Under the pieces are notes generated by a model. That model was not told where the DNA came from. It did not search any database and saw only the letters and a list, made by a program, of their open reading frames with translations. The translations under genes were made by a program, and so were the position numbers. From a virus, in IMG/VR virus record IMGVR_UViG_3300010370_000028, positions 32,001 through 96,000 of that record: a stretch of 64,000 nt of DNA. One strand, 5' to 3'. Shown here piece after piece: positions 1-64,000 of the stretch (the stretch's first letter is position 1; each line of letters opens with the position of its first letter).

Positions 1-5
1 ATATC

Positions 6-1628
6 ATGTCTGAGTTTGCTAATACAGAAATTTATCTTGAAGGCGGCACTCAAAAAAGCAGAGAATTTTTTACAGAATGGTTTAAAAAGATTAAATTATG
101 GAACTTAAGCGACCAATATTTTAGAGAATATTATAGAAGTGGCAATATCTTTTTATATAGAGTTGATGGTAAGTTTAAAACAGATGATTTTGCCAAATTA
201 GTTAATCAAATTGGTATCTTGGGCAATAATAAAATACCACTTAAGTATATTTTACTTAATCCTTTTGATATTGTCGCAAAGAGAAGTTCTACTTTTGCCG
301 TTGGCGCATACGAAAAGATTTTATCAGAATATGAATTAGCTAGATTGCAAAATCCAGTTACAGAAGAAGATAAGGAAATTTTAGATGCAATGCCATCTTC
401 TGTTAAAAAAGATATTAAAAAAGGGGCATATTATACAGATGGATTAAAGATTGAACTTGATCCAAAAAGATTAACTTATTCATTTTATAAAAAACAAGAT
501 TATGAACCATTTGCGGTTCCATTTGGATATCCAGTTCTTGAGGATATTAATGCTAAAATGGAGCTTAAGAAAATGGATCAAGCAATTACTCGTACTGTAG
601 AAAACGTTATTTTGTTAATTACTATGGGCGCTGAACCAGATAAAGGCGGCATTAATGCTCAAAACTTATCTGCAATGCAAAGTTTATTTAAAAATGAAAG
701 CGTTGGAAGAGTATTAGTTTCAGACTATACAACAAAAGCAGAATTTGTTATACCAGATTTAGGAAAAGTTTTAGGTTCTGAAAAATATAAAGTTTTAAAT
801 GAAGATATTAAACAAGGTCTTCAAAACATTGTTATTGGTGAAGAAAAATATAGCGCTACAGAAGTTAAAGCTCAAATATTTATTGATAGATTAAAAGAAT
901 CTAGAAATGCATTCTTAAATGATTTCTTACAAGTCGAAATTAATAGAATAGCTAAAGAATTAGGATTTAGATCGTTTCCAACAGCAAAGTTTAGAGATAT
1001 TGATATGAGAGATCAAACTCAACTTATGCGCATTACAACAAGGCTTATGGAGCTTGGTGTTCTTACTCCACAACAAGGTATGGATATGTTCCATACTGGT
1101 CAATTCCCAAAAGCAAAAGATATTTCGCCAGCGCAAAATACATTTAATGAAGAGAGAAAAGATGGTTACTATAACCCATTAGTTGGTGGCGTTCCATTGA
1201 TTTCTCCAGGTGGAGAAGATGGTGAACAAGTTCAAAAAAATACTACTAATAAAGTAGCTGGAAGACCAGAAGGTACAACTGGAATTCCTTTAGTAAAAGG
1301 AAATTATTCAGTAAAAGATATTCAATCAGTAGTAAATAAAATTGAAAAAACACGCGCTACTATTTCAACTAGTTTAAAGAAAAAACTTAATATCAAGAAG
1401 TTTAATGAACAACAACAAGACATGTTGAATAAGTTATGTGAAGCTGTTGTAGTTTCAAGTGATATAGAAACTTGGGAATCAATAGCAAATTCCTGTGTAA
1501 ATAATTTTGATAATATCGCTTCATTAAATACTATGCCAGATATTTTATCTATATTGGCAGAACATCAATTAGAAGATGATTACTCAGCAGCAATTTTATA
1601 CCATTCTCAAAAAATAAATGAAAATTAA
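6..1628 (+). CDS. Portal protein (5' end probably outside the window)
   Basis: Frame is open to the window edge. Portal-like segments (REYYRSGNIFLY, YEPFAVPFGYPVLEDINAK, ELGVLTPQQG, C-terminal GRPEG). First gene of the head module. Confidence 0.8.
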   Translation: MSEFANTEIYLEGGTQKSREFFTEWFKKIKLWNLSDQYFREYYRSGNIFLYRVDGKFKTDDFAKLVNQIGILGNNKIPLKYILLNPFDIVAKRSSTFAVGAYEKILSEYELARLQNPVTEEDKEILDAMPSSVKKDIKKGAYYTDGLKIELDPKRLTYSFYKKQDYEPFAVPFGYPVLEDINAKMELKKMDQAITRTVENVILLITMGAEPDKGGINAQNLSAMQSLFKNESVGRVLVSDYTTKAEFVIPDLGKVLGSEKYKVLNEDIKQGLQNIVIGEEKYSATEVKAQIFIDRLKESRNAFLNDFLQVEINRIAKELGFRSFPTAKFRDIDMRDQTQLMRITTRLMELGVLTPQQGMDMFHTGQFPKAKDISPAQNTFNEERKDGYYNPLVGGVPLISPGGEDGEQVQKNTTNKVAGRPEGTTGIPLVKGNYSVKDIQSVVNKIEKTRATISTSLKKKLNIKKFNEQQQDMLNKLCEAVVVSSDIETWESIANSCVNNFDNIASLNTMPDILSILAEHQLEDDYSAAILYHSQKINEN

Positions 1629-2034
1629 TCCAGAAGACATCAAAGTGCCACTTGAAAAAATAGTGGAAGTTAAAAACGGAGAAATCCAAGTATCTCTTGC
1701 TAAAATGGCAGACAAAAAAGCTGCAGTATATAAATCATTTATGAGTGCATGTGCATCAGATGATAAAGCTCTTGTTGATACAACTGATATGGATGATGAA
1801 TCAACTATGAAAGCTTGCATGGTTCAATTTGATAAAATGCAAGGTATGCTTATGGAAGAAAGTGATTCTGGAGAATTAACTCCTGCTCAGAAAAAACTTC
1901 CATCAGCACTTCAAAAAGCTCTTCTTGAAAAAATGGACAAGCCTTCAGATCCTGCTTCTCATGAAAATCAAGAAACAGAAGAAGAAGAAAAAATGGAAGA
2001 GGGCGAAGATGATGAAGAAGAAAAAGAAGGTTAA
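1618..2034 (+). CDS. Acidic hypothetical protein, possibly a head-internal protein
   Basis: 138-aa ORF between portal and protease; acidic tail; LTPAQKKLPSALQKAL segment. Confidence 0.6.
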   Translation: MKINPEDIKVPLEKIVEVKNGEIQVSLAKMADKKAAVYKSFMSACASDDKALVDTTDMDDESTMKACMVQFDKMQGMLMEESDSGELTPAQKKLPSALQKALLEKMDKPSDPASHENQETEEEEKMEEGEDDEEEKEG

Positions 2035-2043
2035 TTTTTAAAT

Positions 2044-3618
2044 ATGAAGTATAAATACACCACAAAATTTGAAGCCCCAATATATTCTTGCGCGATTGGT
2101 GATGAAACATTTATTTCTAAAGCGTCTTTAGAGAATTTAAAACCATTAATTCCACAAGATATAGATTTCTCAGAAAATATTGATTTGCTTGCTGTTGCTT
2201 TTAATGCTGCTGTAGTAAATAAATTCAATAAAAATGATGATGGCATGGATACAGAAACTGCCACGAGGGTAGTTAAAAACTTTATTCATAAACCAACAAA
2301 TATTGAACATGAAAAAAGCAAAATTGTAGGACATATCGTATCTGCTGGATTTAGCGAATATGGTAATGACAACAAAATGCTTTCAGTTGAAGAGATTAAA
2401 GATCGTTTAGATCCATTTAATATTTCCCTTGGAGCAGTTGTTTATAAATATGCAAACAAAGATTTTGCGAAGTTAATAGAAAGGTCTGTAGATCCAGAAG
2501 ATTCTTTATATCAACATATATCTACAAGTTGGGAAGTTGGTTTTAGTGATTATGTAATTGCCGTTGGCGGTAATGATTTAAAAGATGCAGAGATTATTAA
2601 GAACCCAAAACATTTTGAAGAAATGAGAGCTAAACTTAGAGCTTATGGTGGTTCTGGTAAATTAGATGATGGATCAAAAGTTTATAGATTATTAAGAGGT
2701 GATATTTATCCTCTTGGTATTGGGTTTACAACTACTCCTGCCGCAGATGTTAAGGGTCTTTATTCTTCACAAGATGATTCTACTAACGTAGAAATAAAAG
2801 ATAAAAGAGATAAAAAAACATACTTTCAAATTAAAAAACCTGAATTAACTGAAAAAGTTGAGTCAAAAATTTCACAAAATAAAAATATTAATGTAAAAAA
2901 CAAAAAAGAAATCATTATGGATATTGAACAAGTACTTTCCGAATTGAAGGATCTTCTCATTGAAAAGAAATTTTCTGAAGAAGCAGTTGCTAATATGACC
3001 AGCACATTTGCTGATGCTATTAAGCAAAAAGATACAGAATACCGCGAATCTCTTACTAAAGCTGATGAAGAAAAAGAAGCTTTAGCAAAAGAGAGAGAAG
3101 AACTCAAGGCTTCTATGGAAGAAGTTCGCAAGCAACTTGCTGATGCAAGTGAAAAGCTTGCTGAATTTGAAGCTTCCAAAAAGGCTGATGAAGCACTTGC
3201 TCGTTTCAACGCTCGCATGGAATCTGTTGATCAATCATACGACCTTGATGATGAAGATCGTCAACTTTTAGCTCAAGAGTTAAAAGAAATCGGTGAAACA
3301 GAAGAAGCATTTGCTTCATTCCAAAACAAACTTTCCATCATGTGGAAGCATAAGAACAAAGAAGCTAAGGCAGCTATCGAAAAATCAATCCAAGATAAGA
3401 TTGATGAAGAAGTTGCTAAGAAACTTGCTAAAATGCAAGAGTCAAAGGCTTCAATCGAACCAGAATCAGAAGAAGAAGTAATTAAAGAGGCTATTGAAAA
3501 CTCAGAAGTTGCAGAAGCTGGAATTTCCAGTTCAAATGAAGAGTCTTCTCGCCAACCTGCTTCACTCCGTGACAAGTTCGCATCAGCTTTCAATCGTGAA
3601 AATATCATTATTTCCTAA
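2044..3618 (+). CDS. Prohead maturation protease fused to a coiled-coil scaffold
   Basis: N-terminal half has NKNDDG, NIEH..IVGH, STSWEVGF and GIGFTTTPAA motifs of HK97/assemblin-fold proteases. C-terminal half is E/K/A-rich coiled coil. Lies upstream of the capsid genes. Confidence 0.8.
   Translation: MKYKYTTKFEAPIYSCAIGDETFISKASLENLKPLIPQDIDFSENIDLLAVAFNAAVVNKFNKNDDGMDTETATRVVKNFIHKPTNIEHEKSKIVGHIVSAGFSEYGNDNKMLSVEEIKDRLDPFNISLGAVVYKYANKDFAKLIERSVDPEDSLYQHISTSWEVGFSDYVIAVGGNDLKDAEIIKNPKHFEEMRAKLRAYGGSGKLDDGSKVYRLLRGDIYPLGIGFTTTPAADVKGLYSSQDDSTNVEIKDKRDKKTYFQIKKPELTEKVESKISQNKNINVKNKKEIIMDIEQVLSELKDLLIEKKFSEEAVANMTSTFADAIKQKDTEYRESLTKADEEKEALAKEREELKASMEEVRKQLADASEKLAEFEASKKADEALARFNARMESVDQSYDLDDEDRQLLAQELKEIGETEEAFASFQNKLSIMWKHKNKEAKAAIEKSIQDKIDEEVAKKLAKMQESKASIEPESEEEVIKEAIENSEVAEAGISSSNEESSRQPASLRDKFASAFNRENIIIS
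2917..3618 (+). CDS. Putative nested in-frame scaffold protein (MDIEQVLSELK...)
   Basis: In-frame ATG at 2917 with an A-rich leader like those at 3651 and 4316; ATGTAA at 2891; codon usage shifts at this point. Confidence 0.55.
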   Translation: MDIEQVLSELKDLLIEKKFSEEAVANMTSTFADAIKQKDTEYRESLTKADEEKEALAKEREELKASMEEVRKQLADASEKLAEFEASKKADEALARFNARMESVDQSYDLDDEDRQLLAQELKEIGETEEAFASFQNKLSIMWKHKNKEAKAAIEKSIQDKIDEEVAKKLAKMQESKASIEPESEEEVIKEAIENSEVAEAGISSSNEESSRQPASLRDKFASAFNRENIIIS

Positions 3619-3650
3619 TTAAAAAAACAATCTAACAAACAAAAAAACAT

Positions 3651-4286
3651 ATGGCACTTAGAACATTACCATTCAGACAATACAGTGACAACGATGTTAT
3701 TAACATGTTCGCTCTTGGCGATACCTATGTTAATGAAAGCGTAACTGGTTCAAGCTATGGAGATGCTGGAGTTTTCGTAACAGTTGACTCAGCAAACCTT
3801 AACCTTGATACAATTACCTATGATAGCACATACGATTCCTATCTTGGTAAAACCAATTATCCATTCGTTGGAGCTAATCAATATCCAAAGGTCAGCCTTA
3901 CAGTTAAGCCAGCCGCTTCAGGTTCAGCTTGCTTTGGTATGACACTTCGTCAAACCGCAAAATTCGACGAAAACGGCGAAAAACTCCTCTATTACCCACA
4001 AAAAGCTGAAGAGCTTATGTGCGTACTTCCAGGACAATCCGTTCCAGTTGCTACTCGCGGAGTATTCACTTTAACAAGCACAGCTTATGATGGCTCACTC
4101 ACAGTTGGTGGTGGTGTAAAACTCTCCACAACTAGCGGTAAGCTCACAGGCTGCACAGTTACCGACACCGCAAAAGTTGGTTTAGTTATTGCTACTGGCT
4201 CACGTGTTGCAGCTACAGCAATCGATCAATTCGCAGGTGCTGCTGGATCAACAGGAACCTATGCAATCATTGGTCTTGGATTATAA
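3651..4286 (+). CDS. Capsid decoration/cement protein
   Basis: Immediately upstream of the major capsid gene; G/T/S/V-rich beta composition (VPVATRGVFTL); high-expression codon bias. Confidence 0.65.
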   Translation: MALRTLPFRQYSDNDVINMFALGDTYVNESVTGSSYGDAGVFVTVDSANLNLDTITYDSTYDSYLGKTNYPFVGANQYPKVSLTVKPAASGSACFGMTLRQTAKFDENGEKLLYYPQKAEELMCVLPGQSVPVATRGVFTLTSTAYDGSLTVGGGVKLSTTSGKLTGCTVTDTAKVGLVIATGSRVAATAIDQFAGAAGSTGTYAIIGLGL

Positions 4287-4315
4287 TTTAACCCCTTAAT
4301 AAAAGAAGAAAAACT

Positions 4316-5437
4316 ATGAAAATTACTTTAAAAAGAACTCCAGAACAAGTCGAGTTAATTAAGGCTATGGCTTCAAAGAACCGTGCGGTTGCAGTTGAAG
4401 CTCAGGTTGCACTTGCTGAATTCATCGGACCAGTATTGGCTGAGGTTATCAACAACGCTCCTACCCTTAGTAACTTATTCACAAGCCTTCAGTTTAATGC
4501 TGATGACAATCCAAGCATTCCGCTTGATCTCTATTATGACATCACAGCTGAAGACTATATCACTGTTTACAGCCAAAGCGTAGCTGGTGGTCTTCCACAG
4601 AACCAAGTTCTCCCAACTGTTTCTGAAATGAAGATCGCTACATATACTCTTGACTCAGCACTTAGCTTTGACAAGCGTTATGCTGCTAAGAGCCGCATGG
4701 ATGTAGTTAGCAAGACCTTTACTCGTATGGCTCAAGAAATCCTTCTTAAGCAAGAGAAGACCTCTGCTAACCTTATCCTTAGCGCACTTGCTGCTGCTCA
4801 AACAAATGGTAAGCAACACGTACAACGCGCCAATACAAATGGCCGTTTCCTTCTTGCTGACCTTAACGAACTCTTCACCCTTTCCAAGAGAATCAATACC
4901 TCATGGCTCAAGGGAACTCCAGAAGCACGTGGTGGACGTGGTATCACTGACCTCATTGTTTCTCCAGAAGTTGTTCAAGAGCTTCGTGCAATGGCTTACA
5001 ATCCAATCAACACTGTTGGAAGCAAGACTGATATTCCAGCTACCGATGAAATGAGAACAGCTGTTTATAACAACGCAGGTATTCCTGAGTTTTATGGAGT
5101 TGCTATCATGGAAATCAATGAGCTTGGCCGTGGTCAGCGTTTCAACACAATCTTTGATAACGTTTCTTCACAAAGCTACACAACCGCCGCTGGTGGCAGC
5201 TCCGCTGCATTCAATGGTGCTAATGAAGAAATCATCATTGGTCTTGACCGTGGACGTGAGTCCCTTATCCGTGCAGTTGCCGTTGATTCTGAGAATGGTT
5301 CTGAATTCAGCCTTACCGCTGATGACCAGTACAGCATCCGTCAGAACAAGATCGGTTACTTCGGTTCACTTGAAGAAGGACGTATGGTTCTTGACAATCG
5401 CGCTCTCGTTGGCAAGATTGTTTCTGGCCTCGCTTAA
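4316..5437 (+). CDS. Major capsid protein (HK97 fold)
   Basis: 373 aa, follows the scaffold and decoration genes, ITDLIVSPE motif, strong C-ending codon bias, followed by a strong terminator. Confidence 0.85.
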   Translation: MKITLKRTPEQVELIKAMASKNRAVAVEAQVALAEFIGPVLAEVINNAPTLSNLFTSLQFNADDNPSIPLDLYYDITAEDYITVYSQSVAGGLPQNQVLPTVSEMKIATYTLDSALSFDKRYAAKSRMDVVSKTFTRMAQEILLKQEKTSANLILSALAAAQTNGKQHVQRANTNGRFLLADLNELFTLSKRINTSWLKGTPEARGGRGITDLIVSPEVVQELRAMAYNPINTVGSKTDIPATDEMRTAVYNNAGIPEFYGVAIMEINELGRGQRFNTIFDNVSSQSYTTAAGGSSAAFNGANEEIIIGLDRGRESLIRAVAVDSENGSEFSLTADDQYSIRQNKIGYFGSLEEGRMVLDNRALVGKIVSGLA

Positions 5438-5453
5438 TTCAAGCTATAAATTT

Positions 5454-5487
5454 AAGAGTCACCCTGAAAGGGGTGACTCTTTTTTTT
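5454..5487 (+). terminator. Rho-independent terminator after the capsid operon
   Basis: AAGAGTCACCC-TGAAAG-GGGTGACTCTT followed by a T-run. Confidence 0.9.
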
Positions 5488-5507
5488 GTTTAAATTTCCA
5501 GTATTAA

Positions 5508-5516
5508 TGGTATAAT
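5508..5516 (+). promoter_or_regulatory. Extended -10 promoter element (TGGTATAAT)
   Basis: TGn-TATAAT ends 5 nt before ATG 5522. Confidence 0.5.
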
Positions 5517-5521
5517 ATAGT

Positions 5522-5974
5522 ATGGCTAGAAAAAAGAAAATTGAAATTACTAATGGCTTGGAACAAGTAAACGATGTAGCTGTTGGTTCAACAGAAAAGA
5601 AAACATTAGTTCAAGAAATAGATGAAATGAGAGCTTCTGGTAAGGTGGGAACTCCAGAATTTGTTGGTAAAATGAGGGAACTTGAGATCCTATTGGGAGT
5701 ATCAGAGATTAGTCCATTTGGTACAAATGAACTTGAAGTATTTGAAGCGAATTTAAGAGAAATGTCTCTATCTGAAATGCAAAAGGTTGCCCAAAAGGTT
5801 GGGCTTAATCCGTTTCACGACCAAGTAACATTAAAAAATATTTTAATTAAAGAGTTTAAAGCATCCACGAGAAATAGCCGCAGAAACATTATGCCTACCA
5901 TGATGGAGAGCTTTAAAATTGATCCAAATAATCCAAAACACAAGGAATTACTTAAAATACTTAATGATATTTAA
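5522..5974 (+). CDS. Hypothetical protein
   Basis: 150-aa ORF; helical segment LSEMQKVAQKVGL resembles small Rho-N/SAP-like helical domains (weak). Confidence 0.6.
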   Translation: MARKKKIEITNGLEQVNDVAVGSTEKKTLVQEIDEMRASGKVGTPEFVGKMRELEILLGVSEISPFGTNELEVFEANLREMSLSEMQKVAQKVGLNPFHDQVTLKNILIKEFKASTRNSRRNIMPTMMESFKIDPNNPKHKELLKILNDI

Positions 5975-5980
5975 GTGTAA
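5975..5980 (+). promoter_or_regulatory. GTGTAA putative late-promoter motif
   Basis: 8 nt upstream of ATG 5989; recurrent motif. Confidence 0.6.
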
Positions 5981-5988
5981 TATAAAGT

Positions 5989-6450
5989 ATGAGTGTAATT
6001 GCGGACTTATCTTTAAAAATATTTCAGACAGAATTTGATAGTGATACTGGCATTATGCCACGTTCTCATATCTCAGGATGGTTAGATGCTAACCTTGGAC
6101 AATTAAATACATTATTAAATACTTCTTATAGTGGTTCAGATGCAGAGCTTGATTTAGAATCTCAAGCTATTTATAAAGAGCTATATTTAGCTAGTTATTA
6201 TAGAAAGCAATCTAGAAACGCATTAAGGGGTTTGGTTGATTCTAATGGTGGTGGTGGAGACATATTGAGCCTTAGAGATGGCAATAGCTCTGTTACATTC
6301 ACCAATAAAAATGAAGTGGCAAAGGTCTATAAAAGCATGGCTGATGACGCTGAAGTGCGTTTAAATCAACTTGTTGCAAAGTATAATATATATCAATCAC
6401 AACCGCTTCAATTGGGTGGTATTGAAACTAATTTAGATATTTATTATTGA
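5989..6450 (+). CDS. Putative head-tail adaptor/connector
   Basis: 153 aa; helical N-terminus then SLRDGNSSVTF beta hairpin typical of adaptors; synteny. Confidence 0.55.
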   Translation: MSVIADLSLKIFQTEFDSDTGIMPRSHISGWLDANLGQLNTLLNTSYSGSDAELDLESQAIYKELYLASYYRKQSRNALRGLVDSNGGGGDILSLRDGNSSVTFTNKNEVAKVYKSMADDAEVRLNQLVAKYNIYQSQPLQLGGIETNLDIYY

Positions 6451-6472
6451 TTTTTTATTTAAATTTATATAT

Positions 6473-6504
6473 AAAAAAAGAGGCTGATTTCTCAGCCTCT
6501 TTTT
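6473..6504. terminator. Bidirectional intrinsic terminator
   Basis: AAAAAAAGAGGCTGA-TTTC-TCAGCCTCTTTTT between convergent genes. Confidence 0.9.
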
Positions 6505-6531
6505 ATTTATTAGGGTTTTATATTAGCTGTA

Positions 6532-7632
6532 TTAGCTAAAGATTGTGTTAGTGAAACTACCGCTCATTTGGATACCATTTGAAGTATCGTTAGCGCCACC
6601 GATTTGAGTAGTGAATGTTAAGTCAACTGTTTTATTAGCACCAATTGAGCTTGAAAGACCAAGTGAATCAAGTTGAGCGCGTTTTACAGTATATTTAACG
6701 GCTGGAGTTGATGTACCTGGCTTATTAACAGTAATTGTGATATCTTGTTTTGGATTAGCTTCAACAAGATCAACAAGGCTTCCTTGGCTTGTTTCACTTT
6801 GTACACCATTAACAGTAAGAGTTGCTGTAATTGGGAAGTCAACAGTACGAACGAATGCAAATTTTGAACCAAGTCTTTCAATTGGAGTACGTCCAAGTGG
6901 AAGAGAAAGGCTTGCGCTTTGTAAGTGAAGCTGACTTAATTCTGTTGCACCACCAACACCAGTTCCAGTAAAGCTACCAAACGAAATGGTAACATCTCCT
7001 GGACGTAAGGCATTAACAATGTTAGTTCCAGTATTACCATTTGGATTGGCGAGAAGAATTGAGGTTCCAACTTTAGTTCCATCTGCTTGGTTGATTGCTG
7101 CGTTAGTACCACTGTTTGTTCCAGAAATTGTGAAAGCATTCATATTTGAACCTTCCATTGAAGCTGAAACAGTTGGAATATTTCCTACTGATAAGTCAAC
7201 GGTATAATCAGTAAGGTAAGCGTTACCAATACCGATTACAGATTTTCCAGCAAGACTAGATTCTGAATTTAAGTCTGCACCTTCGCTTGTGGTTACGATG
7301 TAAAAGTTTTGACCGCTTCCGTCTGTTAATTGTCCAGATGGGAATTGGCTTGCAGCTTGACTTCCAGTTGAGACGTAGAATCCAAGAGCGGATTCGTTGG
7401 CTCCATCTGTTAAATAGTATGAAAAGTCAAGGGAAACTGTTGGTGATTCAAGAACGATTGAGTCAATACGAGCCAATTCACCGAATTGGTTAACATCTTG
7501 ACGAGCAATGTTGAAATTATAGTTTGCGCTCTGAACTCTGTCTAATTGATAGTGCTTACCACTTGCTGTTGAAGTAGCTTGTTGACTAACATAAAGACCT
7601 TCTGATTGATAAATTACTCTGTTTCTAGGCAT
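6532..7632 (-). CDS. Major tail tube protein
   Basis: 366 aa, S/T/G-rich beta protein (RVQSANYNF..RQDVNQFG, RTPIERLG..RTVDFPI); high-expression codon bias; last gene of the neck block. Confidence 0.7.
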   Translation of the reverse strand: MPRNRVIYQSEGLYVSQQATSTASGKHYQLDRVQSANYNFNIARQDVNQFGELARIDSIVLESPTVSLDFSYYLTDGANESALGFYVSTGSQAASQFPSGQLTDGSGQNFYIVTTSEGADLNSESSLAGKSVIGIGNAYLTDYTVDLSVGNIPTVSASMEGSNMNAFTISGTNSGTNAAINQADGTKVGTSILLANPNGNTGTNIVNALRPGDVTISFGSFTGTGVGGATELSQLHLQSASLSLPLGRTPIERLGSKFAFVRTVDFPITATLTVNGVQSETSQGSLVDLVEANPKQDITITVNKPGTSTPAVKYTVKRAQLDSLGLSSSIGANKTVDLTFTTQIGGANDTSNGIQMSGSFTNTIFS

Positions 7633-7684
7633 AATATTTAGTTTATTAGTTTTACATTTTAATTTTTAAAATGAGAAATTATTT

Positions 7685-8533
7685 TTAGGATCTAGGATAT
7701 CTTTGCTGATGCATCTCAAAATCAATGAATCCAATATATAAATCATTAGCTAAAGTTTTGCGAGCTTTGTCTGTTAATTTAGAGGTAACAACTTCTTCGA
7801 CAAAGAATAATGGGTTATTTTGATTTTCATTTTTTAATGTTTCATATGAATATGAGCCATTTTTAAGATCACCATATTCTGTTAATGGGTGTCCAGTAAA
7901 TGGTATATTCGTAATTACTTCGTTTTGAGAATCTGCAAAAATTGATAATACTCCATCTAATTGATAGGCATTTTCAGCCATAACAACAGCTTTCATGGAT
8001 ATTTTTGTAGTATCTTCGCCGCCGAAAGCAAATGGTTGGTTATTAATTGATTGGCTAGATAAGAATATAGCTGGAACAACCTGATCGTATGGTTGCACAT
8101 AGCTTTGAGTAGAACTGAAAACTCTTGGATTTGAGTTGTATTTTTTGTCAACCAAAAGATCTTCTTCGCCTTCATTAGTAAAGTATATATTAAAATCTTT
8201 TACTGCAAAACTTCCTGTTATATTAGCTGTATTAGCAGCTCCACTAACTAAAGCTCTACCATTTTCAAAATCAAGCATTAAATTATTACTGCGAGAAGTA
8301 AATGTATTGTTAATCCATACCCCACTTGGCACATCAGCTCCAGCAATAGAACTATCAGTTACCCATTGTTTATATGGGCTTCCAAAGGCTTTATATCTAC
8401 CATCAAGACGATCATCTGCATAATAGTAGAATTTACCAGTTTTATTTGAATAAGCTTGCCCTTTCTTTAGTAAGTAATTATCAAACCAAAGAAAAAATGA
8501 AGTAGTTGCCCTATGTTGGAATTGTTCGATCAT
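7685..8533 (-). CDS. Putative tail terminator/neck protein
   Basis: Directly upstream of the tail tube; VPAIFL..PFAFGG and terminal GFIDFE strand pattern. Confidence 0.5.
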   Translation of the reverse strand: MIEQFQHRATTSFFLWFDNYLLKKGQAYSNKTGKFYYYADDRLDGRYKAFGSPYKQWVTDSSIAGADVPSGVWINNTFTSRSNNLMLDFENGRALVSGAANTANITGSFAVKDFNIYFTNEGEEDLLVDKKYNSNPRVFSSTQSYVQPYDQVVPAIFLSSQSINNQPFAFGGEDTTKISMKAVVMAENAYQLDGVLSIFADSQNEVITNIPFTGHPLTEYGDLKNGSYSYETLKNENQNNPLFFVEEVVTSKLTDKARKTLANDLYIGFIDFEMHQQRYPRS

Positions 8534-9110
8534 ATAAATTAGTTATTTGTTTTTTGTATTTTGTTAATAATGCTGATATATATTTAGTATTTTTAAATTT
8601 GCCTACATTTATTTTACCATCTACCTGAACAGCTTCTCCAGATCTACTTTTAGGACTATCTATAAATAAATAGTATCCTAAACCAGATATACCAGATTCT
8701 ATTCCTTTTGCCCAACTACGACCAGTTGCCCACGGCATTGGGGTTACAGCAAATATATCTTTTGGTTCTGGGAAATTAATAGTAAATAAACTGCCAGAAT
8801 CTATATTTTTGGTAAAATATACTTCCATTGATTCAAATATATTTAATATATCTTTGATTGGATCTGTTCCATCAAAAAATCCAATAAATGAAAATAAGTT
8901 TCCTTGACCACCAAGAGTACCACTTGTATTGGATGCATTAGGTCCGTCTTGAATTTCTTTTGTAACAGGATGATTTAAAAATTCTTGAATTAATTGATTT
9001 TTAATTATTAAAAATTCTTTTCTCACTATCATTTCAAATTCTTTTCTAAGTAATTTTGGTGATTGTGAGTTAATTATTTTCTGAACATCTGCTGGAAGTC
9101 GTTTCGCCAT
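8511..9110 (-). CDS. Putative tail completion/neck protein
   Basis: 199 aa, basic, SWAKGIESG; lies between the stopper-like and terminator-like genes. Confidence 0.45.
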   Translation of the reverse strand: MAKRLPADVQKIINSQSPKLLRKEFEMIVRKEFLIIKNQLIQEFLNHPVTKEIQDGPNASNTSGTLGGQGNLFSFIGFFDGTDPIKDILNIFESMEVYFTKNIDSGSLFTINFPEPKDIFAVTPMPWATGRSWAKGIESGISGLGYYLFIDSPKSRSGEAVQVDGKINVGKFKNTKYISALLTKYKKQITNLYDRTIPT

Positions 9111-9568
9111 TATTCATCAATTGGTGTTAAAAAGAATTCATAGTATTGATTTGAAAATAATCCCATTGGATTACCATCACTTCTAATTGAGAAAGTTATA
9201 CCGTCAAATTCTACTTTTCTAGCTTCTTTAATATAATTATAACCATCTGGATCTACTACAATTTTAACAGAACCTTGGGGCATTATAATTTTATTTTGGG
9301 AGCCTTTATTAGAAGAACTATCAGCAAAATGTTCTTCTTCTAATTTTAAATAATAAATTCTCGCCATAAATGTAGAAGATACAGTTTCGTATTCTACGCT
9401 TGTAGTCGCTCCAATATTTCCATAAATTGAATTATACTGAGGAGAGCTGGATATAGCTATCTTTTTGGCATTTTTATATACTGTGATTTCTCTAGAGAAT
9501 GTATCATGCAAATCAGCTAAAGCTGAAATGACTTTATTTTGTCTAGATAAATTAATTAAGCTTGGCAT
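9110..9568 (-). CDS. Putative head closure/stopper protein
   Basis: 152 aa, beta-rich (KVEFDGITFSI..YYEFFL); first gene of the neck block. Confidence 0.5.
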   Translation of the reverse strand: MPSLINLSRQNKVISALADLHDTFSREITVYKNAKKIAISSSPQYNSIYGNIGATTSVEYETVSSTFMARIYYLKLEEEHFADSSSNKGSQNKIIMPQGSVKIVVDPDGYNYIKEARKVEFDGITFSIRSDGNPMGLFSNQYYEFFLTPIDE

Positions 9569-9576
9569 ATTGAAAT

Positions 9577-9582
9577 TTACAC
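9577..9582 (-). promoter_or_regulatory. GTGTAA putative late-promoter motif
   Basis: TTACAC on the + strand, 8 nt upstream of the minus-strand ATG at 9568. Confidence 0.6.
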
Positions 9583-9613
9583 TTTTTTATTTATTATTTA
9601 TTAAGGTATAAGG

Positions 9614-9901
9614 ATGAATGCTAAAAATTCTTTAGAAAAAAAGTCAAAACAGTCAATTACGGCTATTTTTAAACAGATGTTAATGATGATCGAGGATATG
9701 AAACAAGATCACGACTATCATTATAAAAAATTATATGATAATATTCCAGAAGAATATCACTCCGTAATTTCAGCTGCAAATCATTTTGACGAATCAAAAT
9801 TGGCTTATATTCGCAAAAGAATATTAGATCAGGGAAATGAGTGTTTAAGGAATTTTTCTGATGAAATTAATAATTATACTGTAAGTTTTGTTTTTAAATA
9901 A
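9614..9901 (+). CDS. Hypothetical protein
   Basis: 95-aa ORF filling the gap before 9919. Confidence 0.6.
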   Translation: MNAKNSLEKKSKQSITAIFKQMLMMIEDMKQDHDYHYKKLYDNIPEEYHSVISAANHFDESKLAYIRKRILDQGNECLRNFSDEINNYTVSFVFK

Positions 9902-9918
9902 TATAATAGAAAAATAAT

Positions 9919-10674
9919 ATGGAATTCAAAGAATTATATAGTTTCACAGTCGATAAGGAAGTAGAGAAAACAATTGAATCTACTAAAAAGGATAAGAAAA
10001 CAGGGGAAGAAATTACTACCAAGAAAAAGGTAAAGGAAAAAGTACCCGTTTCAATTCGTTTAAAAAGACCTTCACGCAGAGAATTGGAAGAAGCTGAATT
10101 AGAGTTCAGTGTTGAAATGAGTCGCTGCGTTAAAAAGGGTATTTTAACAAAAGCTATGCTTGCCAAAAAGTATAGTGACACTGGTGGCTTGATGAGTGAA
10201 GATGCCGCTGGTTCATTAGTCGATGCTTATAAAAAGATTTTTGATTTACAAAATGAATATTCCCGTCTTGAAATTATTCAAGATAAATCTGATAAACAAA
10301 AGACTAGGGTTGAAGAAATTACAAAAGAACTCGCCGCAACTCGCCGTGAAATTGTAGAATTTGAATCAAACTATCAATCTCTTTTCGATCATACTGCTGA
10401 TGTTAAAGCTCAGAATCGTTTGATTTTATGGTATGTTATCATGCTTACTTATATTCAAGAAGAAGAAGATGAAAATCCAAAACCATATTTCGGGGCTGGT
10501 GATTTTGATCAAAAAATTGAAGAATATTATAAAAGAGAAGAATCTGATGATAGTCTTTATTTTTTAATTACTAAGAAGGCTGCGACTATTTTAGCTTTCT
10601 GGTTCTTTAATCAAGCTTCCGACAAAGAATCATTTGATGGTTTAATGGAGAAACTTGAAAAGAATGAAGTGTGA
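9919..10674 (+). CDS. Putative tail assembly chaperone
   Basis: Charged/coiled-coil 251 aa, two genes before the tape measure. Confidence 0.45.
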   Translation: MEFKELYSFTVDKEVEKTIESTKKDKKTGEEITTKKKVKEKVPVSIRLKRPSRRELEEAELEFSVEMSRCVKKGILTKAMLAKKYSDTGGLMSEDAAGSLVDAYKKIFDLQNEYSRLEIIQDKSDKQKTRVEEITKELAATRREIVEFESNYQSLFDHTADVKAQNRLILWYVIMLTYIQEEEDENPKPYFGAGDFDQKIEEYYKREESDDSLYFLITKKAATILAFWFFNQASDKESFDGLMEKLEKNEV

Positions 10675-11657
10675 GTGAAGAAGAATATATAGCCATTGTT
10701 GGTGAAATATTTGATGGGTATACTGAGTTTTACTTTAAAGGTGAACCAGTATACCTAAAACATTTTTCTATTAGAGATCAAAGGTATATTCATAAATACT
10801 ATAATAAATATAAAAACATTGCAGTTAATAAGGGTATACCAACTGAGGAAGAAGCTTTAAAGCGATTAAAAGAAGATGATTTGTGGTCTAATGATGATGA
10901 TTATAAAATATCATCTTTAGAACTTGAAGTCGATAATTTAAAAGACTCTTTATTAAATACTATTCTTCCTTCACAAAAAAAAGCTTTACAAGAAACAATA
11001 AACGAGAGGCAAAAAGAGTTAAATATTTTAAAAATTAAAAGAAAAGAAGTGGTTGGTACTACTGCCGAAGATTTTGCTAATTCTAGAGCTAATGAAGAGT
11101 TTATTAGATATATTTTATTTAAAGACCAAGAATTAAAACAACATTTATTTACTGAAGAAGAGTTTGGAAATTTAGATGATAAAGACATCACCGCTTTGAT
11201 TAAACAAAACTCAAGTTGTTCTAGTAGATTAAATGAAGAATTAATTCAAGAAAGTGTATTAAGAGATTTTTTTAATATGTATCTTTCTCAAACTGAAGAT
11301 GTTTCATCTTTTTATGGAAAACCAATTATACATCTTTCTGTTTATCAACTAAAGTTAGCATTATATGCTAGAGTATTTTATAATATATTCCAATATAATG
11401 ACGATATTCCAAATGGAATTAAAAAAGATCCATCTGCTTTATTAAGATTTGCAGAAAGTAAACGTAGCGGTGGTAACAATAAAGTTTTATCAAAGATAAA
11501 AGATAAAGATTCTGGAGCAACAACTCTTTTTGGTGCAACAAAAGAAGATTTGCAAGAGGTAATACCAGATGCACCAACGATTTCATTATCAGATCATATT
11601 AAAAATAGTGGAGGTACTTTAAGTATGGATGATATGATTAAATTAATGGGAGAATAG
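10671..11657 (+). CDS. Putative tail assembly chaperone / pre-tape-measure protein
   Basis: GTGA overlap with the previous gene; FYGKPIIHLSVYQ segment; directly before the tape measure. Confidence 0.45.
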   Translation: MSEEEYIAIVGEIFDGYTEFYFKGEPVYLKHFSIRDQRYIHKYYNKYKNIAVNKGIPTEEEALKRLKEDDLWSNDDDYKISSLELEVDNLKDSLLNTILPSQKKALQETINERQKELNILKIKRKEVVGTTAEDFANSRANEEFIRYILFKDQELKQHLFTEEEFGNLDDKDITALIKQNSSCSSRLNEELIQESVLRDFFNMYLSQTEDVSSFYGKPIIHLSVYQLKLALYARVFYNIFQYNDDIPNGIKKDPSALLRFAESKRSGGNNKVLSKIKDKDSGATTLFGATKEDLQEVIPDAPTISLSDHIKNSGGTLSMDDMIKLMGE

Positions 11658-11667
11658 TATTTTTTAT

Positions 11668-11673
11668 GTGTAA
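11668..11673 (+). promoter_or_regulatory. GTGTAA putative late-promoter motif
   Basis: 21 nt upstream of the tape-measure ATG, followed by AAGGA-type SD. Confidence 0.55.
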
Positions 11674-11694
11674 ATATTCCTAAAGGAATAAGGA

Positions 11695-14600
11695 ATGCCA
11701 CTACAAGTACCAGTAACTCAAACAGGATTAGAAGCGAGCATTATAGCGGCAGCTAAAAAAGCTGGCAGGAACTTAAATATAAATCTAGGTACTAATACTA
11801 GAAGTATTAGCGCCTTATCTCAACCACTTGGAAGAATTACTGGTCAGGCTGATGAATTTACAAAATCAATGGAAGCCGCAAATGCTCGTGTATTTGCTTT
11901 CGGTGCTTCAGTTGGTATTATTAATGGAGTAACTAAAGCTTTTGGAGCATTAGTTAGAAATACAATTGAGGTTGAAAGATCTCTTGTAGAAATTAATACA
12001 GTTTTGGGAGCGAGTAGCGACTCTTTACAAAAATTTGGTAATAAACTTTTTGATGTAGCTAAAAGTACTGGTCAAACTTTTGATATTGTTGCCAAAGGTG
12101 CATTAGAACTTGCAAGACAAGGTTTAAGTACAGAAGAAACTTTAAAAAGAATTAATGATGCACTTATTCTTTCAAGACTTTCTGGTTTAGATGCACAACA
12201 ATCTGTTGAAGGTTTAACAGCGGCATTTAACTCATTTAAAGAAACTGGAATTACAACATCTCAAATTCTTAACAAATTAGTTGTTGTTTCTCAAAAATAT
12301 TCTGTTTCAGAAAGAGATTTAATTGAAGGTCTTAAAAGATCTGCGTCTGTTGCGGATCAAGCTGGTGTTTCTTTTGATGAATTAGTTGGTATTATTACAA
12401 CCGTTCAAGAAAGAACTGCTCGTGGTGGTGCTGTTATTGGTAACGCATTTAAAACAATTTTTGCTCGCATACAAGATAGAGGAGCATTAGAAGATTTGCG
12501 TAGTTTTGGTATAGAAATTCAAGATGTACAAGGAAAAATTTTACCAGCAACACAAATTTTACAAAACTTAGCTGGAGAATTCAATAAATTAACTCAAGTA
12601 GAACAGGCAGATCTTGCCAAAAAACTTGGCGGTGTCTATCAGTTATCAAACTTATTAGCTGCAGTTAAAGATTTATCAAGTGAGCAGTCTAAGTATGTTG
12701 ATATTGTTAAACTTTCAGCTGGAGCAACTGATGAAGCTTATAAGAAAAATGCTGCATTAAATGAAACTCTTGCTACTTTAATTAATAAAGTTACTCTTAG
12801 CGCACAACAACTTGGTGCAACTTTAGGAGAAATTGGTATTGCTGATGGCTTAAAGAAGTTATTAGATTTTGTTAATTATATTTTTGAAGGTTTCCAAAAA
12901 ATCCTTGGAGAAGAAAGTGCATTAGGAACTTTATTTAAAGGGTTAGCAAAGGGAATTGGAAGTGTTTTAGCTGGTCCTGGTTTAGCAATATTTGCAGCTA
13001 TTATTGGAAAACTTTCTATACAATTAGCTGGGTTTGGTGTTGAAGCTTTAAAGTCCTTCTTTAAAATAACCTCCACTTCAAAAGAACTTCAAAATATACA
13101 AGGTGCTATTACAAGCACTTTATTAAATAATAAACAAATACAACAACAAATTTTAAATCTTGAAGGCAATAGGGTTGCTCAAGCACAATTTATAAGTACA
13201 GCTTTAAATGAGCAACTTAAAACAATGCAGAGAATGCAAAGCATTGCAGCATCTATAACTCCAGATGTTTATGCAGCAACATCTGGCGCTCGAAAAAGTG
13301 CGTCAAAAAATGTAGCTGGTGCAGCTGGTGGTTATATGCCAGCAGTTGCTGGAGAAGCTTCAGATATTCGTCGTGGTGTTGGTGGGGCAAGAGCTGGTGA
13401 TAAACCAGTAGTAATTCCAAATTTTGCATTTGGTGGCGGCAAGAAAGGAACTATGGTTGCTCATACTGGTGAGTATATTGTTCCTAATTTTGCAAGAGGT
13501 GGGTCTGCTATCTTTAATAGAGATATGATTGCATCAATGGGTCTTCCATCTGGCGCTAAAAAGATTGGTGCTGCTGGAGGATTTATTCCAAATTTTGCTG
13601 AATGGTATGATAGTTCAACTAAAAAAGTAGTAACTTCAACAGATTATCCAAAAACTCCAGGGAATTGGACAAAAATTGCCAGTAATTCCCAAACCTATAG
13701 AAAATATGCAGATACTTTAGAAAATTATAAACTTCCTAATGTTGACTTTTATCTGTTCCCAGATGGAACGGGTGGTCGTGGAGCTACAGTTAGAGGCGCT
13801 CTTGGTAGAAGTAAATCTAAAGCAGTTGAGAATATTGAAAAACAACAGCAAAAAGTTGAAAAATCTGGGTTTTTTAATTTAAATGCAGATCAGCTAGGCG
13901 GAATCCTTCTTGTTTCGCCTAGATTTGGTAAAGGAGTCGGTAGTTTAGATACATCAATGCAAATTGCAGAAATACCGATCTTTAATCAAGGCAAATTCCA
14001 AGTTGATAAAAATAAATATATTAATTTAAAAGGAGTTAAGACATCTAATACTCCAAGCGGAAGAGATTTACAAGGATTACAGGGAGATATAAGTCAATTA
14101 TTCGCAGGTGGAATTGTAGATCTTGCTTATAGATTATATGGAAGCACTTTTGATCCAGCAAGCGCTGGAGAGTTTACTCAAAAATTAAAATCTTTAGATA
14201 GTTCAAATAAACAACAATTAATACCACAGGCTGCACAAGGAGATTTATTTGAGGCTGCTGGTAAAGTTGCCCTTAATAGTTTTAGCAATTTAGAATCTTT
14301 ATTTGGTTCTGCAGAACAAAATAGACCGTTTGATTTTCAAAATCCAGCTGCATTACAAAAAATGTTTGGAGTTAGTGTTTTAAGAGGGGAAGCGAAAAGA
14401 GGGGGAGAAAAAAACTTTTCGTCATCCAAACAAGTATCTGGTATTATTAAGAAAGTTTTTAATGATCCAGAATATTCTCCAAAAGCATTAGACGCTTTAA
14501 AAGCTCAAGGAGCTTTTAGTGCAGAGATGCAAAAACAGAAAAAAGAAGAAGAAATTTCTAATGCTGTAAGTGGTTTTGTTCCTAATTTTGCAAAAATTTT

Positions 14601-17600
14601 TGATTTAGTTAAAAATTTCAGTAGTACTTTATCACCTAAATTAAAACTTTCAAAATCTTCAGATAATAGATTAAATGAAAATGATTCAGTTAATTTAATT
14701 GGTAATAGATTTAATAAATTGTTTGTACCAAAAAAAGATGGTGAAAATGGAGAAAGATATGAAAAAAGGGTTTTAAGCGAATTAGGTTATACCTCATCAA
14801 TAGGTTTAAATTTTAAAGGTAATTCTGCAATTGATGGATATAAAAATGCTACCTCACTTGTAGAAGTGAAAAGTGGATTTTATAATGAACAAGATACTAA
14901 ACTTAAATTTTTAAGAGCATTAGCAGAAAATTATGGAACAAATAATCAATTAGATATATGGACTAGCAATATTGATGACTTTAAAGTTAATGGATTATTA
15001 GTTCATTCTGATGAATCTGACATAAGTAATAAAAGTAAACCATCACAACTACGAAAAGATTTTCAAATGTCTGACGCTTTAAGAGCGAATAAATACAATC
15101 GCTTAAAAAGATTTTCTAAAGGCTATATTCCTAATTTTGTAAGTCAAAAATATATATTAAATACTCTTGCTAGAATAAAAGCTGGGACAAGTGGTTTCTC
15201 AAAACAAGAACAAGAGACATTCTTAAATAAATTCGGCGCAAAATCTACTGGTAAAAAAATCTCTCTTAGAGAAGTTTATGATAAATTAGATGGAGAAGTT
15301 GGAATTGCTCAATTAATTGATAAAGCCTATTCTGCCGCTGGACTTACAGCGTCTAACGAAGAAGTTTATAGAATGTTTGAAAAACAAACTAAAGCAAATC
15401 CTTATCTATTAAGATCTTTAGTTTCAAAAAAAGGCTTTGTTCCTAACTTCGCAGATCCACTTAAAGAAGCTATAGGTCGTGAAATGTCTGCTGGTGTTCC
15501 AGCTTCACAAATTTATGTAGACCAAAATTCATCATTAAAGAATCCAATGAATCCAATGGGATTAATGGTTGCTAATCGTCGTGATGAACCATCTGGTGGT
15601 ATGCAAGGAATTAATCGCGCTAGAAAAGAAGGCGCTAATCCAATGATGTATGGTGCAGCTGGAGGATTTGTTCCTAATTATGCATCAATTCCAGCAATGC
15701 CAACAATGGGATCAGTGGGTAGTTCATCTGTTGCAAATAAATTTAACGCAGCTTTAAATAAAGCCACCTTAGAATTACAAAATGGTTCTACGACTATTAA
15801 TCAAGTTATTGCTGAATTAGGTAAAATAAGACCGACAGCTACAAAACTAACTGCAAATGCGCAAGCATTAGCTCAAAAATATCAAGAAGAGCTTTTACAA
15901 AGGCAACAAGCAGTTGCTACAAGAATCTTAGAGTCTAATGCTGGCAAAAAATTAGCAGCTCAATTAGATAAAGTTTATATTGAATATAATAAAAGCCAAA
16001 AATCAGCGGCAGATTTAGATGCTGCACAAAAAAAAGCAGCAGCAATATTACAAAAAACAAGTTTAAGTCAATCAAGTCAAAGAGCAATAGTTTCTTCCAC
16101 TGGTTCGTTGGCTGGATCTAGATTAACAGCGCAACCTCAAGCTACTGGAGATTTGTTAACTAAAATGTTTGGTTTGCAAACAGCATTAAGTCTTTTAACT
16201 GGTGCTACTTCTGATACAGAAAATGCTTTTGCTACAGCTGCTAATGCGATTACAAGTGTAGCTTCTAGTTTTACATCTGTTTATTTAGTATTTGAAGGTT
16301 TAAAAGGTGCTGGTGGTAAACTTGGAAGTCTTTTTGGAGCTTTAGGTGGTAAACTTGGTATTTATGCAGCTGGTGCATATGCACTTTATGAAGGTTGGCA
16401 GATTCTTGCTAAAAACCTAGATTCAACAAATAGCTCAATTAATAATGCTTCTTACGCAATGGAAGGTCTTGCAAAAGCGGCATCTGGAGCAACAGTTAAT
16501 TATGGGACATTATCAGAATCACAAAAGAAAAGAATTAAAACATCAAGAGAAGGATTAATTGAAGGAGGAAAATTGTATGAAAAGGTAACGTATGATGCAA
16601 AAGGAGAACTTAAAAATCGTGCGTTAATGAAAGCCTCTTTTGAAGGATATAGCGATGAGTTGGAAACACAATTTGAAGGCGCAATAGACCAAGCTTTAGC
16701 TGTAGGTGTTTCATATGATGTAATGTTCAATAAATTTAACGCAGCTGCAAAATCTGCAAATAAAATTACAGCCGAAGAAGTTGAAGGTATGATAAATGAG
16801 TTTAAAATTTTAGCTGAAGAAATAGCTAAAGTAAAACCAACAGATTTTCTTAAAAATGCTGGTATATTTGAGGGTGGAAAAAATGCAGAATTTGCTAAAA
16901 AATTTCAAAACTATACTTCTGATCAATTAGAAGAACAATTAAAATTATTTAATGAAAAAGGAAAAGGTAAAGGAACTACACAGCTACAAGAACTTATTAC
17001 GCAATACACCCCAATTAGAGGTTTAACAGCTCAAAAAGATTTTGCTAGAGCAGCTTATCAACAACAAAAAGAGGCTGCAAAAGTTCAAGAAGAAAGCATT
17101 AAAACAGCAACAGAAAGTGCAAGTCTTTCATTATTAAAACAACAGTTAGAAAACAGGATAGCTTACAAAAAAGCTTTATTTGAAGCTTCAAGTGCTGAAG
17201 AATACTCTTTAGAGCTTCAAAAAGAAATGTTATCAGTTAGTGAAAAAGATAGAACATTAGCTGATTATAAATTACAAAGTTTACAAGCCGCCAAAAAACT
17301 AACATCAGAACAAGCTGATGCGACTATTGGTATTTTAAAAGATTCAGAATTAATTCAGAAAAAATTACAAGCCGCTGGAGTTGCTGATAAAATTGATCCA
17401 GAAAAATTCAAACAATTAACTTCTGCCGCAGAAGAAGTCGGAGATGCAATTCTAAAGCAAGGTGGATACACTGATGAAGTTAAAACTAAATTACAGGCAT
17501 TATTAACACCTTTAAATTTAACAGCTGAACAGCAAAAATTAATTCGTGATACAGTTCAAGAAACAAATGATCAATTAGCAAAACAAGCTGCTTTACAAAA

Positions 17601-20600
17601 TAAATTAAATGCTCAATCTAATTTACAAAAAGCAACTTTAGAAGCTATAAATTTCATTACTCAAAAAAGATCTGAAGCAATTACTAATCAATATGATAAG
17701 CAGTTAAAAGCAAATGAATTGGAAAAAAGAAGAATTGATTTAGAAAAAGAAGCGGGTATATTACAATTAGAACGTAGAAAAATTGGCGGCGGCGCTGGAA
17801 GTAATTTAGGTGTTGATAGAGAAATTGCTCAATTAGAAAAAAATGCAATAAAATTAAAATTTGATATTGATCAAAAAGATTTAATAAATCAAGTAAGAAA
17901 AGCACTTGCTGAAGCGGCATTAAGTGCGGGGTTAACGCCAACTGAAGTAGAAAATCTAAATTTACAAAATGTAACAACTAAAGAACAGGCTGTAGATAAA
18001 GCTAAAGAAATTGAAGACATTGAAACAGAAATAAAAATAAAAAAATTAATAGCAGCTCAAGAAGAATTTAAAAAAACTATTTTAGCTTCCAATTACTTTA
18101 AAAATCAAGTAACGAGTGCGGCAGATATATTTCTTCAAAAAATTCAAGAAGCTTTTCCTGGGGCTAAAACTTCATTTGTAACTCAAGACGACTTAAACCA
18201 ATATGTACAAAATTTAAATAAAGGGGATGCAGGTGGGGCGCAAACGCTTCCCCCAACTGTTGTTACACCTGAAGAAGATTTAATAGCAAAAGGACAAGCG
18301 GAAATTGATGCTTTACTTGCAAACAGAAAAACGGGAGATTCTTCTTTTGTTGGTGATGTTGAAAGATTGTTTGATGAAAATCAAAAGATTAAATATCTTG
18401 AATTTCAAAATGCTCTTACAGAAATAGATAATCGTCTTTTAGCTGCTGGAGGATCTTTAACTACATTTGCTAATTTAGTAAGAGATGTATTCAGTAATTT
18501 GCCAGAAAATATTGCTCAAAATCAATTTGCAATGTTAACTGCAACAGATACTCAGTCCATCATAGGAAATGCTGTAGAAGCAAGAAGAAATGCTATATTA
18601 GCGCAGGGACCAAAAGATGAAACAACTATTGTCAAAGCCGCTGACGCTACAGCAATTTATGAAAAAGAACTTGAGATCAAAAAAGCAATCACTGCCGCAG
18701 ATAAAATTAACGGCGAATTTGAATTGCAAAAATTAAAAGAAATTCTTCCACTTAGATTAGAATTATTAAAAGCTGAAACAAATGAAGAAAGAGAAGCTAT
18801 AATTGATAGAATCATAGCAAAGGAAAAACAAAGACTCCCAATTCTTCAAAGAATAAAAGCCGAATTTTCTTCTACCGCAGAACAAAGAACTGCAGAACTT
18901 GAAGATTCTGTTGTAAATGCTTCTGTTCAATTTAGAGATAATATAGTTGAAGGAATATCACAAGCTATTGAAGGAGGTTCAAGTTTAAAAGATATATTAT
19001 TAAATGCTGCTCTTGAATTTACTAGAGAAATAACAAAAGCATCTTTAAAAAATGCTCTTGGTTCAATAGGAAATTTATTTAATTTCGGAGGAGTTGGAAA
19101 ATATGCCTCTGGTGGTATGATTAATGGAGGTTCTGGATCAAAAGATGATGTTCCAGCAATGTTAATGGGTGGAGAGTTTGTTGTAAATAAAAAAGCTGTA
19201 CAAAAATATGGACCAGACTTTTTACATGCAATTAATAATGGCACATTAGGTGGATACGCTAAAGGTGGCGGTGTTAAAAAATTTACTGATCAAACAGGTG
19301 AGGGTGGATATTTCTTACCAGGTTTATATGGTAATGAATCAGTTGCTAGTCAACAAGGTTTATTTGATTTTGCAACACAAAATTATACATCTGGAGCTAG
19401 AGATGTAATTTCTTCTGGAGAAAATTATGCATCAATTAATTTAGAAACGGAAAGTTTTAGATTAACTCAAAGAGGAAGAGAGAATAATCCAATGTTTGCT
19501 GCCACTCAATCAGCAAAAGAGCAAGCATTAGGATTAGTTTTTCAAGAAGCTGAAAACTGGGAAAAATATCGTGAGGCGGTAGAAGAAGCAAAAAGACAGG
19601 AAAAAGAAAGACAAAAAGCAATTCGAAAACAATTATTAATATCTGCAGCAATGGCTGTTGGTAGTGCTGTAGCTGGACCAGTTCTTGGTGCTGCTGCATC
19701 TGGATTTAAAGCTGCATTTGGAGCTTCATCTGCCGCTAATAATGGATTTTTAACAAATCTTGGCGCTGGACTTAAGGGTATATTTACTGGTGGTCAATTA
19801 GCAGGAAGCACCCTGACTCAAAATGTTGGAGGTTTAAATAATTTATTTGCTAGTCTTGGTAAAGGACTAACTGGTAATTTTGCAGAAGCTGGAAATCTTT
19901 TTAAATTATCACAAATAGGAAGCGCCGATCAACTACAAAAAGCTTTTGCTGGGAGTATTACATCTAAAAGTAATTTTTCTAATTATTTAACAGATAATGG
20001 GTATATTCCACAAGCCTCTATTGTTAACGAGGGAGGAATTGGTATTAATGGAACTAACAATTGGTTTTCCAATATTTTTGGTGGGGTGAAAAGATTTTTA
20101 GGCTTGGGTCAGGGTAGAGATATAGATGAAAATGGGTTTGAGTCAACAGCTATTGATAATCCAGCTGTGGGTATGAGTAGACAAGAATTGCTTGAATTAA
20201 CTCAAGACCCATTAATGAGAGATATTTATAATCAAAATCCAGCTGAATGGAAAAGGCGAGCGACTGGTGGAATTATTCCTTCAACCTCTGGTATAGATAC
20301 TGTTCCAGCAATGCTTTCTGGCGGTGAGTTTATTATGAATAGAGCCGCTACTCAAAACATTGGTTCTGGTAATTTACAAGCGTTAAATTCTGGTGGAGGT
20401 TCTGTTGTAACTGAGGAAAAAACAGAAGAATTAAATGATAAATTAATTTCTAAATTAGATGAGTTAATACAAGCGAGTATATCAAAAAGTTCAGTTGGAG
20501 AAATTAATATAAATGTTGATAGTAGCGGTAAATCTAAAGAATCAAGCTCTAATGTTGAAAGCGGTGGACAAAGCCAACAACTTGCAAGAAGTATTAGAGA

Positions 20601-20655
20601 TATGGTTGTAAAAGTTATTCAAGATGAACAAAGATTAGGAGGATTATTAAGATAA
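11695..20655 (+). CDS. Tail tape-measure protein with internal cargo modules
   Basis: N-terminal TP901-type TMP core (LELARQG, GGAVIGNAFKTIFARI); long A/Q/E/K helical body; C-terminal D.VPAML.GGEF motifs; 2986 aa. Confidence 0.9.
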   Translation: MPLQVPVTQTGLEASIIAAAKKAGRNLNINLGTNTRSISALSQPLGRITGQADEFTKSMEAANARVFAFGASVGIINGVTKAFGALVRNTIEVERSLVEINTVLGASSDSLQKFGNKLFDVAKSTGQTFDIVAKGALELARQGLSTEETLKRINDALILSRLSGLDAQQSVEGLTAAFNSFKETGITTSQILNKLVVVSQKYSVSERDLIEGLKRSASVADQAGVSFDELVGIITTVQERTARGGAVIGNAFKTIFARIQDRGALEDLRSFGIEIQDVQGKILPATQILQNLAGEFNKLTQVEQADLAKKLGGVYQLSNLLAAVKDLSSEQSKYVDIVKLSAGATDEAYKKNAALNETLATLINKVTLSAQQLGATLGEIGIADGLKKLLDFVNYIFEGFQKILGEESALGTLFKGLAKGIGSVLAGPGLAIFAAIIGKLSIQLAGFGVEALKSFFKITSTSKELQNIQGAITSTLLNNKQIQQQILNLEGNRVAQAQFISTALNEQLKTMQRMQSIAASITPDVYAATSGARKSASKNVAGAAGGYMPAVAGEASDIRRGVGGARAGDKPVVIPNFAFGGGKKGTMVAHTGEYIVPNFARGGSAIFNRDMIASMGLPSGAKKIGAAGGFIPNFAEWYDSSTKKVVTSTDYPKTPGNWTKIASNSQTYRKYADTLENYKLPNVDFYLFPDGTGGRGATVRGALGRSKSKAVENIEKQQQKVEKSGFFNLNADQLGGILLVSPRFGKGVGSLDTSMQIAEIPIFNQGKFQVDKNKYINLKGVKTSNTPSGRDLQGLQGDISQLFAGGIVDLAYRLYGSTFDPASAGEFTQKLKSLDSSNKQQLIPQAAQGDLFEAAGKVALNSFSNLESLFGSAEQNRPFDFQNPAALQKMFGVSVLRGEAKRGGEKNFSSSKQVSGIIKKVFNDPEYSPKALDALKAQGAFSAEMQKQKKEEEISNAVSGFVPNFAKIFDLVKNFSSTLSPKLKLSKSSDNRLNENDSVNLIGNRFNKLFVPKKDGENGERYEKRVLSELGYTSSIGLNFKGNSAIDGYKNATSLVEVKSGFYNEQDTKLKFLRALAENYGTNNQLDIWTSNIDDFKVNGLLVHSDESDISNKSKPSQLRKDFQMSDALRANKYNRLKRFSKGYIPNFVSQKYILNTLARIKAGTSGFSKQEQETFLNKFGAKSTGKKISLREVYDKLDGEVGIAQLIDKAYSAAGLTASNEEVYRMFEKQTKANPYLLRSLVSKKGFVPNFADPLKEAIGREMSAGVPASQIYVDQNSSLKNPMNPMGLMVANRRDEPSGGMQGINRARKEGANPMMYGAAGGFVPNYASIPAMPTMGSVGSSSVANKFNAALNKATLELQNGSTTINQVIAELGKIRPTATKLTANAQALAQKYQEELLQRQQAVATRILESNAGKKLAAQLDKVYIEYNKSQKSAADLDAAQKKAAAILQKTSLSQSSQRAIVSSTGSLAGSRLTAQPQATGDLLTKMFGLQTALSLLTGATSDTENAFATAANAITSVASSFTSVYLVFEGLKGAGGKLGSLFGALGGKLGIYAAGAYALYEGWQILAKNLDSTNSSINNASYAMEGLAKAASGATVNYGTLSESQKKRIKTSREGLIEGGKLYEKVTYDAKGELKNRALMKASFEGYSDELETQFEGAIDQALAVGVSYDVMFNKFNAAAKSANKITAEEVEGMINEFKILAEEIAKVKPTDFLKNAGIFEGGKNAEFAKKFQNYTSDQLEEQLKLFNEKGKGKGTTQLQELITQYTPIRGLTAQKDFARAAYQQQKEAAKVQEESIKTATESASLSLLKQQLENRIAYKKALFEASSAEEYSLELQKEMLSVSEKDRTLADYKLQSLQAAKKLTSEQADATIGILKDSELIQKKLQAAGVADKIDPEKFKQLTSAAEEVGDAILKQGGYTDEVKTKLQALLTPLNLTAEQQKLIRDTVQETNDQLAKQAALQNKLNAQSNLQKATLEAINFITQKRSEAITNQYDKQLKANELEKRRIDLEKEAGILQLERRKIGGGAGSNLGVDREIAQLEKNAIKLKFDIDQKDLINQVRKALAEAALSAGLTPTEVENLNLQNVTTKEQAVDKAKEIEDIETEIKIKKLIAAQEEFKKTILASNYFKNQVTSAADIFLQKIQEAFPGAKTSFVTQDDLNQYVQNLNKGDAGGAQTLPPTVVTPEEDLIAKGQAEIDALLANRKTGDSSFVGDVERLFDENQKIKYLEFQNALTEIDNRLLAAGGSLTTFANLVRDVFSNLPENIAQNQFAMLTATDTQSIIGNAVEARRNAILAQGPKDETTIVKAADATAIYEKELEIKKAITAADKINGEFELQKLKEILPLRLELLKAETNEEREAIIDRIIAKEKQRLPILQRIKAEFSSTAEQRTAELEDSVVNASVQFRDNIVEGISQAIEGGSSLKDILLNAALEFTREITKASLKNALGSIGNLFNFGGVGKYASGGMINGGSGSKDDVPAMLMGGEFVVNKKAVQKYGPDFLHAINNGTLGGYAKGGGVKKFTDQTGEGGYFLPGLYGNESVASQQGLFDFATQNYTSGARDVISSGENYASINLETESFRLTQRGRENNPMFAATQSAKEQALGLVFQEAENWEKYREAVEEAKRQEKERQKAIRKQLLISAAMAVGSAVAGPVLGAAASGFKAAFGASSAANNGFLTNLGAGLKGIFTGGQLAGSTLTQNVGGLNNLFASLGKGLTGNFAEAGNLFKLSQIGSADQLQKAFAGSITSKSNFSNYLTDNGYIPQASIVNEGGIGINGTNNWFSNIFGGVKRFLGLGQGRDIDENGFESTAIDNPAVGMSRQELLELTQDPLMRDIYNQNPAEWKRRATGGIIPSTSGIDTVPAMLSGGEFIMNRAATQNIGSGNLQALNSGGGSVVTEEKTEELNDKLISKLDELIQASISKSSVGEININVDSSGKSKESSSNVESGGQSQQLARSIRDMVVKVIQDEQRLGGLLR
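13321..15684 (+). repeat. Dispersed peptide repeat (G)(F/Y)(I/V)PN(F/Y)(A/V) within the tape measure
   Basis: PNFA at 13417, 13483, 13588, 14581 and 15442; PNFV at 15130; PNYA at 15673; degenerate AAGGYMPAVA at 13321. Confidence 0.9.
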
Positions 20656-20656
20656 A

Positions 20657-21445
20657 ATGTTTGGTTCTATTGATAATTATGAAAATGAATTTTTTGTCAA
20701 TGGGCAAAAAGTTTTAGGTGTTGAATCGATTGATTTAAGTTATTCAAATAATCCAGTTGTAGAGAATTTTTTAGGAACTAGAAAAGGATTAACTATAATC
20801 AATGGACCGACATCTCAAAAAATATCCATAAATAGATATTTAATATATAATGATCCTTTTTTATCTTTTACTGGTTCTAATTCGTTTTCTGGCAGTATTA
20901 ATTATGAAAATAAATATTATGGTTTTAATAGCGGCTTCTTAGATGATTATTCAATTAGTTGTGCAGTTGGGAGTATTCCAAAGATTAATTTAAATGCAAC
21001 AATATATGATGAATTAACTACTGGTAAAAATAGTAGAGGATCTATTGCATCACCATCAATTTATATACCAAATCAAGGATCTATATCTATAACATGCGAT
21101 GGATCTTCAACAAATCGAGTTGTTGGTTTTGATTATGCAATTAAAGTATTTAGAACTCCTGTTTATAGTATTGGTTCAAAATTTGTTAATCAAGTAATTT
21201 CGACACCAAATATCCAATTTGCTTCATCTGTTCAAATTGATTTAGATGATTTATTTTTAAGAAGTGGTTTTGATTTTATTTCAGATAGACAAAATAAAAA
21301 TTTATCTTTTTCTATAAAATCTAGAGACGGTTTAACAACTTTACAATCTTTAGTTATGCCAAATGCTTCTCTTGTTGGAGAGTCTTTATCTAATAATGTT
21401 GATGGTGGTATAAAATTAACACTTAATTATATTGGACATATATGA
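20657..21445 (+). CDS. Tail-tube-fold tail tip protein
   Basis: GFLDDYSISCAVGSIPKI and RTPVYSIGSKF align by eye with the tail tube (AYLTDYTVDLSVGNIPTV, RTPIERLGSKF); first gene after the TMP. Confidence 0.6.
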   Translation: MFGSIDNYENEFFVNGQKVLGVESIDLSYSNNPVVENFLGTRKGLTIINGPTSQKISINRYLIYNDPFLSFTGSNSFSGSINYENKYYGFNSGFLDDYSISCAVGSIPKINLNATIYDELTTGKNSRGSIASPSIYIPNQGSISITCDGSSTNRVVGFDYAIKVFRTPVYSIGSKFVNQVISTPNIQFASSVQIDLDDLFLRSGFDFISDRQNKNLSFSIKSRDGLTTLQSLVMPNASLVGESLSNNVDGGIKLTLNYIGHI

Positions 21446-23004
21446 GTAATTATTTAAATAATTCAGTTAAATTTTCTAAGAATACTGATGCAATATTAGT
21501 TGAAAATGATGCTATAGCTTTAAATGGAGAAAAACAAGCTTCTAAATTTTCTAATACACCATCTAAAGGTTCTAAGTTCACTCCATCTTCTTCATTAACT
21601 TTAGTAGATGGCAAATTTTATTGTAGGTCTATTTTTGTCAAAGCGAATGATATAAGTGGTTTAAATGCGACAATTATTCCATTTGTCTTCTCAAGCACTT
21701 TAGGAAGTAGTGGTGCTAGATGGGTATTTTTTAATATTAAAACTAAAACCATTAGTTATTCAAATTCATTAGATCCTGGTTGTTATGCAAATTATAGAGA
21801 ATATGATAATGGATGGATAAGATTGTGGGTAACATTTGAAAAAACTTCTACAAGAATAATTTCTCAAGATTATTACATTGGTGGCTATGGAAATACTTCT
21901 GCATTACATTCCTTTTGGGTTTGGGGCGCTCAATTTGAAGATGTTGCAACATTATATTCTGAGCCAAGTGATTATGAAGCTGTAGGAGTTAAATCAACTT
22001 CAACTTTTTATAATAGAGATAGTAATATAAAATTGAATTTATCTGATAAAATTGATGATTCAGATAGTTTATCTTCATATTATACTCCTGTTTATGGCTC
22101 TAGGGTAACATTTGAGTCTAGATTAAATTCATATGAAACAACAGATGGATATTATAATGTAATACCTCTTTCAATAAATAATTTAAAAGCTACATTTGAT
22201 TTGAGATTTGATTTGAATGAATTTGAATCACAAAGATTAATTGATTTTATAGAATCTAAACAGGGAATAAGAGCTTTTGAGTTTTCTGATGCAAGTGATT
22301 TTTATGCACCTTTAATTGGGTTTTGTAGTGAATATTCAGTAAATCATATGAATAAAAATCATTATGAAGTTGCTGTAAGATTTGAAGTAGATCAAGTTCC
22401 ATCTTTATTAAATTGGAAAAATGGATCATTTATAAATTATGAAATTGGTACTTGGGTAGAAAATACTGATTATGAAAAATACGATATACTTTATTTTGAT
22501 ATAAATGATTTTGATTCAACCCAGCAAGTTATTGGCGTTAATCCAGATGGAATTAATAAATTAAATAAATTTTATTATGCTGCTTATGATCATAACTCAT
22601 TATTAGGAGTTGATAGTCAACCAACTGATGAAATATCTCCTTGGAGACAGGATTTTTTCTTTGAGCCAGATATTGGTTTGCAAAACGATGTTCAATTATC
22701 AATTTTAAAAAATGAGTTTAAAAATTCTTTTGTTCAAAGAGTTAAAACAAAAAAACATATAGGAGCTATTAATTTAAATTATAAATTTACTAATATAACA
22801 ACCAAAAAAGCATTAGCTATTTTACACTTTTTAGAAAATAAAGGCGGTTATAGAAGATTTAGACTAGATATGAAATCTATTTATAATAAACCAAAGGTTT
22901 TTTATTGCCCATCATGGACGCACACTTGGAAATCTTTTAACTCTCATGATATTGAAGTTCGATTAATAGAAGATCCAATAGGAATAATTTCAAAGAAAAA
23001 CTAA
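21442..23004 (+). CDS. Minor tail protein (two lambda gpM-like repeats) with an N-terminal carbohydrate-binding-like module
   Basis: IDFIESKQGIRAFEF and LHFLENKGGYRRF repeats; GWIRLWVTF..WVWGAQFE module. Confidence 0.55.
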   Translation: MSNYLNNSVKFSKNTDAILVENDAIALNGEKQASKFSNTPSKGSKFTPSSSLTLVDGKFYCRSIFVKANDISGLNATIIPFVFSSTLGSSGARWVFFNIKTKTISYSNSLDPGCYANYREYDNGWIRLWVTFEKTSTRIISQDYYIGGYGNTSALHSFWVWGAQFEDVATLYSEPSDYEAVGVKSTSTFYNRDSNIKLNLSDKIDDSDSLSSYYTPVYGSRVTFESRLNSYETTDGYYNVIPLSINNLKATFDLRFDLNEFESQRLIDFIESKQGIRAFEFSDASDFYAPLIGFCSEYSVNHMNKNHYEVAVRFEVDQVPSLLNWKNGSFINYEIGTWVENTDYEKYDILYFDINDFDSTQQVIGVNPDGINKLNKFYYAAYDHNSLLGVDSQPTDEISPWRQDFFFEPDIGLQNDVQLSILKNEFKNSFVQRVKTKKHIGAINLNYKFTNITTKKALAILHFLENKGGYRRFRLDMKSIYNKPKVFYCPSWTHTWKSFNSHDIEVRLIEDPIGIISKKN

Positions 23005-23008
23005 TACC

Positions 23009-25003
23009 ATGCCAAAACAAATATTAAAAAGCAACTCAGCATTCGTTGGTATTGGTAATCCATTATCAACTCCTAAAACTATACAAAGAACTAATTTAGT
23101 TTTCCCAAGTGAAGGATTTGATTCATGGAGTTTGATAAATGGTGCTACAATTTCTGCAACAGATCAAGATGGGCCTTTTAATATAAAAACAGCAGAAAAA
23201 ATAACATTATCAGCTACACAAAATAGTAGATTTGAAAAACAAACTGCAATTTCATCTGCTGGTTCTTATGTATTTTCTATTTGGTTAAGAGCTGATTCTC
23301 CAGTTAGTGTACATATTGGTCTTACTTGGGCAAATAAATTAATAAATGTCACTACTGAATGGCAAAGATTCTTTTATACTGCAAATTTAAGTGCTGGAAG
23401 TGCATATCCACAAGTACATAAAAATAATACAGATCCAGCATTTTCGCTTTATGCCTGGGGCGCTCAAGTTGAAAGAGGAACCTTTCCAACAAATTATATA
23501 AAAACATCAACTGTTACAAATACAGTAACTGAAGCAATTGATGAATTAAGATTATTTACACTTACTCAAAATTGTAATTTTGGAGTATCAAATGATCACT
23601 TAAAATTAAAACAAATAGGGTCTGATGGATATGCAGTAAATGAAGTTTTTCAAGCGCCAAAAGTTAACTTAACTTTAGACTATTTACATTCTCCATATTT
23701 AAATAATGAATTACTTTTGGGTTTTAATGGAAGTGGAGATCTTTATCAGAATGCTCTTTCTAGCTTCAACTCGAAAAGAAATAATTTTTATTTAGTAGTT
23801 GATAATAGAGACATTAAAGAAGGTTTTGATGAAGTAAAAAGAATAGATCCTTTAAATATTGATTTTAGTGGTTTTAGTATTTTTTCTTTTGGCGACTGTT
23901 ATTTAACAAATTATTCACTCAATTTTCAAATAGGCCAAATTCCATCAGTTAGTACAACTTTTGCTTGTTCTAATATGAAAATAGATACTTTAGTTGATTC
24001 TGAAAAATTTGAAATAGTCACTGGGAGTTTTACGTGGAGTGGTGCTAGAACTGATGCAGAATCAAGAGGTGGAAGATTAGCTATTTTAAATACAGAAGAA
24101 AAACAAAATAAAGTGCCAGAATATTCAAGTTCTGCATTATGGATTGGTGCAACTGATTCTGGAGTTGAAGGAACTTGGAGATGGATTGATGGAACGCTTC
24201 TTAATGATGGGTATACTAATTGGAAAATTTATGAACCAAATAATGCTGGTGGTGATGAAAATTATGCGATGAGATATAATAGCACTAATTCTTATCAATG
24301 GAATGATGGTCCAAACTCAGGATTACTTGGATATATAATTGAATACGGAATTGCAGAAACTAAAAATCAAATTAATATTCCATCTGTAACAACTCCTGGA
24401 ATTTTAAATTTAGCTGATTCTTATTTTACTTTGACCTCTGGTTTTGTTGCAAGCAACCCAGAAGAAAAAAATGAATTTAATATACCAGTCACATCCCCAA
24501 TGCATAGTGAATTTATTCTTGATGACTTGCAGGTTGGAGGTATTAAATTAGAGTCTTATAATAAGCCATTATTACAATCTCTATCAATAGACATAGATTT
24601 ATCTAGAAATGACCTATATGGATTAGGTAATAACTATGTTTATGATAGAAAAATCAGCTATCCAATTAATGCTAAAATAGATATGTCTGTATTAGTTTCT
24701 GGGGTAGATGATGGATTTATTAGTGGAATTCTTCAAAATCAACAAGTTTATGGATTTACAATAAATTGTATAAATACTAAAAACTATATAACTGGTTCTT
24801 ATAAATTTAATAATTGTAGATTAAATAATTTTAATTATTCAATGCCATTAAACAATGTAATGACATTTAATGCTTCTTTTGACTGCACAATTAGAAATGA
24901 TGCTGGATTCTTAATGAGAAGAGTAACTGATGCTATTGGGAATTATTATCAAGATTTCGATACAATTTGGAACAACTTGTCTATAAATTGGGAATCTGTT
25001 TGA
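23009..25003 (+). CDS. Tail-tube paralogue carrying CBM-like and C-type lectin insertions
   Basis: Collinear similarity to 6532-7632; WIGATD..EGTWRWIDG..NW..EPN..WND lectin at about 24008-24350. Confidence 0.7.
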   Translation: MPKQILKSNSAFVGIGNPLSTPKTIQRTNLVFPSEGFDSWSLINGATISATDQDGPFNIKTAEKITLSATQNSRFEKQTAISSAGSYVFSIWLRADSPVSVHIGLTWANKLINVTTEWQRFFYTANLSAGSAYPQVHKNNTDPAFSLYAWGAQVERGTFPTNYIKTSTVTNTVTEAIDELRLFTLTQNCNFGVSNDHLKLKQIGSDGYAVNEVFQAPKVNLTLDYLHSPYLNNELLLGFNGSGDLYQNALSSFNSKRNNFYLVVDNRDIKEGFDEVKRIDPLNIDFSGFSIFSFGDCYLTNYSLNFQIGQIPSVSTTFACSNMKIDTLVDSEKFEIVTGSFTWSGARTDAESRGGRLAILNTEEKQNKVPEYSSSALWIGATDSGVEGTWRWIDGTLLNDGYTNWKIYEPNNAGGDENYAMRYNSTNSYQWNDGPNSGLLGYIIEYGIAETKNQINIPSVTTPGILNLADSYFTLTSGFVASNPEEKNEFNIPVTSPMHSEFILDDLQVGGIKLESYNKPLLQSLSIDIDLSRNDLYGLGNNYVYDRKISYPINAKIDMSVLVSGVDDGFISGILQNQQVYGFTINCINTKNYITGSYKFNNCRLNNFNYSMPLNNVMTFNASFDCTIRNDAGFLMRRVTDAIGNYYQDFDTIWNNLSINWESV

Positions 25004-25009
25004 AATAAA

Positions 25010-25015
25010 GTGTAA
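25010..25015 (+). promoter_or_regulatory. GTGTAA putative late-promoter motif
   Basis: 14 nt upstream of ATG 25030. Confidence 0.55.
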
Positions 25016-25029
25016 AAAATAATGAAAAT

Positions 25030-28000
25030 ATGGATCTACAAGGGAAAAAGTTAAGTGATACTTATAAGTATTTATTATCAGTTGGGCCAATCGATTCTAG
25101 TACATCAATAACACTGGGTAATGGCGCTCCTATTCCTTGGAGTGCAAATGGTATTGTTGTGACAGGCAATACAGCTCAAACAATAGGTGGAGCTAAAACT
25201 TTTAATGGTACTCTAACCATCCCATCAACGCTTAATTTTAGTTCGAATGGTTCAATTGTTAAAACTGGAAATCATGCTGTTACATTAACAACTTCTTCAG
25301 CTTCTAATATAACATTTTCAAGCGCTACAGCTAGAACATATACTATAGCAGATCCAGGAGCAAATGCTTCTTTTGTAATGACAGAGGGGGCGCAAACTAT
25401 AAATGGCGCTAAAACTTTTAATGGAGATACTAAAATATTAGCAGATGTCGAAGTAGGATTAAATGCAACGGCTACTAATTTATTTGGAACTGGAGCTTCA
25501 ACAAATAAATTTGGTGATAAAGCTATAACCTCTAATGCATTTGGAAATGATGTAACTGGTAATTCTTCTTTTAATGATTTTGGAAAAGCATCTAGATCTA
25601 ATAATTTTGGAGAAAATGCTTTTATAAATATTTTTGGAAAAAATAATAGTGGTTATAATGCATTTGGTATAGGAATAAGTGGAAGCACTGCATACAACGC
25701 TTTTGGTTCTGGTTTAATAAGTGGCGCTCAAAATTATTTTGGTTCAAATTCTAAAAATCATTTTGGTAAAGATGGTGAAAATTATTTTTATTCTGGATTA
25801 TTTGCTGGTCCAGTTACTTTACCAGCAACTGTTGCATATACTTCTGCTGGAAGTATAGTTAAATCTGGTAATCATCCATTAGGATTAATAACGACATCTG
25901 GAACAACTGGAACATTTCCAACTGGAAATATTAATATTGCTGCGCTAGAGGGTCAGCAAACTTTTATTGGAGAAAAAACATTTTCAAGTGGAATAAATAT
26001 TACTAAAACAACAGATCAATTAGTTTTAGGGGGTGCGACAAAATTAACAATTAGTTCAACAGCTCCAGCAAATAATAGAAAATATACGATTCCAGATGCT
26101 GGTAAAGATGTTAGTTTTATATTAAGTAGTGGTACTCAAACTATTGAGGGGACAACAACATTTACTTCTACAGTTAATGCAAGTATTACTGGCAATGCTG
26201 GTTCAGCAACCAATGCCGTTTATGTAACTGGTGATCAATCAATTAATGGAACAAAGAGCTTTACAACACGTCCAACTGTTAATGGATCTGGTGTTCTTTT
26301 GGTTGGTGAATCTGTGGCTAGTGCTACAACTCCTTATAGTTTAATTTTTGGTACTGGTTTAAAATTAAGTAATGGAACTACACCAGCAAGTTGGAACGGT
26401 AATCAGGATAAAACTATTGAAGTTGACACTACCTATATTGCATCTTTAACTGGTAATCAAACGCTTAATGGTATTAAGACATTTTCAACTGGGCAGATTA
26501 TTGAATCTAGCACAAATCACATTACATTAAAAACTGGTAGTGCTGGTAATTCAATTTTTATTACAGTACCGTCAATTTCTGCAAATCATACGTATACAAT
26601 ACCAGATATTGGTTCTTCTGCAGCATTTGTGTTAACAAGTGGGTCGCAAACTATTGGAGGATTAAAAACATTTACAGCTGGACAAACTATACAATCTACT
26701 TCTAATCAAATCACATTAAAAACTGGTAGCGCTGGTAATTCTATAGCAATTACAGCGCCAATAATTTCTGGAAATAGGACTTATACAATGCCAGATGTAA
26801 GTGGAAACGCTGAATTTGTAATGACTACAGGTTTCCAAGCAATTGGTGGTGTTAAAAACTTCACTTCTCGTCCAACAGTTAATGGAGCAAGTATTTTACT
26901 TGCAGGAGACACCTCTGTTTTCTCAAAAGTTGAAGCTCCAAATCTTGTTTATAATACTGGAAATCAAATTATAAATGGAAGAAAACAATTTACAAACTTC
27001 TCTATTGCAGGTCCATTTGAAAATGATGTTGATGCTGATTTTAATGGTTTATTATCTTCTAAAGGAGTTTATTGTATAAATGATGGTTCTATTAGATCTG
27101 CAGTTGAAATACCATCATTAGATATCGTTTATGAAACAGGAGCCACATCATTAACTCCTAGAATTGGTCCAACACCATTTTTTTCAAGACAACAGTTTGA
27201 TACAAGTGGTACTTATATGGATAAAGATGGATATCTTAAATATGCTACTGGAAATCAACCAAGATTTGATTATGCGGTAAGTAAAAACTTATATTATGGA
27301 AGTAATAGTTTATTTAATTTTTGGAGATATCCAGAATTTAATGCGGGTTTTACTGAAAAATCTATAGTCAGTGCGCCAAATGAAATAAATCCTTTAAAAT
27401 CGCAAAAGGATGTTCAAAAATATGTTGATATAACTGGATCTGGAGTTGCAACTCAATATACAATTAGAAGAGATCAGATATTATATAGTGGAATAGATTA
27501 TACAATGTCTGTATTTGCAAAACCAATAAATAATAATTTTATAAAATTTTTAGCACCAAATAATTTTATTTTATTTAATTTGTCAAATAATTCAATATCT
27601 GGAATGGGGAATGTGGGAATACTTGGATCTGGAATAGATAACACTTATGGAAATGGTTGGTCACGTTTATGGATGTCTTTTAAATATAGCGGTTTAAACT
27701 CATCTCAAGTCACTCAAATAACTTCTTCTGATATTACTGGGGCTACATCAAAAATCGTAAATACTACAGCAGTCGATGCATTTTATTTATGGGGACCACA
27801 GTTAGAACAAAATGCAAAACCAACTTCATATGAAACATCTTTTGGCATACCTAGTGTACAATCACCTGGTTATGAAGGTATAACTTCAAAAGGATTACTC
27901 TTAGAAAGAAGATCAAGTAATTTAGTTTTATATTCTAATAATTTTACTGGTGGACAAGCAAATAATAGCTTTTCTAATGGTAGTATAGTTTTAACTGGTG

Positions 28001-29034
28001 GACCTTGGCCAGATGGTTCTGGAGTTAATTATTCTGGTGCTGTTTATGTTGAAAATAATACAAATTCTATTCATAATGTTTATAGACATCAAATATCAGG
28101 TATTACGGGTGGAACTAATTATACAACATCTATATTTTTAAAACAACCAATTAATGGAAGAAGATATGTTTTAGGTATATTTTCAGGATCTGGTATTCCA
28201 GATACAAGAGTTTCAATTGATTTAGATAGTGGTATAAGTGGTGGTAGAACAACAGTAGTTCCTGGTTATACAGCTCCATCATTTTATACTGGAATAAAAT
28301 ATCCTAATAATTGGTATAGGCTTGTTATAAGTCAAACAGCGACTAGTACTGTATCAGAAGGTGGTAATTGTTCATTTTGGTCAACAACGGGTTTTGGAGA
28401 AAATACTGGAGCTATTCCAGGTTTAAATGGACCAGCATTTCAAATATTTGGTCATCAAACAGAATCTTTATCTAGAGGAATAGCTACAAGTTATAAACCA
28501 ACTAATGGAATAACTGGTAGACTTGAGCCAGATTACTGTAGAATAGAAGGAGATGATTTTTCTGGTTTCTTTAATGAGCGACAAGGAACATTCTTTTTGG
28601 AAGCTGAGGTTTTAGAAAATGACACTGCAAATTTATATGGAATGCTTGCTATAGAAGGTTCTAATAGACAATCTGGACTTTATTCAGTTTATTGGACTCC
28701 GCCAACCAAAAAGTTTAGTATTGATTATGATACAGCTCCACCAAACTATCATAATTCAGCTTTGTTCCAAATTACAACAGGAACTACATCTGGAGTTAAA
28801 GAGTTTTTTGCAACATCATCATATAAGGAAAATAATTTTGCAGCTTCATTTTATAATCAAAGTATTTTGACAGATACAACTGGAAAATTAGGTATGCTTC
28901 CTATGGATAAAGTTGTTTTTGGTGCTAATGGATATTCTGCTGGGCCAAGTTATTCAAACATGTACTTAAAAAGATTCTCATATTGGCCACTTCAATTTCA
29001 AAATAACAAATTAACAGGATTATATAGATACTAA
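25030..29034 (+). CDS. Long tail fibre/spike protein
   Basis: Many QTI.G.KTF fibre repeats, N.FG repeats, two CBM-like modules and a C-terminal LamG-like region. Confidence 0.75.
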   Translation: MDLQGKKLSDTYKYLLSVGPIDSSTSITLGNGAPIPWSANGIVVTGNTAQTIGGAKTFNGTLTIPSTLNFSSNGSIVKTGNHAVTLTTSSASNITFSSATARTYTIADPGANASFVMTEGAQTINGAKTFNGDTKILADVEVGLNATATNLFGTGASTNKFGDKAITSNAFGNDVTGNSSFNDFGKASRSNNFGENAFINIFGKNNSGYNAFGIGISGSTAYNAFGSGLISGAQNYFGSNSKNHFGKDGENYFYSGLFAGPVTLPATVAYTSAGSIVKSGNHPLGLITTSGTTGTFPTGNINIAALEGQQTFIGEKTFSSGINITKTTDQLVLGGATKLTISSTAPANNRKYTIPDAGKDVSFILSSGTQTIEGTTTFTSTVNASITGNAGSATNAVYVTGDQSINGTKSFTTRPTVNGSGVLLVGESVASATTPYSLIFGTGLKLSNGTTPASWNGNQDKTIEVDTTYIASLTGNQTLNGIKTFSTGQIIESSTNHITLKTGSAGNSIFITVPSISANHTYTIPDIGSSAAFVLTSGSQTIGGLKTFTAGQTIQSTSNQITLKTGSAGNSIAITAPIISGNRTYTMPDVSGNAEFVMTTGFQAIGGVKNFTSRPTVNGASILLAGDTSVFSKVEAPNLVYNTGNQIINGRKQFTNFSIAGPFENDVDADFNGLLSSKGVYCINDGSIRSAVEIPSLDIVYETGATSLTPRIGPTPFFSRQQFDTSGTYMDKDGYLKYATGNQPRFDYAVSKNLYYGSNSLFNFWRYPEFNAGFTEKSIVSAPNEINPLKSQKDVQKYVDITGSGVATQYTIRRDQILYSGIDYTMSVFAKPINNNFIKFLAPNNFILFNLSNNSISGMGNVGILGSGIDNTYGNGWSRLWMSFKYSGLNSSQVTQITSSDITGATSKIVNTTAVDAFYLWGPQLEQNAKPTSYETSFGIPSVQSPGYEGITSKGLLLERRSSNLVLYSNNFTGGQANNSFSNGSIVLTGGPWPDGSGVNYSGAVYVENNTNSIHNVYRHQISGITGGTNYTTSIFLKQPINGRRYVLGIFSGSGIPDTRVSIDLDSGISGGRTTVVPGYTAPSFYTGIKYPNNWYRLVISQTATSTVSEGGNCSFWSTTGFGENTGAIPGLNGPAFQIFGHQTESLSRGIATSYKPTNGITGRLEPDYCRIEGDDFSGFFNERQGTFFLEAEVLENDTANLYGMLAIEGSNRQSGLYSVYWTPPTKKFSIDYDTAPPNYHNSALFQITTGTTSGVKEFFATSSYKENNFAASFYNQSILTDTTGKLGMLPMDKVVFGANGYSAGPSYSNMYLKRFSYWPLQFQNNKLTGLYRY
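26446..26830 (+). repeat. Tandem 189-bp (63-aa) fibre repeat
   Basis: ACATTAAAAACTGGTAG at 26524 and 26713; ITLKTGSAGNSI twice. Confidence 0.75.
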
Positions 29035-29036
29035 TT

Positions 29037-31133
29037 ATGGCAGACGGAGATCAAAATGCAACATATATTTTAAATGCGCAAAACCAATTTGCGCTTTTTC
29101 CAGGTATAGGTTTAACATCAAATGGTGGAGCTTATGATGGTTCTGTCGAAAGATACTTTGATGTAGATACATCTTTATTCTTATCCTTAAGTGGCGAACA
29201 AACAATAGAAGGACAAAAAACTTTTGTACTTAATCCACTTATAGGTGAAGCAGAAACTGTTTTAACATCTGGAGATCAGACGATTAGTGGTCTTAAAACT
29301 TTTACAGATCGTCCTTATGTAAGTGGTATTCCAGTTATTTTAAGTGGTGATGCTGCTGGCGTAGCTACTCCTAATGATTTAACATTTGGTTTTGGTATAC
29401 AATCAAGCGGTGACATTTTCAATGGAAGTTCTGCTAAAATAATAGCTATAAATCCAAATGAAATTGTATCTATTACTGGAATAGAAGAAATAAGTGGACA
29501 AAAAACATTTACATTAACACCAAAAGTTGGTAGTGGAATTGTTATATTAAATACTGGAGAACAAACATTAAGTGGAAAACTTATTATTAATAATGAATTA
29601 ATTCACTCTGGTTCATTAAATATAGGTAGAACTGGTAATAGTAATTATTTTGGTACTTCCGCTGTTTTAAATGAATTTGGGCCTTCTGGTAATATAAATA
29701 ATTTTGGAAACCTTTCTGTATTAAATTCATTTGGTAATAGTACAACAACTAATGAATTTGGAACACTTTCTGTTAATAAATTTGGAGAAAGTGGTATTAA
29801 TACTTTTTACTCTGGAACATTTACTGGACAAACCGTTTTTGAAAATAATATTATAATTGGCGAGGGCCAACCAGTAATGAATACTGGCAGTGAAGTAATT
29901 AGTGGTCTTAAAACATTTTTAAATGATTTAACTATTTCTGGAGATTTAATTTTAGGAGATAATAATACAGTTATTGATACTCAAGTTCATACGTTAATTG
30001 GAGGATCTGGTAATTATTCAAGCGGGAATGCTTCAGTAGTTTTAGGTGGTAGAAATAATACTTTAAATGGAGATTACTCATTGATAGCAGTAGGGGAAGA
30101 TAATACGCTATCTGGAAGCAGATCTTTAATTTTAAATGGAATTTTAAATAATATAACTGGAAACGATAATATTATTCTTGGTGGTACTGGTAATAAAATT
30201 GGTAGTGGTATTTTCTCATCTATAATAAATGGTTATAATAATACCATCTACGATTCAAATTCATTCATTGGAAATGGAAATAGAAATGTTATAAGTGGAT
30301 CTGATAATTTTATCGGCGGTGGTTATGAACACGGTATTACTGGAAGTAATAATTTTATTGGTTTCGGTTATGGTAATTTAATAACTGGAACTGATTCGGT
30401 TATTGCTGGGGGCGCGTATAATATATCATATGGTGATAGAGGAAGTGTTTTGGGTGGATTTAATAATCAAATTTTAGAATCGACTAATTCTTCAATTGGA
30501 GGTGGAAATATTAATAAAATACAAGACGGATACAATACAACTATTGCTGGTGGTTCTAGTAATGAAATTATATCTGGTGATGCATCATTTATTGGTGGTG
30601 GATTAATTAATAAAATAAACTCACCAGAATCAGTTATATGTGGTGGGACTTATAATGAAATAAATGCAATTTCATCTATTATAGTTGGCGGTTTTGAGAA
30701 TTTAATTAATACAGATTGTTCTTATACTTTTATTGGTGGTGGTAATAACAATTCTATAGAAAGTGGATCGTATTCGCTTATTAATGGTGGATATTATAAT
30801 GAAATTTCAGGTTCAAATTCTTCAATTTTAGGAGGAGATCAAAATAAAATTTATTCTAATTATTCTAATGCTATAGGTAGAAGAGTTAATATTTCATCTG
30901 AACATTTGGGAGCAACAGTTATTGCAGATGGACAAGAAAGAGATCACTATTCAAGAGGCGCACACACTTTAACTCTAGACTTCTTTAATGGTGTTTACTT
31001 GAGATTACCACAATTTACTGGATCATCATCACAAACAGGAAATCGTGGAGAACTAGCAGTTAGTGGCGATTATTTATATATATGTACTGGAAGTGAATCT
31101 GGATGGGGAAGAATACAATTAAGTAGTTTTTAA
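29037..31133 (+). CDS. Tail fibre/adhesin with a GG..N.I beta-solenoid
   Basis: QTISG.KTF repeats, many I.GG..N.I repeats, C-terminal GELAVSGDYLYIC..WGRIQL domain. Confidence 0.7.
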   Translation: MADGDQNATYILNAQNQFALFPGIGLTSNGGAYDGSVERYFDVDTSLFLSLSGEQTIEGQKTFVLNPLIGEAETVLTSGDQTISGLKTFTDRPYVSGIPVILSGDAAGVATPNDLTFGFGIQSSGDIFNGSSAKIIAINPNEIVSITGIEEISGQKTFTLTPKVGSGIVILNTGEQTLSGKLIINNELIHSGSLNIGRTGNSNYFGTSAVLNEFGPSGNINNFGNLSVLNSFGNSTTTNEFGTLSVNKFGESGINTFYSGTFTGQTVFENNIIIGEGQPVMNTGSEVISGLKTFLNDLTISGDLILGDNNTVIDTQVHTLIGGSGNYSSGNASVVLGGRNNTLNGDYSLIAVGEDNTLSGSRSLILNGILNNITGNDNIILGGTGNKIGSGIFSSIINGYNNTIYDSNSFIGNGNRNVISGSDNFIGGGYEHGITGSNNFIGFGYGNLITGTDSVIAGGAYNISYGDRGSVLGGFNNQILESTNSSIGGGNINKIQDGYNTTIAGGSSNEIISGDASFIGGGLINKINSPESVICGGTYNEINAISSIIVGGFENLINTDCSYTFIGGGNNNSIESGSYSLINGGYYNEISGSNSSILGGDQNKIYSNYSNAIGRRVNISSEHLGATVIADGQERDHYSRGAHTLTLDFFNGVYLRLPQFTGSSSQTGNRGELAVSGDYLYICTGSESGWGRIQLSSF

Positions 31134-31519
31134 TTATAATCAATTTTAACATTTTTGCTTTCAAAAGATTTCATTTGTTCTGGATGCTTTGCTCCTTTAC
31201 GCTCTTTTGAATAATTTTCAAAGTATTTTTCTTTAATTGGATCTTTGCCTCCAGCTAACTCTGCACGTTTATTGCTCATTTCAGCACTTCTATCTAATAG
31301 GTCGCCATATGTGCCTTTTTTGGTTCCTGTTTTTTCAGTAAACTGTTTCGCGCTAAATGGATCTATCTGAGAGTCGATGGATGCACATGGTGAATAGAAA
31401 ACTCTAATCCAGTCATCTTCATCTCCATTTTCGCCAAAATATTCATGCTTTTCACTCATAGACTGAACAATATCTCTATGTTCATCTGTTGATTTTCTTC
31501 TGTATGTATAAATTGGCAT
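31130..31519 (-). CDS. FmdB-like protein (zinc-ribbon cysteines absent)
   Basis: MPIYTY N-terminus and RVFYSP motif typical of the FmdB family. Confidence 0.5.
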   Translation of the reverse strand: MPIYTYRRKSTDEHRDIVQSMSEKHEYFGENGDEDDWIRVFYSPCASIDSQIDPFSAKQFTEKTGTKKGTYGDLLDRSAEMSNKRAELAGGKDPIKEKYFENYSKERKGAKHPEQMKSFESKNVKIDYN

Positions 31520-31531
31520 ATATATTACTAT

Positions 31532-31567
31532 AAAAAAAACAGGTGAAAATTCAATTCCACCTGTTTT
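31532..31567 (-). terminator. Intrinsic terminator after Hsp20
   Basis: Minus strand AAAACAGGTG-N12-CACCTG followed by T8. Confidence 0.75.
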
Positions 31568-31590
31568 CTATTTTGGATTTTGCTTTGATA

Positions 31591-31911
31591 TTATGCTATT
31601 TCTATCTCTAAGCTATCGGTTACTGATTTCTTAGGAAGAGTTAATTTAAGCAATCCATTTTTATATTCCGATTTAATGTGATTAATCGAAACGCAATTAT
31701 TAAGATTAATAGATAAGTTTTTAGACCTCTCTTCGTTCTTAGCCTTAATCTTAAGGATTTCATCTGTAGCTGTAATTTTGATATCAGATTTATCATATCC
31801 AGCCAATTCCACTTCGGCAGTATAAACATCCCCAATATCTTTAATGAAAGATTTTGGATATGAGTATGAGCTGCCTAATGTTGAAAATAATGTATCGTAT
31901 AATGTATTCAT
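31591..31911 (-). CDS. Small heat-shock protein (Hsp20/alpha-crystallin)
   Basis: ELAGYDKSDIKI and SEYKNGLLKLTLPK motifs. Confidence 0.9.
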   Translation of the reverse strand: MNTLYDTLFSTLGSSYSYPKSFIKDIGDVYTAEVELAGYDKSDIKITATDEILKIKAKNEERSKNLSINLNNCVSINHIKSEYKNGLLKLTLPKKSVTDSLEIEIA

Positions 31912-31944
31912 AGACTTTTGCTATATCAGAAATTATGCCAAGCA

Positions 31945-33024
31945 TTAAACCCCAAAAATACTGGACAAAATTGCACTAGCTGTATGCTCATATGTCATAT
32001 TGACCGATAACTTTTGTCCCTCTGAGTTATTTTGTCCCACTTTAATAGTTGCTCTTTCTGTTGCGAGATTAAAATCTTCTTCAGTCCAAGTGTAAAAAAC
32101 ACCTTGATTAAATGGATCTCCAGTCTTAAAGAAAGCTCCATCTTCAACAGGCATTTCTCCAGAAGGTTCAACAAGAATACTATTTTCATTTGTTGCCCAA
32201 TCTTTATGAGAGGTTGCATTTAATACAATAGACCATTTGCCAAGAGCGGTTGCATTGAACGCTGGAAGATTCCAACCTTCGCCGCCACTAAGACCAGTTA
32301 GGTCAATATCAATTGCATTAAGAAATTCGTTGACTTCTTTATTTGTCTTAAGATATGGAAGAAAATTAATATTGGTATATCTTTTACCTTCCAAGACATT
32401 CTCAATGATAGCTTGCATTTGCTCTGGTTTAAAAAACGGATTAGTAACACAACAAGTTAATTGATATTTATTGTCGTTACCATATTTTTTAAGCCAAGAC
32501 TTAATGATCTTGCCTGTATGTTTTCTATTCTCAAACTTACCCATTAACCCGAAATGGATTACGCCTTCAAGATATTTTTTATTAGTTTTAACAAAGTCTT
32601 TATCAAATCCCATAGGAATATAAGTTGCGTTTTCACAACCATTAGATAAAAACTTGTCTCTTGAATAGGTTGAGCTAAAGAAAACTCTATCTTGTGCTTT
32701 GCAAAGCTGTTTTTCGAGTTCTGTTGGTTCGCTGCATTCATAAAATGTCAATAAATTTTGAGTTGGATTCTTTCTATTTTCACTACCATTAAGATGCCAT
32801 AGTTTGAAACCTGGAATATCTTTAGATAGATAATCGAATCTTGTGTCAATAGATTTTTGCAACCATTGACCAAAGTCTTGAGAAATTTCAAAAGCAGAAA
32901 TATCAAGATTCCCAATTGGGAAAATTCCAACTTCAATATTTTTCTTATAAAACTCTTTAAGAATGTTTAAAGAAACATTTCCAAAGCTAAGAGAGTTGAG
33001 AGGTGCTTCTACTAGTAGTTTCAT
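31945..33024 (-). CDS. GT-B (GT4-like) glycosyltransferase
   Basis: GKFENRK and SGGEGWNLPAFNATALG motifs; ATG at 33024 overlaps the ssb stop. Confidence 0.8.
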   Translation of the reverse strand: MKLLVEAPLNSLSFGNVSLNILKEFYKKNIEVGIFPIGNLDISAFEISQDFGQWLQKSIDTRFDYLSKDIPGFKLWHLNGSENRKNPTQNLLTFYECSEPTELEKQLCKAQDRVFFSSTYSRDKFLSNGCENATYIPMGFDKDFVKTNKKYLEGVIHFGLMGKFENRKHTGKIIKSWLKKYGNDNKYQLTCCVTNPFFKPEQMQAIIENVLEGKRYTNINFLPYLKTNKEVNEFLNAIDIDLTGLSGGEGWNLPAFNATALGKWSIVLNATSHKDWATNENSILVEPSGEMPVEDGAFFKTGDPFNQGVFYTWTEEDFNLATERATIKVGQNNSEGQKLSVNMTYEHTASAILSSIFGV

Positions 33025-33446
33025 CAAAATGGGATGTCTTCTGTGTTGTCGGAAGTATCATTAGATACCTTAACATTGGCTTTTTTATTTTCACGATAAG
33101 TTGCTTCGCTTTCGGCTGGTCCAGAACCATCTTCCTTCTTCTGCGCAGTATTAAGGAACTTGACCTTATTTGCACGAATGAAGTGACGGCTTTGAGTTGC
33201 TCCCTCTTTATTTGTCCAAGATGACATGCAAAGCTCTCCTTCAATAAGGACTTCTCTGCCTTTCTTCAAAAACTTGCCACAGGCTTCTGCGGTTTTATCC
33301 CACGCTTCACAATCAATAAAGCATTTTGTCTTTGCGTTATTTTCCGATACACAAACTCGCATCATGCAAATTGATTTGCCGCTTTGAGTCTGCTTGATTT
33401 CTGGGTCTTTTACAAGATATCCTAGTGCTACAATTGTATTAAACAT
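33024..33446 (-). CDS. ssb: Single-stranded DNA-binding protein
   Basis: G.LVKDPE, LKKGREVLIEGEL, acidic C-terminal EDIPF. Confidence 0.92.
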   Translation of the reverse strand: MFNTIVALGYLVKDPEIKQTQSGKSICMMRVCVSENNAKTKCFIDCEAWDKTAEACGKFLKKGREVLIEGELCMSSWTNKEGATQSRHFIRANKVKFLNTAQKKEDGSGPAESEATYRENKKANVKVSNDTSDNTEDIPF

Positions 33447-34008
33447 TTTCTAATTCTTTCTTTGTTTGTTCTATAAACTTATTATGAATATTGATGCATC
33501 CTTGTATGCTCATCTTAAGTTTTTTCGCAATACTTTTCCAAGGTGTGAGTTTATTATAATCCGAACCATATCTCATGTCAATGATTTTTTTCACTCTTTT
33601 ATCTTCATTTAACTCAGCCAATTTATAAATCTTTTTAAGTATTTCTGAGTTTTGTAAATCCTTTACAAAATCATAAGAAGCTTCTTGGTCATTTTGATGA
33701 TATTCTAAAGGTTCTTCTTTTCTTTTTTTATTTTTATTATATAAATTTAAACATTTCCAACGAGTTTCATTGGCGAGGTAAGTTGGAAATTTAGTATTTA
33801 AATTCGGGTTGTATTTTAAAGCCGCATTATAAATAGTATAATCTTTATCAGCAATAACATCTGTTTTATTAACAAAGTCACAAGAGTCAGATATAATCTT
33901 ATTAACTATATCCATGTAAATTCCAGAATGCCTATCAATCAATTCTTGAAGACTAAAATTGTCATTTTGCTCTTTTATTCTATTTATAAGGAGTAAGTCT
34001 GCTTCCAT
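33439..34008 (-). CDS. Phage sigma70-family sigma factor (regions 2 and 4)
   Basis: LQELIDRH, KYNP..TKFPTYL, IIDMRYG..WKSIAKKLKMS helix-turn-helix. Confidence 0.75.
   Translation of the reverse strand: MEADLLLINRIKEQNDNFSLQELIDRHSGIYMDIVNKIISDSCDFVNKTDVIADKDYTIYNAALKYNPNLNTKFPTYLANETRWKCLNLYNKNKKRKEEPLEYHQNDQEASYDFVKDLQNSEILKKIYKLAELNEDKRVKKIIDMRYGSDYNKLTPWKSIAKKLKMSIQGCINIHNKFIEQTKKELENV
33553..33581 (-). promoter_or_regulatory. Consensus sigma70 promoter, likely for ssb
   Basis: TTGACA-N17-TATAAT on the minus strand inside the sigma gene. Confidence 0.75.
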
Positions 34009-34574
34009 AGTGAAAATTCTTCTTCACTAATTATATTAGAAATAATTTCAAAAGCAACAGAAATTAATATTTTTTTATCATCTGTAGTATTCCAAGTAAA
34101 CGAACAGTCAGAATTTTCTCTTAAAAAGACATTATTTTCAGCTTCATCAGCATTTGCATCTGGGACTTGATTTCCATTTTCATCAATCCTATCAATAAAA
34201 AACATATAACCATTATTTGACTTAACCCAATCGAATTCGTTTTTGAATCTGATATCAGGCACAATAAGAATTGAGTTTTCTTCAATAGATTCTTGGATTT
34301 TTTTAATCCAAATATCTGGATCTAATTTTCTTCTTACGTGTGTCCCCCATGTAACCAAGAATGGTCTAATAATATTTTTCTCTTCTGTTTTTTCTGTGAA
34401 GACATCAATACCTAAAGTATTAAAAATAAAATCTTTTGATTCTAGTTTTAGTTGATCAGCCAATGCAGATCTTTTAGCTTTAATACCCATTTCTTGAAAG
34501 ATCTCAAGAAATTGATTACATAAAGTATCTTTCCCACTTCTAGCGGGTCCAGCAATTCCAATTATTGTACTCAT
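33984..34574 (-). CDS. Deoxynucleoside monophosphate kinase
   Basis: GIAGPARSGKDT, LADQLK, RPFLVTWGT, PDIRFKNE. Confidence 0.85.
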   Translation of the reverse strand: MSTIIGIAGPARSGKDTLCNQFLEIFQEMGIKAKRSALADQLKLESKDFIFNTLGIDVFTEKTEEKNIIRPFLVTWGTHVRRKLDPDIWIKKIQESIEENSILIVPDIRFKNEFDWVKSNNGYMFFIDRIDENGNQVPDANADEAENNVFLRENSDCSFTWNTTDDKKILISVAFEIISNIISEEEFSLWKQTYSL

Positions 34575-35074
34575 TGACCTGTACTACCAAAGCCTCCACT
34601 ATTTCTATTGGTTGACTCGAAAGAGTTAACTACTTCAATCATTGGACTAATTGTTTGAGAGAAAACTAACTGTCCAATCTTATCACCCTTTTTATAAATT
34701 TTGTTTTTGTTAATATTCACGCAAAGTTTATTTTTTTCGCACATTTTAAAATCAAGTGGTTGTGGTATATATTTAAATCTGAGTTTAATAGTACCTCTAT
34801 ATTCATTGTCAATTAGACCAACTGAATTTGCAAGTACTAGATTGTATTTTGATATAGAAGATCTTGGGAAAACATAAGTATGATATCCGTTTTGTGGCTC
34901 AATAATTAAATTAGTTTCATACTCTACATAATCAATTGCAAAATAATCGTCACTATTATCAATAGTGATTCCTTGAATAAATGGATCTGATGCAGCAATG
35001 ATATCATAACCAGAGTCAGTTTCATTAGCTGGATACCTTATATTATCTGTACTGTTTACTTTAATTATCGTCAT
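34571..35074 (-). CDS. dut: Trimeric dUTPase
   Basis: SGYD, PRSS, GLIDNEYRG, IGQL, RNSGGFGSTG. Confidence 0.95.
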   Translation of the reverse strand: MTIIKVNSTDNIRYPANETDSGYDIIAASDPFIQGITIDNSDDYFAIDYVEYETNLIIEPQNGYHTYVFPRSSISKYNLVLANSVGLIDNEYRGTIKLRFKYIPQPLDFKMCEKNKLCVNINKNKIYKKGDKIGQLVFSQTISPMIEVVNSFESTNRNSGGFGSTGQ

Positions 35075-35357
35075 TTGTTTCTCTGTCTATTATGCTTAAT
35101 AAATTAGATGATAGTGTGTGCATTCCTATATCAGCAAGAATTTTGGGTGAAAACGCTAGAATTGAATTATTCTTTTTAAATAAAAGCTCTGTTACTGAGA
35201 CGGCAGCGCCTATAGAGAAATTAGCACCACATTCTTCAAGCGCCTCTTGAACTGCTTTAGAAGCGGCTTGGTCATAACTATCAGCTTCTACAACGCACTT
35301 CCAGTTCGCACTGGCGCATAAAAATAATTTGTTTCCATTCTTTTTGTCTAGAAGCAT
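35061..35357 (-). CDS. Hypothetical protein
   Basis: 98-aa ORF directly after a sigma70 promoter. Confidence 0.65.
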   Translation of the reverse strand: MLLDKKNGNKLFLCASANWKCVVEADSYDQAASKAVQEALEECGANFSIGAAVSVTELLFKKNNSILAFSPKILADIGMHTLSSNLLSIIDRETNDDN

Positions 35358-35365
35358 TTGCCAAA

Positions 35366-35394
35366 ATCATAAATCAAATATAAGAAAATGTCAA
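35366..35394 (-). promoter_or_regulatory. Sigma70 promoter
   Basis: TTGACA-N17-TATGAT, 8 nt before ATG 35357. Confidence 0.75.
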
Positions 35395-35413
35395 TATTTA
35401 AAAAAATATTCGT

Positions 35414-35495
35414 AATAAAATAGATTTTATATTCCTTATCTCTAACAATCTACGTCAACTTTTACTTCCCACTTCACTTTAAAATCTATTTTATT
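35414..35495. repeat. 16-bp perfect inverted repeat with a 50-bp spacer
   Basis: AATAAAATAGATTTTA (35414-35429) / TAAAATCTATTTTATT (35480-35495). Confidence 0.8.
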
Positions 35496-35641
35496 CGTAA
35501 AGTTTGAATGTTTTAGAGAACGTAGTTCTTTTTGTTTCTAAAAGAAAAGCTCATTGGTTATCGTATACACCAAATAAAAACCCTTGTCAAGAAAAAAATT
35601 TACTAAATTTTCGTCTTGTAAAATTCTAATTTTAGGCTATA

Positions 35642-35647
35642 GTGTAA
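35642..35647 (+). promoter_or_regulatory. GTGTAA motif
   Basis: 11 nt upstream of the nrdB ATG at 35659. Confidence 0.5.
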
Positions 35648-35658
35648 AACATATTACT

Positions 35659-36630
35659 ATGATTTTTGAAGAACAAATTTCCCGCAAACCAAATCTATAT
35701 CCTTGGACAGAACAATTTATTGAGGCTATGCACAATGGCTTTTGGACAGACAAAGAGTTCTCATTTAAAGCCGATGTTCAGCAGTTTAAGACAGAGTTGA
35801 CAGATCAAGAGAGGGAGATTGTTGTACGCACTTTATCAGCAGTTGGTCAAATTGAAGTTGCTGTAAAAACATTTTGGGCAAAGCTTGGAGAAAATCTTCC
35901 ACACCCATCTCTTCAAGATCTTGGTTATGTTATGGCTAATGTTGAAGTTATTCACAATAATGCCTATGAGAGACTTCTTAGCGTTCTTGATTTAGAGGAT
36001 ATTTTTGATGAAAATCTCAAACTTGAATGGATTCAAGGCAGAGTAAAATATTTAAAGAAATATACTCATAAATTTTATAAAGATTCAAAGAAGCAGTATC
36101 TTTATGCTTTAATCCTTTTTACTTTGTTTGTCGAAAATGTATCTTTGTTTTCTCAGTTTTATATTATTAATTGGTTTGCTAGATTTAAGAATGTCCTTAA
36201 AGATACAGACCAACAAGTAAAGTATACCCGCAACGAAGAAAACATTCACGCTTTGGTTGGAATGAAAATTATTAATACCATTCGTGAAGAACATCCAGAA
36301 CTCTTTGATGAAGATCTTGAACAAAGAATTCTTCATGAAGCTGAGGAGGCTTTTAAATCAGAATCTAAAATTGTTGATTGGATGGTTAATGGTATTAATG
36401 AAGAAGGATTATCAGCCGCAATTCTTAAAGAGTTTATTAAAAACAGAATTAATGAATCATTATCTCAAATTAATTTTCCAAAAGTGTTTAAAATTGATGA
36501 AGAGTTGTTATCATCAACAACATGGTTTGACGAAGAACTTTTGGGTAATAATATGACTGATTTTTTCCACTCAAGACCTGTTGAGTATAGCAAAAAAAAT
36601 CAATCATTCAGCGAGGACGATCTGTTTTAA
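35659..36630 (+). CDS. nrdB: Class I ribonucleotide reductase, beta subunit
   Basis: FWTDKE, EVIHNNAY, EENIH, DFFHSRPVEY; start moved to ATG 35659. Confidence 0.92.
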   Translation: MIFEEQISRKPNLYPWTEQFIEAMHNGFWTDKEFSFKADVQQFKTELTDQEREIVVRTLSAVGQIEVAVKTFWAKLGENLPHPSLQDLGYVMANVEVIHNNAYERLLSVLDLEDIFDENLKLEWIQGRVKYLKKYTHKFYKDSKKQYLYALILFTLFVENVSLFSQFYIINWFARFKNVLKDTDQQVKYTRNEENIHALVGMKIINTIREEHPELFDEDLEQRILHEAEEAFKSESKIVDWMVNGINEEGLSAAILKEFIKNRINESLSQINFPKVFKIDEELLSSTTWFDEELLGNNMTDFFHSRPVEYSKKNQSFSEDDLF

Positions 36631-36633
36631 TTT

Positions 36634-38286
36634 ATGAAGAACGAAATATATTGGCTAAATAAGGATTCAAGAAAGTTTCTTGAAAGAGGGTATCTGCTTG
36701 AAGGTGAAACTCCAGAGCAGAGAATTAAGGATATAGCTGATAAAGCTCAATCTTTATTAGGTAATTTAGAAGGCTTCTCAGATAAATTCGTTGATTATAT
36801 GTCAAATGGTTTTTATTCTTTGTCTAGTCCAATTTGGAGTAATTTTGGTCGTGAGAGAGGCTTGCCCATTTCTTGCTTTGGTAGTTATATCTCTGATGAG
36901 ATGTCATCTATTCTTGGTAAGGTTGCTGAAGTTGGTCAAATGACTAAAGGTGGCGGTGGTACTAGTGCTTATTTTGGAGCATTACGTGGCAGAGGTGCTG
37001 AAATTTCATCTGGTGGCAAGTCAACAGGTTCTGTTCATTTTATGGAACTTTATGATAAGCTTATGAATGTTGTCTCACAAGGCAGTGTTCGTAGAGGATC
37101 TTTTGCAGCATATCTTCCTATTGATCATCCTGATATCGAAGAATTTCTTAAAATTCGTGGAGAAGGTCATGAAATTCAAGACATGTCAATTGGTGTTTGT
37201 GTCTCTGATGAATGGATGAAGAAAATGATTGAAGGTGATAAAGAAGCTCGTAAAGTATGGGGTCTTGTAATCAAGAAGCGCTTTGAGTCTGGCTATCCTT
37301 ATATCTTCTTTTCTGATAATGCAAATAATCAAGCTCCTCAAATGTACAAGGATAAAGGTCTTAGAATTAATAATTCCAATCTTTGTAATGAAATCATGCT
37401 CTCAAACTCAGAAGATGAATCATTTGTTTGCGATCTTTCATCTCTCAATCTTGAAAGATGGGATGAGATTGCTGAAACTGATGCTGTTGAAACATTAGTT
37501 TATTTCCTTGATGCTGTCATGTCAGAATTTATTAATAAGACAGATGGTGTGAAATTCATGGAAGCTCCTAGAAAATTCGCAATCAATCAACGCGCTCTTG
37601 GTGTTGGCGTTTTGGGGTGGCACTCACTTCTTCAATTGAAAATGATTCCATTCGAATCTATGGATGCTAAATTACTTAATGGTGAGATTTGGCGTTCTAT
37701 TAGAGAGAAAGCGGATAAAGCTACATCAGAACTCGCAAATCTTTTTGGCGAACCACCAATGCTTGAAGGCTATGGTCGTAGAAATTCTACTACTCTTGCA
37801 GTAGCTCCAACAACAAGTAGTTCCTTTATTTTGGGTCAAGTATCCCCATCTATTGAACCACTTAATAGCAATTATTTTGTTAAAGATCTCGCAAAAGGTA
37901 AGTTTACATTCAAAAATCCATATCTTGAAAAGCTATTAAAAGACAAAGGTAAAAATGATCAAGAAACATGGAAATCTATCTTAATTAAAGGTGGTTCTGT
38001 TCAACATCTTGATTTCTTAACTCAAGAAGAAAAAGATACTTTTAAAACATTTGGTGAGATTTCTCAAAAAGAAATTGTCATTCAAGCAGCACAAAGACAA
38101 AAGTTTATTGATCAAGGTCAATCTCTTAATTTAATGATACCACCTAATACCAAGCCTAAAAGCGTTAATGAGCTTATGATATTTGCTTGGGAACAAGGTA
38201 TTAAAGGTTTATACTATCAACGTTCTAGCAACCCAGCTCAAGAACTTAGCAGGTCTATTTTATCATGTTCAACATGCGAATCTTGA
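36634..38286 (+). CDS. nrdA: Class I ribonucleotide reductase, alpha subunit (no ATP cone)
   Basis: ISCF, SNLCNEI, VCDLSS, APTTSSS, LYY, C-terminal CSTCES. Confidence 0.95.
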   Translation: MKNEIYWLNKDSRKFLERGYLLEGETPEQRIKDIADKAQSLLGNLEGFSDKFVDYMSNGFYSLSSPIWSNFGRERGLPISCFGSYISDEMSSILGKVAEVGQMTKGGGGTSAYFGALRGRGAEISSGGKSTGSVHFMELYDKLMNVVSQGSVRRGSFAAYLPIDHPDIEEFLKIRGEGHEIQDMSIGVCVSDEWMKKMIEGDKEARKVWGLVIKKRFESGYPYIFFSDNANNQAPQMYKDKGLRINNSNLCNEIMLSNSEDESFVCDLSSLNLERWDEIAETDAVETLVYFLDAVMSEFINKTDGVKFMEAPRKFAINQRALGVGVLGWHSLLQLKMIPFESMDAKLLNGEIWRSIREKADKATSELANLFGEPPMLEGYGRRNSTTLAVAPTTSSSFILGQVSPSIEPLNSNYFVKDLAKGKFTFKNPYLEKLLKDKGKNDQETWKSILIKGGSVQHLDFLTQEEKDTFKTFGEISQKEIVIQAAQRQKFIDQGQSLNLMIPPNTKPKSVNELMIFAWEQGIKGLYYQRSSNPAQELSRSILSCSTCES

Positions 38287-38315
38287 TAAAAAAGATATAG
38301 ATTTTTTAAAAAAAA

Positions 38316-38321
38316 GTGTAA
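38316..38321 (+). promoter_or_regulatory. GTGTAA putative late-promoter motif
   Basis: 10 nt upstream of ATG 38332. Confidence 0.6.
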
Positions 38322-38331
38322 CATTAATATA

Positions 38332-39315
38332 ATGGAAGTTGATTTTTCATCTAAATTAAGAAGTTTTTTTGGTGTCGAGTCTGATGCAGCATCAAGACCT
38401 GGACCAAAAAGTGCAGCTCAAACACCATCAAAACCATCAGAAAGAAGAAGGGGTTCGGATAAAAATAAGCCAGATTCTGCTTCTAGTGACTCTGATAGTA
38501 AAATAGTATTTACTGAAAAAATCATTAATTCATTAAAGCAAAAAGTTTCTGATCATAATGAAAAATATGATAAAAAAGTTACTTTAGAGCAATTGAAAAA
38601 GGTTTATCGTCGTGGTCTTGGAGCTTTTTCTGCTTCTCATAGACCTGGCCAAAGCAGAAATAGTTGGGCAATGGCTAGAGTTAATATGTTCTTAAAGATG
38701 CAGAAGGGTGGTAAAGTAAAGGATTCTTATCGTGCTGCAGATCAGGATATTGCTAGAGGTGAAGAACTTTACTATGAACAAAAACCAGAAGATTGTTTTT
38801 GGCAATTTGATTCTCTTGATTTTGATTTAGCTCGTATCGATCTCGTAAAAGCTGGTGTTGATATTGAAGAAGAGGGTGATATCGAGCTTGATGATATTGA
38901 TTATTCAGAAGCTGAAAAGAAGACTCTCAATAAACCATTTAGATTACCAAGTGGATCAAATAAAAAGTTTGGTGTTTACGTTAAAAATGATAAAGGTAAT
39001 GTCGTAATGGTTAAGTTTGGTGATCCAAATATGGAAATTCGTCGTGATGATCCAGAACGCCGCAGAAATTTTAGAGCGCGTCATCAATGTGATACTAATG
39101 TTGGACCTAAATGGAAAGCTCGTTATTGGAGTTGTAGGTTTTGGTCTGCAAAACCAGTTTCCTCAATGGCTTCTGCTGAAGAATTGTTATTAAGCGATGA
39201 TGATGGCTTAGATTGGGACTGGGATGATTCAACATTTATTGATCAAGACCAAATTTTTACAGAAAATCCAGACCTTGAAAATATTGAAGATTTTTTTGAA
39301 GAAGAGGATTTATAA
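38332..39315 (+). CDS. Modular protein of alternating basic domains and acidic linkers, possibly head-packaged
   Basis: LKKVYRRGLGAF..HRP..WAMARVN and KKFGVYVK..FGDPNM..RRNFRARHQC..YWSCRFW domains. Confidence 0.6.
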   Translation: MEVDFSSKLRSFFGVESDAASRPGPKSAAQTPSKPSERRRGSDKNKPDSASSDSDSKIVFTEKIINSLKQKVSDHNEKYDKKVTLEQLKKVYRRGLGAFSASHRPGQSRNSWAMARVNMFLKMQKGGKVKDSYRAADQDIARGEELYYEQKPEDCFWQFDSLDFDLARIDLVKAGVDIEEEGDIELDDIDYSEAEKKTLNKPFRLPSGSNKKFGVYVKNDKGNVVMVKFGDPNMEIRRDDPERRRNFRARHQCDTNVGPKWKARYWSCRFWSAKPVSSMASAEELLLSDDDGLDWDWDDSTFIDQDQIFTENPDLENIEDFFEEEDL

Positions 39316-39323
39316 GCTATAAT
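39296..39323 (+). promoter_or_regulatory. Sigma70-like promoter for the glycosylation cluster
   Basis: TTGAAG-N16-TATAAT, 6 nt before GTG 39330. Confidence 0.5.
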
Positions 39324-39329
39324 AGCTTA

Positions 39330-40076
39330 GTGAATTCAGTTATATTTACATCTTATTTTTCTCAAAAAAAACATCCAAATGACCCAAATGACCCTTGGGT
39401 AGTTGGTAGATCTTCTGATGGTAGAGTTTTACAAAATAGCTTTTCATATATTGAAAATTGGTATAACTCTATTAATATTTTAAGAATTCAAGCTCGTATA
39501 TTTCATGATAATTTAGATGATGAATTTATAAATAAATATACTACTGATAAAATTAAATTTGTCAGAGTAGAACCATCGGATTATTCTAATAATGATTGGA
39601 GATTTTTTTGTTACAGAAATTATTTAGAAGATAATAAATTTGACTGTATATTTTTAACAGACTGTTCTGATGTAATTGTTGTTAAAGAACCCTCTGATAT
39701 TTTAAAAGAATATCCAGATAAAGATTTTTTTATATGCAAAGATAGTATATTATTAAGCGAATTTCCATACTTACAACTACATCAACAAGCTAATTGGAAT
39801 AATTATATTTGGTTTTCAATAATGCAGTCAAGGCTTGATTTAATAAATATGGGTGTTATTGGCGCTAATTATAATAACATGCTTTTATTTTTAAATAAAT
39901 TTTGCGAAACAAGAATTAAACTTGGTAATCCAGAATTTAATTCTGATATGTGGACTGGTCAATATGTATTTAGGGATATTTTATCAGATAAATCTTTATT
40001 AATTGGTCATCCATTTACTAGTAATTTTAAAAAATATGAAAATGATAGAAAGGATGTATTTTTTATTCATAAATGA
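39330..40076 (+). CDS. Putative GT-A glycosyltransferase
   Basis: FLTDCSDV and INMGVIGA motifs. Confidence 0.6.
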   Translation: MNSVIFTSYFSQKKHPNDPNDPWVVGRSSDGRVLQNSFSYIENWYNSINILRIQARIFHDNLDDEFINKYTTDKIKFVRVEPSDYSNNDWRFFCYRNYLEDNKFDCIFLTDCSDVIVVKEPSDILKEYPDKDFFICKDSILLSEFPYLQLHQQANWNNYIWFSIMQSRLDLINMGVIGANYNNMLLFLNKFCETRIKLGNPEFNSDMWTGQYVFRDILSDKSLLIGHPFTSNFKKYENDRKDVFFIHK

Positions 40077-40990
40077 AAATTTGTTTTATAGCTCCTGGAG
40101 AAATAGAGATACCACCAAATGGTTGGGGCGCTCTTGAAACTGTTGTTTGGAATCAATCTCAAGAATTAAAAAAATTAGGTCATGATATTTTTGTTATTAA
40201 TGAAAAAAGTCGAGACATTACATTTAATGAGATAAAAAAAATAAATCCAGACATTATTCATCTTCATTATGGATCACACTACGAATTAATGCCATTATTT
40301 AATTGTAGAAAAATAGTCACCAATCATGATGGAAGTTTTAAAAACTCAGCTGTATTTCATGATACAGTCATTCGTTCATATTTATATGATTGTGAATTTT
40401 TTTGTCTTAGTGAATATGAAAAAAGATTTTTTTTAAATTTAGGAATTTCTCCTAAAAAAATTAAAATAATGCAGAATGGAGTAGAGTATTCTAAATTCAA
40501 TAAAAAACTAGAACCCGTCCATCCACAAAAATCTATTTGTATAGGAAAAATTGACGCTCGAAAAAGACAAAGTAAACTCCAATTAATGAATGCTGGAGTA
40601 GATTTTGTTGGATCTGTAGCCGATCCTAATTTTAATGTTAACTCAAATTATCTTGGATCATGGACTCGTGAACAAATTTTTCAAAATTTAACAGAATATG
40701 GAAATTTTGTTTTATTATCTTCGTCTGAAAATTGTTGCCCACTAGTTTGTTTAGAAGCTATGAGTGCTGGTTTAGGAATTGTTATTTCTGAAGCTTGTAC
40801 AGAAAGTGTTGATTTATCTAAAAAATTTATAACTTTAATTCCCGAAGACAAAATTAATGATAAAAAATTTATTATAAAATCTATTAAAGAAAATCGTGAA
40901 TATTCAATTCTTAATAGAGAAGAAATTATTAAATATGCTTCAACTAGAGATTGGAGTGAAATTGCTAAATATTATAATTCATGCTTATGA
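40073..40990 (+). CDS. GT4-like glycosyltransferase
   Basis: IPPNGWGALE, GKIDARKRQ, SENCCPLVCLEAMSAG. Confidence 0.85.
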   Translation: MKICFIAPGEIEIPPNGWGALETVVWNQSQELKKLGHDIFVINEKSRDITFNEIKKINPDIIHLHYGSHYELMPLFNCRKIVTNHDGSFKNSAVFHDTVIRSYLYDCEFFCLSEYEKRFFLNLGISPKKIKIMQNGVEYSKFNKKLEPVHPQKSICIGKIDARKRQSKLQLMNAGVDFVGSVADPNFNVNSNYLGSWTREQIFQNLTEYGNFVLLSSSENCCPLVCLEAMSAGLGIVISEACTESVDLSKKFITLIPEDKINDKKFIIKSIKENREYSILNREEIIKYASTRDWSEIAKYYNSCL

Positions 40991-41760
40991 ATAAATTAGG
41001 AATTTTTTTTACATGTTTTGATGAACTAGAAGCTACTAGATTTTCTTTAAATATTTTAAAGAAGGTATATCCAGAAATTAAAATTAGATTATTTTATGAA
41101 AGTAATGTAAATTTTAAATTTTTAGAATCTGAAATAAGTAATTTAAAATGTTCTCAAGAAGAAGACACCATGAGTGATTATCTTGGTATAGAATACCATA
41201 ATTATCTTTCCGATAAAGATCAATTTGCAATTAAAAGAGCCTCCTTAGCAGTAATTAATAGATTAAAAAAATCAATACCATATCTTAATAGCGAATACAT
41301 CTTAATGATGGACCCAGATGCTATAGTTCGTGGCCCTCTTACAATACCAGAAAACGCTGGTTTACTTGGTTGTAGAATTAATACTCATATTTGGGCGCTT
41401 GAAAAATTAAACAATACACTTAAAAAATATGGTGGAATTGAAATAACAGCCTGGGGAGCAACTCCAGCTATTTTTAATGTTAAAGATTTTTTAATTGGTT
41501 GCGATATATTATTAAATACTCCAAATCTTTTAGATGATTTATGCAAATCATTTTATTGGTTCTGCGCTCACGATATATTACTGGCTAGTATTTTTTCTTT
41601 AATAGGAAAAGAAGAAACTTTTAATCCTGAATTATTACAATGTGGATCTGTATCAAATTGGAGAGAACACAACCACCCTCTTTTACATCAGTTCAGAGAG
41701 CATTATCCACGAAGAACTTCAAAATATAAAATAAATGAAAAAAACTGTAGTAATAACTAA
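40987..41760 (+). CDS. Putative GT-A (GT2-like) glycosyltransferase
   Basis: YILMMDPDA DxD motif; ATGA overlap with the previous gene. Confidence 0.6.
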   Translation: MNKLGIFFTCFDELEATRFSLNILKKVYPEIKIRLFYESNVNFKFLESEISNLKCSQEEDTMSDYLGIEYHNYLSDKDQFAIKRASLAVINRLKKSIPYLNSEYILMMDPDAIVRGPLTIPENAGLLGCRINTHIWALEKLNNTLKKYGGIEITAWGATPAIFNVKDFLIGCDILLNTPNLLDDLCKSFYWFCAHDILLASIFSLIGKEETFNPELLQCGSVSNWREHNHPLLHQFREHYPRRTSKYKINEKNCSNN

Positions 41761-42679
41761 TCACAAAAATAAAGAATGTGGTGTTTACCAATATGGAAAA
41801 AGATTTTCTTCTATTTTACTAAATAGTGAATCTAGTGAATATGAATATCATTATTTAGAGCTAGATAGTAAAGAAGAATTTTTTCAAAAAATTTCCGCAA
41901 TATCTCCAGATATTGTTGTGCATAATTATTTAAATATAACAATGCCTTGGTATGATCTTGATTGTTTTAATTTATTAAAGAATAATAATATACCGCAAGG
42001 CTTAATTGTTCATAATATTGGATATTTAAATATATTTGATTTTTTTCTTCATCAACATCCGTTTTATCCACAAAATGATGTAAACCATCCAATTCCACGT
42101 CCTTTATTTAAATATAATTCTGTTTTAAGAGAACCAAGAAAAATCCCCAAAATTCATACTTTTGGTTTTGCATTTTTATGTAAAAAATATGAAAACATAG
42201 TAGAAATTATTAATAATTCTTTTGATGAAGCTGAAATTAATATGCACTTAACAATTTCTAAATTTTTTCCCAATGACGATGAACTAAATGAAATAAAAAA
42301 AATATGTAACTCTAAAATTACAAAAAATGGTATAAAATTAAATATCACATCTGACTTTAAATCAGATGAAGATATATTAGATTTCTTAGATAATGCCGAT
42401 TTAAATATTTTTCTATATAAAAATTATGATAATTATAATGGTATTTCATCCGTAATAGATTATGCTTTATCTGTTAAAAGACCCATTGCTGTTTGCAAAA
42501 GCAATATGTTTTCTCATATTAATAATATTTCACCATCAATCTGTATAGAAGACTCTAGTATTCAAAAAATTATAGAAAATGGAATAAAACCATTAGAACA
42601 TTTTTATGACATGTGGAGTAATAAAAATTTTGTTGAATCATTAGAGCAAACATTTAACATATATACAAATACAAAATGA
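41735..42679 (+). CDS. Putative GT-B glycosyltransferase
   Basis: CGVYQY, TFGF..KKYE, GISSVIDYALSVKRPI. Confidence 0.65.
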   Translation: MKKTVVITNHKNKECGVYQYGKRFSSILLNSESSEYEYHYLELDSKEEFFQKISAISPDIVVHNYLNITMPWYDLDCFNLLKNNNIPQGLIVHNIGYLNIFDFFLHQHPFYPQNDVNHPIPRPLFKYNSVLREPRKIPKIHTFGFAFLCKKYENIVEIINNSFDEAEINMHLTISKFFPNDDELNEIKKICNSKITKNGIKLNITSDFKSDEDILDFLDNADLNIFLYKNYDNYNGISSVIDYALSVKRPIAVCKSNMFSHINNISPSICIEDSSIQKIIENGIKPLEHFYDMWSNKNFVESLEQTFNIYTNTK

Positions 42680-43902
42680 ATATTTTAAATTTAGGCAGTT
42701 TTTATGTTTCTGATTTTTTGAATCAAAATGAAAAATTAGATAGTAGATCTAAATATCCATTGGATCTAATTTTAGATGAAGAAATTGGTGCTGTTAAATT
42801 AACAGAGGCTCCACCGCATAATCAAATGTGGGGTAAATATTGGTATCGTTCTGGCACAAATGCTTCAATGAAAAATGAGTTAAACAGCATTGTTAATGAA
42901 GTATGTTCAAGAATAAAATATAATAAAAATGATATTTGGCTTGATATTGCATGTAATGATGGAACTTTATTATCATTTGTTCCTAATGAATTTATTAAAT
43001 TAGGTATTGATCCAGCTGATGATTCTTTTAAAAATGAATCATCTAAAATTGCCAATGTAATAGTTCAAGACTATTTTAATTTAAATTCCTATGAAAAAAC
43101 TGGTTATGGAGAAAAAAAATGCAAAGTAATTACGACAATTGCAATGTTTTATGATCTTGAAAAACCAAGCGATTTTATAAAAGATATAGTAAACGTTCTT
43201 GACGATAATGGTGTTTGGGTTATACAATTATCATATACTCCTCTTATGTTGAAACAGCTTGCATTTGATAATATATGTCATGAACATTTTTATTATCATT
43301 CTCTTAATAGTTTGAATAAATTGTTTCAAAAGCACTCTTTAAAAATTGTTGACGCAAATCTTAATGATGCAAATGGAGGCAGTGTTAGAGTATATATACA
43401 AAAAGAAAAAGCCTCAATTACATCATATGCAAATGCTCCATTAAGAGATGTATGTAATTTTCGTGTAGATAGTCTTTTAAAATATGAAAATGATTATTTT
43501 GATATTTCAAATCCGCAAAACTGGAATGTATTTTTTGAAAACATACAAAATTTAAAGGAGCAAACAGTTTCTTTTATAAAGTCTGAAAAATCAAAAGGTA
43601 AAATTATTGGTGGTTATGGAGCTTCCACAAAAGGTAATACGCTTTTACAATTATTTAATTTAGATCATACTTTAATTGACTTTATAGCAGAAAGATCTCC
43701 TTATAAATTTGGTTTAAAAACTATTGGCACAGAGATACCAATTATTTCAGAAGAAGAAATGAGAAAAATTAAACCAGATTATTTATTAGTTTTACCTTGG
43801 CATTTCATAAATGAATTTATCGAAAGAGAGAGCGAATTTTTAGAAAATGGCGGTAAATTTATTGTCCCATGTCCTAAGTTTGAAATCATAGAAAAATCTT
43901 AA
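42676..43902 (+). CDS. NDP-sugar C-methyltransferase
   Basis: LDIACNDGTLL, FDNICHEH, YGASTKGNTLL, LVLPWHF. Confidence 0.85.
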   Translation: MNILNLGSFYVSDFLNQNEKLDSRSKYPLDLILDEEIGAVKLTEAPPHNQMWGKYWYRSGTNASMKNELNSIVNEVCSRIKYNKNDIWLDIACNDGTLLSFVPNEFIKLGIDPADDSFKNESSKIANVIVQDYFNLNSYEKTGYGEKKCKVITTIAMFYDLEKPSDFIKDIVNVLDDNGVWVIQLSYTPLMLKQLAFDNICHEHFYYHSLNSLNKLFQKHSLKIVDANLNDANGGSVRVYIQKEKASITSYANAPLRDVCNFRVDSLLKYENDYFDISNPQNWNVFFENIQNLKEQTVSFIKSEKSKGKIIGGYGASTKGNTLLQLFNLDHTLIDFIAERSPYKFGLKTIGTEIPIISEEEMRKIKPDYLLVLPWHFINEFIERESEFLENGGKFIVPCPKFEIIEKS

Positions 43903-44519
43903 TGAAAAATATTGAATATTATTCTCAATCAAATCAAGATAAATGGGTTTGTGAATATTTAAATTTTAAAACTAATGGATATTATTTAGACATTGGCGCT
44001 TATGATGGCGTACAAACAAGCAATACATTTGTTTTAGAAAAGTATTTAAATTGGAATGGTATTTGTATAGAAGCAAACAAGTATATATTTCAAAATTTAA
44101 TTCAAAATAGAAAAAGTATTAATATAAATGCTGCAATTTTAGATTATTGTGGAACTTGTAATTTCTCAAATGATTCTGTTTCTGCAAATATTAATGATGA
44201 TTGTGTCGATTGTTATACTTTAGATTTTGTTTTAGAAAAAAATAATGCCCCATCCATAATTGATTATATGTCTATAGATATTGAAGGATCTGAATTTGAT
44301 GTGTTAAAAAATTTCAATTTTTCAAAATGGCAAATTAACATGATTACACTTGAACATAATTTGTATTTAAATGGAGACTTTAATAAAAATAGACTATATA
44401 AATTATTAACTGATAACGGATTTGAGAGAGTGGTTGAAGATGCTGTATGTTTAGATGAACATCCATCTGTTTTTAATCAACCTTATGAAGATTGGTATAT
44501 CAATAAAAAAATATTATAA
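43902..44519 (+). CDS. FkbM-family methyltransferase
   Basis: YSQSNQD, LDIGAYDG..SNT, SIDIEGSE, EDWY. Confidence 0.9.
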   Translation: MKNIEYYSQSNQDKWVCEYLNFKTNGYYLDIGAYDGVQTSNTFVLEKYLNWNGICIEANKYIFQNLIQNRKSININAAILDYCGTCNFSNDSVSANINDDCVDCYTLDFVLEKNNAPSIIDYMSIDIEGSEFDVLKNFNFSKWQINMITLEHNLYLNGDFNKNRLYKLLTDNGFERVVEDAVCLDEHPSVFNQPYEDWYINKKIL

Positions 44520-44520
44520 A

Positions 44521-45582
44521 ATGAAAAAGGTTTTAATAACTGGGGTAACTGGACAAGATGGAAGTCTTATGGCAGATTTTCTTTTAAGAGAAACTGATTG
44601 CATTATTATTGCTGGTGTTAGAAGGCTAAGTGTAAAAAATTATGAAAATATTCAACACCTTCTTGATAATCCAAGATTTAAATTAATTGATCTTGATATT
44701 ACAGATCAATCCAATATTGATAAAGTGGTTCGTGATGAAAGTCCTGATTATTTTATTAATTTTGCTGCAAATTCTTTCGTTGGTAATAGCTGGACAATGC
44801 CAGCGAGTCATTTTACAACAAATTGTCTTCCAGTTTTATATCAATTAGAATCAATAAGAAAATACGTACCTAATTGTAGATATTATAATGCTGGCTCTTC
44901 AGAAGAATTTGGTGATGTTGTCACAGTACCGCAAAATGAAGAGCATCCACTAAGACCACGTAGCCCATATGGAGCAGCAAAAGCTTCAGCTAGACATTTA
45001 GTTAAAGTTTATCGAGAGTCATATAATCTTTATGCGATTCAGGGTTGGTTGTTTAATCATGAAGGAATAAGAAGGGGTGAAGAGTTTGTAACTCGTAAAA
45101 TTACTAAAAACGTTGCTCGTATTAAATACGCTATAGAAAATAAATTAACTTTTGAGCCATTAAAACTTGGCAATCTAGAAGCAAGAAGGGATTGGAGTGA
45201 TGCCGAAGATTTTATTGAAGGTGTATGGTTAATGCTCAATCAAGACGAACCAAAAGAATATGTGCTATCCTCAAATGAAACTCATACAATTAAAGAATTT
45301 GTAGAATTAGCTTTTAAAGCCGCTGGTATTGATGGAATTTGGGTTGGCGAAGATTTAGAAACTTTATATTTATTACCTAATTATTTGACTGATTTTACTG
45401 ATATAACACAATTAAAATTAGTTGAAATTGATGAAAAATTTTATCGCCCCGCTGAAGTTGATCTTCTTTTAGGTGATTCAACTAAGGCTCGTCAAGAACT
45501 TGAATGGCAACCAAAAACATCTTTTAAAGAATTAGTTGACAAAATGGTTAGCCATGATATACTCAAGCATGGCAAAGTCTAA
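44521..45582 (+). CDS. gmd: GDP-mannose 4,6-dehydratase
   Basis: ITGVTGQDG, SSEEFG, PRSPYGAAK, LFNHE, RDW, YRPAEV; start at ATG 44521. Confidence 0.93.
   Translation: MKKVLITGVTGQDGSLMADFLLRETDCIIIAGVRRLSVKNYENIQHLLDNPRFKLIDLDITDQSNIDKVVRDESPDYFINFAANSFVGNSWTMPASHFTTNCLPVLYQLESIRKYVPNCRYYNAGSSEEFGDVVTVPQNEEHPLRPRSPYGAAKASARHLVKVYRESYNLYAIQGWLFNHEGIRRGEEFVTRKITKNVARIKYAIENKLTFEPLKLGNLEARRDWSDAEDFIEGVWLMLNQDEPKEYVLSSNETHTIKEFVELAFKAAGIDGIWVGEDLETLYLLPNYLTDFTDITQLKLVEIDEKFYRPAEVDLLLGDSTKARQELEWQPKTSFKELVDKMVSHDILKHGKV
45536..45563 (+). promoter_or_regulatory. Sigma70 promoter with extended -10
   Basis: TTGACA-N16-TATACT preceded by TGn, 5 nt before ATG 45569. Confidence 0.7.
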
Positions 45583-45919
45583 AATTAACAAAAAACATAT
45601 TCTTGCCAAATTGACGCTTGTCCCACTAAAGGATAAGCGTTTATTTTATATGCGTGAAATGAAATTTTTAAATATCTTGTGTGAAAGATATTCTTTGGAG
45701 TTCATGAATGCAATGACTTTTGATAAAAAGCTAGATTCATTAGCTTATTTAGTTAGCGATAAGCTAAAAGACACCCTAGATCAAAAATTTAGAGCTTTTA
45801 ATTTTAAGGTTGACTATTCTCGCTATGAGCAGTATCATATTGGGGATAAGGTTGGAGATGATCCAGTTGTGGAGAAGAAGAAGGTAACAATTAAACATTT
45901 TTTAAATGAGCAAAACTAA
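45569..45919 (+). CDS. Hypothetical protein
   Basis: MAKSKINKK... start fits the promoter; overlaps the recA start. Confidence 0.65.
   Translation: MAKSKINKKHILAKLTLVPLKDKRLFYMREMKFLNILCERYSLEFMNAMTFDKKLDSLAYLVSDKLKDTLDQKFRAFNFKVDYSRYEQYHIGDKVGDDPVVEKKKVTIKHFLNEQN
45810..45838 (+). promoter_or_regulatory. Sigma70-like promoter upstream of recA
   Basis: TTGACT-N17-TATCAT. Confidence 0.5.
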
Positions 45920-47039
45920 AGATAAAGAAGTAAAAAAATCAACGGATGTTTTAGATTCGTTTTTAAAACAGAATCAGAGTGACCATTATAATTTTGAAGA
46001 ATCAATTGATTATAAAATTTCAAGTGGTTCTCTTCAGTTAGATCTTCATTTGGGTGGCGGTCTTGGACCTGGTTTACATAGATTTGTTGGCATGAATGAA
46101 GGCGGCAAAACTTCTGCCGCACTTTCTTTTATGAAAAACTTCTTGGAAAAAATCCCAAAAGGTAAGGGTTTTTATATTAAGGCTGAAGGTCGTCTCTCCA
46201 ATGAAATGATGGAGAGATCTGGGATTAAATTTGTCTTTTCAGCTGAAGAGTGGCAAGAGGGAACCTGTTTTGTATTTGAAAGCAATATTTATGAAACTGT
46301 AGTTGATGTAATGCGTCAGCTTGTTGCTAAAAATGATGAAGGTAACCTGTACTATTTCCTTCTTGATTCGGTTGATGGGCTTATCTCCAAAGGAGACTTA
46401 GATAAGAGCTTTGAAGACTCTAATAAGGTTGCTGGTGGAGCGGTTATTGCCGCCAATTTCATGAAGCGTCTTTCTATTGGATTGGCAAAGCGTGGGCATA
46501 TGGCAGTCTTCATTAGTCAAGTAAGGGCCGATATTAAATTAGATCCATATTCTAAAGCTCCAGTTCGTCAGACTACAGCAACTGGTGGTAACGCCCTTCT
46601 TCACTTTGCTAACTGGATTCTTGAATTTGAGCCTCGACATAAAGGAGACTTAATTCTTCAAAACCCAAGTGATACTAAGATTGATATCAATAACAACCCA
46701 ATCGTTGGGCATTTTGCTAAAGTTACTGTTAAGAAATCACCAATTGAGAAAACTAATTTAACAATTGCCTATCCTATCAGATATGGACGCACTAATGGTA
46801 ACTCTATATGGATTGAAAAAGAGATTGTTGATATGCTTTATGTTTGGGAGTTTATCAATAAAAAGATGTCTTGGATTACTATTACAGAAGAATTTAAAGA
46901 ACTCTTAGCAGAGAATAATCTGGAACTCCCAGAAAAAATTCAAGGAAATGAGAATCTATTTAAATTAATTGAAGAAAACAAAGATCTTTTATCTTTCTTG
47001 ATTTCTTATTTTAAGAAGACTATTAATAATGAAATTTAA
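45906..47039 (+). CDS. recA: RecA/UvsX-like recombinase
   Basis: ISSGSLQLDLHLGGG, GMNEGGKT, LLDSV, FISQVR, TGGNALLHFA. Confidence 0.88.
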   Translation: MSKTKDKEVKKSTDVLDSFLKQNQSDHYNFEESIDYKISSGSLQLDLHLGGGLGPGLHRFVGMNEGGKTSAALSFMKNFLEKIPKGKGFYIKAEGRLSNEMMERSGIKFVFSAEEWQEGTCFVFESNIYETVVDVMRQLVAKNDEGNLYYFLLDSVDGLISKGDLDKSFEDSNKVAGGAVIAANFMKRLSIGLAKRGHMAVFISQVRADIKLDPYSKAPVRQTTATGGNALLHFANWILEFEPRHKGDLILQNPSDTKIDINNNPIVGHFAKVTVKKSPIEKTNLTIAYPIRYGRTNGNSIWIEKEIVDMLYVWEFINKKMSWITITEEFKELLAENNLELPEKIQGNENLFKLIEENKDLLSFLISYFKKTINNEI

Positions 47040-47436
47040 AACCATAACTGGCTCTGAAACAACTTTAAAAAATGCTAAAAAATATTTAATTAATTGGAAT
47101 AAACCAAGCCGAAGTAAGTTTCAAACATCTGTCAAAAATTTTCTTAAACCCTATTGGTTTAATGATATTGTTTTTGAGGAATTTAAAATAGTTGGAACTC
47201 GACTTTCCTATGATTTTTATAATGCAAATAAAAGAATAGCGATAGAAGTTCAAGGCGCTCAACATACAAAATATGTTAAATTTTTTCATGGAAGCCGTCT
47301 TAATTATTTAGATCAATTACGTCGAGATGAAAAAAAATTGAAATTTTGCAATGTAAATGATATAACATTGATAGAAATTTACCCAAACGACATAATTGAT
47401 GAAAAATTATTCGAATCTTTTGGAGTTATACTGTAA
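47029..47436 (+). CDS. Vsr/DUF559-like endonuclease
   Basis: YDFY..IAIEVQGAQH..RDEKKLKFC. Confidence 0.75.
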   Translation: MKFKTITGSETTLKNAKKYLINWNKPSRSKFQTSVKNFLKPYWFNDIVFEEFKIVGTRLSYDFYNANKRIAIEVQGAQHTKYVKFFHGSRLNYLDQLRRDEKKLKFCNVNDITLIEIYPNDIIDEKLFESFGVIL

Positions 47437-47448
47437 AGATATAAAAAT

Positions 47449-47706
47449 ATGTCAGAAATCAATCCAGACTCTCTCCCCCAATTTAAAATACCAAATAATA
47501 TTATCAACCAACTGTTCGAATTAACAGGTGGCGCTGAGAAATTTAAAGGTTTAATATTCGCTTGTGCTACAGAAGATGGCAATCCTCTAATTTATACTAA
47601 ATATGATAGTCAAATGACAGAACTTGCCTTGCGTAAGGCTGTAGAATGTTATTTGCAGAATCTAGATGAACAGGAATTTTTGAATTCTGACGAAGACTAT
47701 GATTGA
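47449..47706 (+). CDS. Hypothetical protein
   Basis: 85-aa ORF; CTGTAA 12 nt upstream. Confidence 0.6.
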   Translation: MSEINPDSLPQFKIPNNIINQLFELTGGAEKFKGLIFACATEDGNPLIYTKYDSQMTELALRKAVECYLQNLDEQEFLNSDEDYD

Positions 47707-47731
47707 CACGCCCAATTATATGTGTTAATCT
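47703..47731 (+). promoter_or_regulatory. Sigma70 promoter with extended -10
   Basis: TTGACA-N17-TAATCT with TGn, 8 nt before the dnaB ATG. Confidence 0.7.
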
Positions 47732-47739
47732 CTCATTAG

Positions 47740-49251
47740 ATGATTTATAATTACGAGTTAGAGAAACAATTACTTGCCGCCTTAATTAAGGAGCCAGAGA
47801 GCTATTCTGAAGTAGCTAATTTCATAAGCTCAAAAGATTTTTATTCCGAAGATAGTAATCTTCATGGAACAATCTTTACTATAATCAAACAATCAATTGA
47901 TTCTGGGGAAGAAATTGATGAGGTTATTATTGCCCAGCGTGTTAGTTCTTTGGGTTTGTCATTTGAAGATCGGGTTAATCCATCTGACTATATTAGATCT
48001 CTGGCTATGAGAAAAGTCCCCAAGGGGAACTTAGTTAAAACTGCTAGGGAATTAAAAAAATTTACAATTAGAAGAGAGATCTTTGAATCCGCTCAAGAGA
48101 TTGCCAAGCGCATGAAAAGCATTGGCTCTGAATCTTCTTATACAGATATTATTGAATCTGCAGATTCTGCTTATAACTCAAAAATTAATCTATATGAAAT
48201 TGGCAATGATATGCCAGAAAACATATATGATGAAATGGAGTTTATCGTTGAAGATCGTGGCAACAATCCTGTTGTTGAATTTGGCATGATGGGGCCACAT
48301 AAGAAGGTTAATGAAATCTATGGTTCACTTCTTAGACCAGGAAATATTACAGTTGTTGTCGCTCGATCTGGCGTTGGTAAAACTCAATTTTGTATGGATT
48401 ACAGCACCAAAGTTGCCATTAAGTATGGTATTCCAGTACTTCACTTTGATAATGGTGAAATGAGTAAGGAGGAGCTTATTATGCGTCAGTGTGCCGCTCT
48501 ATCTGGTGTTCCTATGCACTTGATTGAAACTGGTGAATGGAGACGTGCTGGTAAAGAAGTTGTAGATCGCATTAGGGCTGTTTGGCCAAAGATCAAACAA
48601 ATGAAGTTTTATTACTATAATGTTGGTGGCATGGATGTTGATTCTATGATTAAAACATTAAAAAGATTTTATTATGGTAAAGTTGGTAGGGGTAATCAAA
48701 TGATCTTTTCATTTGACTATATTAAAACAACATCAGAATCTGGCGGCGGTAAAAATGAATGGCAGGTTGTTGGAGAGATGGTTGACAAGTTTAAAAAATG
48801 TGTGCAAAAAGAAATCTTGCACGAAGGTAATCCAATTATCCCAATGATTACTTCTGTTCAATCTAACCGAAGTGGTATTACTAATAACAGAAACTCTCAG
48901 AATATTATTGACGATGAAAGTATTGTATCGCTTTCTGATAGGATTACCCAATTCTGCTCCCACATGTTTATTCTTAGAAATAAAACTGCAGATGAAATTG
49001 AAACTGAGGGTAGAGCATTTGGCACTCATAAACTGATTAATGTTAAAGCTCGACATCTTGGTAAAGATATTGCTGGAGCAGTTGAGCCAGTAAGAATTGG
49101 TGATACTCTTAGAAAGAATTTTATTAATTTAGATTTCAAAAATTTTGCAATTACTGAGAAAGGTGATCTCAGAGATATTTCAAGGTTTATGGATGGAAAC
49201 GCAGATTTAGAAGATGATAATGAAGACGATGACCTCCCAGACTTCAATTGA
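47740..49251 (+). CDS. dnaB: Replicative DNA helicase
   Basis: ELEKQLLAAL N-domain, ARSGVGKT, GEMS, FDYI, QSNR. Confidence 0.92.
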   Translation: MIYNYELEKQLLAALIKEPESYSEVANFISSKDFYSEDSNLHGTIFTIIKQSIDSGEEIDEVIIAQRVSSLGLSFEDRVNPSDYIRSLAMRKVPKGNLVKTARELKKFTIRREIFESAQEIAKRMKSIGSESSYTDIIESADSAYNSKINLYEIGNDMPENIYDEMEFIVEDRGNNPVVEFGMMGPHKKVNEIYGSLLRPGNITVVVARSGVGKTQFCMDYSTKVAIKYGIPVLHFDNGEMSKEELIMRQCAALSGVPMHLIETGEWRRAGKEVVDRIRAVWPKIKQMKFYYYNVGGMDVDSMIKTLKRFYYGKVGRGNQMIFSFDYIKTTSESGGGKNEWQVVGEMVDKFKKCVQKEILHEGNPIIPMITSVQSNRSGITNNRNSQNIIDDESIVSLSDRITQFCSHMFILRNKTADEIETEGRAFGTHKLINVKARHLGKDIAGAVEPVRIGDTLRKNFINLDFKNFAITEKGDLRDISRFMDGNADLEDDNEDDDLPDFN

Positions 49252-50296
49252 TCCAACGCAGATACAATCAACACTAGAGAGTATTGGTTATAAACTATTA
49301 GATTTTGGGAATCATTGGAGAACTAATGCCCTTTATCGAGGAGGTGATAATCAAACATCAGTAAGAATTTATAAAAATACTGGAGTATGGACAGATTTTG
49401 TTAACGGTTCGAAATCTTTGCCATTCGAAAAACTATTACAATTATCACTTAATTCAGATCCTAAAAAACTAAAAGATATACTCAGCTCTCTTAAAAAATC
49501 TGATGAGTTTGTATATACACAGAAAGAAACTATAGAAATGGAAGAAATATATCCAGAATCAATGTTGGAAAAGCTTTTCCCAAATTATCTTTTTTATACT
49601 AAAAAGGGTTATAGCGAAGATACTTTAAAGTTTTATAAAACTGGTCTTGCTGGCGCTGGTAAGATGTATCGTCGTATGGTATTTCCTATCTATAATGAAC
49701 ATGGTCAAATTATAGGTTTTAGTGGAAGAAGAATTGATGATGATGCAGTACAACTTCCAAAATGGAAGCATCTTGGCAAAAGGAGAAATTGGGTATATCC
49801 AGCGATGATACCACAGGAAGAATCTATTGATTCAATTATTAAAGAAAAACAAGAAGTTGTTCTGGTTGAAAGCATTGGTGATAGTATGGCACTTTATGAA
49901 AGCGGTATTAAAAATAATTTAGTGACCTTTGGTATTGGTTGTAGTCCATCAATTATTAATTACTTAAATTCATTTCCAATTAAAAAAATTATTATTGCTA
50001 CTAATAATGATTTCCAATCTGCCGCCAATCATGGATACAATGGTGCTGTTAAAATTTTAATGTCATTGCGTAAATATTTTGATTTTGATATGCTTGAAAT
50101 TAGACTGCCGCCAGAACCATTTAATGATTTTTCTGATGCATATCAAAATGGATTTAATCTTAAAAATTGGTATAATCAAACTATAGACAAAGACCAATAC
50201 ATCGACAATTTAAAAAGTTATGTTAAAAGATATCTTAACTTTTTTAGTCAAAAGGATGTCGCGGGTTTAATCAAAATACTAGAACATCATGAGTGA
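49229..50296 (+). CDS. dnaG: DnaG-type primase
   Basis: RMVFPI..IIGFSGR, PKW, TOPRIM LVESIGD; start uncertain (49214-49229). Confidence 0.85.
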   Translation: MTSQTSIDPTQIQSTLESIGYKLLDFGNHWRTNALYRGGDNQTSVRIYKNTGVWTDFVNGSKSLPFEKLLQLSLNSDPKKLKDILSSLKKSDEFVYTQKETIEMEEIYPESMLEKLFPNYLFYTKKGYSEDTLKFYKTGLAGAGKMYRRMVFPIYNEHGQIIGFSGRRIDDDAVQLPKWKHLGKRRNWVYPAMIPQEESIDSIIKEKQEVVLVESIGDSMALYESGIKNNLVTFGIGCSPSIINYLNSFPIKKIIIATNNDFQSAANHGYNGAVKILMSLRKYFDFDMLEIRLPPEPFNDFSDAYQNGFNLKNWYNQTIDKDQYIDNLKSYVKRYLNFFSQKDVAGLIKILEHHE

Positions 50297-51332
50297 ACCT
50301 AAGACACCTCTTTCAGCAAGTAGAATTAAAACAGTACAATCGTGTAGTTGGTTGTATTGGGCTAAATATCATTTGAATCTTCCAGATCCATCTAATGATG
50401 GTGCAAAGAGAGGTTCCATTTGCCATTTAATTTTTGAATTGCTTGGCGAGAAAAATCGTCGTGATATATATAAATCAATTTTAAAAAGTAAAGATGTTTT
50501 TTCACATAGCGGAATCAAACGTTTGATTTTGAAACATGCAAAAAAACTTCAAGTTGATGATAAAGAAAATATTGAGTCTATTAAAGAAATGATTCTCAAT
50601 GGACTTAATTATGATTTTTATGGAGATACAGGTTCAAAACCAACAGAAGCATTATCTGAAAAAGATTTTGAAATTACCGTTAACGATGAAGAGCGTGATG
50701 TAAAATATAAAATTAAAGGATTCATTGATAAACTCTTTTTATATAAGAAAAATAAATACGCTTTAATTAGAGACTTTAAAACAAGTAAGAAAAAATTTAT
50801 CGGTAAAGAGGTGACTGATAATCTGCAAGATTATATGTATAGTCTTGCTGTTAAACATTTGTATCCAGAATATAAGAAGCGCGAAAGTGAATTTTTATTT
50901 CTTAAATTTGATCTTGATAAAGATCTGTTAGAGAAATCTGATGGTGCGATTCGTATGGAATCAATTAGTGATGATGATATTGAAGGTTTTGAATATCAAC
51001 TGACAGCAATTCAAGATTACATTGACAATTTTTCCGAAAATGATGCAATGGGTAATTTTGCGGCAAGTCAACCTTATCCAACTGACAAATCTTTTAGTGG
51101 ACCACTTCAGTGTGGTTTTGCAAAAGAAAAAGGTCAATTAAAAGTTGATGGCACTTTAATGTGGCATTGTCCAGCTAAGTTTGCTTTTGATTATTATGTT
51201 ATTTTAAATCAAGATGGGCAAGCAATTAAATCTTATTCTGAAGAAGAATTTTCAGAATCTCTTGTGCCAGATGGGTTTACTTTTGAGAAAAGGTTTTATG
51301 CTGGATGCCCAAAGCATCAAAAAACATATTGA
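50289..51332 (+). CDS. PD-(D/E)xK exonuclease, RecB/AddB/Cas4-like
   Basis: LSASRI..C, GSICH, GFIDKL, DFKTS, Q..MY, three C-terminal Cys. Confidence 0.85.
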   Translation: MSEPKTPLSASRIKTVQSCSWLYWAKYHLNLPDPSNDGAKRGSICHLIFELLGEKNRRDIYKSILKSKDVFSHSGIKRLILKHAKKLQVDDKENIESIKEMILNGLNYDFYGDTGSKPTEALSEKDFEITVNDEERDVKYKIKGFIDKLFLYKKNKYALIRDFKTSKKKFIGKEVTDNLQDYMYSLAVKHLYPEYKKRESEFLFLKFDLDKDLLEKSDGAIRMESISDDDIEGFEYQLTAIQDYIDNFSENDAMGNFAASQPYPTDKSFSGPLQCGFAKEKGQLKVDGTLMWHCPAKFAFDYYVILNQDGQAIKSYSEEEFSESLVPDGFTFEKRFYAGCPKHQKTY

Positions 51333-51357
51333 CCTTTATGTTTATATGCGCTATGAT
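51329..51357 (+). promoter_or_regulatory. Sigma70 promoter
   Basis: TTGACC-N17-TATGAT, 7 nt before ATG 51365. Confidence 0.7.
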
Positions 51358-51364
51358 TTAGTGC

Positions 51365-52126
51365 ATGATCCCACTTTTTAAATCTACTCTTTCAATTGGT
51401 AAGAGTATTCTGACATTAGAAGATCCGTCTGATCAAAGAGATGATGGTCCAGATAGTATTTTTTCAATCGCTTTAGAAAATGATTTAAAGCAGGTTGTTC
51501 TTGTAGAAGATTCAATGGTTGGATTTCTTGAGGCATTTAAGAAATGTAAAGATAATAATTTGCAGCTTGTTTTTGGATACAGATTTATCTGCTGCAATTG
51601 TTTTGAGAATAATGACTCATGTCATAAATTAATAGCATTTGCTAAAAACGATGATGGCTGTAAAGATTTGAATAAATTTTATAGCGCTATCAATACTCAA
51701 TTTAATGGAAGAATTGATGCTGAGAATTTACAAAAACTTTGGACAGATAACCTCTTGTTAGTTGTTCCTTTTTACGATTCTTTTATCTATAACAATCAAT
51801 TATATTTAGGTAACTGTATTCCAGATTTTGGATCAATTAAACCAATATTTTTTATTGAACGTAATAACCTTCCTTTTGATCATGTTATAGAGAGGGCTGT
51901 TTTAAACTTTACTGAAAATGGCAACAAGTATGAAACTAAACTTGCGAAGTCAATTTATTATAAAAATAAGTGTGATGTTGAGGCTTTGCAGACTTATAAA
52001 ATTCTTTGTAACCGTTCTTTCGGTAAACAAGCTACACTATCTTCTCCTAATTTAAATCATTTTGGGAGTGATGAATTTTGTTGGGAATCATTTAAAGAAT
52101 ATGAAGGAGAACTTACTACGATTTAA
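51365..52126 (+). CDS. Stand-alone PHP domain of DNA polymerase III alpha
   Basis: SMVGFLEAFKKC..LVFG, LIAFAKNDDGCKDL match the DnaE N-terminal PHP. Confidence 0.8.
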   Translation: MIPLFKSTLSIGKSILTLEDPSDQRDDGPDSIFSIALENDLKQVVLVEDSMVGFLEAFKKCKDNNLQLVFGYRFICCNCFENNDSCHKLIAFAKNDDGCKDLNKFYSAINTQFNGRIDAENLQKLWTDNLLLVVPFYDSFIYNNQLYLGNCIPDFGSIKPIFFIERNNLPFDHVIERAVLNFTENGNKYETKLAKSIYYKNKCDVEALQTYKILCNRSFGKQATLSSPNLNHFGSDEFCWESFKEYEGELTTI

Positions 52127-52733
52127 AAATAAACAAAAGTATCTTATCTTTGATACTGAGACTGAAGGCTTGAATCTTATTAATTCAAGACCTTGGCAGA
52201 TTGCTTGGATTACTGCTGAAGGTAAAAATATCAAATCTAAAAATGATAGATTTATCAAATGGGATAATCTACAAGTATCAGAAGGTGCAGCAAAGATAAC
52301 AGGATTCTCCGAAAGAATTTATGAAGATCGTGCTGAAGACCCTAAAAAGGTTTGGGCTGATTTTTCAAAATATCTTTATGATCCAGAGTATTTGATTATT
52401 GGTCAAAATCTTCTTGGATTTGATGTTTACATGATTAATATTTGGAGAAAGCTGATTGGACTTAATAGCGACTATTCTTATGTAGATAGAATTATTGATA
52501 CTAAATCTCTTGCAACGGCTATTTTCAAAAACATCTTACATGATGAACAGAATAAAACTTCTTGGCAGTATAAATTACTAAACCATAAAGAAAAAGGTCT
52601 TAAAACATCTCAAGGAACACTATTAAAACATTATAATATTCCTCACGATCCTAAAAAGCTTCATGATGCTCTCTATGATATTGAGATGAATTTCCAAATT
52701 TTCCAAAAACAAATTTACGATATCGAAATATGA
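52101..52733 (+). CDS. DEDDh 3'-5' exonuclease (epsilon-like)
   Basis: FDTETEGL, QNLLGFD, IDT, LHDALYD; start at ATG 52101. Confidence 0.9.
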   Translation: MKENLLRFKNKQKYLIFDTETEGLNLINSRPWQIAWITAEGKNIKSKNDRFIKWDNLQVSEGAAKITGFSERIYEDRAEDPKKVWADFSKYLYDPEYLIIGQNLLGFDVYMINIWRKLIGLNSDYSYVDRIIDTKSLATAIFKNILHDEQNKTSWQYKLLNHKEKGLKTSQGTLLKHYNIPHDPKKLHDALYDIEMNFQIFQKQIYDIEI

Positions 52734-55288
52734 ACACTTTAATCGAACCTTATAAAACACCATGTCCAGTTGGAGTTAAACTTCCAAAAATTCATATTGA
52801 AAAAAAACATTATGATCTTTTGGGATGCTCTTCAGACACAAGCAATTTCAACTTTTTAAGAAAGCTTTGTTTTAAGGGGGTGCAAGAAAAAGGTATTGAC
52901 CAACTTTCTAATAAACAAGTTTATTATGATAGATTATCAATGGAGCTTTCAGTTCTTAATGATCTTGGCTTTATTGATTATATTCTTCTAAATTGGGATA
53001 TTTTAAATTTCTGTCATGAAACTGGTGTTCCTACTGGTGCTGGACGTGGTTCGGCGGCAGGATCTTTGGTTTTGTATGTAATTGGTGTTACTAATATTGA
53101 TCCAATTAAATATGATCTGTTTTTTGAAAGATTTGTTTCTAAAAGTCGTGCCAGAAAAATTGAACATAATGGTGAAACGTTTCTTGATGGATCTCTACTA
53201 GCAGACGTTGATAATGATATTAGTTATGATCGCCGCCAAGAAGTTATTGATTATATCAATCGCAAGTATCAAGGTAGAACTTCAAAAATTCTTACTCTAA
53301 ATACTCTTAGTAGCAAACTTTGTATTAAAGAGTGTGGTAAGATAGTTGGAGAAATGTCTGAATCTTCTGTTAATGAAATTAGCGATATGATCCCTAAAAA
53401 ATTCGGTAAAGTTTTCAAGCTTGAGCAAGCTTATTCAGAAAACGAAAACTTTAAATCATTTGCAAATAAAAACAAAAAGATTTACCGTATTGCTAAAAAG
53501 ATTGAGGGGCTTGCGAAAAATACAGGAGTTCATCCATCTGGAATTGCAATTAGTTTCTATGAACTAGATGAAATTATGCCAGTTCAAACTACTGGCGAAG
53601 ATGCTATTGTTTCTGGATATGATATGAATAATGTAGCAGAATTGACTGTTAAGTTTGATATTCTAGGACTCCGCACTCTTTCTGTTATTCACGATGTTTG
53701 CTCTCGTATTGGAGTCAAAGTAAATGATATTGATTGCGATCATGAATCAATTTATGCTGCTTTGCAAACCCTGCAAGCTCCACAAGGATTATTCCAAATT
53801 GAAGCTGATACTAACTTTAGAGTTTGTCAAAAAATTGCTCCTAAAAATCTAGAACAATTATCTGCTGTTGTTGCAATTGCAAGACCTGGTGCATTGGACT
53901 TCATGGATAGGTATGCAGACTATGCTAGAAATGGTCAGTTCCAATCTGTTCATCCATTTTTTGATGATATCTTGAGTTATACTGGTGGTATTCCTCTTTA
54001 TCAAGAGCAGTTGATGAAAATGGCTGTTAAGGTTGGCTTTAGTCTTGATGAATCTGAACAATTGCGCCGAATTGTTGGTAAGAAAAAGGTTGATCAAATG
54101 GGCGCTTGGAAACAAAAGATTGAAGATAAAATTAAAGAGAATAATCTAGATTCTGCTGTTGGAGATGTGCTTTGGAAAGTCGCTGAAGACTCAGCAAACT
54201 ATTCATTCAATAAATCTCACAGTATTTCTTATGCCTATCTTGCGGCTATCACTGTATATCTTAAATTTAATTATCCACAACAATTCTTTTTGAGTCTGCT
54301 TAAATACGCTCAATATGAGCCAAACCCTCATGAAGAAATCAATAAAATTGTCCAAGAGCTTCCTTATTTTGATATTAAACTACTTCCACCAGATCTGTCA
54401 AAATCAGATATTGATTTTAAAATTGAAGATAAAAACATTAGATACGGTCTTAATTCAATTAAAGGAGTATCAACAAAGGTTTTAGAATCATTATTAGAGT
54501 TTAGAGAACAGAGCTTTGTAAACAAATATGAAGTCTTCCTAGCTGCAAAGCAAGCTGGATTGAATATTGGCGTTCTATCAGCACTAATACAGGCTGGTGT
54601 TCTTGATTCCTTTGTTTCCAAAGATCGTTGCAGGTTAGTTTTAGAGGCTCAAACATTCAACATACTAACTGATAGAGAAAAACGAAATATGGTTTCGTTG
54701 GGGGAAAAATATAATTATGATATTTTGAATACTATAGCAGACTGTTCAAAACAAGAACTTGTTGGTGATGATAATAAAAGAATCTTCTCCGAAAAGAGAT
54801 TTAATACATTTAAAACTAAATATCAACCATACAAAGAAATTTATGAGAAAAATCATAAGCATTTAAAATTTGCCAATTGGTTCTTTGAAACTAAATTGCT
54901 TGGTTACAGCTATTCTTATAATGTCAGAGAAATTTTTAAAAATGAGGTTGAGGGCAGCTTGATTTCTTCAAACGATATCTCTAAGATTGAAGAAAACCAA
55001 ACAGTTAAATTTGTTGGCACTGTTTCCGATATTATGACCAGAACCAGCGCTAATGGCAATAAATATGCAAGAATGGATGTTTATGATGATCTTGGCAAGT
55101 TGACCATCTTATTAATGGACTCTGAGCGAGAAGGTAGATTGACAAATTACCTAAACTCTGGTAAGATCCTGCCTAAGAAAGACTCGATTGTGATCATTTC
55201 TGGCAAAAAGAATAGAGATATCGTTTTCGCTGATAAACTCTCTCTTTTAGAAGAAAAGATTTACATGAAGCTCTCAGAAATTAAATAA
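52730..55288 (+). CDS. dnaE: DNA polymerase III alpha catalytic subunit lacking PHP
   Basis: GAGRGSAAGSLV, FERF, DVDND, GVHPSG, KFDILGL, YQEQ, YSFNKSHS, OB fold. Confidence 0.95.
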   Translation: MNTLIEPYKTPCPVGVKLPKIHIEKKHYDLLGCSSDTSNFNFLRKLCFKGVQEKGIDQLSNKQVYYDRLSMELSVLNDLGFIDYILLNWDILNFCHETGVPTGAGRGSAAGSLVLYVIGVTNIDPIKYDLFFERFVSKSRARKIEHNGETFLDGSLLADVDNDISYDRRQEVIDYINRKYQGRTSKILTLNTLSSKLCIKECGKIVGEMSESSVNEISDMIPKKFGKVFKLEQAYSENENFKSFANKNKKIYRIAKKIEGLAKNTGVHPSGIAISFYELDEIMPVQTTGEDAIVSGYDMNNVAELTVKFDILGLRTLSVIHDVCSRIGVKVNDIDCDHESIYAALQTLQAPQGLFQIEADTNFRVCQKIAPKNLEQLSAVVAIARPGALDFMDRYADYARNGQFQSVHPFFDDILSYTGGIPLYQEQLMKMAVKVGFSLDESEQLRRIVGKKKVDQMGAWKQKIEDKIKENNLDSAVGDVLWKVAEDSANYSFNKSHSISYAYLAAITVYLKFNYPQQFFLSLLKYAQYEPNPHEEINKIVQELPYFDIKLLPPDLSKSDIDFKIEDKNIRYGLNSIKGVSTKVLESLLEFREQSFVNKYEVFLAAKQAGLNIGVLSALIQAGVLDSFVSKDRCRLVLEAQTFNILTDREKRNMVSLGEKYNYDILNTIADCSKQELVGDDNKRIFSEKRFNTFKTKYQPYKEIYEKNHKHLKFANWFFETKLLGYSYSYNVREIFKNEVEGSLISSNDISKIEENQTVKFVGTVSDIMTRTSANGNKYARMDVYDDLGKLTILLMDSEREGRLTNYLNSGKILPKKDSIVIISGKKNRDIVFADKLSLLEEKIYMKLSEIK

Positions 55289-55293
55289 TAATT

Positions 55294-55299
55294 GTGTAA
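55294..55299 (+). promoter_or_regulatory. GTGTAA motif
   Basis: 6 and 9 nt upstream of ATGs 55306 and 55309. Confidence 0.55.
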
Positions 55300-55305
55300 A
55301 AATAT

Positions 55306-57708
55306 ATGATGGAAATTGATAGTTTTAACTTGACTCCAAAAGCAAAATTAGCCCTTAAAGATGCTAAAGAATTTGCTAACCGCAATAATCATTCTTTGAT
55401 TAATAATTGCCATGTTTTATATGGGTGTTGGAAGAATATAAACTCTTCTTTTATTAATTTTGCTGATTTAATGGGTGTCACTCTCAATACAGAAAAGTTG
55501 AGTGAAATTATCTTAAAATTCGCTAAAAAATATACACTTTTATTTACGGCAAGCTCTCATAATGATGTTTGGGATAATGAAATTCAAAACGCTATTAAAA
55601 AAGCTAAAGAATTTGCAGACGATCATGAGAACTTTTATATTGGAATTGAACATCTTTTGTTTGGTGTTTTAGAGTGTAACGAAAAATTTCTTGAATTCCT
55701 GCTTAAGAATGATGTTGATTATGAACACCTTAAAGAAGTTATTCACGAATTTATTGTCGGTAAAACCTCAGAACCACCGCCAGCAGAAAAGGAAGCTACC
55801 CAAGTTAAGAAAACTAAAACCAAAGCTATTGAAGCTTATTGCACTCTTTTAAATGACTTGGTTCAAAAAGAAGATTATCAGATAATTTCTGGTAGAGATA
55901 AAGAAATTAATAATATTACTGAGATTCTTTGTAGGAAAACCAAAAGTAATTGCTTGCTTCTTGGTGAGCCAGGAACTGGTAAAACGGCAATTGTTGAAGG
56001 TCTTGCCCAAAAAATTAATTCAAATGAATGTTCAGAAGTATTAGCCAATAAAAAAATCTACGCTCTTGATCTTAGCTTAATGATTGCTGGTACTAAATAT
56101 AGAGGACAGTTTGAAGAAAGGTTTAGCAATTTTCTTGAAGAAGTTAAAGAATTAAAAGATACTATTATCTTTATTGATGAAATTCATGTGATGGTTGGCG
56201 CTGGTAGCTCCGAAGGATCAATGGATGTTGCTAATATGTTGAAGCCAGCATTGGCTCGTGGAGATATTCGTTGCATTGGTGCTACTACGTACTCAGAATA
56301 TAAAAAATTCTTTGAGAAAGATGGTGCTTTGTCTAGGCGTTTTGATATTATAAAGGTTGAAGAGCCTAACAAAACTCAAGTTTTTGAAATGGTGAAAGCA
56401 TCAATTGATTCATTTGAAAACTATCATAATGTTGAATACTCTGATGAGCTTATTGATTTAACTATAGATCTTTGCGGCAAGTATCTGCCTAATAAAAGAT
56501 TTCCAGATAAAGCTTTCGATGTGATTGACCAAACATGTTCAAAAGTAAAAATTAAAAAAATTAAAAGACCCTCAAAGGCTTTAAAAACCGAAAAAGAATT
56601 AAAAGCAATCTTAGATTCTTCAGAAGAAGATTTTTCTCAAGAAGCTCAAATTCAATGTGCGTTATTGATGGATAAATATACGGCAATTATGCAAGATTGG
56701 ATGTATAGGGTAGCTAAAACAAAATTCAAGATTACTAAAGATGATGTTTATGAAGTTATTGCGAATAAAAGCAATGTTAATGTTAATACGATTAAAGAGT
56801 CTGCCAACAATACTTTTGCTTCATTCAAAGATAATCTAAAATCAAAAATCTTTGGTCAGTCAGAAAATATTGATAAAATTTATGATACTTTAGCTTGTGC
56901 CAAAGCTGGATTTAATAAATCGAATAGACCTATTGCCAATTTCTTTTTTGTTGGACCAACAAGTGTTGGTAAGACATTTGCCGCAAAACAAATTGCAAAA
57001 GAATTTTTTGGTAATGAATCTAGCATATTGCAGATCAATATGAGTGAATATCAAGAACAGAATTCAATTTCTAAACTAATTGGAACTAGCGCTGGTTATG
57101 TTGGATTTGAAGAAGGTGGTCTGTTAACGGAGTTTGTCAGACATAATCCTAACAGCGTTATCTTATTTGATGAAGCTGAAAAATGTCATAGAAGTATCTT
57201 AGATCTATTGCTTCAAATTTTAGATGAAGGTTGTATCAATGATAATCTTAATCGAAAGATTGATTTTACCAGCTGCGTTATAATTCTAACTAGTAATATT
57301 GGGGTTAAAGAGTCTGAAACAAAATCAATGGGCTTCATTCAGCCAGAAATCAATCATACTAATTCTTATAAAGAGTCTGTAAGAAAACAACTACGCCCAG
57401 AACTTGTTGCTAGAATTGATGAAATTATTGTTTTCAACTCTTTGGGTAATATGGAATTTGCAAAAATAGTCAATGAACGAATTGATCAAATTAAAAATAA
57501 TTTAAAATCTAAAGAAATTAAAATATCAGTTTCTAAAGACTGTATTGACTATATTGTCAGCAAGTTGAGTAGTGATTTCAATGCTAGATCTTTAAATTCA
57601 ATTATTCGCTCAGAGATTGAAGTTCCAATTGCAGATTTAATTATTAAAAAATCAGATTTGAAGAAAATTTCAATAAAAGTTGTTGACAAGTTAATTAAAG
57701 TGTGCTAA
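55306..57708 (+). CDS. ClpA/ClpC-like Hsp100 ATPase
   Basis: Clp N repeats, GEPGTGKT, KYRGQFEER, FIDEIH, GPTSVGKT, GYVG, MGF loop. Confidence 0.93.
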   Translation: MMEIDSFNLTPKAKLALKDAKEFANRNNHSLINNCHVLYGCWKNINSSFINFADLMGVTLNTEKLSEIILKFAKKYTLLFTASSHNDVWDNEIQNAIKKAKEFADDHENFYIGIEHLLFGVLECNEKFLEFLLKNDVDYEHLKEVIHEFIVGKTSEPPPAEKEATQVKKTKTKAIEAYCTLLNDLVQKEDYQIISGRDKEINNITEILCRKTKSNCLLLGEPGTGKTAIVEGLAQKINSNECSEVLANKKIYALDLSLMIAGTKYRGQFEERFSNFLEEVKELKDTIIFIDEIHVMVGAGSSEGSMDVANMLKPALARGDIRCIGATTYSEYKKFFEKDGALSRRFDIIKVEEPNKTQVFEMVKASIDSFENYHNVEYSDELIDLTIDLCGKYLPNKRFPDKAFDVIDQTCSKVKIKKIKRPSKALKTEKELKAILDSSEEDFSQEAQIQCALLMDKYTAIMQDWMYRVAKTKFKITKDDVYEVIANKSNVNVNTIKESANNTFASFKDNLKSKIFGQSENIDKIYDTLACAKAGFNKSNRPIANFFFVGPTSVGKTFAAKQIAKEFFGNESSILQINMSEYQEQNSISKLIGTSAGYVGFEEGGLLTEFVRHNPNSVILFDEAEKCHRSILDLLLQILDEGCINDNLNRKIDFTSCVIILTSNIGVKESETKSMGFIQPEINHTNSYKESVRKQLRPELVARIDEIIVFNSLGNMEFAKIVNERIDQIKNNLKSKEIKISVSKDCIDYIVSKLSSDFNARSLNSIIRSEIEVPIADLIIKKSDLKKISIKVVDKLIKVC

Positions 57709-57711
57709 TAT
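57683..57711 (+). promoter_or_regulatory. Sigma70 promoter with extended -10
   Basis: TTGACA-N17-TAATAT with TGn, 11 nt before ATG 57723. Confidence 0.75.
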
Positions 57712-57722
57712 CTATTCACAAT

Positions 57723-57938
57723 ATGAATACTACTAATCAAAACAAGATTGTTAAGGCTATGCGTAATAGCCGTGGTCGTTTCTTCGGTCTTACTACTAAG
57801 ACTGGTGATAGTATCAATGCTCAGTTCGTTTCTGAGTCTCCAAGCTACGTAACTGTATACGACAGAAATCGTTATACTAATCGTAAGCTCGCTAAGACAA
57901 GCTTGGCTGGACTTTCAATGGGTACAGTTCAAGTCTAA
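57723..57938 (+). CDS. Small basic hypothetical protein
   Basis: 71 aa with its own promoter and terminator; high-expression codon bias. Confidence 0.7.
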   Translation: MNTTNQNKIVKAMRNSRGRFFGLTTKTGDSINAQFVSESPSYVTVYDRNRYTNRKLAKTSLAGLSMGTVQV

Positions 57939-57956
57939 TATAAAAATCCAACAATG

Positions 57957-57992
57957 GAAAAACCCCAGCTGAAAAGCTGGGGTTTTTCTTTT
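57957..57992. terminator. Bidirectional intrinsic terminator
   Basis: GAAAAACCCCAGCT-GAAA-AGCTGGGGTTTTTC between convergent genes. Confidence 0.9.
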
Positions 57993-58240
57993 TATAGATA
58001 TGTATGACTTTTTAATTGAGCGTTAGATGCTCTATCATATGTGCCGTCACCCCAAAATATCATAGACTTATAATTGCTTTGAGAAAAAGTTAAAGTAATT
58101 GAAACTATTGATGGCATTTCATCAAATGTCCAAAAACCTGTTGTTGGAATTGGTGGCCAAATATATTCATCCCCCAAATATACATATTTGGCAAATTCAT
58201 TGCCAATTTTAATTTCATCTGCATTATTTAAAATACTCAT
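57992..58240 (-). CDS. Small fibre-associated protein
   Basis: IKIGN..KYVYLGDEYIWP motif of phage fibre proteins; PKD-like IFWGDG. Confidence 0.55.
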   Translation of the reverse strand: MSILNNADEIKIGNEFAKYVYLGDEYIWPPIPTTGFWTFDEMPSIVSITLTFSQSNYKSMIFWGDGTYDRASNAQLKSHTYL

Positions 58241-58449
58241 TCTACAATAATATAAAGCGTATCTGAATTTGGCGTTAATGCATCATATTCATTTTGAGTT
58301 ACTTTTTGAATAGAATTTACTCCAGCATTATTATAAATAAAATTTTTACCGCTAACTTGAGGGACTTTTTCAAAATCTACATCTCCTAAAATATTTTTTG
58401 TATAAATACTATCAGAAATTAATTCGTATACTGTAAATCGGTTGCTCAT
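58237..58449 (-). CDS. Small fibre-associated protein
   Basis: TQNEYDAL..DTLYII motif. Confidence 0.6.
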   Translation of the reverse strand: MSNRFTVYELISDSIYTKNILGDVDFEKVPQVSGKNFIYNNAGVNSIQKVTQNEYDALTPNSDTLYIIVE

Positions 58450-58478
58450 ATTTAATATAAATTAATTTATTAATAATT

Positions 58479-58847
58479 CTACTCTATATCATTACCAACA
58501 TATGATTCTGGTTCAGACAATGGTTCTAAAGCTACAACGCCATCTGCAATAGTATATACTCTTGCTGCTCCTACCTTAGCTCTTACACCTGGTGCTTGTA
58601 CTGCATCAAGTAGAGAATTGATTGATGTAGCTGCATTTTCATGTATACCAAATATCTGCTCAAACTTATTTGTGTTTACTAATTCTTGTAAACATTCAAG
58701 TAGTTGATCTTCTGGCAAACCCCAAACAGCATCATAGGCAACATTAAGAGTATTAGCAGTATTTTGTAATGCTAGTGTAGCTTTAGATACTCGCTTTTCG
58801 AGATTATCTAAGTTTATTTGTAGTTGTGTTTTATCTGTTATATTCAT
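58479..58847 (-). CDS. Hypothetical protein, possible fibre chaperone
   Basis: 122 aa directly downstream of the fibre gene. Confidence 0.55.
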   Translation of the reverse strand: MNITDKTQLQINLDNLEKRVSKATLALQNTANTLNVAYDAVWGLPEDQLLECLQELVNTNKFEQIFGIHENAATSINSLLDAVQAPGVRAKVGAARVYTIADGVVALEPLSEPESYVGNDIE

Positions 58848-58853
58848 AATGCT

Positions 58854-61800
58854 TTAAAATCTTAATGAGTTCCAATTTGAAGGTGGTGTCCATGATGAAC
58901 TATGAGTTACTTTTTCATGTATATAGTCAAGATATAATTCCTGTCTTGTAGAATATGTAAAATTGCCCCAAGCAAATCCTAATTTTTTTGAAGCTCCAAG
59001 AGTATGCAAAGTGTTTACATTTGTCCATGTATTATATGGAGCTTGTGAAAGATTTATATCACCACTACTATATAATACAACATTGTCTCTTTTAATAATA
59101 ATATTAATATAATTTGTGCCACTAATGTTTTGATATTTATATGTAATATTAATCCACTTATTTAAATATGGCGCAAAATCAAACCCAGTGTCTACATAAT
59201 TTACATTGCTTAATGTAGTTGTAAATGTAAACGGAGTAGCGCCTGTACTTGAGTGTGCTGCAATATATAAATTAGTATTACCAAATAAACCTGGACTGTA
59301 TAATAATCCTCCTCTTAGAGCTTGATCACCACCACCAGTTCCACCCCAAGGAACTGGACCAATTTTAAAATATTGTTGAGTGCCAGAGGCTGTGTTTAAC
59401 ATAAATCTAAATGTTATTTCAGTACCTGAGATAAGATCTGAGTTTAAGCAACGGGCTAAACCGAAATGTAGCGCTTGGTTACTTGCAGTTGGACCTCTAA
59501 CCAACAACGCTCCATTCCATGTATATCTATCATTGCCAGTAAATCCGCCACCAGGACTAATAGTATTTCCAAATAATTGTGATGGAGCTAAAGTAGGAGT
59601 CCCAGACGCTGTTCCAAAATTTAAAAGTCCTGCTGAAACAGCATCAAGATACTTATCAAAATCTTCAAATTGTTCTGTTGTGTGTAAAAGCGTGTCAGTC
59701 GTAACTGGATTTTTTTCTAAATATCTAACATCACCAATTACTTTTGTAATTATACTACCATCACCACCATTAAGTGTTTGGTTGGGTATAGTGTTTTGAT
59801 CACCGTATAATATAGCGTCATCTTGAATTATAACTGTACCGTTTACTTCAAGAGCAGCTATTGGTGTAACTGTTCCAATACCAACTCTATTACTACTGCT
59901 ATCGACAAATAAAACATTTGTATCTACTGCAAGATTACCAGTTGTATTTATATCACCTTGAATATTAACATTTCCAGTTACATTAATTCCAGTGGCAAAT
60001 GTTTTAACTCCACTTATTACTTGAGAACTTGTCAGGCTTACATATCTCTCATCAGCTATACCAGTTGTTAAGAATGAGCCTGTTGATGAAGTAGTAACAT
60101 AATTTGATAAATCTACGCCAGTTATATAACCGCTTGGATTATTTGCTGCATAAAAATTACCAGTTTGTGAATTAGTAATAAAGTTACCAGTTTCTGATTT
60201 TAAAACATAATCTCCTGTCACACTGTTTAGTGTAGTAATTTGTACTTGTAAACTTCCACTTATTCCAGTCACTTGTTCATAAGCGGCAATAGTATTCAAG
60301 ATGCTTAAATCACTAGCTCTAGTTCCAATACCAAATTTAAATTTATCAGAATGATCAAATCCAATAATTGCGCCAGAATCATTTATTCCAGTAAGTCCAG
60401 AACCAGTAACAAAGAAAATACCACCATCAACTGCTCCACCAGTTAAGTTGAGCATTATATAATTACTAGCAATATTTGTATTAGTTGTATTAACTATTGT
60501 TTCAAGACCTGTAACATATAAATTATTAATGTACACCCTATCATGGAAAGTTTTATCTCCAAGGATTGTTTCTGCGCCAGTTGTATTTACATATCTAGAC
60601 TCAGATTCATCTTTTGTATAGTAATTGCCAGAAAATGATAGATCAACTCCAGTAATATAGCCAGAAGGATTAGAGTTTAGATAAAAAGAACCTGTTTGAT
60701 TATTAAGGGTAGTAATTTGGGTCTGTAATTCACCACTTATTCCTGTTACATAAGTTTGAGTAGCGTATGAAGAAAGATCTATGCCTGTTATAAATCCACT
60801 TGGATTTGAATTAGAGTAAAATTGACCAGTTTCATTTTTATTAACATAATCATTTAAAACTCCAGTGCTTAAAGATTCACCTTCTAATAAAACTCCCGTT
60901 CCACTTACAGTTGGGCGGGTAGTAAAATTTTTCACACCACTAATAGTTTGTGGTCCAGATGTTAATACGAATGCGGCAGAAGAACCAACGTCTGGTATAG
61001 TATATGTGCGATTTGCATTAATTGACGGAACATGAATAAATATTGAATTACCACCATCACCAGTTTTTAATGCAATTTGGTTTAAATCTAACCTTATAAT
61101 TGGACCACTATCAAAAGTTTTTTGGCCACTAATTATTTGATTTCCAGTTATAAAAACAGCATTTCCAGTAATATAACCAGAAGGATTTGTTCTTGGATAA
61201 AATTGACCCGTCTCTGAAATTAAAACAACGCCAGTTGTACTTACTGTTGGACGAACATTAAAATTCTTGGTCCCACTTATAGTTTGATTCCCAGTTGTGA
61301 AAACAACATTGGTTAAATTACTACCAAATTGACCTGTTTCTGAAGTTAAAATGACACCAGTCCCATTGACTGTCGGACGAGTAGTAAAATTTTTAGTTCC
61401 ATTTATTGTTTGATCTGCAATTGTATAAACAACATTACTTAATCCAGTGATATAACCAGAAGGGTTACTTCTTGGATAAAATTGACCCGTCTCTGAAACT
61501 AAAACAACACCAATTGTGCTTACTGTTGGACGAACATTAAAATTTTTAGTTCCACTTATTGTTTGGTTTCCAGTTGTGAAAACAACATTAGTTAAATTAA
61601 CTCCCGTTATAAATCCAGAAGGATTTGAACTAGCATAAAATTGACCAGTTTGACTATTAGTAATAAACTCGCCAGTTTGATTATTAGTAACGAAATTGCC
61701 AGTTTGACTATTAGTAATAAAATTACCAGTTTCAGTTGGTCTGACAACATTACCAGTTATTAAATTTAAATATTCGCTAGAAGTAAGGTGATAAAATTGA

Positions 61801-62108
61801 TTTTCAGATCCGCCTTGTAAACCAACTAATAAATTATGATCAATTTGATCATTACCACCATTAATATGAGTGGCCGCATGTGGAACTAAATCTCCAGCAC
61901 TTATATCAAAACTATTTTCATCAGTTCCAATATTAACTATTGTTGAAGTTGATGAAACCTCAGATCCAATAAAATCACCATCATTAATTCCAATGTCAAT
62001 ATTTGTTGAAGTTGGAGAAACTATTGACTCAATAGAAGTACCATTATTAACCCCAATATCAATATTTGTCGAAGTTGATGTTGTTACAGATATACTTGTA
62101 TCACTCAT
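58854..62108 (-). CDS. Tail/collar fibre protein
   Basis: TGNQTISG.KNF, NPSG(Y/F)ITG, RVGIGT repeats; C-terminal lectin-like beta domain. Confidence 0.75.
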   Translation of the reverse strand: MSDTSISVTTSTSTNIDIGVNNGTSIESIVSPTSTNIDIGINDGDFIGSEVSSTSTIVNIGTDENSFDISAGDLVPHAATHINGGNDQIDHNLLVGLQGGSENQFYHLTSSEYLNLITGNVVRPTETGNFITNSQTGNFVTNNQTGEFITNSQTGQFYASSNPSGFITGVNLTNVVFTTGNQTISGTKNFNVRPTVSTIGVVLVSETGQFYPRSNPSGYITGLSNVVYTIADQTINGTKNFTTRPTVNGTGVILTSETGQFGSNLTNVVFTTGNQTISGTKNFNVRPTVSTTGVVLISETGQFYPRTNPSGYITGNAVFITGNQIISGQKTFDSGPIIRLDLNQIALKTGDGGNSIFIHVPSINANRTYTIPDVGSSAAFVLTSGPQTISGVKNFTTRPTVSGTGVLLEGESLSTGVLNDYVNKNETGQFYSNSNPSGFITGIDLSSYATQTYVTGISGELQTQITTLNNQTGSFYLNSNPSGYITGVDLSFSGNYYTKDESESRYVNTTGAETILGDKTFHDRVYINNLYVTGLETIVNTTNTNIASNYIMLNLTGGAVDGGIFFVTGSGLTGINDSGAIIGFDHSDKFKFGIGTRASDLSILNTIAAYEQVTGISGSLQVQITTLNSVTGDYVLKSETGNFITNSQTGNFYAANNPSGYITGVDLSNYVTTSSTGSFLTTGIADERYVSLTSSQVISGVKTFATGINVTGNVNIQGDINTTGNLAVDTNVLFVDSSSNRVGIGTVTPIAALEVNGTVIIQDDAILYGDQNTIPNQTLNGGDGSIITKVIGDVRYLEKNPVTTDTLLHTTEQFEDFDKYLDAVSAGLLNFGTASGTPTLAPSQLFGNTISPGGGFTGNDRYTWNGALLVRGPTASNQALHFGLARCLNSDLISGTEITFRFMLNTASGTQQYFKIGPVPWGGTGGGDQALRGGLLYSPGLFGNTNLYIAAHSSTGATPFTFTTTLSNVNYVDTGFDFAPYLNKWINITYKYQNISGTNYINIIIKRDNVVLYSSGDINLSQAPYNTWTNVNTLHTLGASKKLGFAWGNFTYSTRQELYLDYIHEKVTHSSSWTPPSNWNSLRF
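61163..61599 (-). repeat. Direct repeat of about 155 bp at 279-bp period in the fibre gene
   Basis: TATAACCAGAAGG at 61172 and 61451; TCTTGGATAAAATTGACCCGTCTCTGAAA in both copies. Confidence 0.8.
61640..61733 (-). repeat. 27-bp tandem repeat (TGxF(I/V)TNxQ)
   Basis: CCAGTTTGA(C/T)TATTAGTAA three times. Confidence 0.8.
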
Positions 62109-62437
62109 TTTGTAGAGTTTTTAATTATATAAACTGGACCTTCCAATAATTTATCTGGACACTGCCCAGATTTATCTGCATATAAATCCCAATAAGATGG
62201 AGCTAAATCAAGATTTTGTGTTTGAGTTCCATTTAAACTAATTTTTGCAATACCACCAGTTATATTTACAATTTCTGTATTAAAAACAGCTTGAAGTGCA
62301 TCATCAAAATTTCTACGTATTTGCCCTGTAAGGGTAACTCCACTTAAATTATATATTCCGCCATTTTGTCTAATGGTAAGGGTTAAGTCGTAACAAGCCC
62401 TTTGTTCAATAGTTATCCCAGTATATGCAGCACTCAT
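62105..62437 (-). CDS. BppU-N/LtfC-like fibre attachment protein
   Basis: ITIEQ..NLSG..GQIR..GIAKISL..QT..YWDL..LLEG pattern; upstream of the fibre gene. Confidence 0.7.
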   Translation of the reverse strand: MSAAYTGITIEQRACYDLTLTIRQNGGIYNLSGVTLTGQIRRNFDDALQAVFNTEIVNITGGIAKISLNGTQTQNLDLAPSYWDLYADKSGQCPDKLLEGPVYIIKNSTK

Positions 62438-62446
62438 CAAAGATTA

Positions 62447-62452
62447 TTACAC
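62447..62452 (-). promoter_or_regulatory. GTGTAA motif formed by the last codon and stop of the SET gene
   Basis: 9 nt upstream of ATG 62437. Confidence 0.55.
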
Positions 62453-62854
62453 CCAATCCACCTCTTCTGGAAGATATTTACACGTGAGTTCTTCTCCTAT
62501 TTTTATATTTCTTACAGCAAAATAGGTATCAGTATTTAAATCATGATATAAATTAGGCTCTTCTGAGTGATTTACATAGTAAGATGGATTAATTTTATTA
62601 ATTGGGCAATCTATCCAAAAACCATGATCGTTATGATTGCACATTTGTTTGATATAACCAATAATCTCCTCATCTATATTATCTACCTCAAGCCATTGGA
62701 TAAATTGGTTTGTATTTGTTGCAAATACAATGTCTTCTTTTTCAATATTTGTAATCGCAAAAACCCCTACGCCAGCCCCATTAATTTTACTTGGAGCTAG
62801 TTTTACAATGGTTTTATCAAAGAGTTCCTGTAATATTTGTTTTTTGAGGTTCAT
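62447..62854 (-). CDS. SET-domain protein-lysine methyltransferase
   Basis: SKINGAGVGVFA, YVNHSEEPN, RNIKIGEELTCKY. Confidence 0.9.
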   Translation of the reverse strand: MNLKKQILQELFDKTIVKLAPSKINGAGVGVFAITNIEKEDIVFATNTNQFIQWLEVDNIDEEIIGYIKQMCNHNDHGFWIDCPINKINPSYYVNHSEEPNLYHDLNTDTYFAVRNIKIGEELTCKYLPEEVDWV

Positions 62855-63470
62855 TGGTAAATTCTGTCATATAACTATAATCTGTATATTGTACTCTTTT
62901 ATTTTCAACACTATATACAGTTAAATCTATTTTATATCCTGGATTTTTATCAATTGAAGTGTCAACCCAAGCGTCATCATGCCATATAATTCTATTATTT
63001 GGGTAAGCATAAAAGTTGCCATTATCCATTTTAAATAGATGAGCGCATTTATGTTCTGGGGTTTCTGAGAAATTTGTATCAAGTATAGCTTTATTTTCCC
63101 AACCCCAATCTAAAGTAAACATATATTCACCCCATTCCTTTTGGCCCTTTGGATTGATGAGTTTAGCCTTTAATCCTTTCAACCTTGTTCTAACCTGAAC
63201 ATCAACATATGGGCTGAAACAATCCCAATACATTGCGTGTTCAAGTGGTACTGGATCACATTCTTTCCAGCAGAATGCTGTAATTGGGCGGCGAGTCCAA
63301 TTTACGCCATTTGTTAAAAAAGCTTCAAAAAGTGGTACTCTTTTTTCAATTGAGGCTACTGAATGAACATCGCAAGGAGTATATTCACCATGCCCCTTTT
63401 CATGATTAAAAAGATACTCGTTTCTTATTAAACAAGTAATAGTAGGAATATTGTGATTAAGATAGGACAC
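62817..63470 (-). CDS. Conserved-looking phage hypothetical protein
   Basis: GTG start at 63470 (8 nt after GTGTAA); YWDCFS, YMFTLDW, EHKCAH, YAYPNNRIIW. Confidence 0.7.
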   Translation of the reverse strand: MSYLNHNIPTITCLIRNEYLFNHEKGHGEYTPCDVHSVASIEKRVPLFEAFLTNGVNWTRRPITAFCWKECDPVPLEHAMYWDCFSPYVDVQVRTRLKGLKAKLINPKGQKEWGEYMFTLDWGWENKAILDTNFSETPEHKCAHLFKMDNGNFYAYPNNRIIWHDDAWVDTSIDKNPGYKIDLTVYSVENKRVQYTDYSYMTEFTNEPQKTNITGTL

Positions 63471-63478
63471 TATTAATT

Positions 63479-63484
63479 TTACAC
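63479..63484 (-). promoter_or_regulatory. GTGTAA motif
   Basis: 8 nt upstream of GTG 63470. Confidence 0.55.
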
Positions 63485-63523
63485 AAAAAAACAATAGAAA
63501 TCTAATTTTTAGTTATTAGTATC

Positions 63524-64000
63524 ATGCATATGTTTACGCTATATAAGCCAAATTCTAAAAATACTGGATGCGCCTTTTCATTTAAAATTGGAACTCATGG
63601 TAAAGATAAAGAACCCTGCATTTATGTAAATGCAATCCAACAACATTCTTGGAATGAAAAAACAAAAAATGGTTCATTCTCTGAAAATGCTAAAAATCCA
63701 GATAAAACAATTACTTTTAAATTAAATGAAGTCGAGGCTGCTGGTTTAATTTATGCTGTTTCTGAATATGTCGAATATAAGGCATTTCATTCCTATGAAG
63801 ATAATAAAACAACTATTAGCTTCAAACCATATACAAAACAAGATGGAACTAAAGCATTCTCTCTTAGTGTTGTAAAAAACTCAGCACTTAAATTTGGCAT
63901 GGGATTTGAAATGTCTGAAGCTTATCTTCTCAAATCTTTTTGTGAAAAGATTCTTAATGAACTATTTGAATATCGTATTAGCAGTCAAAAACAAAACAAC
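63524..64000 (+). CDS. Whirly/PC4-like ssDNA-binding protein, 3' truncated (absent from the ORF track)
   Basis: Hand translation is open to the window end: MHMFTLYKPNSKNTGCAFSF...KTITFKLNEVEAAGLI...AFH...KTTISFKP..DGTKAFSLSV...EAYLL. Confidence 0.6.
   Translation, partial: MHMFTLYKPNSKNTGCAFSFKIGTHGKDKEPCIYVNAIQQHSWNEKTKNGSFSENAKNPDKTITFKLNEVEAAGLIYAVSEYVEYKAFHSYEDNKTTISFKPYTKQDGTKAFSLSVVKNSALKFGMGFEMSEAYLLKSFCEKILNELFEYRISSQKQNN

Follow-up and report, generated by a model that had tools for sequence, protein, structure and literature searches.

A hypervariable array of linker-delimited modules in the tape measure protein of an uncultured freshwater phage: candidate cargo domains

Introduction

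The tape measure proteins (TMPs) of siphophages, which serve as the "ruler" of tail length, exit the tail before the DNA. In Thermus phage P23-45, the N-terminal part of the 5002-aa TMP, gp96, is reported to be the virion RNA polymerase that transcribes the pre-early genes (PMC10770324). The TMP N-termini of phage 80alpha are placed at the head-proximal end in a recent preprint (10.1101/2024.12.10.627806), and mycobacteriophage TMPs, for example that of TM4, are described as containing embedded peptidoglycan-hydrolase motifs (PMC1796659). The polyvalent proteins of phages and conjugative elements are multidomain proteins whose domain sets are quickly reshuffled; they have been proposed to enter the host with the DNA, and some to undergo processing that releases their domains (Iyer et al. 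2017, PMC5512222). In the main text of that article, the terms 'tape measure', 'linker' and 'PcfJ' each occur zero times. The P23-45 fusion and the polyvalent proteins are the closest precedents for the locus presented here, and no description of a linker-delimited cassette array in a TMP was found in the literature searched.

Polymorphic toxins of the CdiA and Rhs types bear just one toxin, located at the C-terminus, and an immunity gene lies next to it. A motif, VENN in CdiA and PxxxxDPxGL in Rhs, marks the border between their constant and variable parts, coinciding with recombination breakpoints and, in Rhs, also with the cleavage site.

Here, we analyzed a 64-kb stretch of DNA, referred to in its entirety as the window, which originates from an uncultured freshwater phage.

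Results

A tape measure protein with an internal array

The longest ORF of the window (11695..20655, + strand) encodes a single 2986-aa protein, P0001. It matches PF10145 (PhageMin_Tail) at aa 121-313 (E 3e-32, 112.5 bits against a curated cut-off of 33.2) and TIGR01760 (tape_meas_TP901) at aa 78-423 (138.2 bits, curated cut-off 28.8), and 10 of its 11 PHROG matches are to 'tail length tape measure protein'. Downstream lie ORFs for a minor tail protein (phrog_14) and a tail protein (phrog_5939). With both model cut-offs exceeded and a fitting tail-gene context, P0001 belongs to the TP901 family of TMPs. Comparison of the whole TMP and of three segments with NCBIfam at E <= 1 gave no match to TIGR01541, the C-terminal region of lambda gpH. 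Pfam revealed no peptidoglycan hydrolase domain in the window's TMP; homologous TMPs do have recognisable ones (GH19, lysozyme, SLT), but these are found beyond the array, around aa 2300-2570.

The array is located after the TP901 core, in the head-proximal third of the TMP, and comprises the following features:

11926..12963 (aa 78-423), + strand: TP901-type TMP core (TIGR01760)
13321..13569 (aa 543-625), + strand: array head M0, beginning AAGGYMP, with two degenerate linker copies
13570..13599 (aa 626-635), + strand: Linker 1, AAGGFIPNFA (motif scan)
13600..14562, + strand: module M1, family 1, ~325 aa (homologue comparison, AF2 model)
14563..14592 (aa 957-966), + strand: Linker 2, AVSGFVPNFA (motif scan, junction alignment)
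14577..15125, + strand: 549-nt unit (M2 plus one linker), present or absent among near-identical phages (genome comparison)
14593..15111, + strand: module M2, family 5, ~175-177 aa, predicted PD-(D/E)xK nuclease-like domain
15112..15141 (aa 1140-1149), + strand: Linker 3, FSKGYIPNFV (motif scan, junction alignment)
15142..15423, + strand: module M3, family 2, 98 aa (homologue comparison)
15424..15453 (aa 1244-1253), + strand: Linker 4, VSKKGFVPNFA region (motif scan)
15454..15654, + strand: module M4, family 0, 71 aa, array terminator (homologue comparison)
15655..15684 (aa 1321-1330), + strand: Linker 5, terminal variant AAGGFVPNYA, a mosaic breakpoint where similarity ends

The existence of the array and of its linkers is confirmed. 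In a six-frame regex scan of the 64-kb window, PN[FY][AV] was found seven times (nt 13417, 13483, 13588, 14581, 15130, 15442 and 15673), exactly where the first-pass annotation had placed it and always inside the TMP ORF; the count outside this ORF was zero, hence the window holds no orphan cassettes. From the TMP's own composition, 0.044 chance copies of this pattern would be expected, and 3e-5 of G[FY][IV]PN[FY][AV]. The motif scan also confirmed that five of the seven copies are full linkers (AAGGFIPNFA, VSGFVPNFA, SKGYIPNFV, KKGFVPNFA and AAGGFVPNYA), with the ten-residue consensus A-A-x-G-(F/Y)-(I/V)-P-N-(F/Y)-A. The degenerate copies, VVIPNFA (13417) and GEYIVPNFA (13483), belong to M0, which is conserved in four of four aligned N-terminal sequences. 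Linker copies precede the first module, follow the last and sit at every module boundary, and the lengths between them (325, 177, 98 and 71 aa) agree with the earlier estimates of about 325, 176, 97 and 70 aa.

The linker is conserved as a peptide

In a logo of 496 distinct linker contexts, the glycine at position -1 reaches 99% though it is absent from the search pattern, P and N stand at 100% by construction of that pattern, and the flanks show no conservation. The linker codons match background usage (165 distinct linkers from 46 distinct TMP genes), which rules out a constraint at the DNA level as the cause of linker conservation and indicates that the linker is maintained by selection on the peptide itself.

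Modules vary between relatives, with breakpoints at linkers

A homologue search in which 8000 candidates were scored gave 715 hits, the best 120 of which were analyzed; all relatives compared are metagenomic contigs. Across 121 TMPs (homologues being the best 120 of 715), we distinguished 39 module families in 70 architectures, with 1 to about 10 interchangeable modules per TMP. The first-pass annotation had proposed a cassette array and had named collinear, invariant homologues as the finding that would speak against it. Module number, identity and order differ among the homologues and the linkers stay conserved, so the collinear reading fails and the cassette array is confirmed.

The window and its closest relative, L001, share 92.6% nucleotide identity over 11.3 kb, followed by an exact gap of 549 nt that comprises M2 and one linker. 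The L001 junction is chimeric and lies inside linker DNA, where it can be placed anywhere in the shared stretch of ~17-21 nt. The same 549-nt skip (14576 to 15126) recurs in runs X3 and X4, in a single contig of each, and M2 is missing from these contigs as it is from L001. Both runs are freshwater runs of other studies. Similarity of the window to L001, X3 and X4 ends at Linker 5 (for X3 and X4, in loose ends at 15683), and the match to the X3 and X4 contigs breaks off, again in loose ends, upstream of 13321. Between two relatives of 95.8% identity, L022 and L024, family 6 gives way to family 2 precisely between two linkers. Within aa 600-1400, 384 of 448 BLASTP endpoints, drawn from non-independent HSPs, fall within 20 aa of a linker, as compared with 26% of the region lying that near. 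These comparisons show that modules have been gained, lost, replaced and reordered in related phages, with breakpoints at linkers. Near-identical genomes provide three junctions that lie within a linker or at its edge, which supports the proposal that the linker is a recombination handle.

The array spans 77-1890 aa and, in 119 of the 121 TMPs, its span correlates with total TMP length (r = 0.81) and has no correlation with post-array length (r = 0.0). Array length therefore adds to TMP length, and the rest of the protein does not compensate for it.

M1 and M2 are predicted to fold as globular domains

The AF2 models show M1 (pLDDT 84.7, pTM 0.66) and M2 (pLDDT 88.1, pTM 0.83) as globular domains of mixed alpha/beta structure. 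The description of the modules as unlike coiled coil thus holds for these two, which are the ones modelled.

In M2, residues E69, D93, E103 and K105 are invariant across 25 sequences (pattern E..D..ExK) and map in the model to the helix 65-76 and the strands 94-97 and 100-105, the acidic/lysine constellation and placement typical of the PD-(D/E)xK nuclease superfamily. Named nucleases, junction resolvases or restriction enzymes account for at least 28 of the best 50 VIA-align rows, and these rows cover residues 57-167, which include the invariant ones. The fold matches are weak (FAN1, Z 3.9, rmsd 3.8, 84 aligned; Hjc, 3.6; CdiA-CT, 3.5), and a Z under 8 can mean a common arrangement alone, as the tool itself remarks. 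Foldseek returned no M2 match at E <= 0.001, Pfam at E <= 10 gave zero families, Tox-REase-7 (PF15649) included, and a PDB profile search likewise gave zero; an ESM Atlas match to Tox-REase-7, with a score of 0.83, fell short of the level required and is a lead only. We infer that M2 is probably a PD-(D/E)xK-type nuclease-like domain that would act on nucleic acid at the DNA-entry site. It is the one module of the window's four with nuclease-like features. Its family has 19 carriers (among the best 120 of 715), in 14 of which it is the first module and in five of which it follows family 1.

M1 belongs to a family found in 106 of the 121 TMPs (best 120 of 715). Among 28 sequences, G228, F231 and K280 never vary, conservation is at least 90% for E232 and D259, and the rows inspected have E or D two residues ahead of K280, giving the pattern G..FE / D / (E/D)xK, which contains the conserved residues of the PD-(D/E)xK superfamily. 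Unlike the usual PD-(D/E)xK hairpin, the model places a helix between the strand with D and the one with ExK. Foldseek found no fold match for M1 among solved (PDB) or viral predicted (BFVD) structures, and structural alignments were weak (best Z 2.8; CdiA-CT 2.5). Comparison of the M1 and M2 family profiles gave an hhalign probability of 0.1, marking them as unrelated. The histidine count of M1 is zero. With a dN/dS of 0.026 relative to L001, M1 is under strong purifying selection; the joint value for M3 and M4, 0.13, shows a weaker one. The M3 and M4 families occur in 32 and 109 of the 121 TMPs, respectively (best 120 of 715), and M4 is the most conserved module, with 22 invariant columns in 25 sequences.

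On the window's modules, Pfam at E <= 10 found no family and no domain of the polyvalent-protein catalogue, and it detected no protease domain in the TMP or its modules. Of 20 further module families, one passes a curated Pfam cut-off (PcfJ-like, 30.8 bits) and another has sub-threshold P-loop matches; as the other 19 have no Pfam family, there is no general case for 'enzyme cargo' for most modules. Our searches detected neither free-standing relatives of M1 or M2 nor split module genes, which makes it unlikely that the two are borrowed cellular toxins. The reported G/C contrast (23 of 120 nt at 14581-14700 versus 30 of 60 at 13321-13380) was reproduced exactly and is mostly a matter of amino-acid composition. 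Third-position GC is 0.09 in M2 and 0.12-0.16 in the other TMP parts, so its AT-richness argues only weakly for a foreign origin.

Discussion

The best overall explanation, to which we assign a probability of about 0.6, is a hypervariable, linker-fenced array of independently folding domains with the modules as cargo. By analogy with the exit of TMPs ahead of the DNA and with the TMP enzyme of P23-45, the modules would be carried to the DNA-entry site, and the ruler may also bring variable proteins into the host. The near-identical, short, AT-rich linker codons would offer microhomology for cassette recombination, and the peptide could be recognised by one common partner. We tentatively regard the linker as a joint or docking element from which the modules stay tethered, a reading slightly preferred over cleavage. 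A folded 36-kDa module in three copies would be too large for the ~4-nm lumen of a tail tube, which counts against this explanation, as do the weak fold matches of M2, the lack of a fold match for M1, the scarcity of Pfam families among the modules and the location of the homologues' hydrolase domains away from the array.

A less likely possibility, put forward in the first-pass annotation, is that the linker is a proteolytic site, at which the modules are released, within the virion or once ejected, and become separate effectors. A strictly conserved peptide at all module borders is what cleavage sites in viral polyproteins look like, and amino-acid-level selection on it fits this. Linker residues with pLDDT < 50 in the models (M1 1-8; M2 1-7 and 191-200) would suit an exposed site, chain ends being often low anyway. 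TMPs such as lambda gpH undergo processing, and some virus capsid proteins show Asn-dependent self-cleavage. However, Pfam finds no protease domain in the TMP or modules, M1 lacks any histidine, the searches yielded no free-standing or split module genes, and self-cleavage by a ten-residue peptide in shifting contexts is unlikely. For the P23-45 protein, the one TMP-enzyme fusion studied by experiment, the available text reports no cleavage, and its authors envisage that the enzyme remains at the TMP pore (PMC10770324). In a wider and more doubtful version, the linker peptide would be the universal processing/sorting signal of a phage 'cargo polyprotein' system, with the TMP as a programmable delivery vehicle, effectors cut free and linker DNA as the crossover site. 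The effectors would then be nuclease-like, P-loop, PcfJ-like and dozens of unknown folds. Their release, as ejection proceeds or later, might depend on a host protease or on Asn-dependent chemistry, and they might counteract host defences or act on DNA ends where the genome enters through the pore. If this were true, phages would trade effectors through crossovers in linker-coding DNA.

We consider it improbable that the modules are tail or neck parts (plug, spacer, lumen filler or envelope-spanning element) devoid of host function, with linkers as docking strands for the tube or assembly chaperones and module variation as drift or a response to differing host envelopes. Nearly all of the TMPs analyzed have M1 and M4, the dN/dS of M1 (0.026, against 0.13 for M3 and M4) is as for structural parts, most modules match no enzyme family, and repeated aromatic-containing peptides could touch one common surface. 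Yet 37 other families come and go in shifting order among close relatives, which fits a fixed role poorly, the span of 77-1890 aa is uncompensated elsewhere, and catalytic-looking acidic/lysine constellations are kept in M2 and M1.

That the shuffling is metagenome mis-assembly can be practically dismissed: the relatives are all metagenomic and linker DNA is repeated in each gene, but the ~17-21 nt shared are below the word sizes with which assemblers usually finish, more than 100 independent assemblies retain one intact ORF of 2100-4400 aa, the window's arrangement was assembled without difference in two runs (possibly its source), the M2-less form is present in an IMG/VR contig as well as in assemblies of two runs from other studies, and family-specific conservation spans whole modules.

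Comparison with known systems

The array resembles polymorphic toxins in having a short conserved peptide at the constant/variable border and at breakpoints. Its cassettes, however, are in tandem and internal to a virion structural protein, and tail genes follow instead of an immunity gene, which rules out membership of the CdiA/Rhs type. TM4-type TMPs share an enzymatic motif within the TMP that serves infection, but in the available text these are single small cell-wall motifs with no delimiter peptide, whereas the hydrolase domains of homologues here lie outside the array.

Polyvalent proteins, as far as the accessible text describes them, likewise combine several unrelated domains per polypeptide in variable architectures (here 39 families and 70 architectures in 121 TMPs, best 120 of 715). 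What defines them is a catalogue of known conflict domains, together with embedded peptidases that are often of the MPTase type; here, in contrast, 19 of the 20 further families lack a Pfam family, and Pfam finds no peptidase or catalogue domain.

P23-45 gp96, according to the available description, is also a giant TMP with a large globular enzyme on its head-proximal side that acts inside the host as the genome enters. Its enzyme is single, fixed and located at the very N-terminus, and that description mentions no repeated delimiter peptide or cassette variability, whereas the array presented here comes after the TP901 core, with interchangeable modules that number from 1 to about 10. As reported there, gp96 shows that protein cargo borne by a TMP is physically possible.

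A linker-fenced module array in the tape measure protein

The window carries a long tape measure protein (TMP) gene, with minor tail genes directly 3' of it:

11695-20655, + strand, TMP ORF of 2986 aa, TP901-family

The ORF matches PF10145 (aa 121-313, E 3e-32) and TIGR01760 (aa 78-423, 138 bits), and TMP families account for 10 of its 11 PHROG matches. A six-frame scan revealed seven copies of PN[FY][AV], all of them inside this ORF and none elsewhere in the six frames of the window, against 0.044 copies expected from the TMP's own composition. The seven motif coordinates and the GC counts listed by the first-pass annotation were all exact. Five of the seven copies are full linkers, which bound modules M1 to M4 (325, 177, 98 and 71 aa), and the remaining two are degenerate and lie inside the conserved head segment of the array, M0. 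We rejected the AT-richness of M2 as a weak mark of foreign origin, third-position GC being nearly level (0.09 in M2 versus 0.12-0.16 elsewhere in the TMP); the GC contrast within the gene mostly reflects Lys/Asn-rich versus Gly/Ala-rich protein.

Two short copies of an A-x-GG ... VPAML..GEF(V/I) segment were found near the C-terminus of the TMP, at about 19100-19250 and 20260-20400 (aa about 2470-2520 and 2855-2905), and M0 contains one more, which has diverged, GTMVAHTGEYIVPNFA. Similarity to the linker is seen at the start (A-x-GG-aromatic-aliphatic-P) and at the end of this segment, for which NCBIfam and Pfam have no model. The lambda gpH C-terminal region (TIGR01541) was not detected in the window's TMP with NCBIfam at E <= 1. 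Strongly hydrophobic stretches (Kyte-Doolittle, 19-aa window above 1.4) occur only at aa 417-450, before the array, and at aa 2646-2671, near the C-terminus, and their hydropathy makes them possible membrane-inserting segments.

Modules vary among homologues while the linker is retained

Using aa 540-1340 as the query, we obtained 715 homologues among 8000 scored candidates, and took the best 120 together with the window's TMP as a census of 121 proteins. These best 120 are all metagenomic TMPs of about 1660-4360 aa, and every one of them contains the linker peptide, in about 1 to 10 copies and with differing spacing. The 121 proteins were split at [FYLM][IVLM]PN[FY][AVSG], and the 427 inter-linker pieces were clustered by BLASTP (E < 1e-5, mutual coverage of 60% or more), leaving out those shorter than 25 aa. 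This resulted in 39 module families and 70 distinct architectures, both counts being approximate since off-pattern linkers, such as GFIPNFY in the related viral locus L049, escape the split. The family of M4 (family 0) closes the array in 109 of the 121 proteins and that of M1 (family 1) is present in 106, while the other 37 families vary in presence and order. Of the 19 proteins that carry the family of M2, 14 have it as their first module and 5 have it after family 1. The first-pass annotation had asked whether modules vary among homologues while the linkers stay; across the 121 proteins they do, in number, identity and order.

In seven homologues (P0009, P0029, P0030, P0034, P0049, P0061 and P0078) family 0 occurs twice, in mid-array and at the end, resembling a tandem fusion of two complete arrays.

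The 496 distinct linker contexts yielded the consensus A70 A72 G47 G99 F71/Y22 I60/V31 P N F80/Y19 A81 (in %), where the G at -1 lay outside the search pattern, and the flanks were unconserved. When the TMP was compared with 129 relatives by BLASTP, 384 of the 448 HSP endpoints in aa 600-1400 fell within 20 aa of a linker, a zone that covers only 26% of this region, the endpoints coming from non-independent HSPs.

Recent module exchange occurs at the linkers

The closest comparison is with L001, an IMG/VR contig whose DNA matches window positions 3346-14593 with 92.6% identity and resumes directly at 15126-15683 with 96% identity. The segment absent from L001 consists of M2 and one linker, and at the chimeric junction the left half of linker 2 is fused to the right half of linker 3. 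In contigs from two metagenome runs of other freshwater studies (X3 and X4), the match likewise jumps from 14576 to 15126, again skipping 549 nt, and it ends at 15683 and upstream of 13321. In these two runs, absence is read only at this contig-bridged skip. The two runs that are a possible source of the window (X1 and X2) contain the form with M2, with zero differences. The related loci L022 and L024 form a second pair, with 95.8% identity as far as one linker and 92% from the next linker on; between these two linkers one genome carries family 6 and the other family 2. Thus, both gain or loss and replacement of modules fall exactly at linkers in otherwise near-identical phages.

Past the last linker (15684), the ungapped identity between the window and L001 drops to 33-42% over the several hundred bases checked, the level of unrelated sequences, and BLASTN found no similarity between the two from 15684 until 19098. 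The dissimilar stretch is equal in length in both (3415 nt; window 15685-19097, L001 11815-15228), and the ruler segment after the last linker is an equal-length replacement. This stretch encodes the entire central coiled-coil region of the TMP, and the sequence just upstream of it is 92-100% identical. Just before the array head, 200 nt (13095-13294) share 43-59% identity with L001 between flanks of 81-100%, and form one more small mosaic patch, on the upstream border of the array. A systematic survey of mosaicism in phage proteins reported that no genuine recent TMP case could be confirmed (PMC10684548). The array provides clean, recent domain mosaicism in a TMP.

The linker is conserved as a peptide

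We compared codon usage at 165 distinct linkers, drawn from 46 distinct TMP genes (55 loci and the window). For each conserved residue, codons are used at linkers in much the same proportions as for that amino acid in the rest of the genes; proline, for instance, is encoded by CCA 45 / CCT 39 / CCC 8 / CCG 7 at linkers and by CCA 61 / CCT 29 / CCC 4 / CCG 6 in the background. The linker motif is therefore maintained by selection at the protein level. As only a few, AT-rich codons are preferred, any two linkers nevertheless share about 17-21 nt, which suffices for microhomology at the L001 junction. The recombination handle proposed by the first-pass annotation is therefore a by-product of a functional peptide: the breakpoints do lie at linkers, but a handle role fails to account for the conservation of the peptide. 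The array thus combines a protein-level delimiter with linker-bounded recombination.

Predicted structures of the modules

Sequence searches were of little help, as Pfam at E <= 10 gave two chance-level matches only on six TMP segments, and a PDB sequence search with the 800-aa region and the M1, M2 and M4 profiles gave nothing meaningful. The model of M2 (25 sequences; pLDDT 88.1, pTM 0.83) places the residues invariant in all 25, E69, D93, E103 and K105, on a helix and a β-hairpin, as in restriction-type nucleases. Its VIA-align matches are weak (best Z 3.9) and mostly of one fold class, named nucleases making up at least 28 of the 50 rows; they include FAN1, Hjc, CdiA-CT, NucC, FokI, McrC, Cas4 and arenavirus endonucleases. 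M2 is probably a PD-(D/E)xK-like domain. No free-standing relative of M2 was detectable in 1.84 billion representatives, where the 18 matches were nearly all long TMPs, and M2 alone as the query found no relative in viral contigs.

M1 was modeled from 28 sequences as a mixed α/β domain (pLDDT 84.7, pTM 0.66). It had no match in the PDB by Foldseek or in a full VIA-align comparison (best Z 2.8), none among BFVD structures and none by sequence profile, and its C-terminal half matched only unnamed viral clusters in the ESM Atlas (0.83). Among proteins of 177-566 aa there was no free-standing relative, only one TMP fragment. M1 retains G..FE, a D and (E/D)xK with an invariant Lys, and has zero histidines. 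A nuclease assignment would draw on this residue pattern only, and since profile-profile comparison found M1 and M2 unrelated, we do not call M1 a nuclease. With a dN/dS of 0.026 relative to L001, M1 is strongly constrained (M3 and M4 together, 0.13). The models of M1 and M2, together with these dN/dS values, portray the array modules as independently folding, constrained units.

Pfam searches of 20 further module families gave one match above the cut-off and one family with sub-threshold P-loop matches. The former, the sole array module with a Pfam family above the cut-off, is a 639-aa module of a distant homologue (L042:14390-16306) that is PcfJ-like (PF14284, 30.8 bits); this family takes its name from a protein of conjugative plasmids. 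The latter is family 4 (156 aa, L006:12665-13132; 21 of 121 homologues), whose matches, around residues 27-50, to nine P-loop/AAA Pfam families suggest a small Walker-A NTPase or kinase-like cassette. The peptidoglycan hydrolase domains of some homologues (GH19, lysozyme, SLT) are found well away from the array, at about aa 2300-2570. Prediction of a three-copy linker-M4-linker complex scored 0.00 with an uncertain partner fold, and speaks neither for nor against trimerisation.

Array length and the role of the linker

The array spans 77-1890 aa in 119 proteins; the other two of the 121 were dropped for length or for fewer than two linkers. In these 119 proteins, its span correlates with total TMP length (r = 0.81) and not with the length of the post-array part (r = 0.0), which measures 1535 +/- 201 aa. 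The array is an add-on to TMP length.

TMPs exit the tail ahead of the DNA. Their N-termini are head-proximal, according to a preprint on the phage 80alpha neck (10.1101/2024.12.10.627806), and the N-terminal part of the P23-45 TMP is an RNA polymerase active in the host (PMC10770324). By analogy, the array would be cargo that reaches the entry site just before the DNA. A tube lumen of about 4 nm should be too narrow for three copies of a folded 36-kDa module.

The strictness of the G-aromatic-aliphatic-P-N-aromatic-A pattern favours recognition by a single shared partner over a passive spacer. We lean slightly, with a probability of about 40%, towards a docking or joint role of the linker in which the modules stay tethered. 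Cleavage at the linker, which the first-pass annotation had also proposed, is only a little less likely; Pfam found no protease domain in the TMP or its modules. The short peptide has a directly testable role, as a cut site, a docking strand or both, and, if portable, it could load foreign domains into phage tails.

Lineage and comparison with known systems

The window's phage belongs to a large uncultured aquatic lineage with at least 715 detectable homologues. None of 50,697 deposited phage records contained a relative (tblastn of the array, megablast of 20 kb). The N-terminal core of the TMP alone retrieved only distant TMPs (<30% identity), mostly of Bacillus and Staphylococcus phages, and matches in species-representative genomes comprised nine loci, all on MAG contigs with mixed labels, three of them Flavobacteriales. 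Eight of the ten proteins tested from the structural region (window 6-11657 and 20657-21445) had no PHROG match at E <= 0.001, including terminase, portal and capsid candidates guessed from gene order alone. Judged by these searches, the lineage is very distant from catalogued phages. Searches of openly accessible papers returned no account of the peptide or of arrays of this type.

TMPs are usually seen as rulers and channel formers. In this lineage, the ruler houses a library of folded domains that recombine and are set behind a single conserved peptide, and dozens of domain families of unknown fold are probably carried to the DNA entry site, by analogy with P23-45. This pool of modules is a source of candidate anti-defence or DNA-handling activities. 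The main text of the paper on polyvalent proteins (PMC5512222) mentions neither tape measures nor linkers. The known kin of the array are TMPs in which an enzyme is embedded or fused, and polyvalent proteins of virions.
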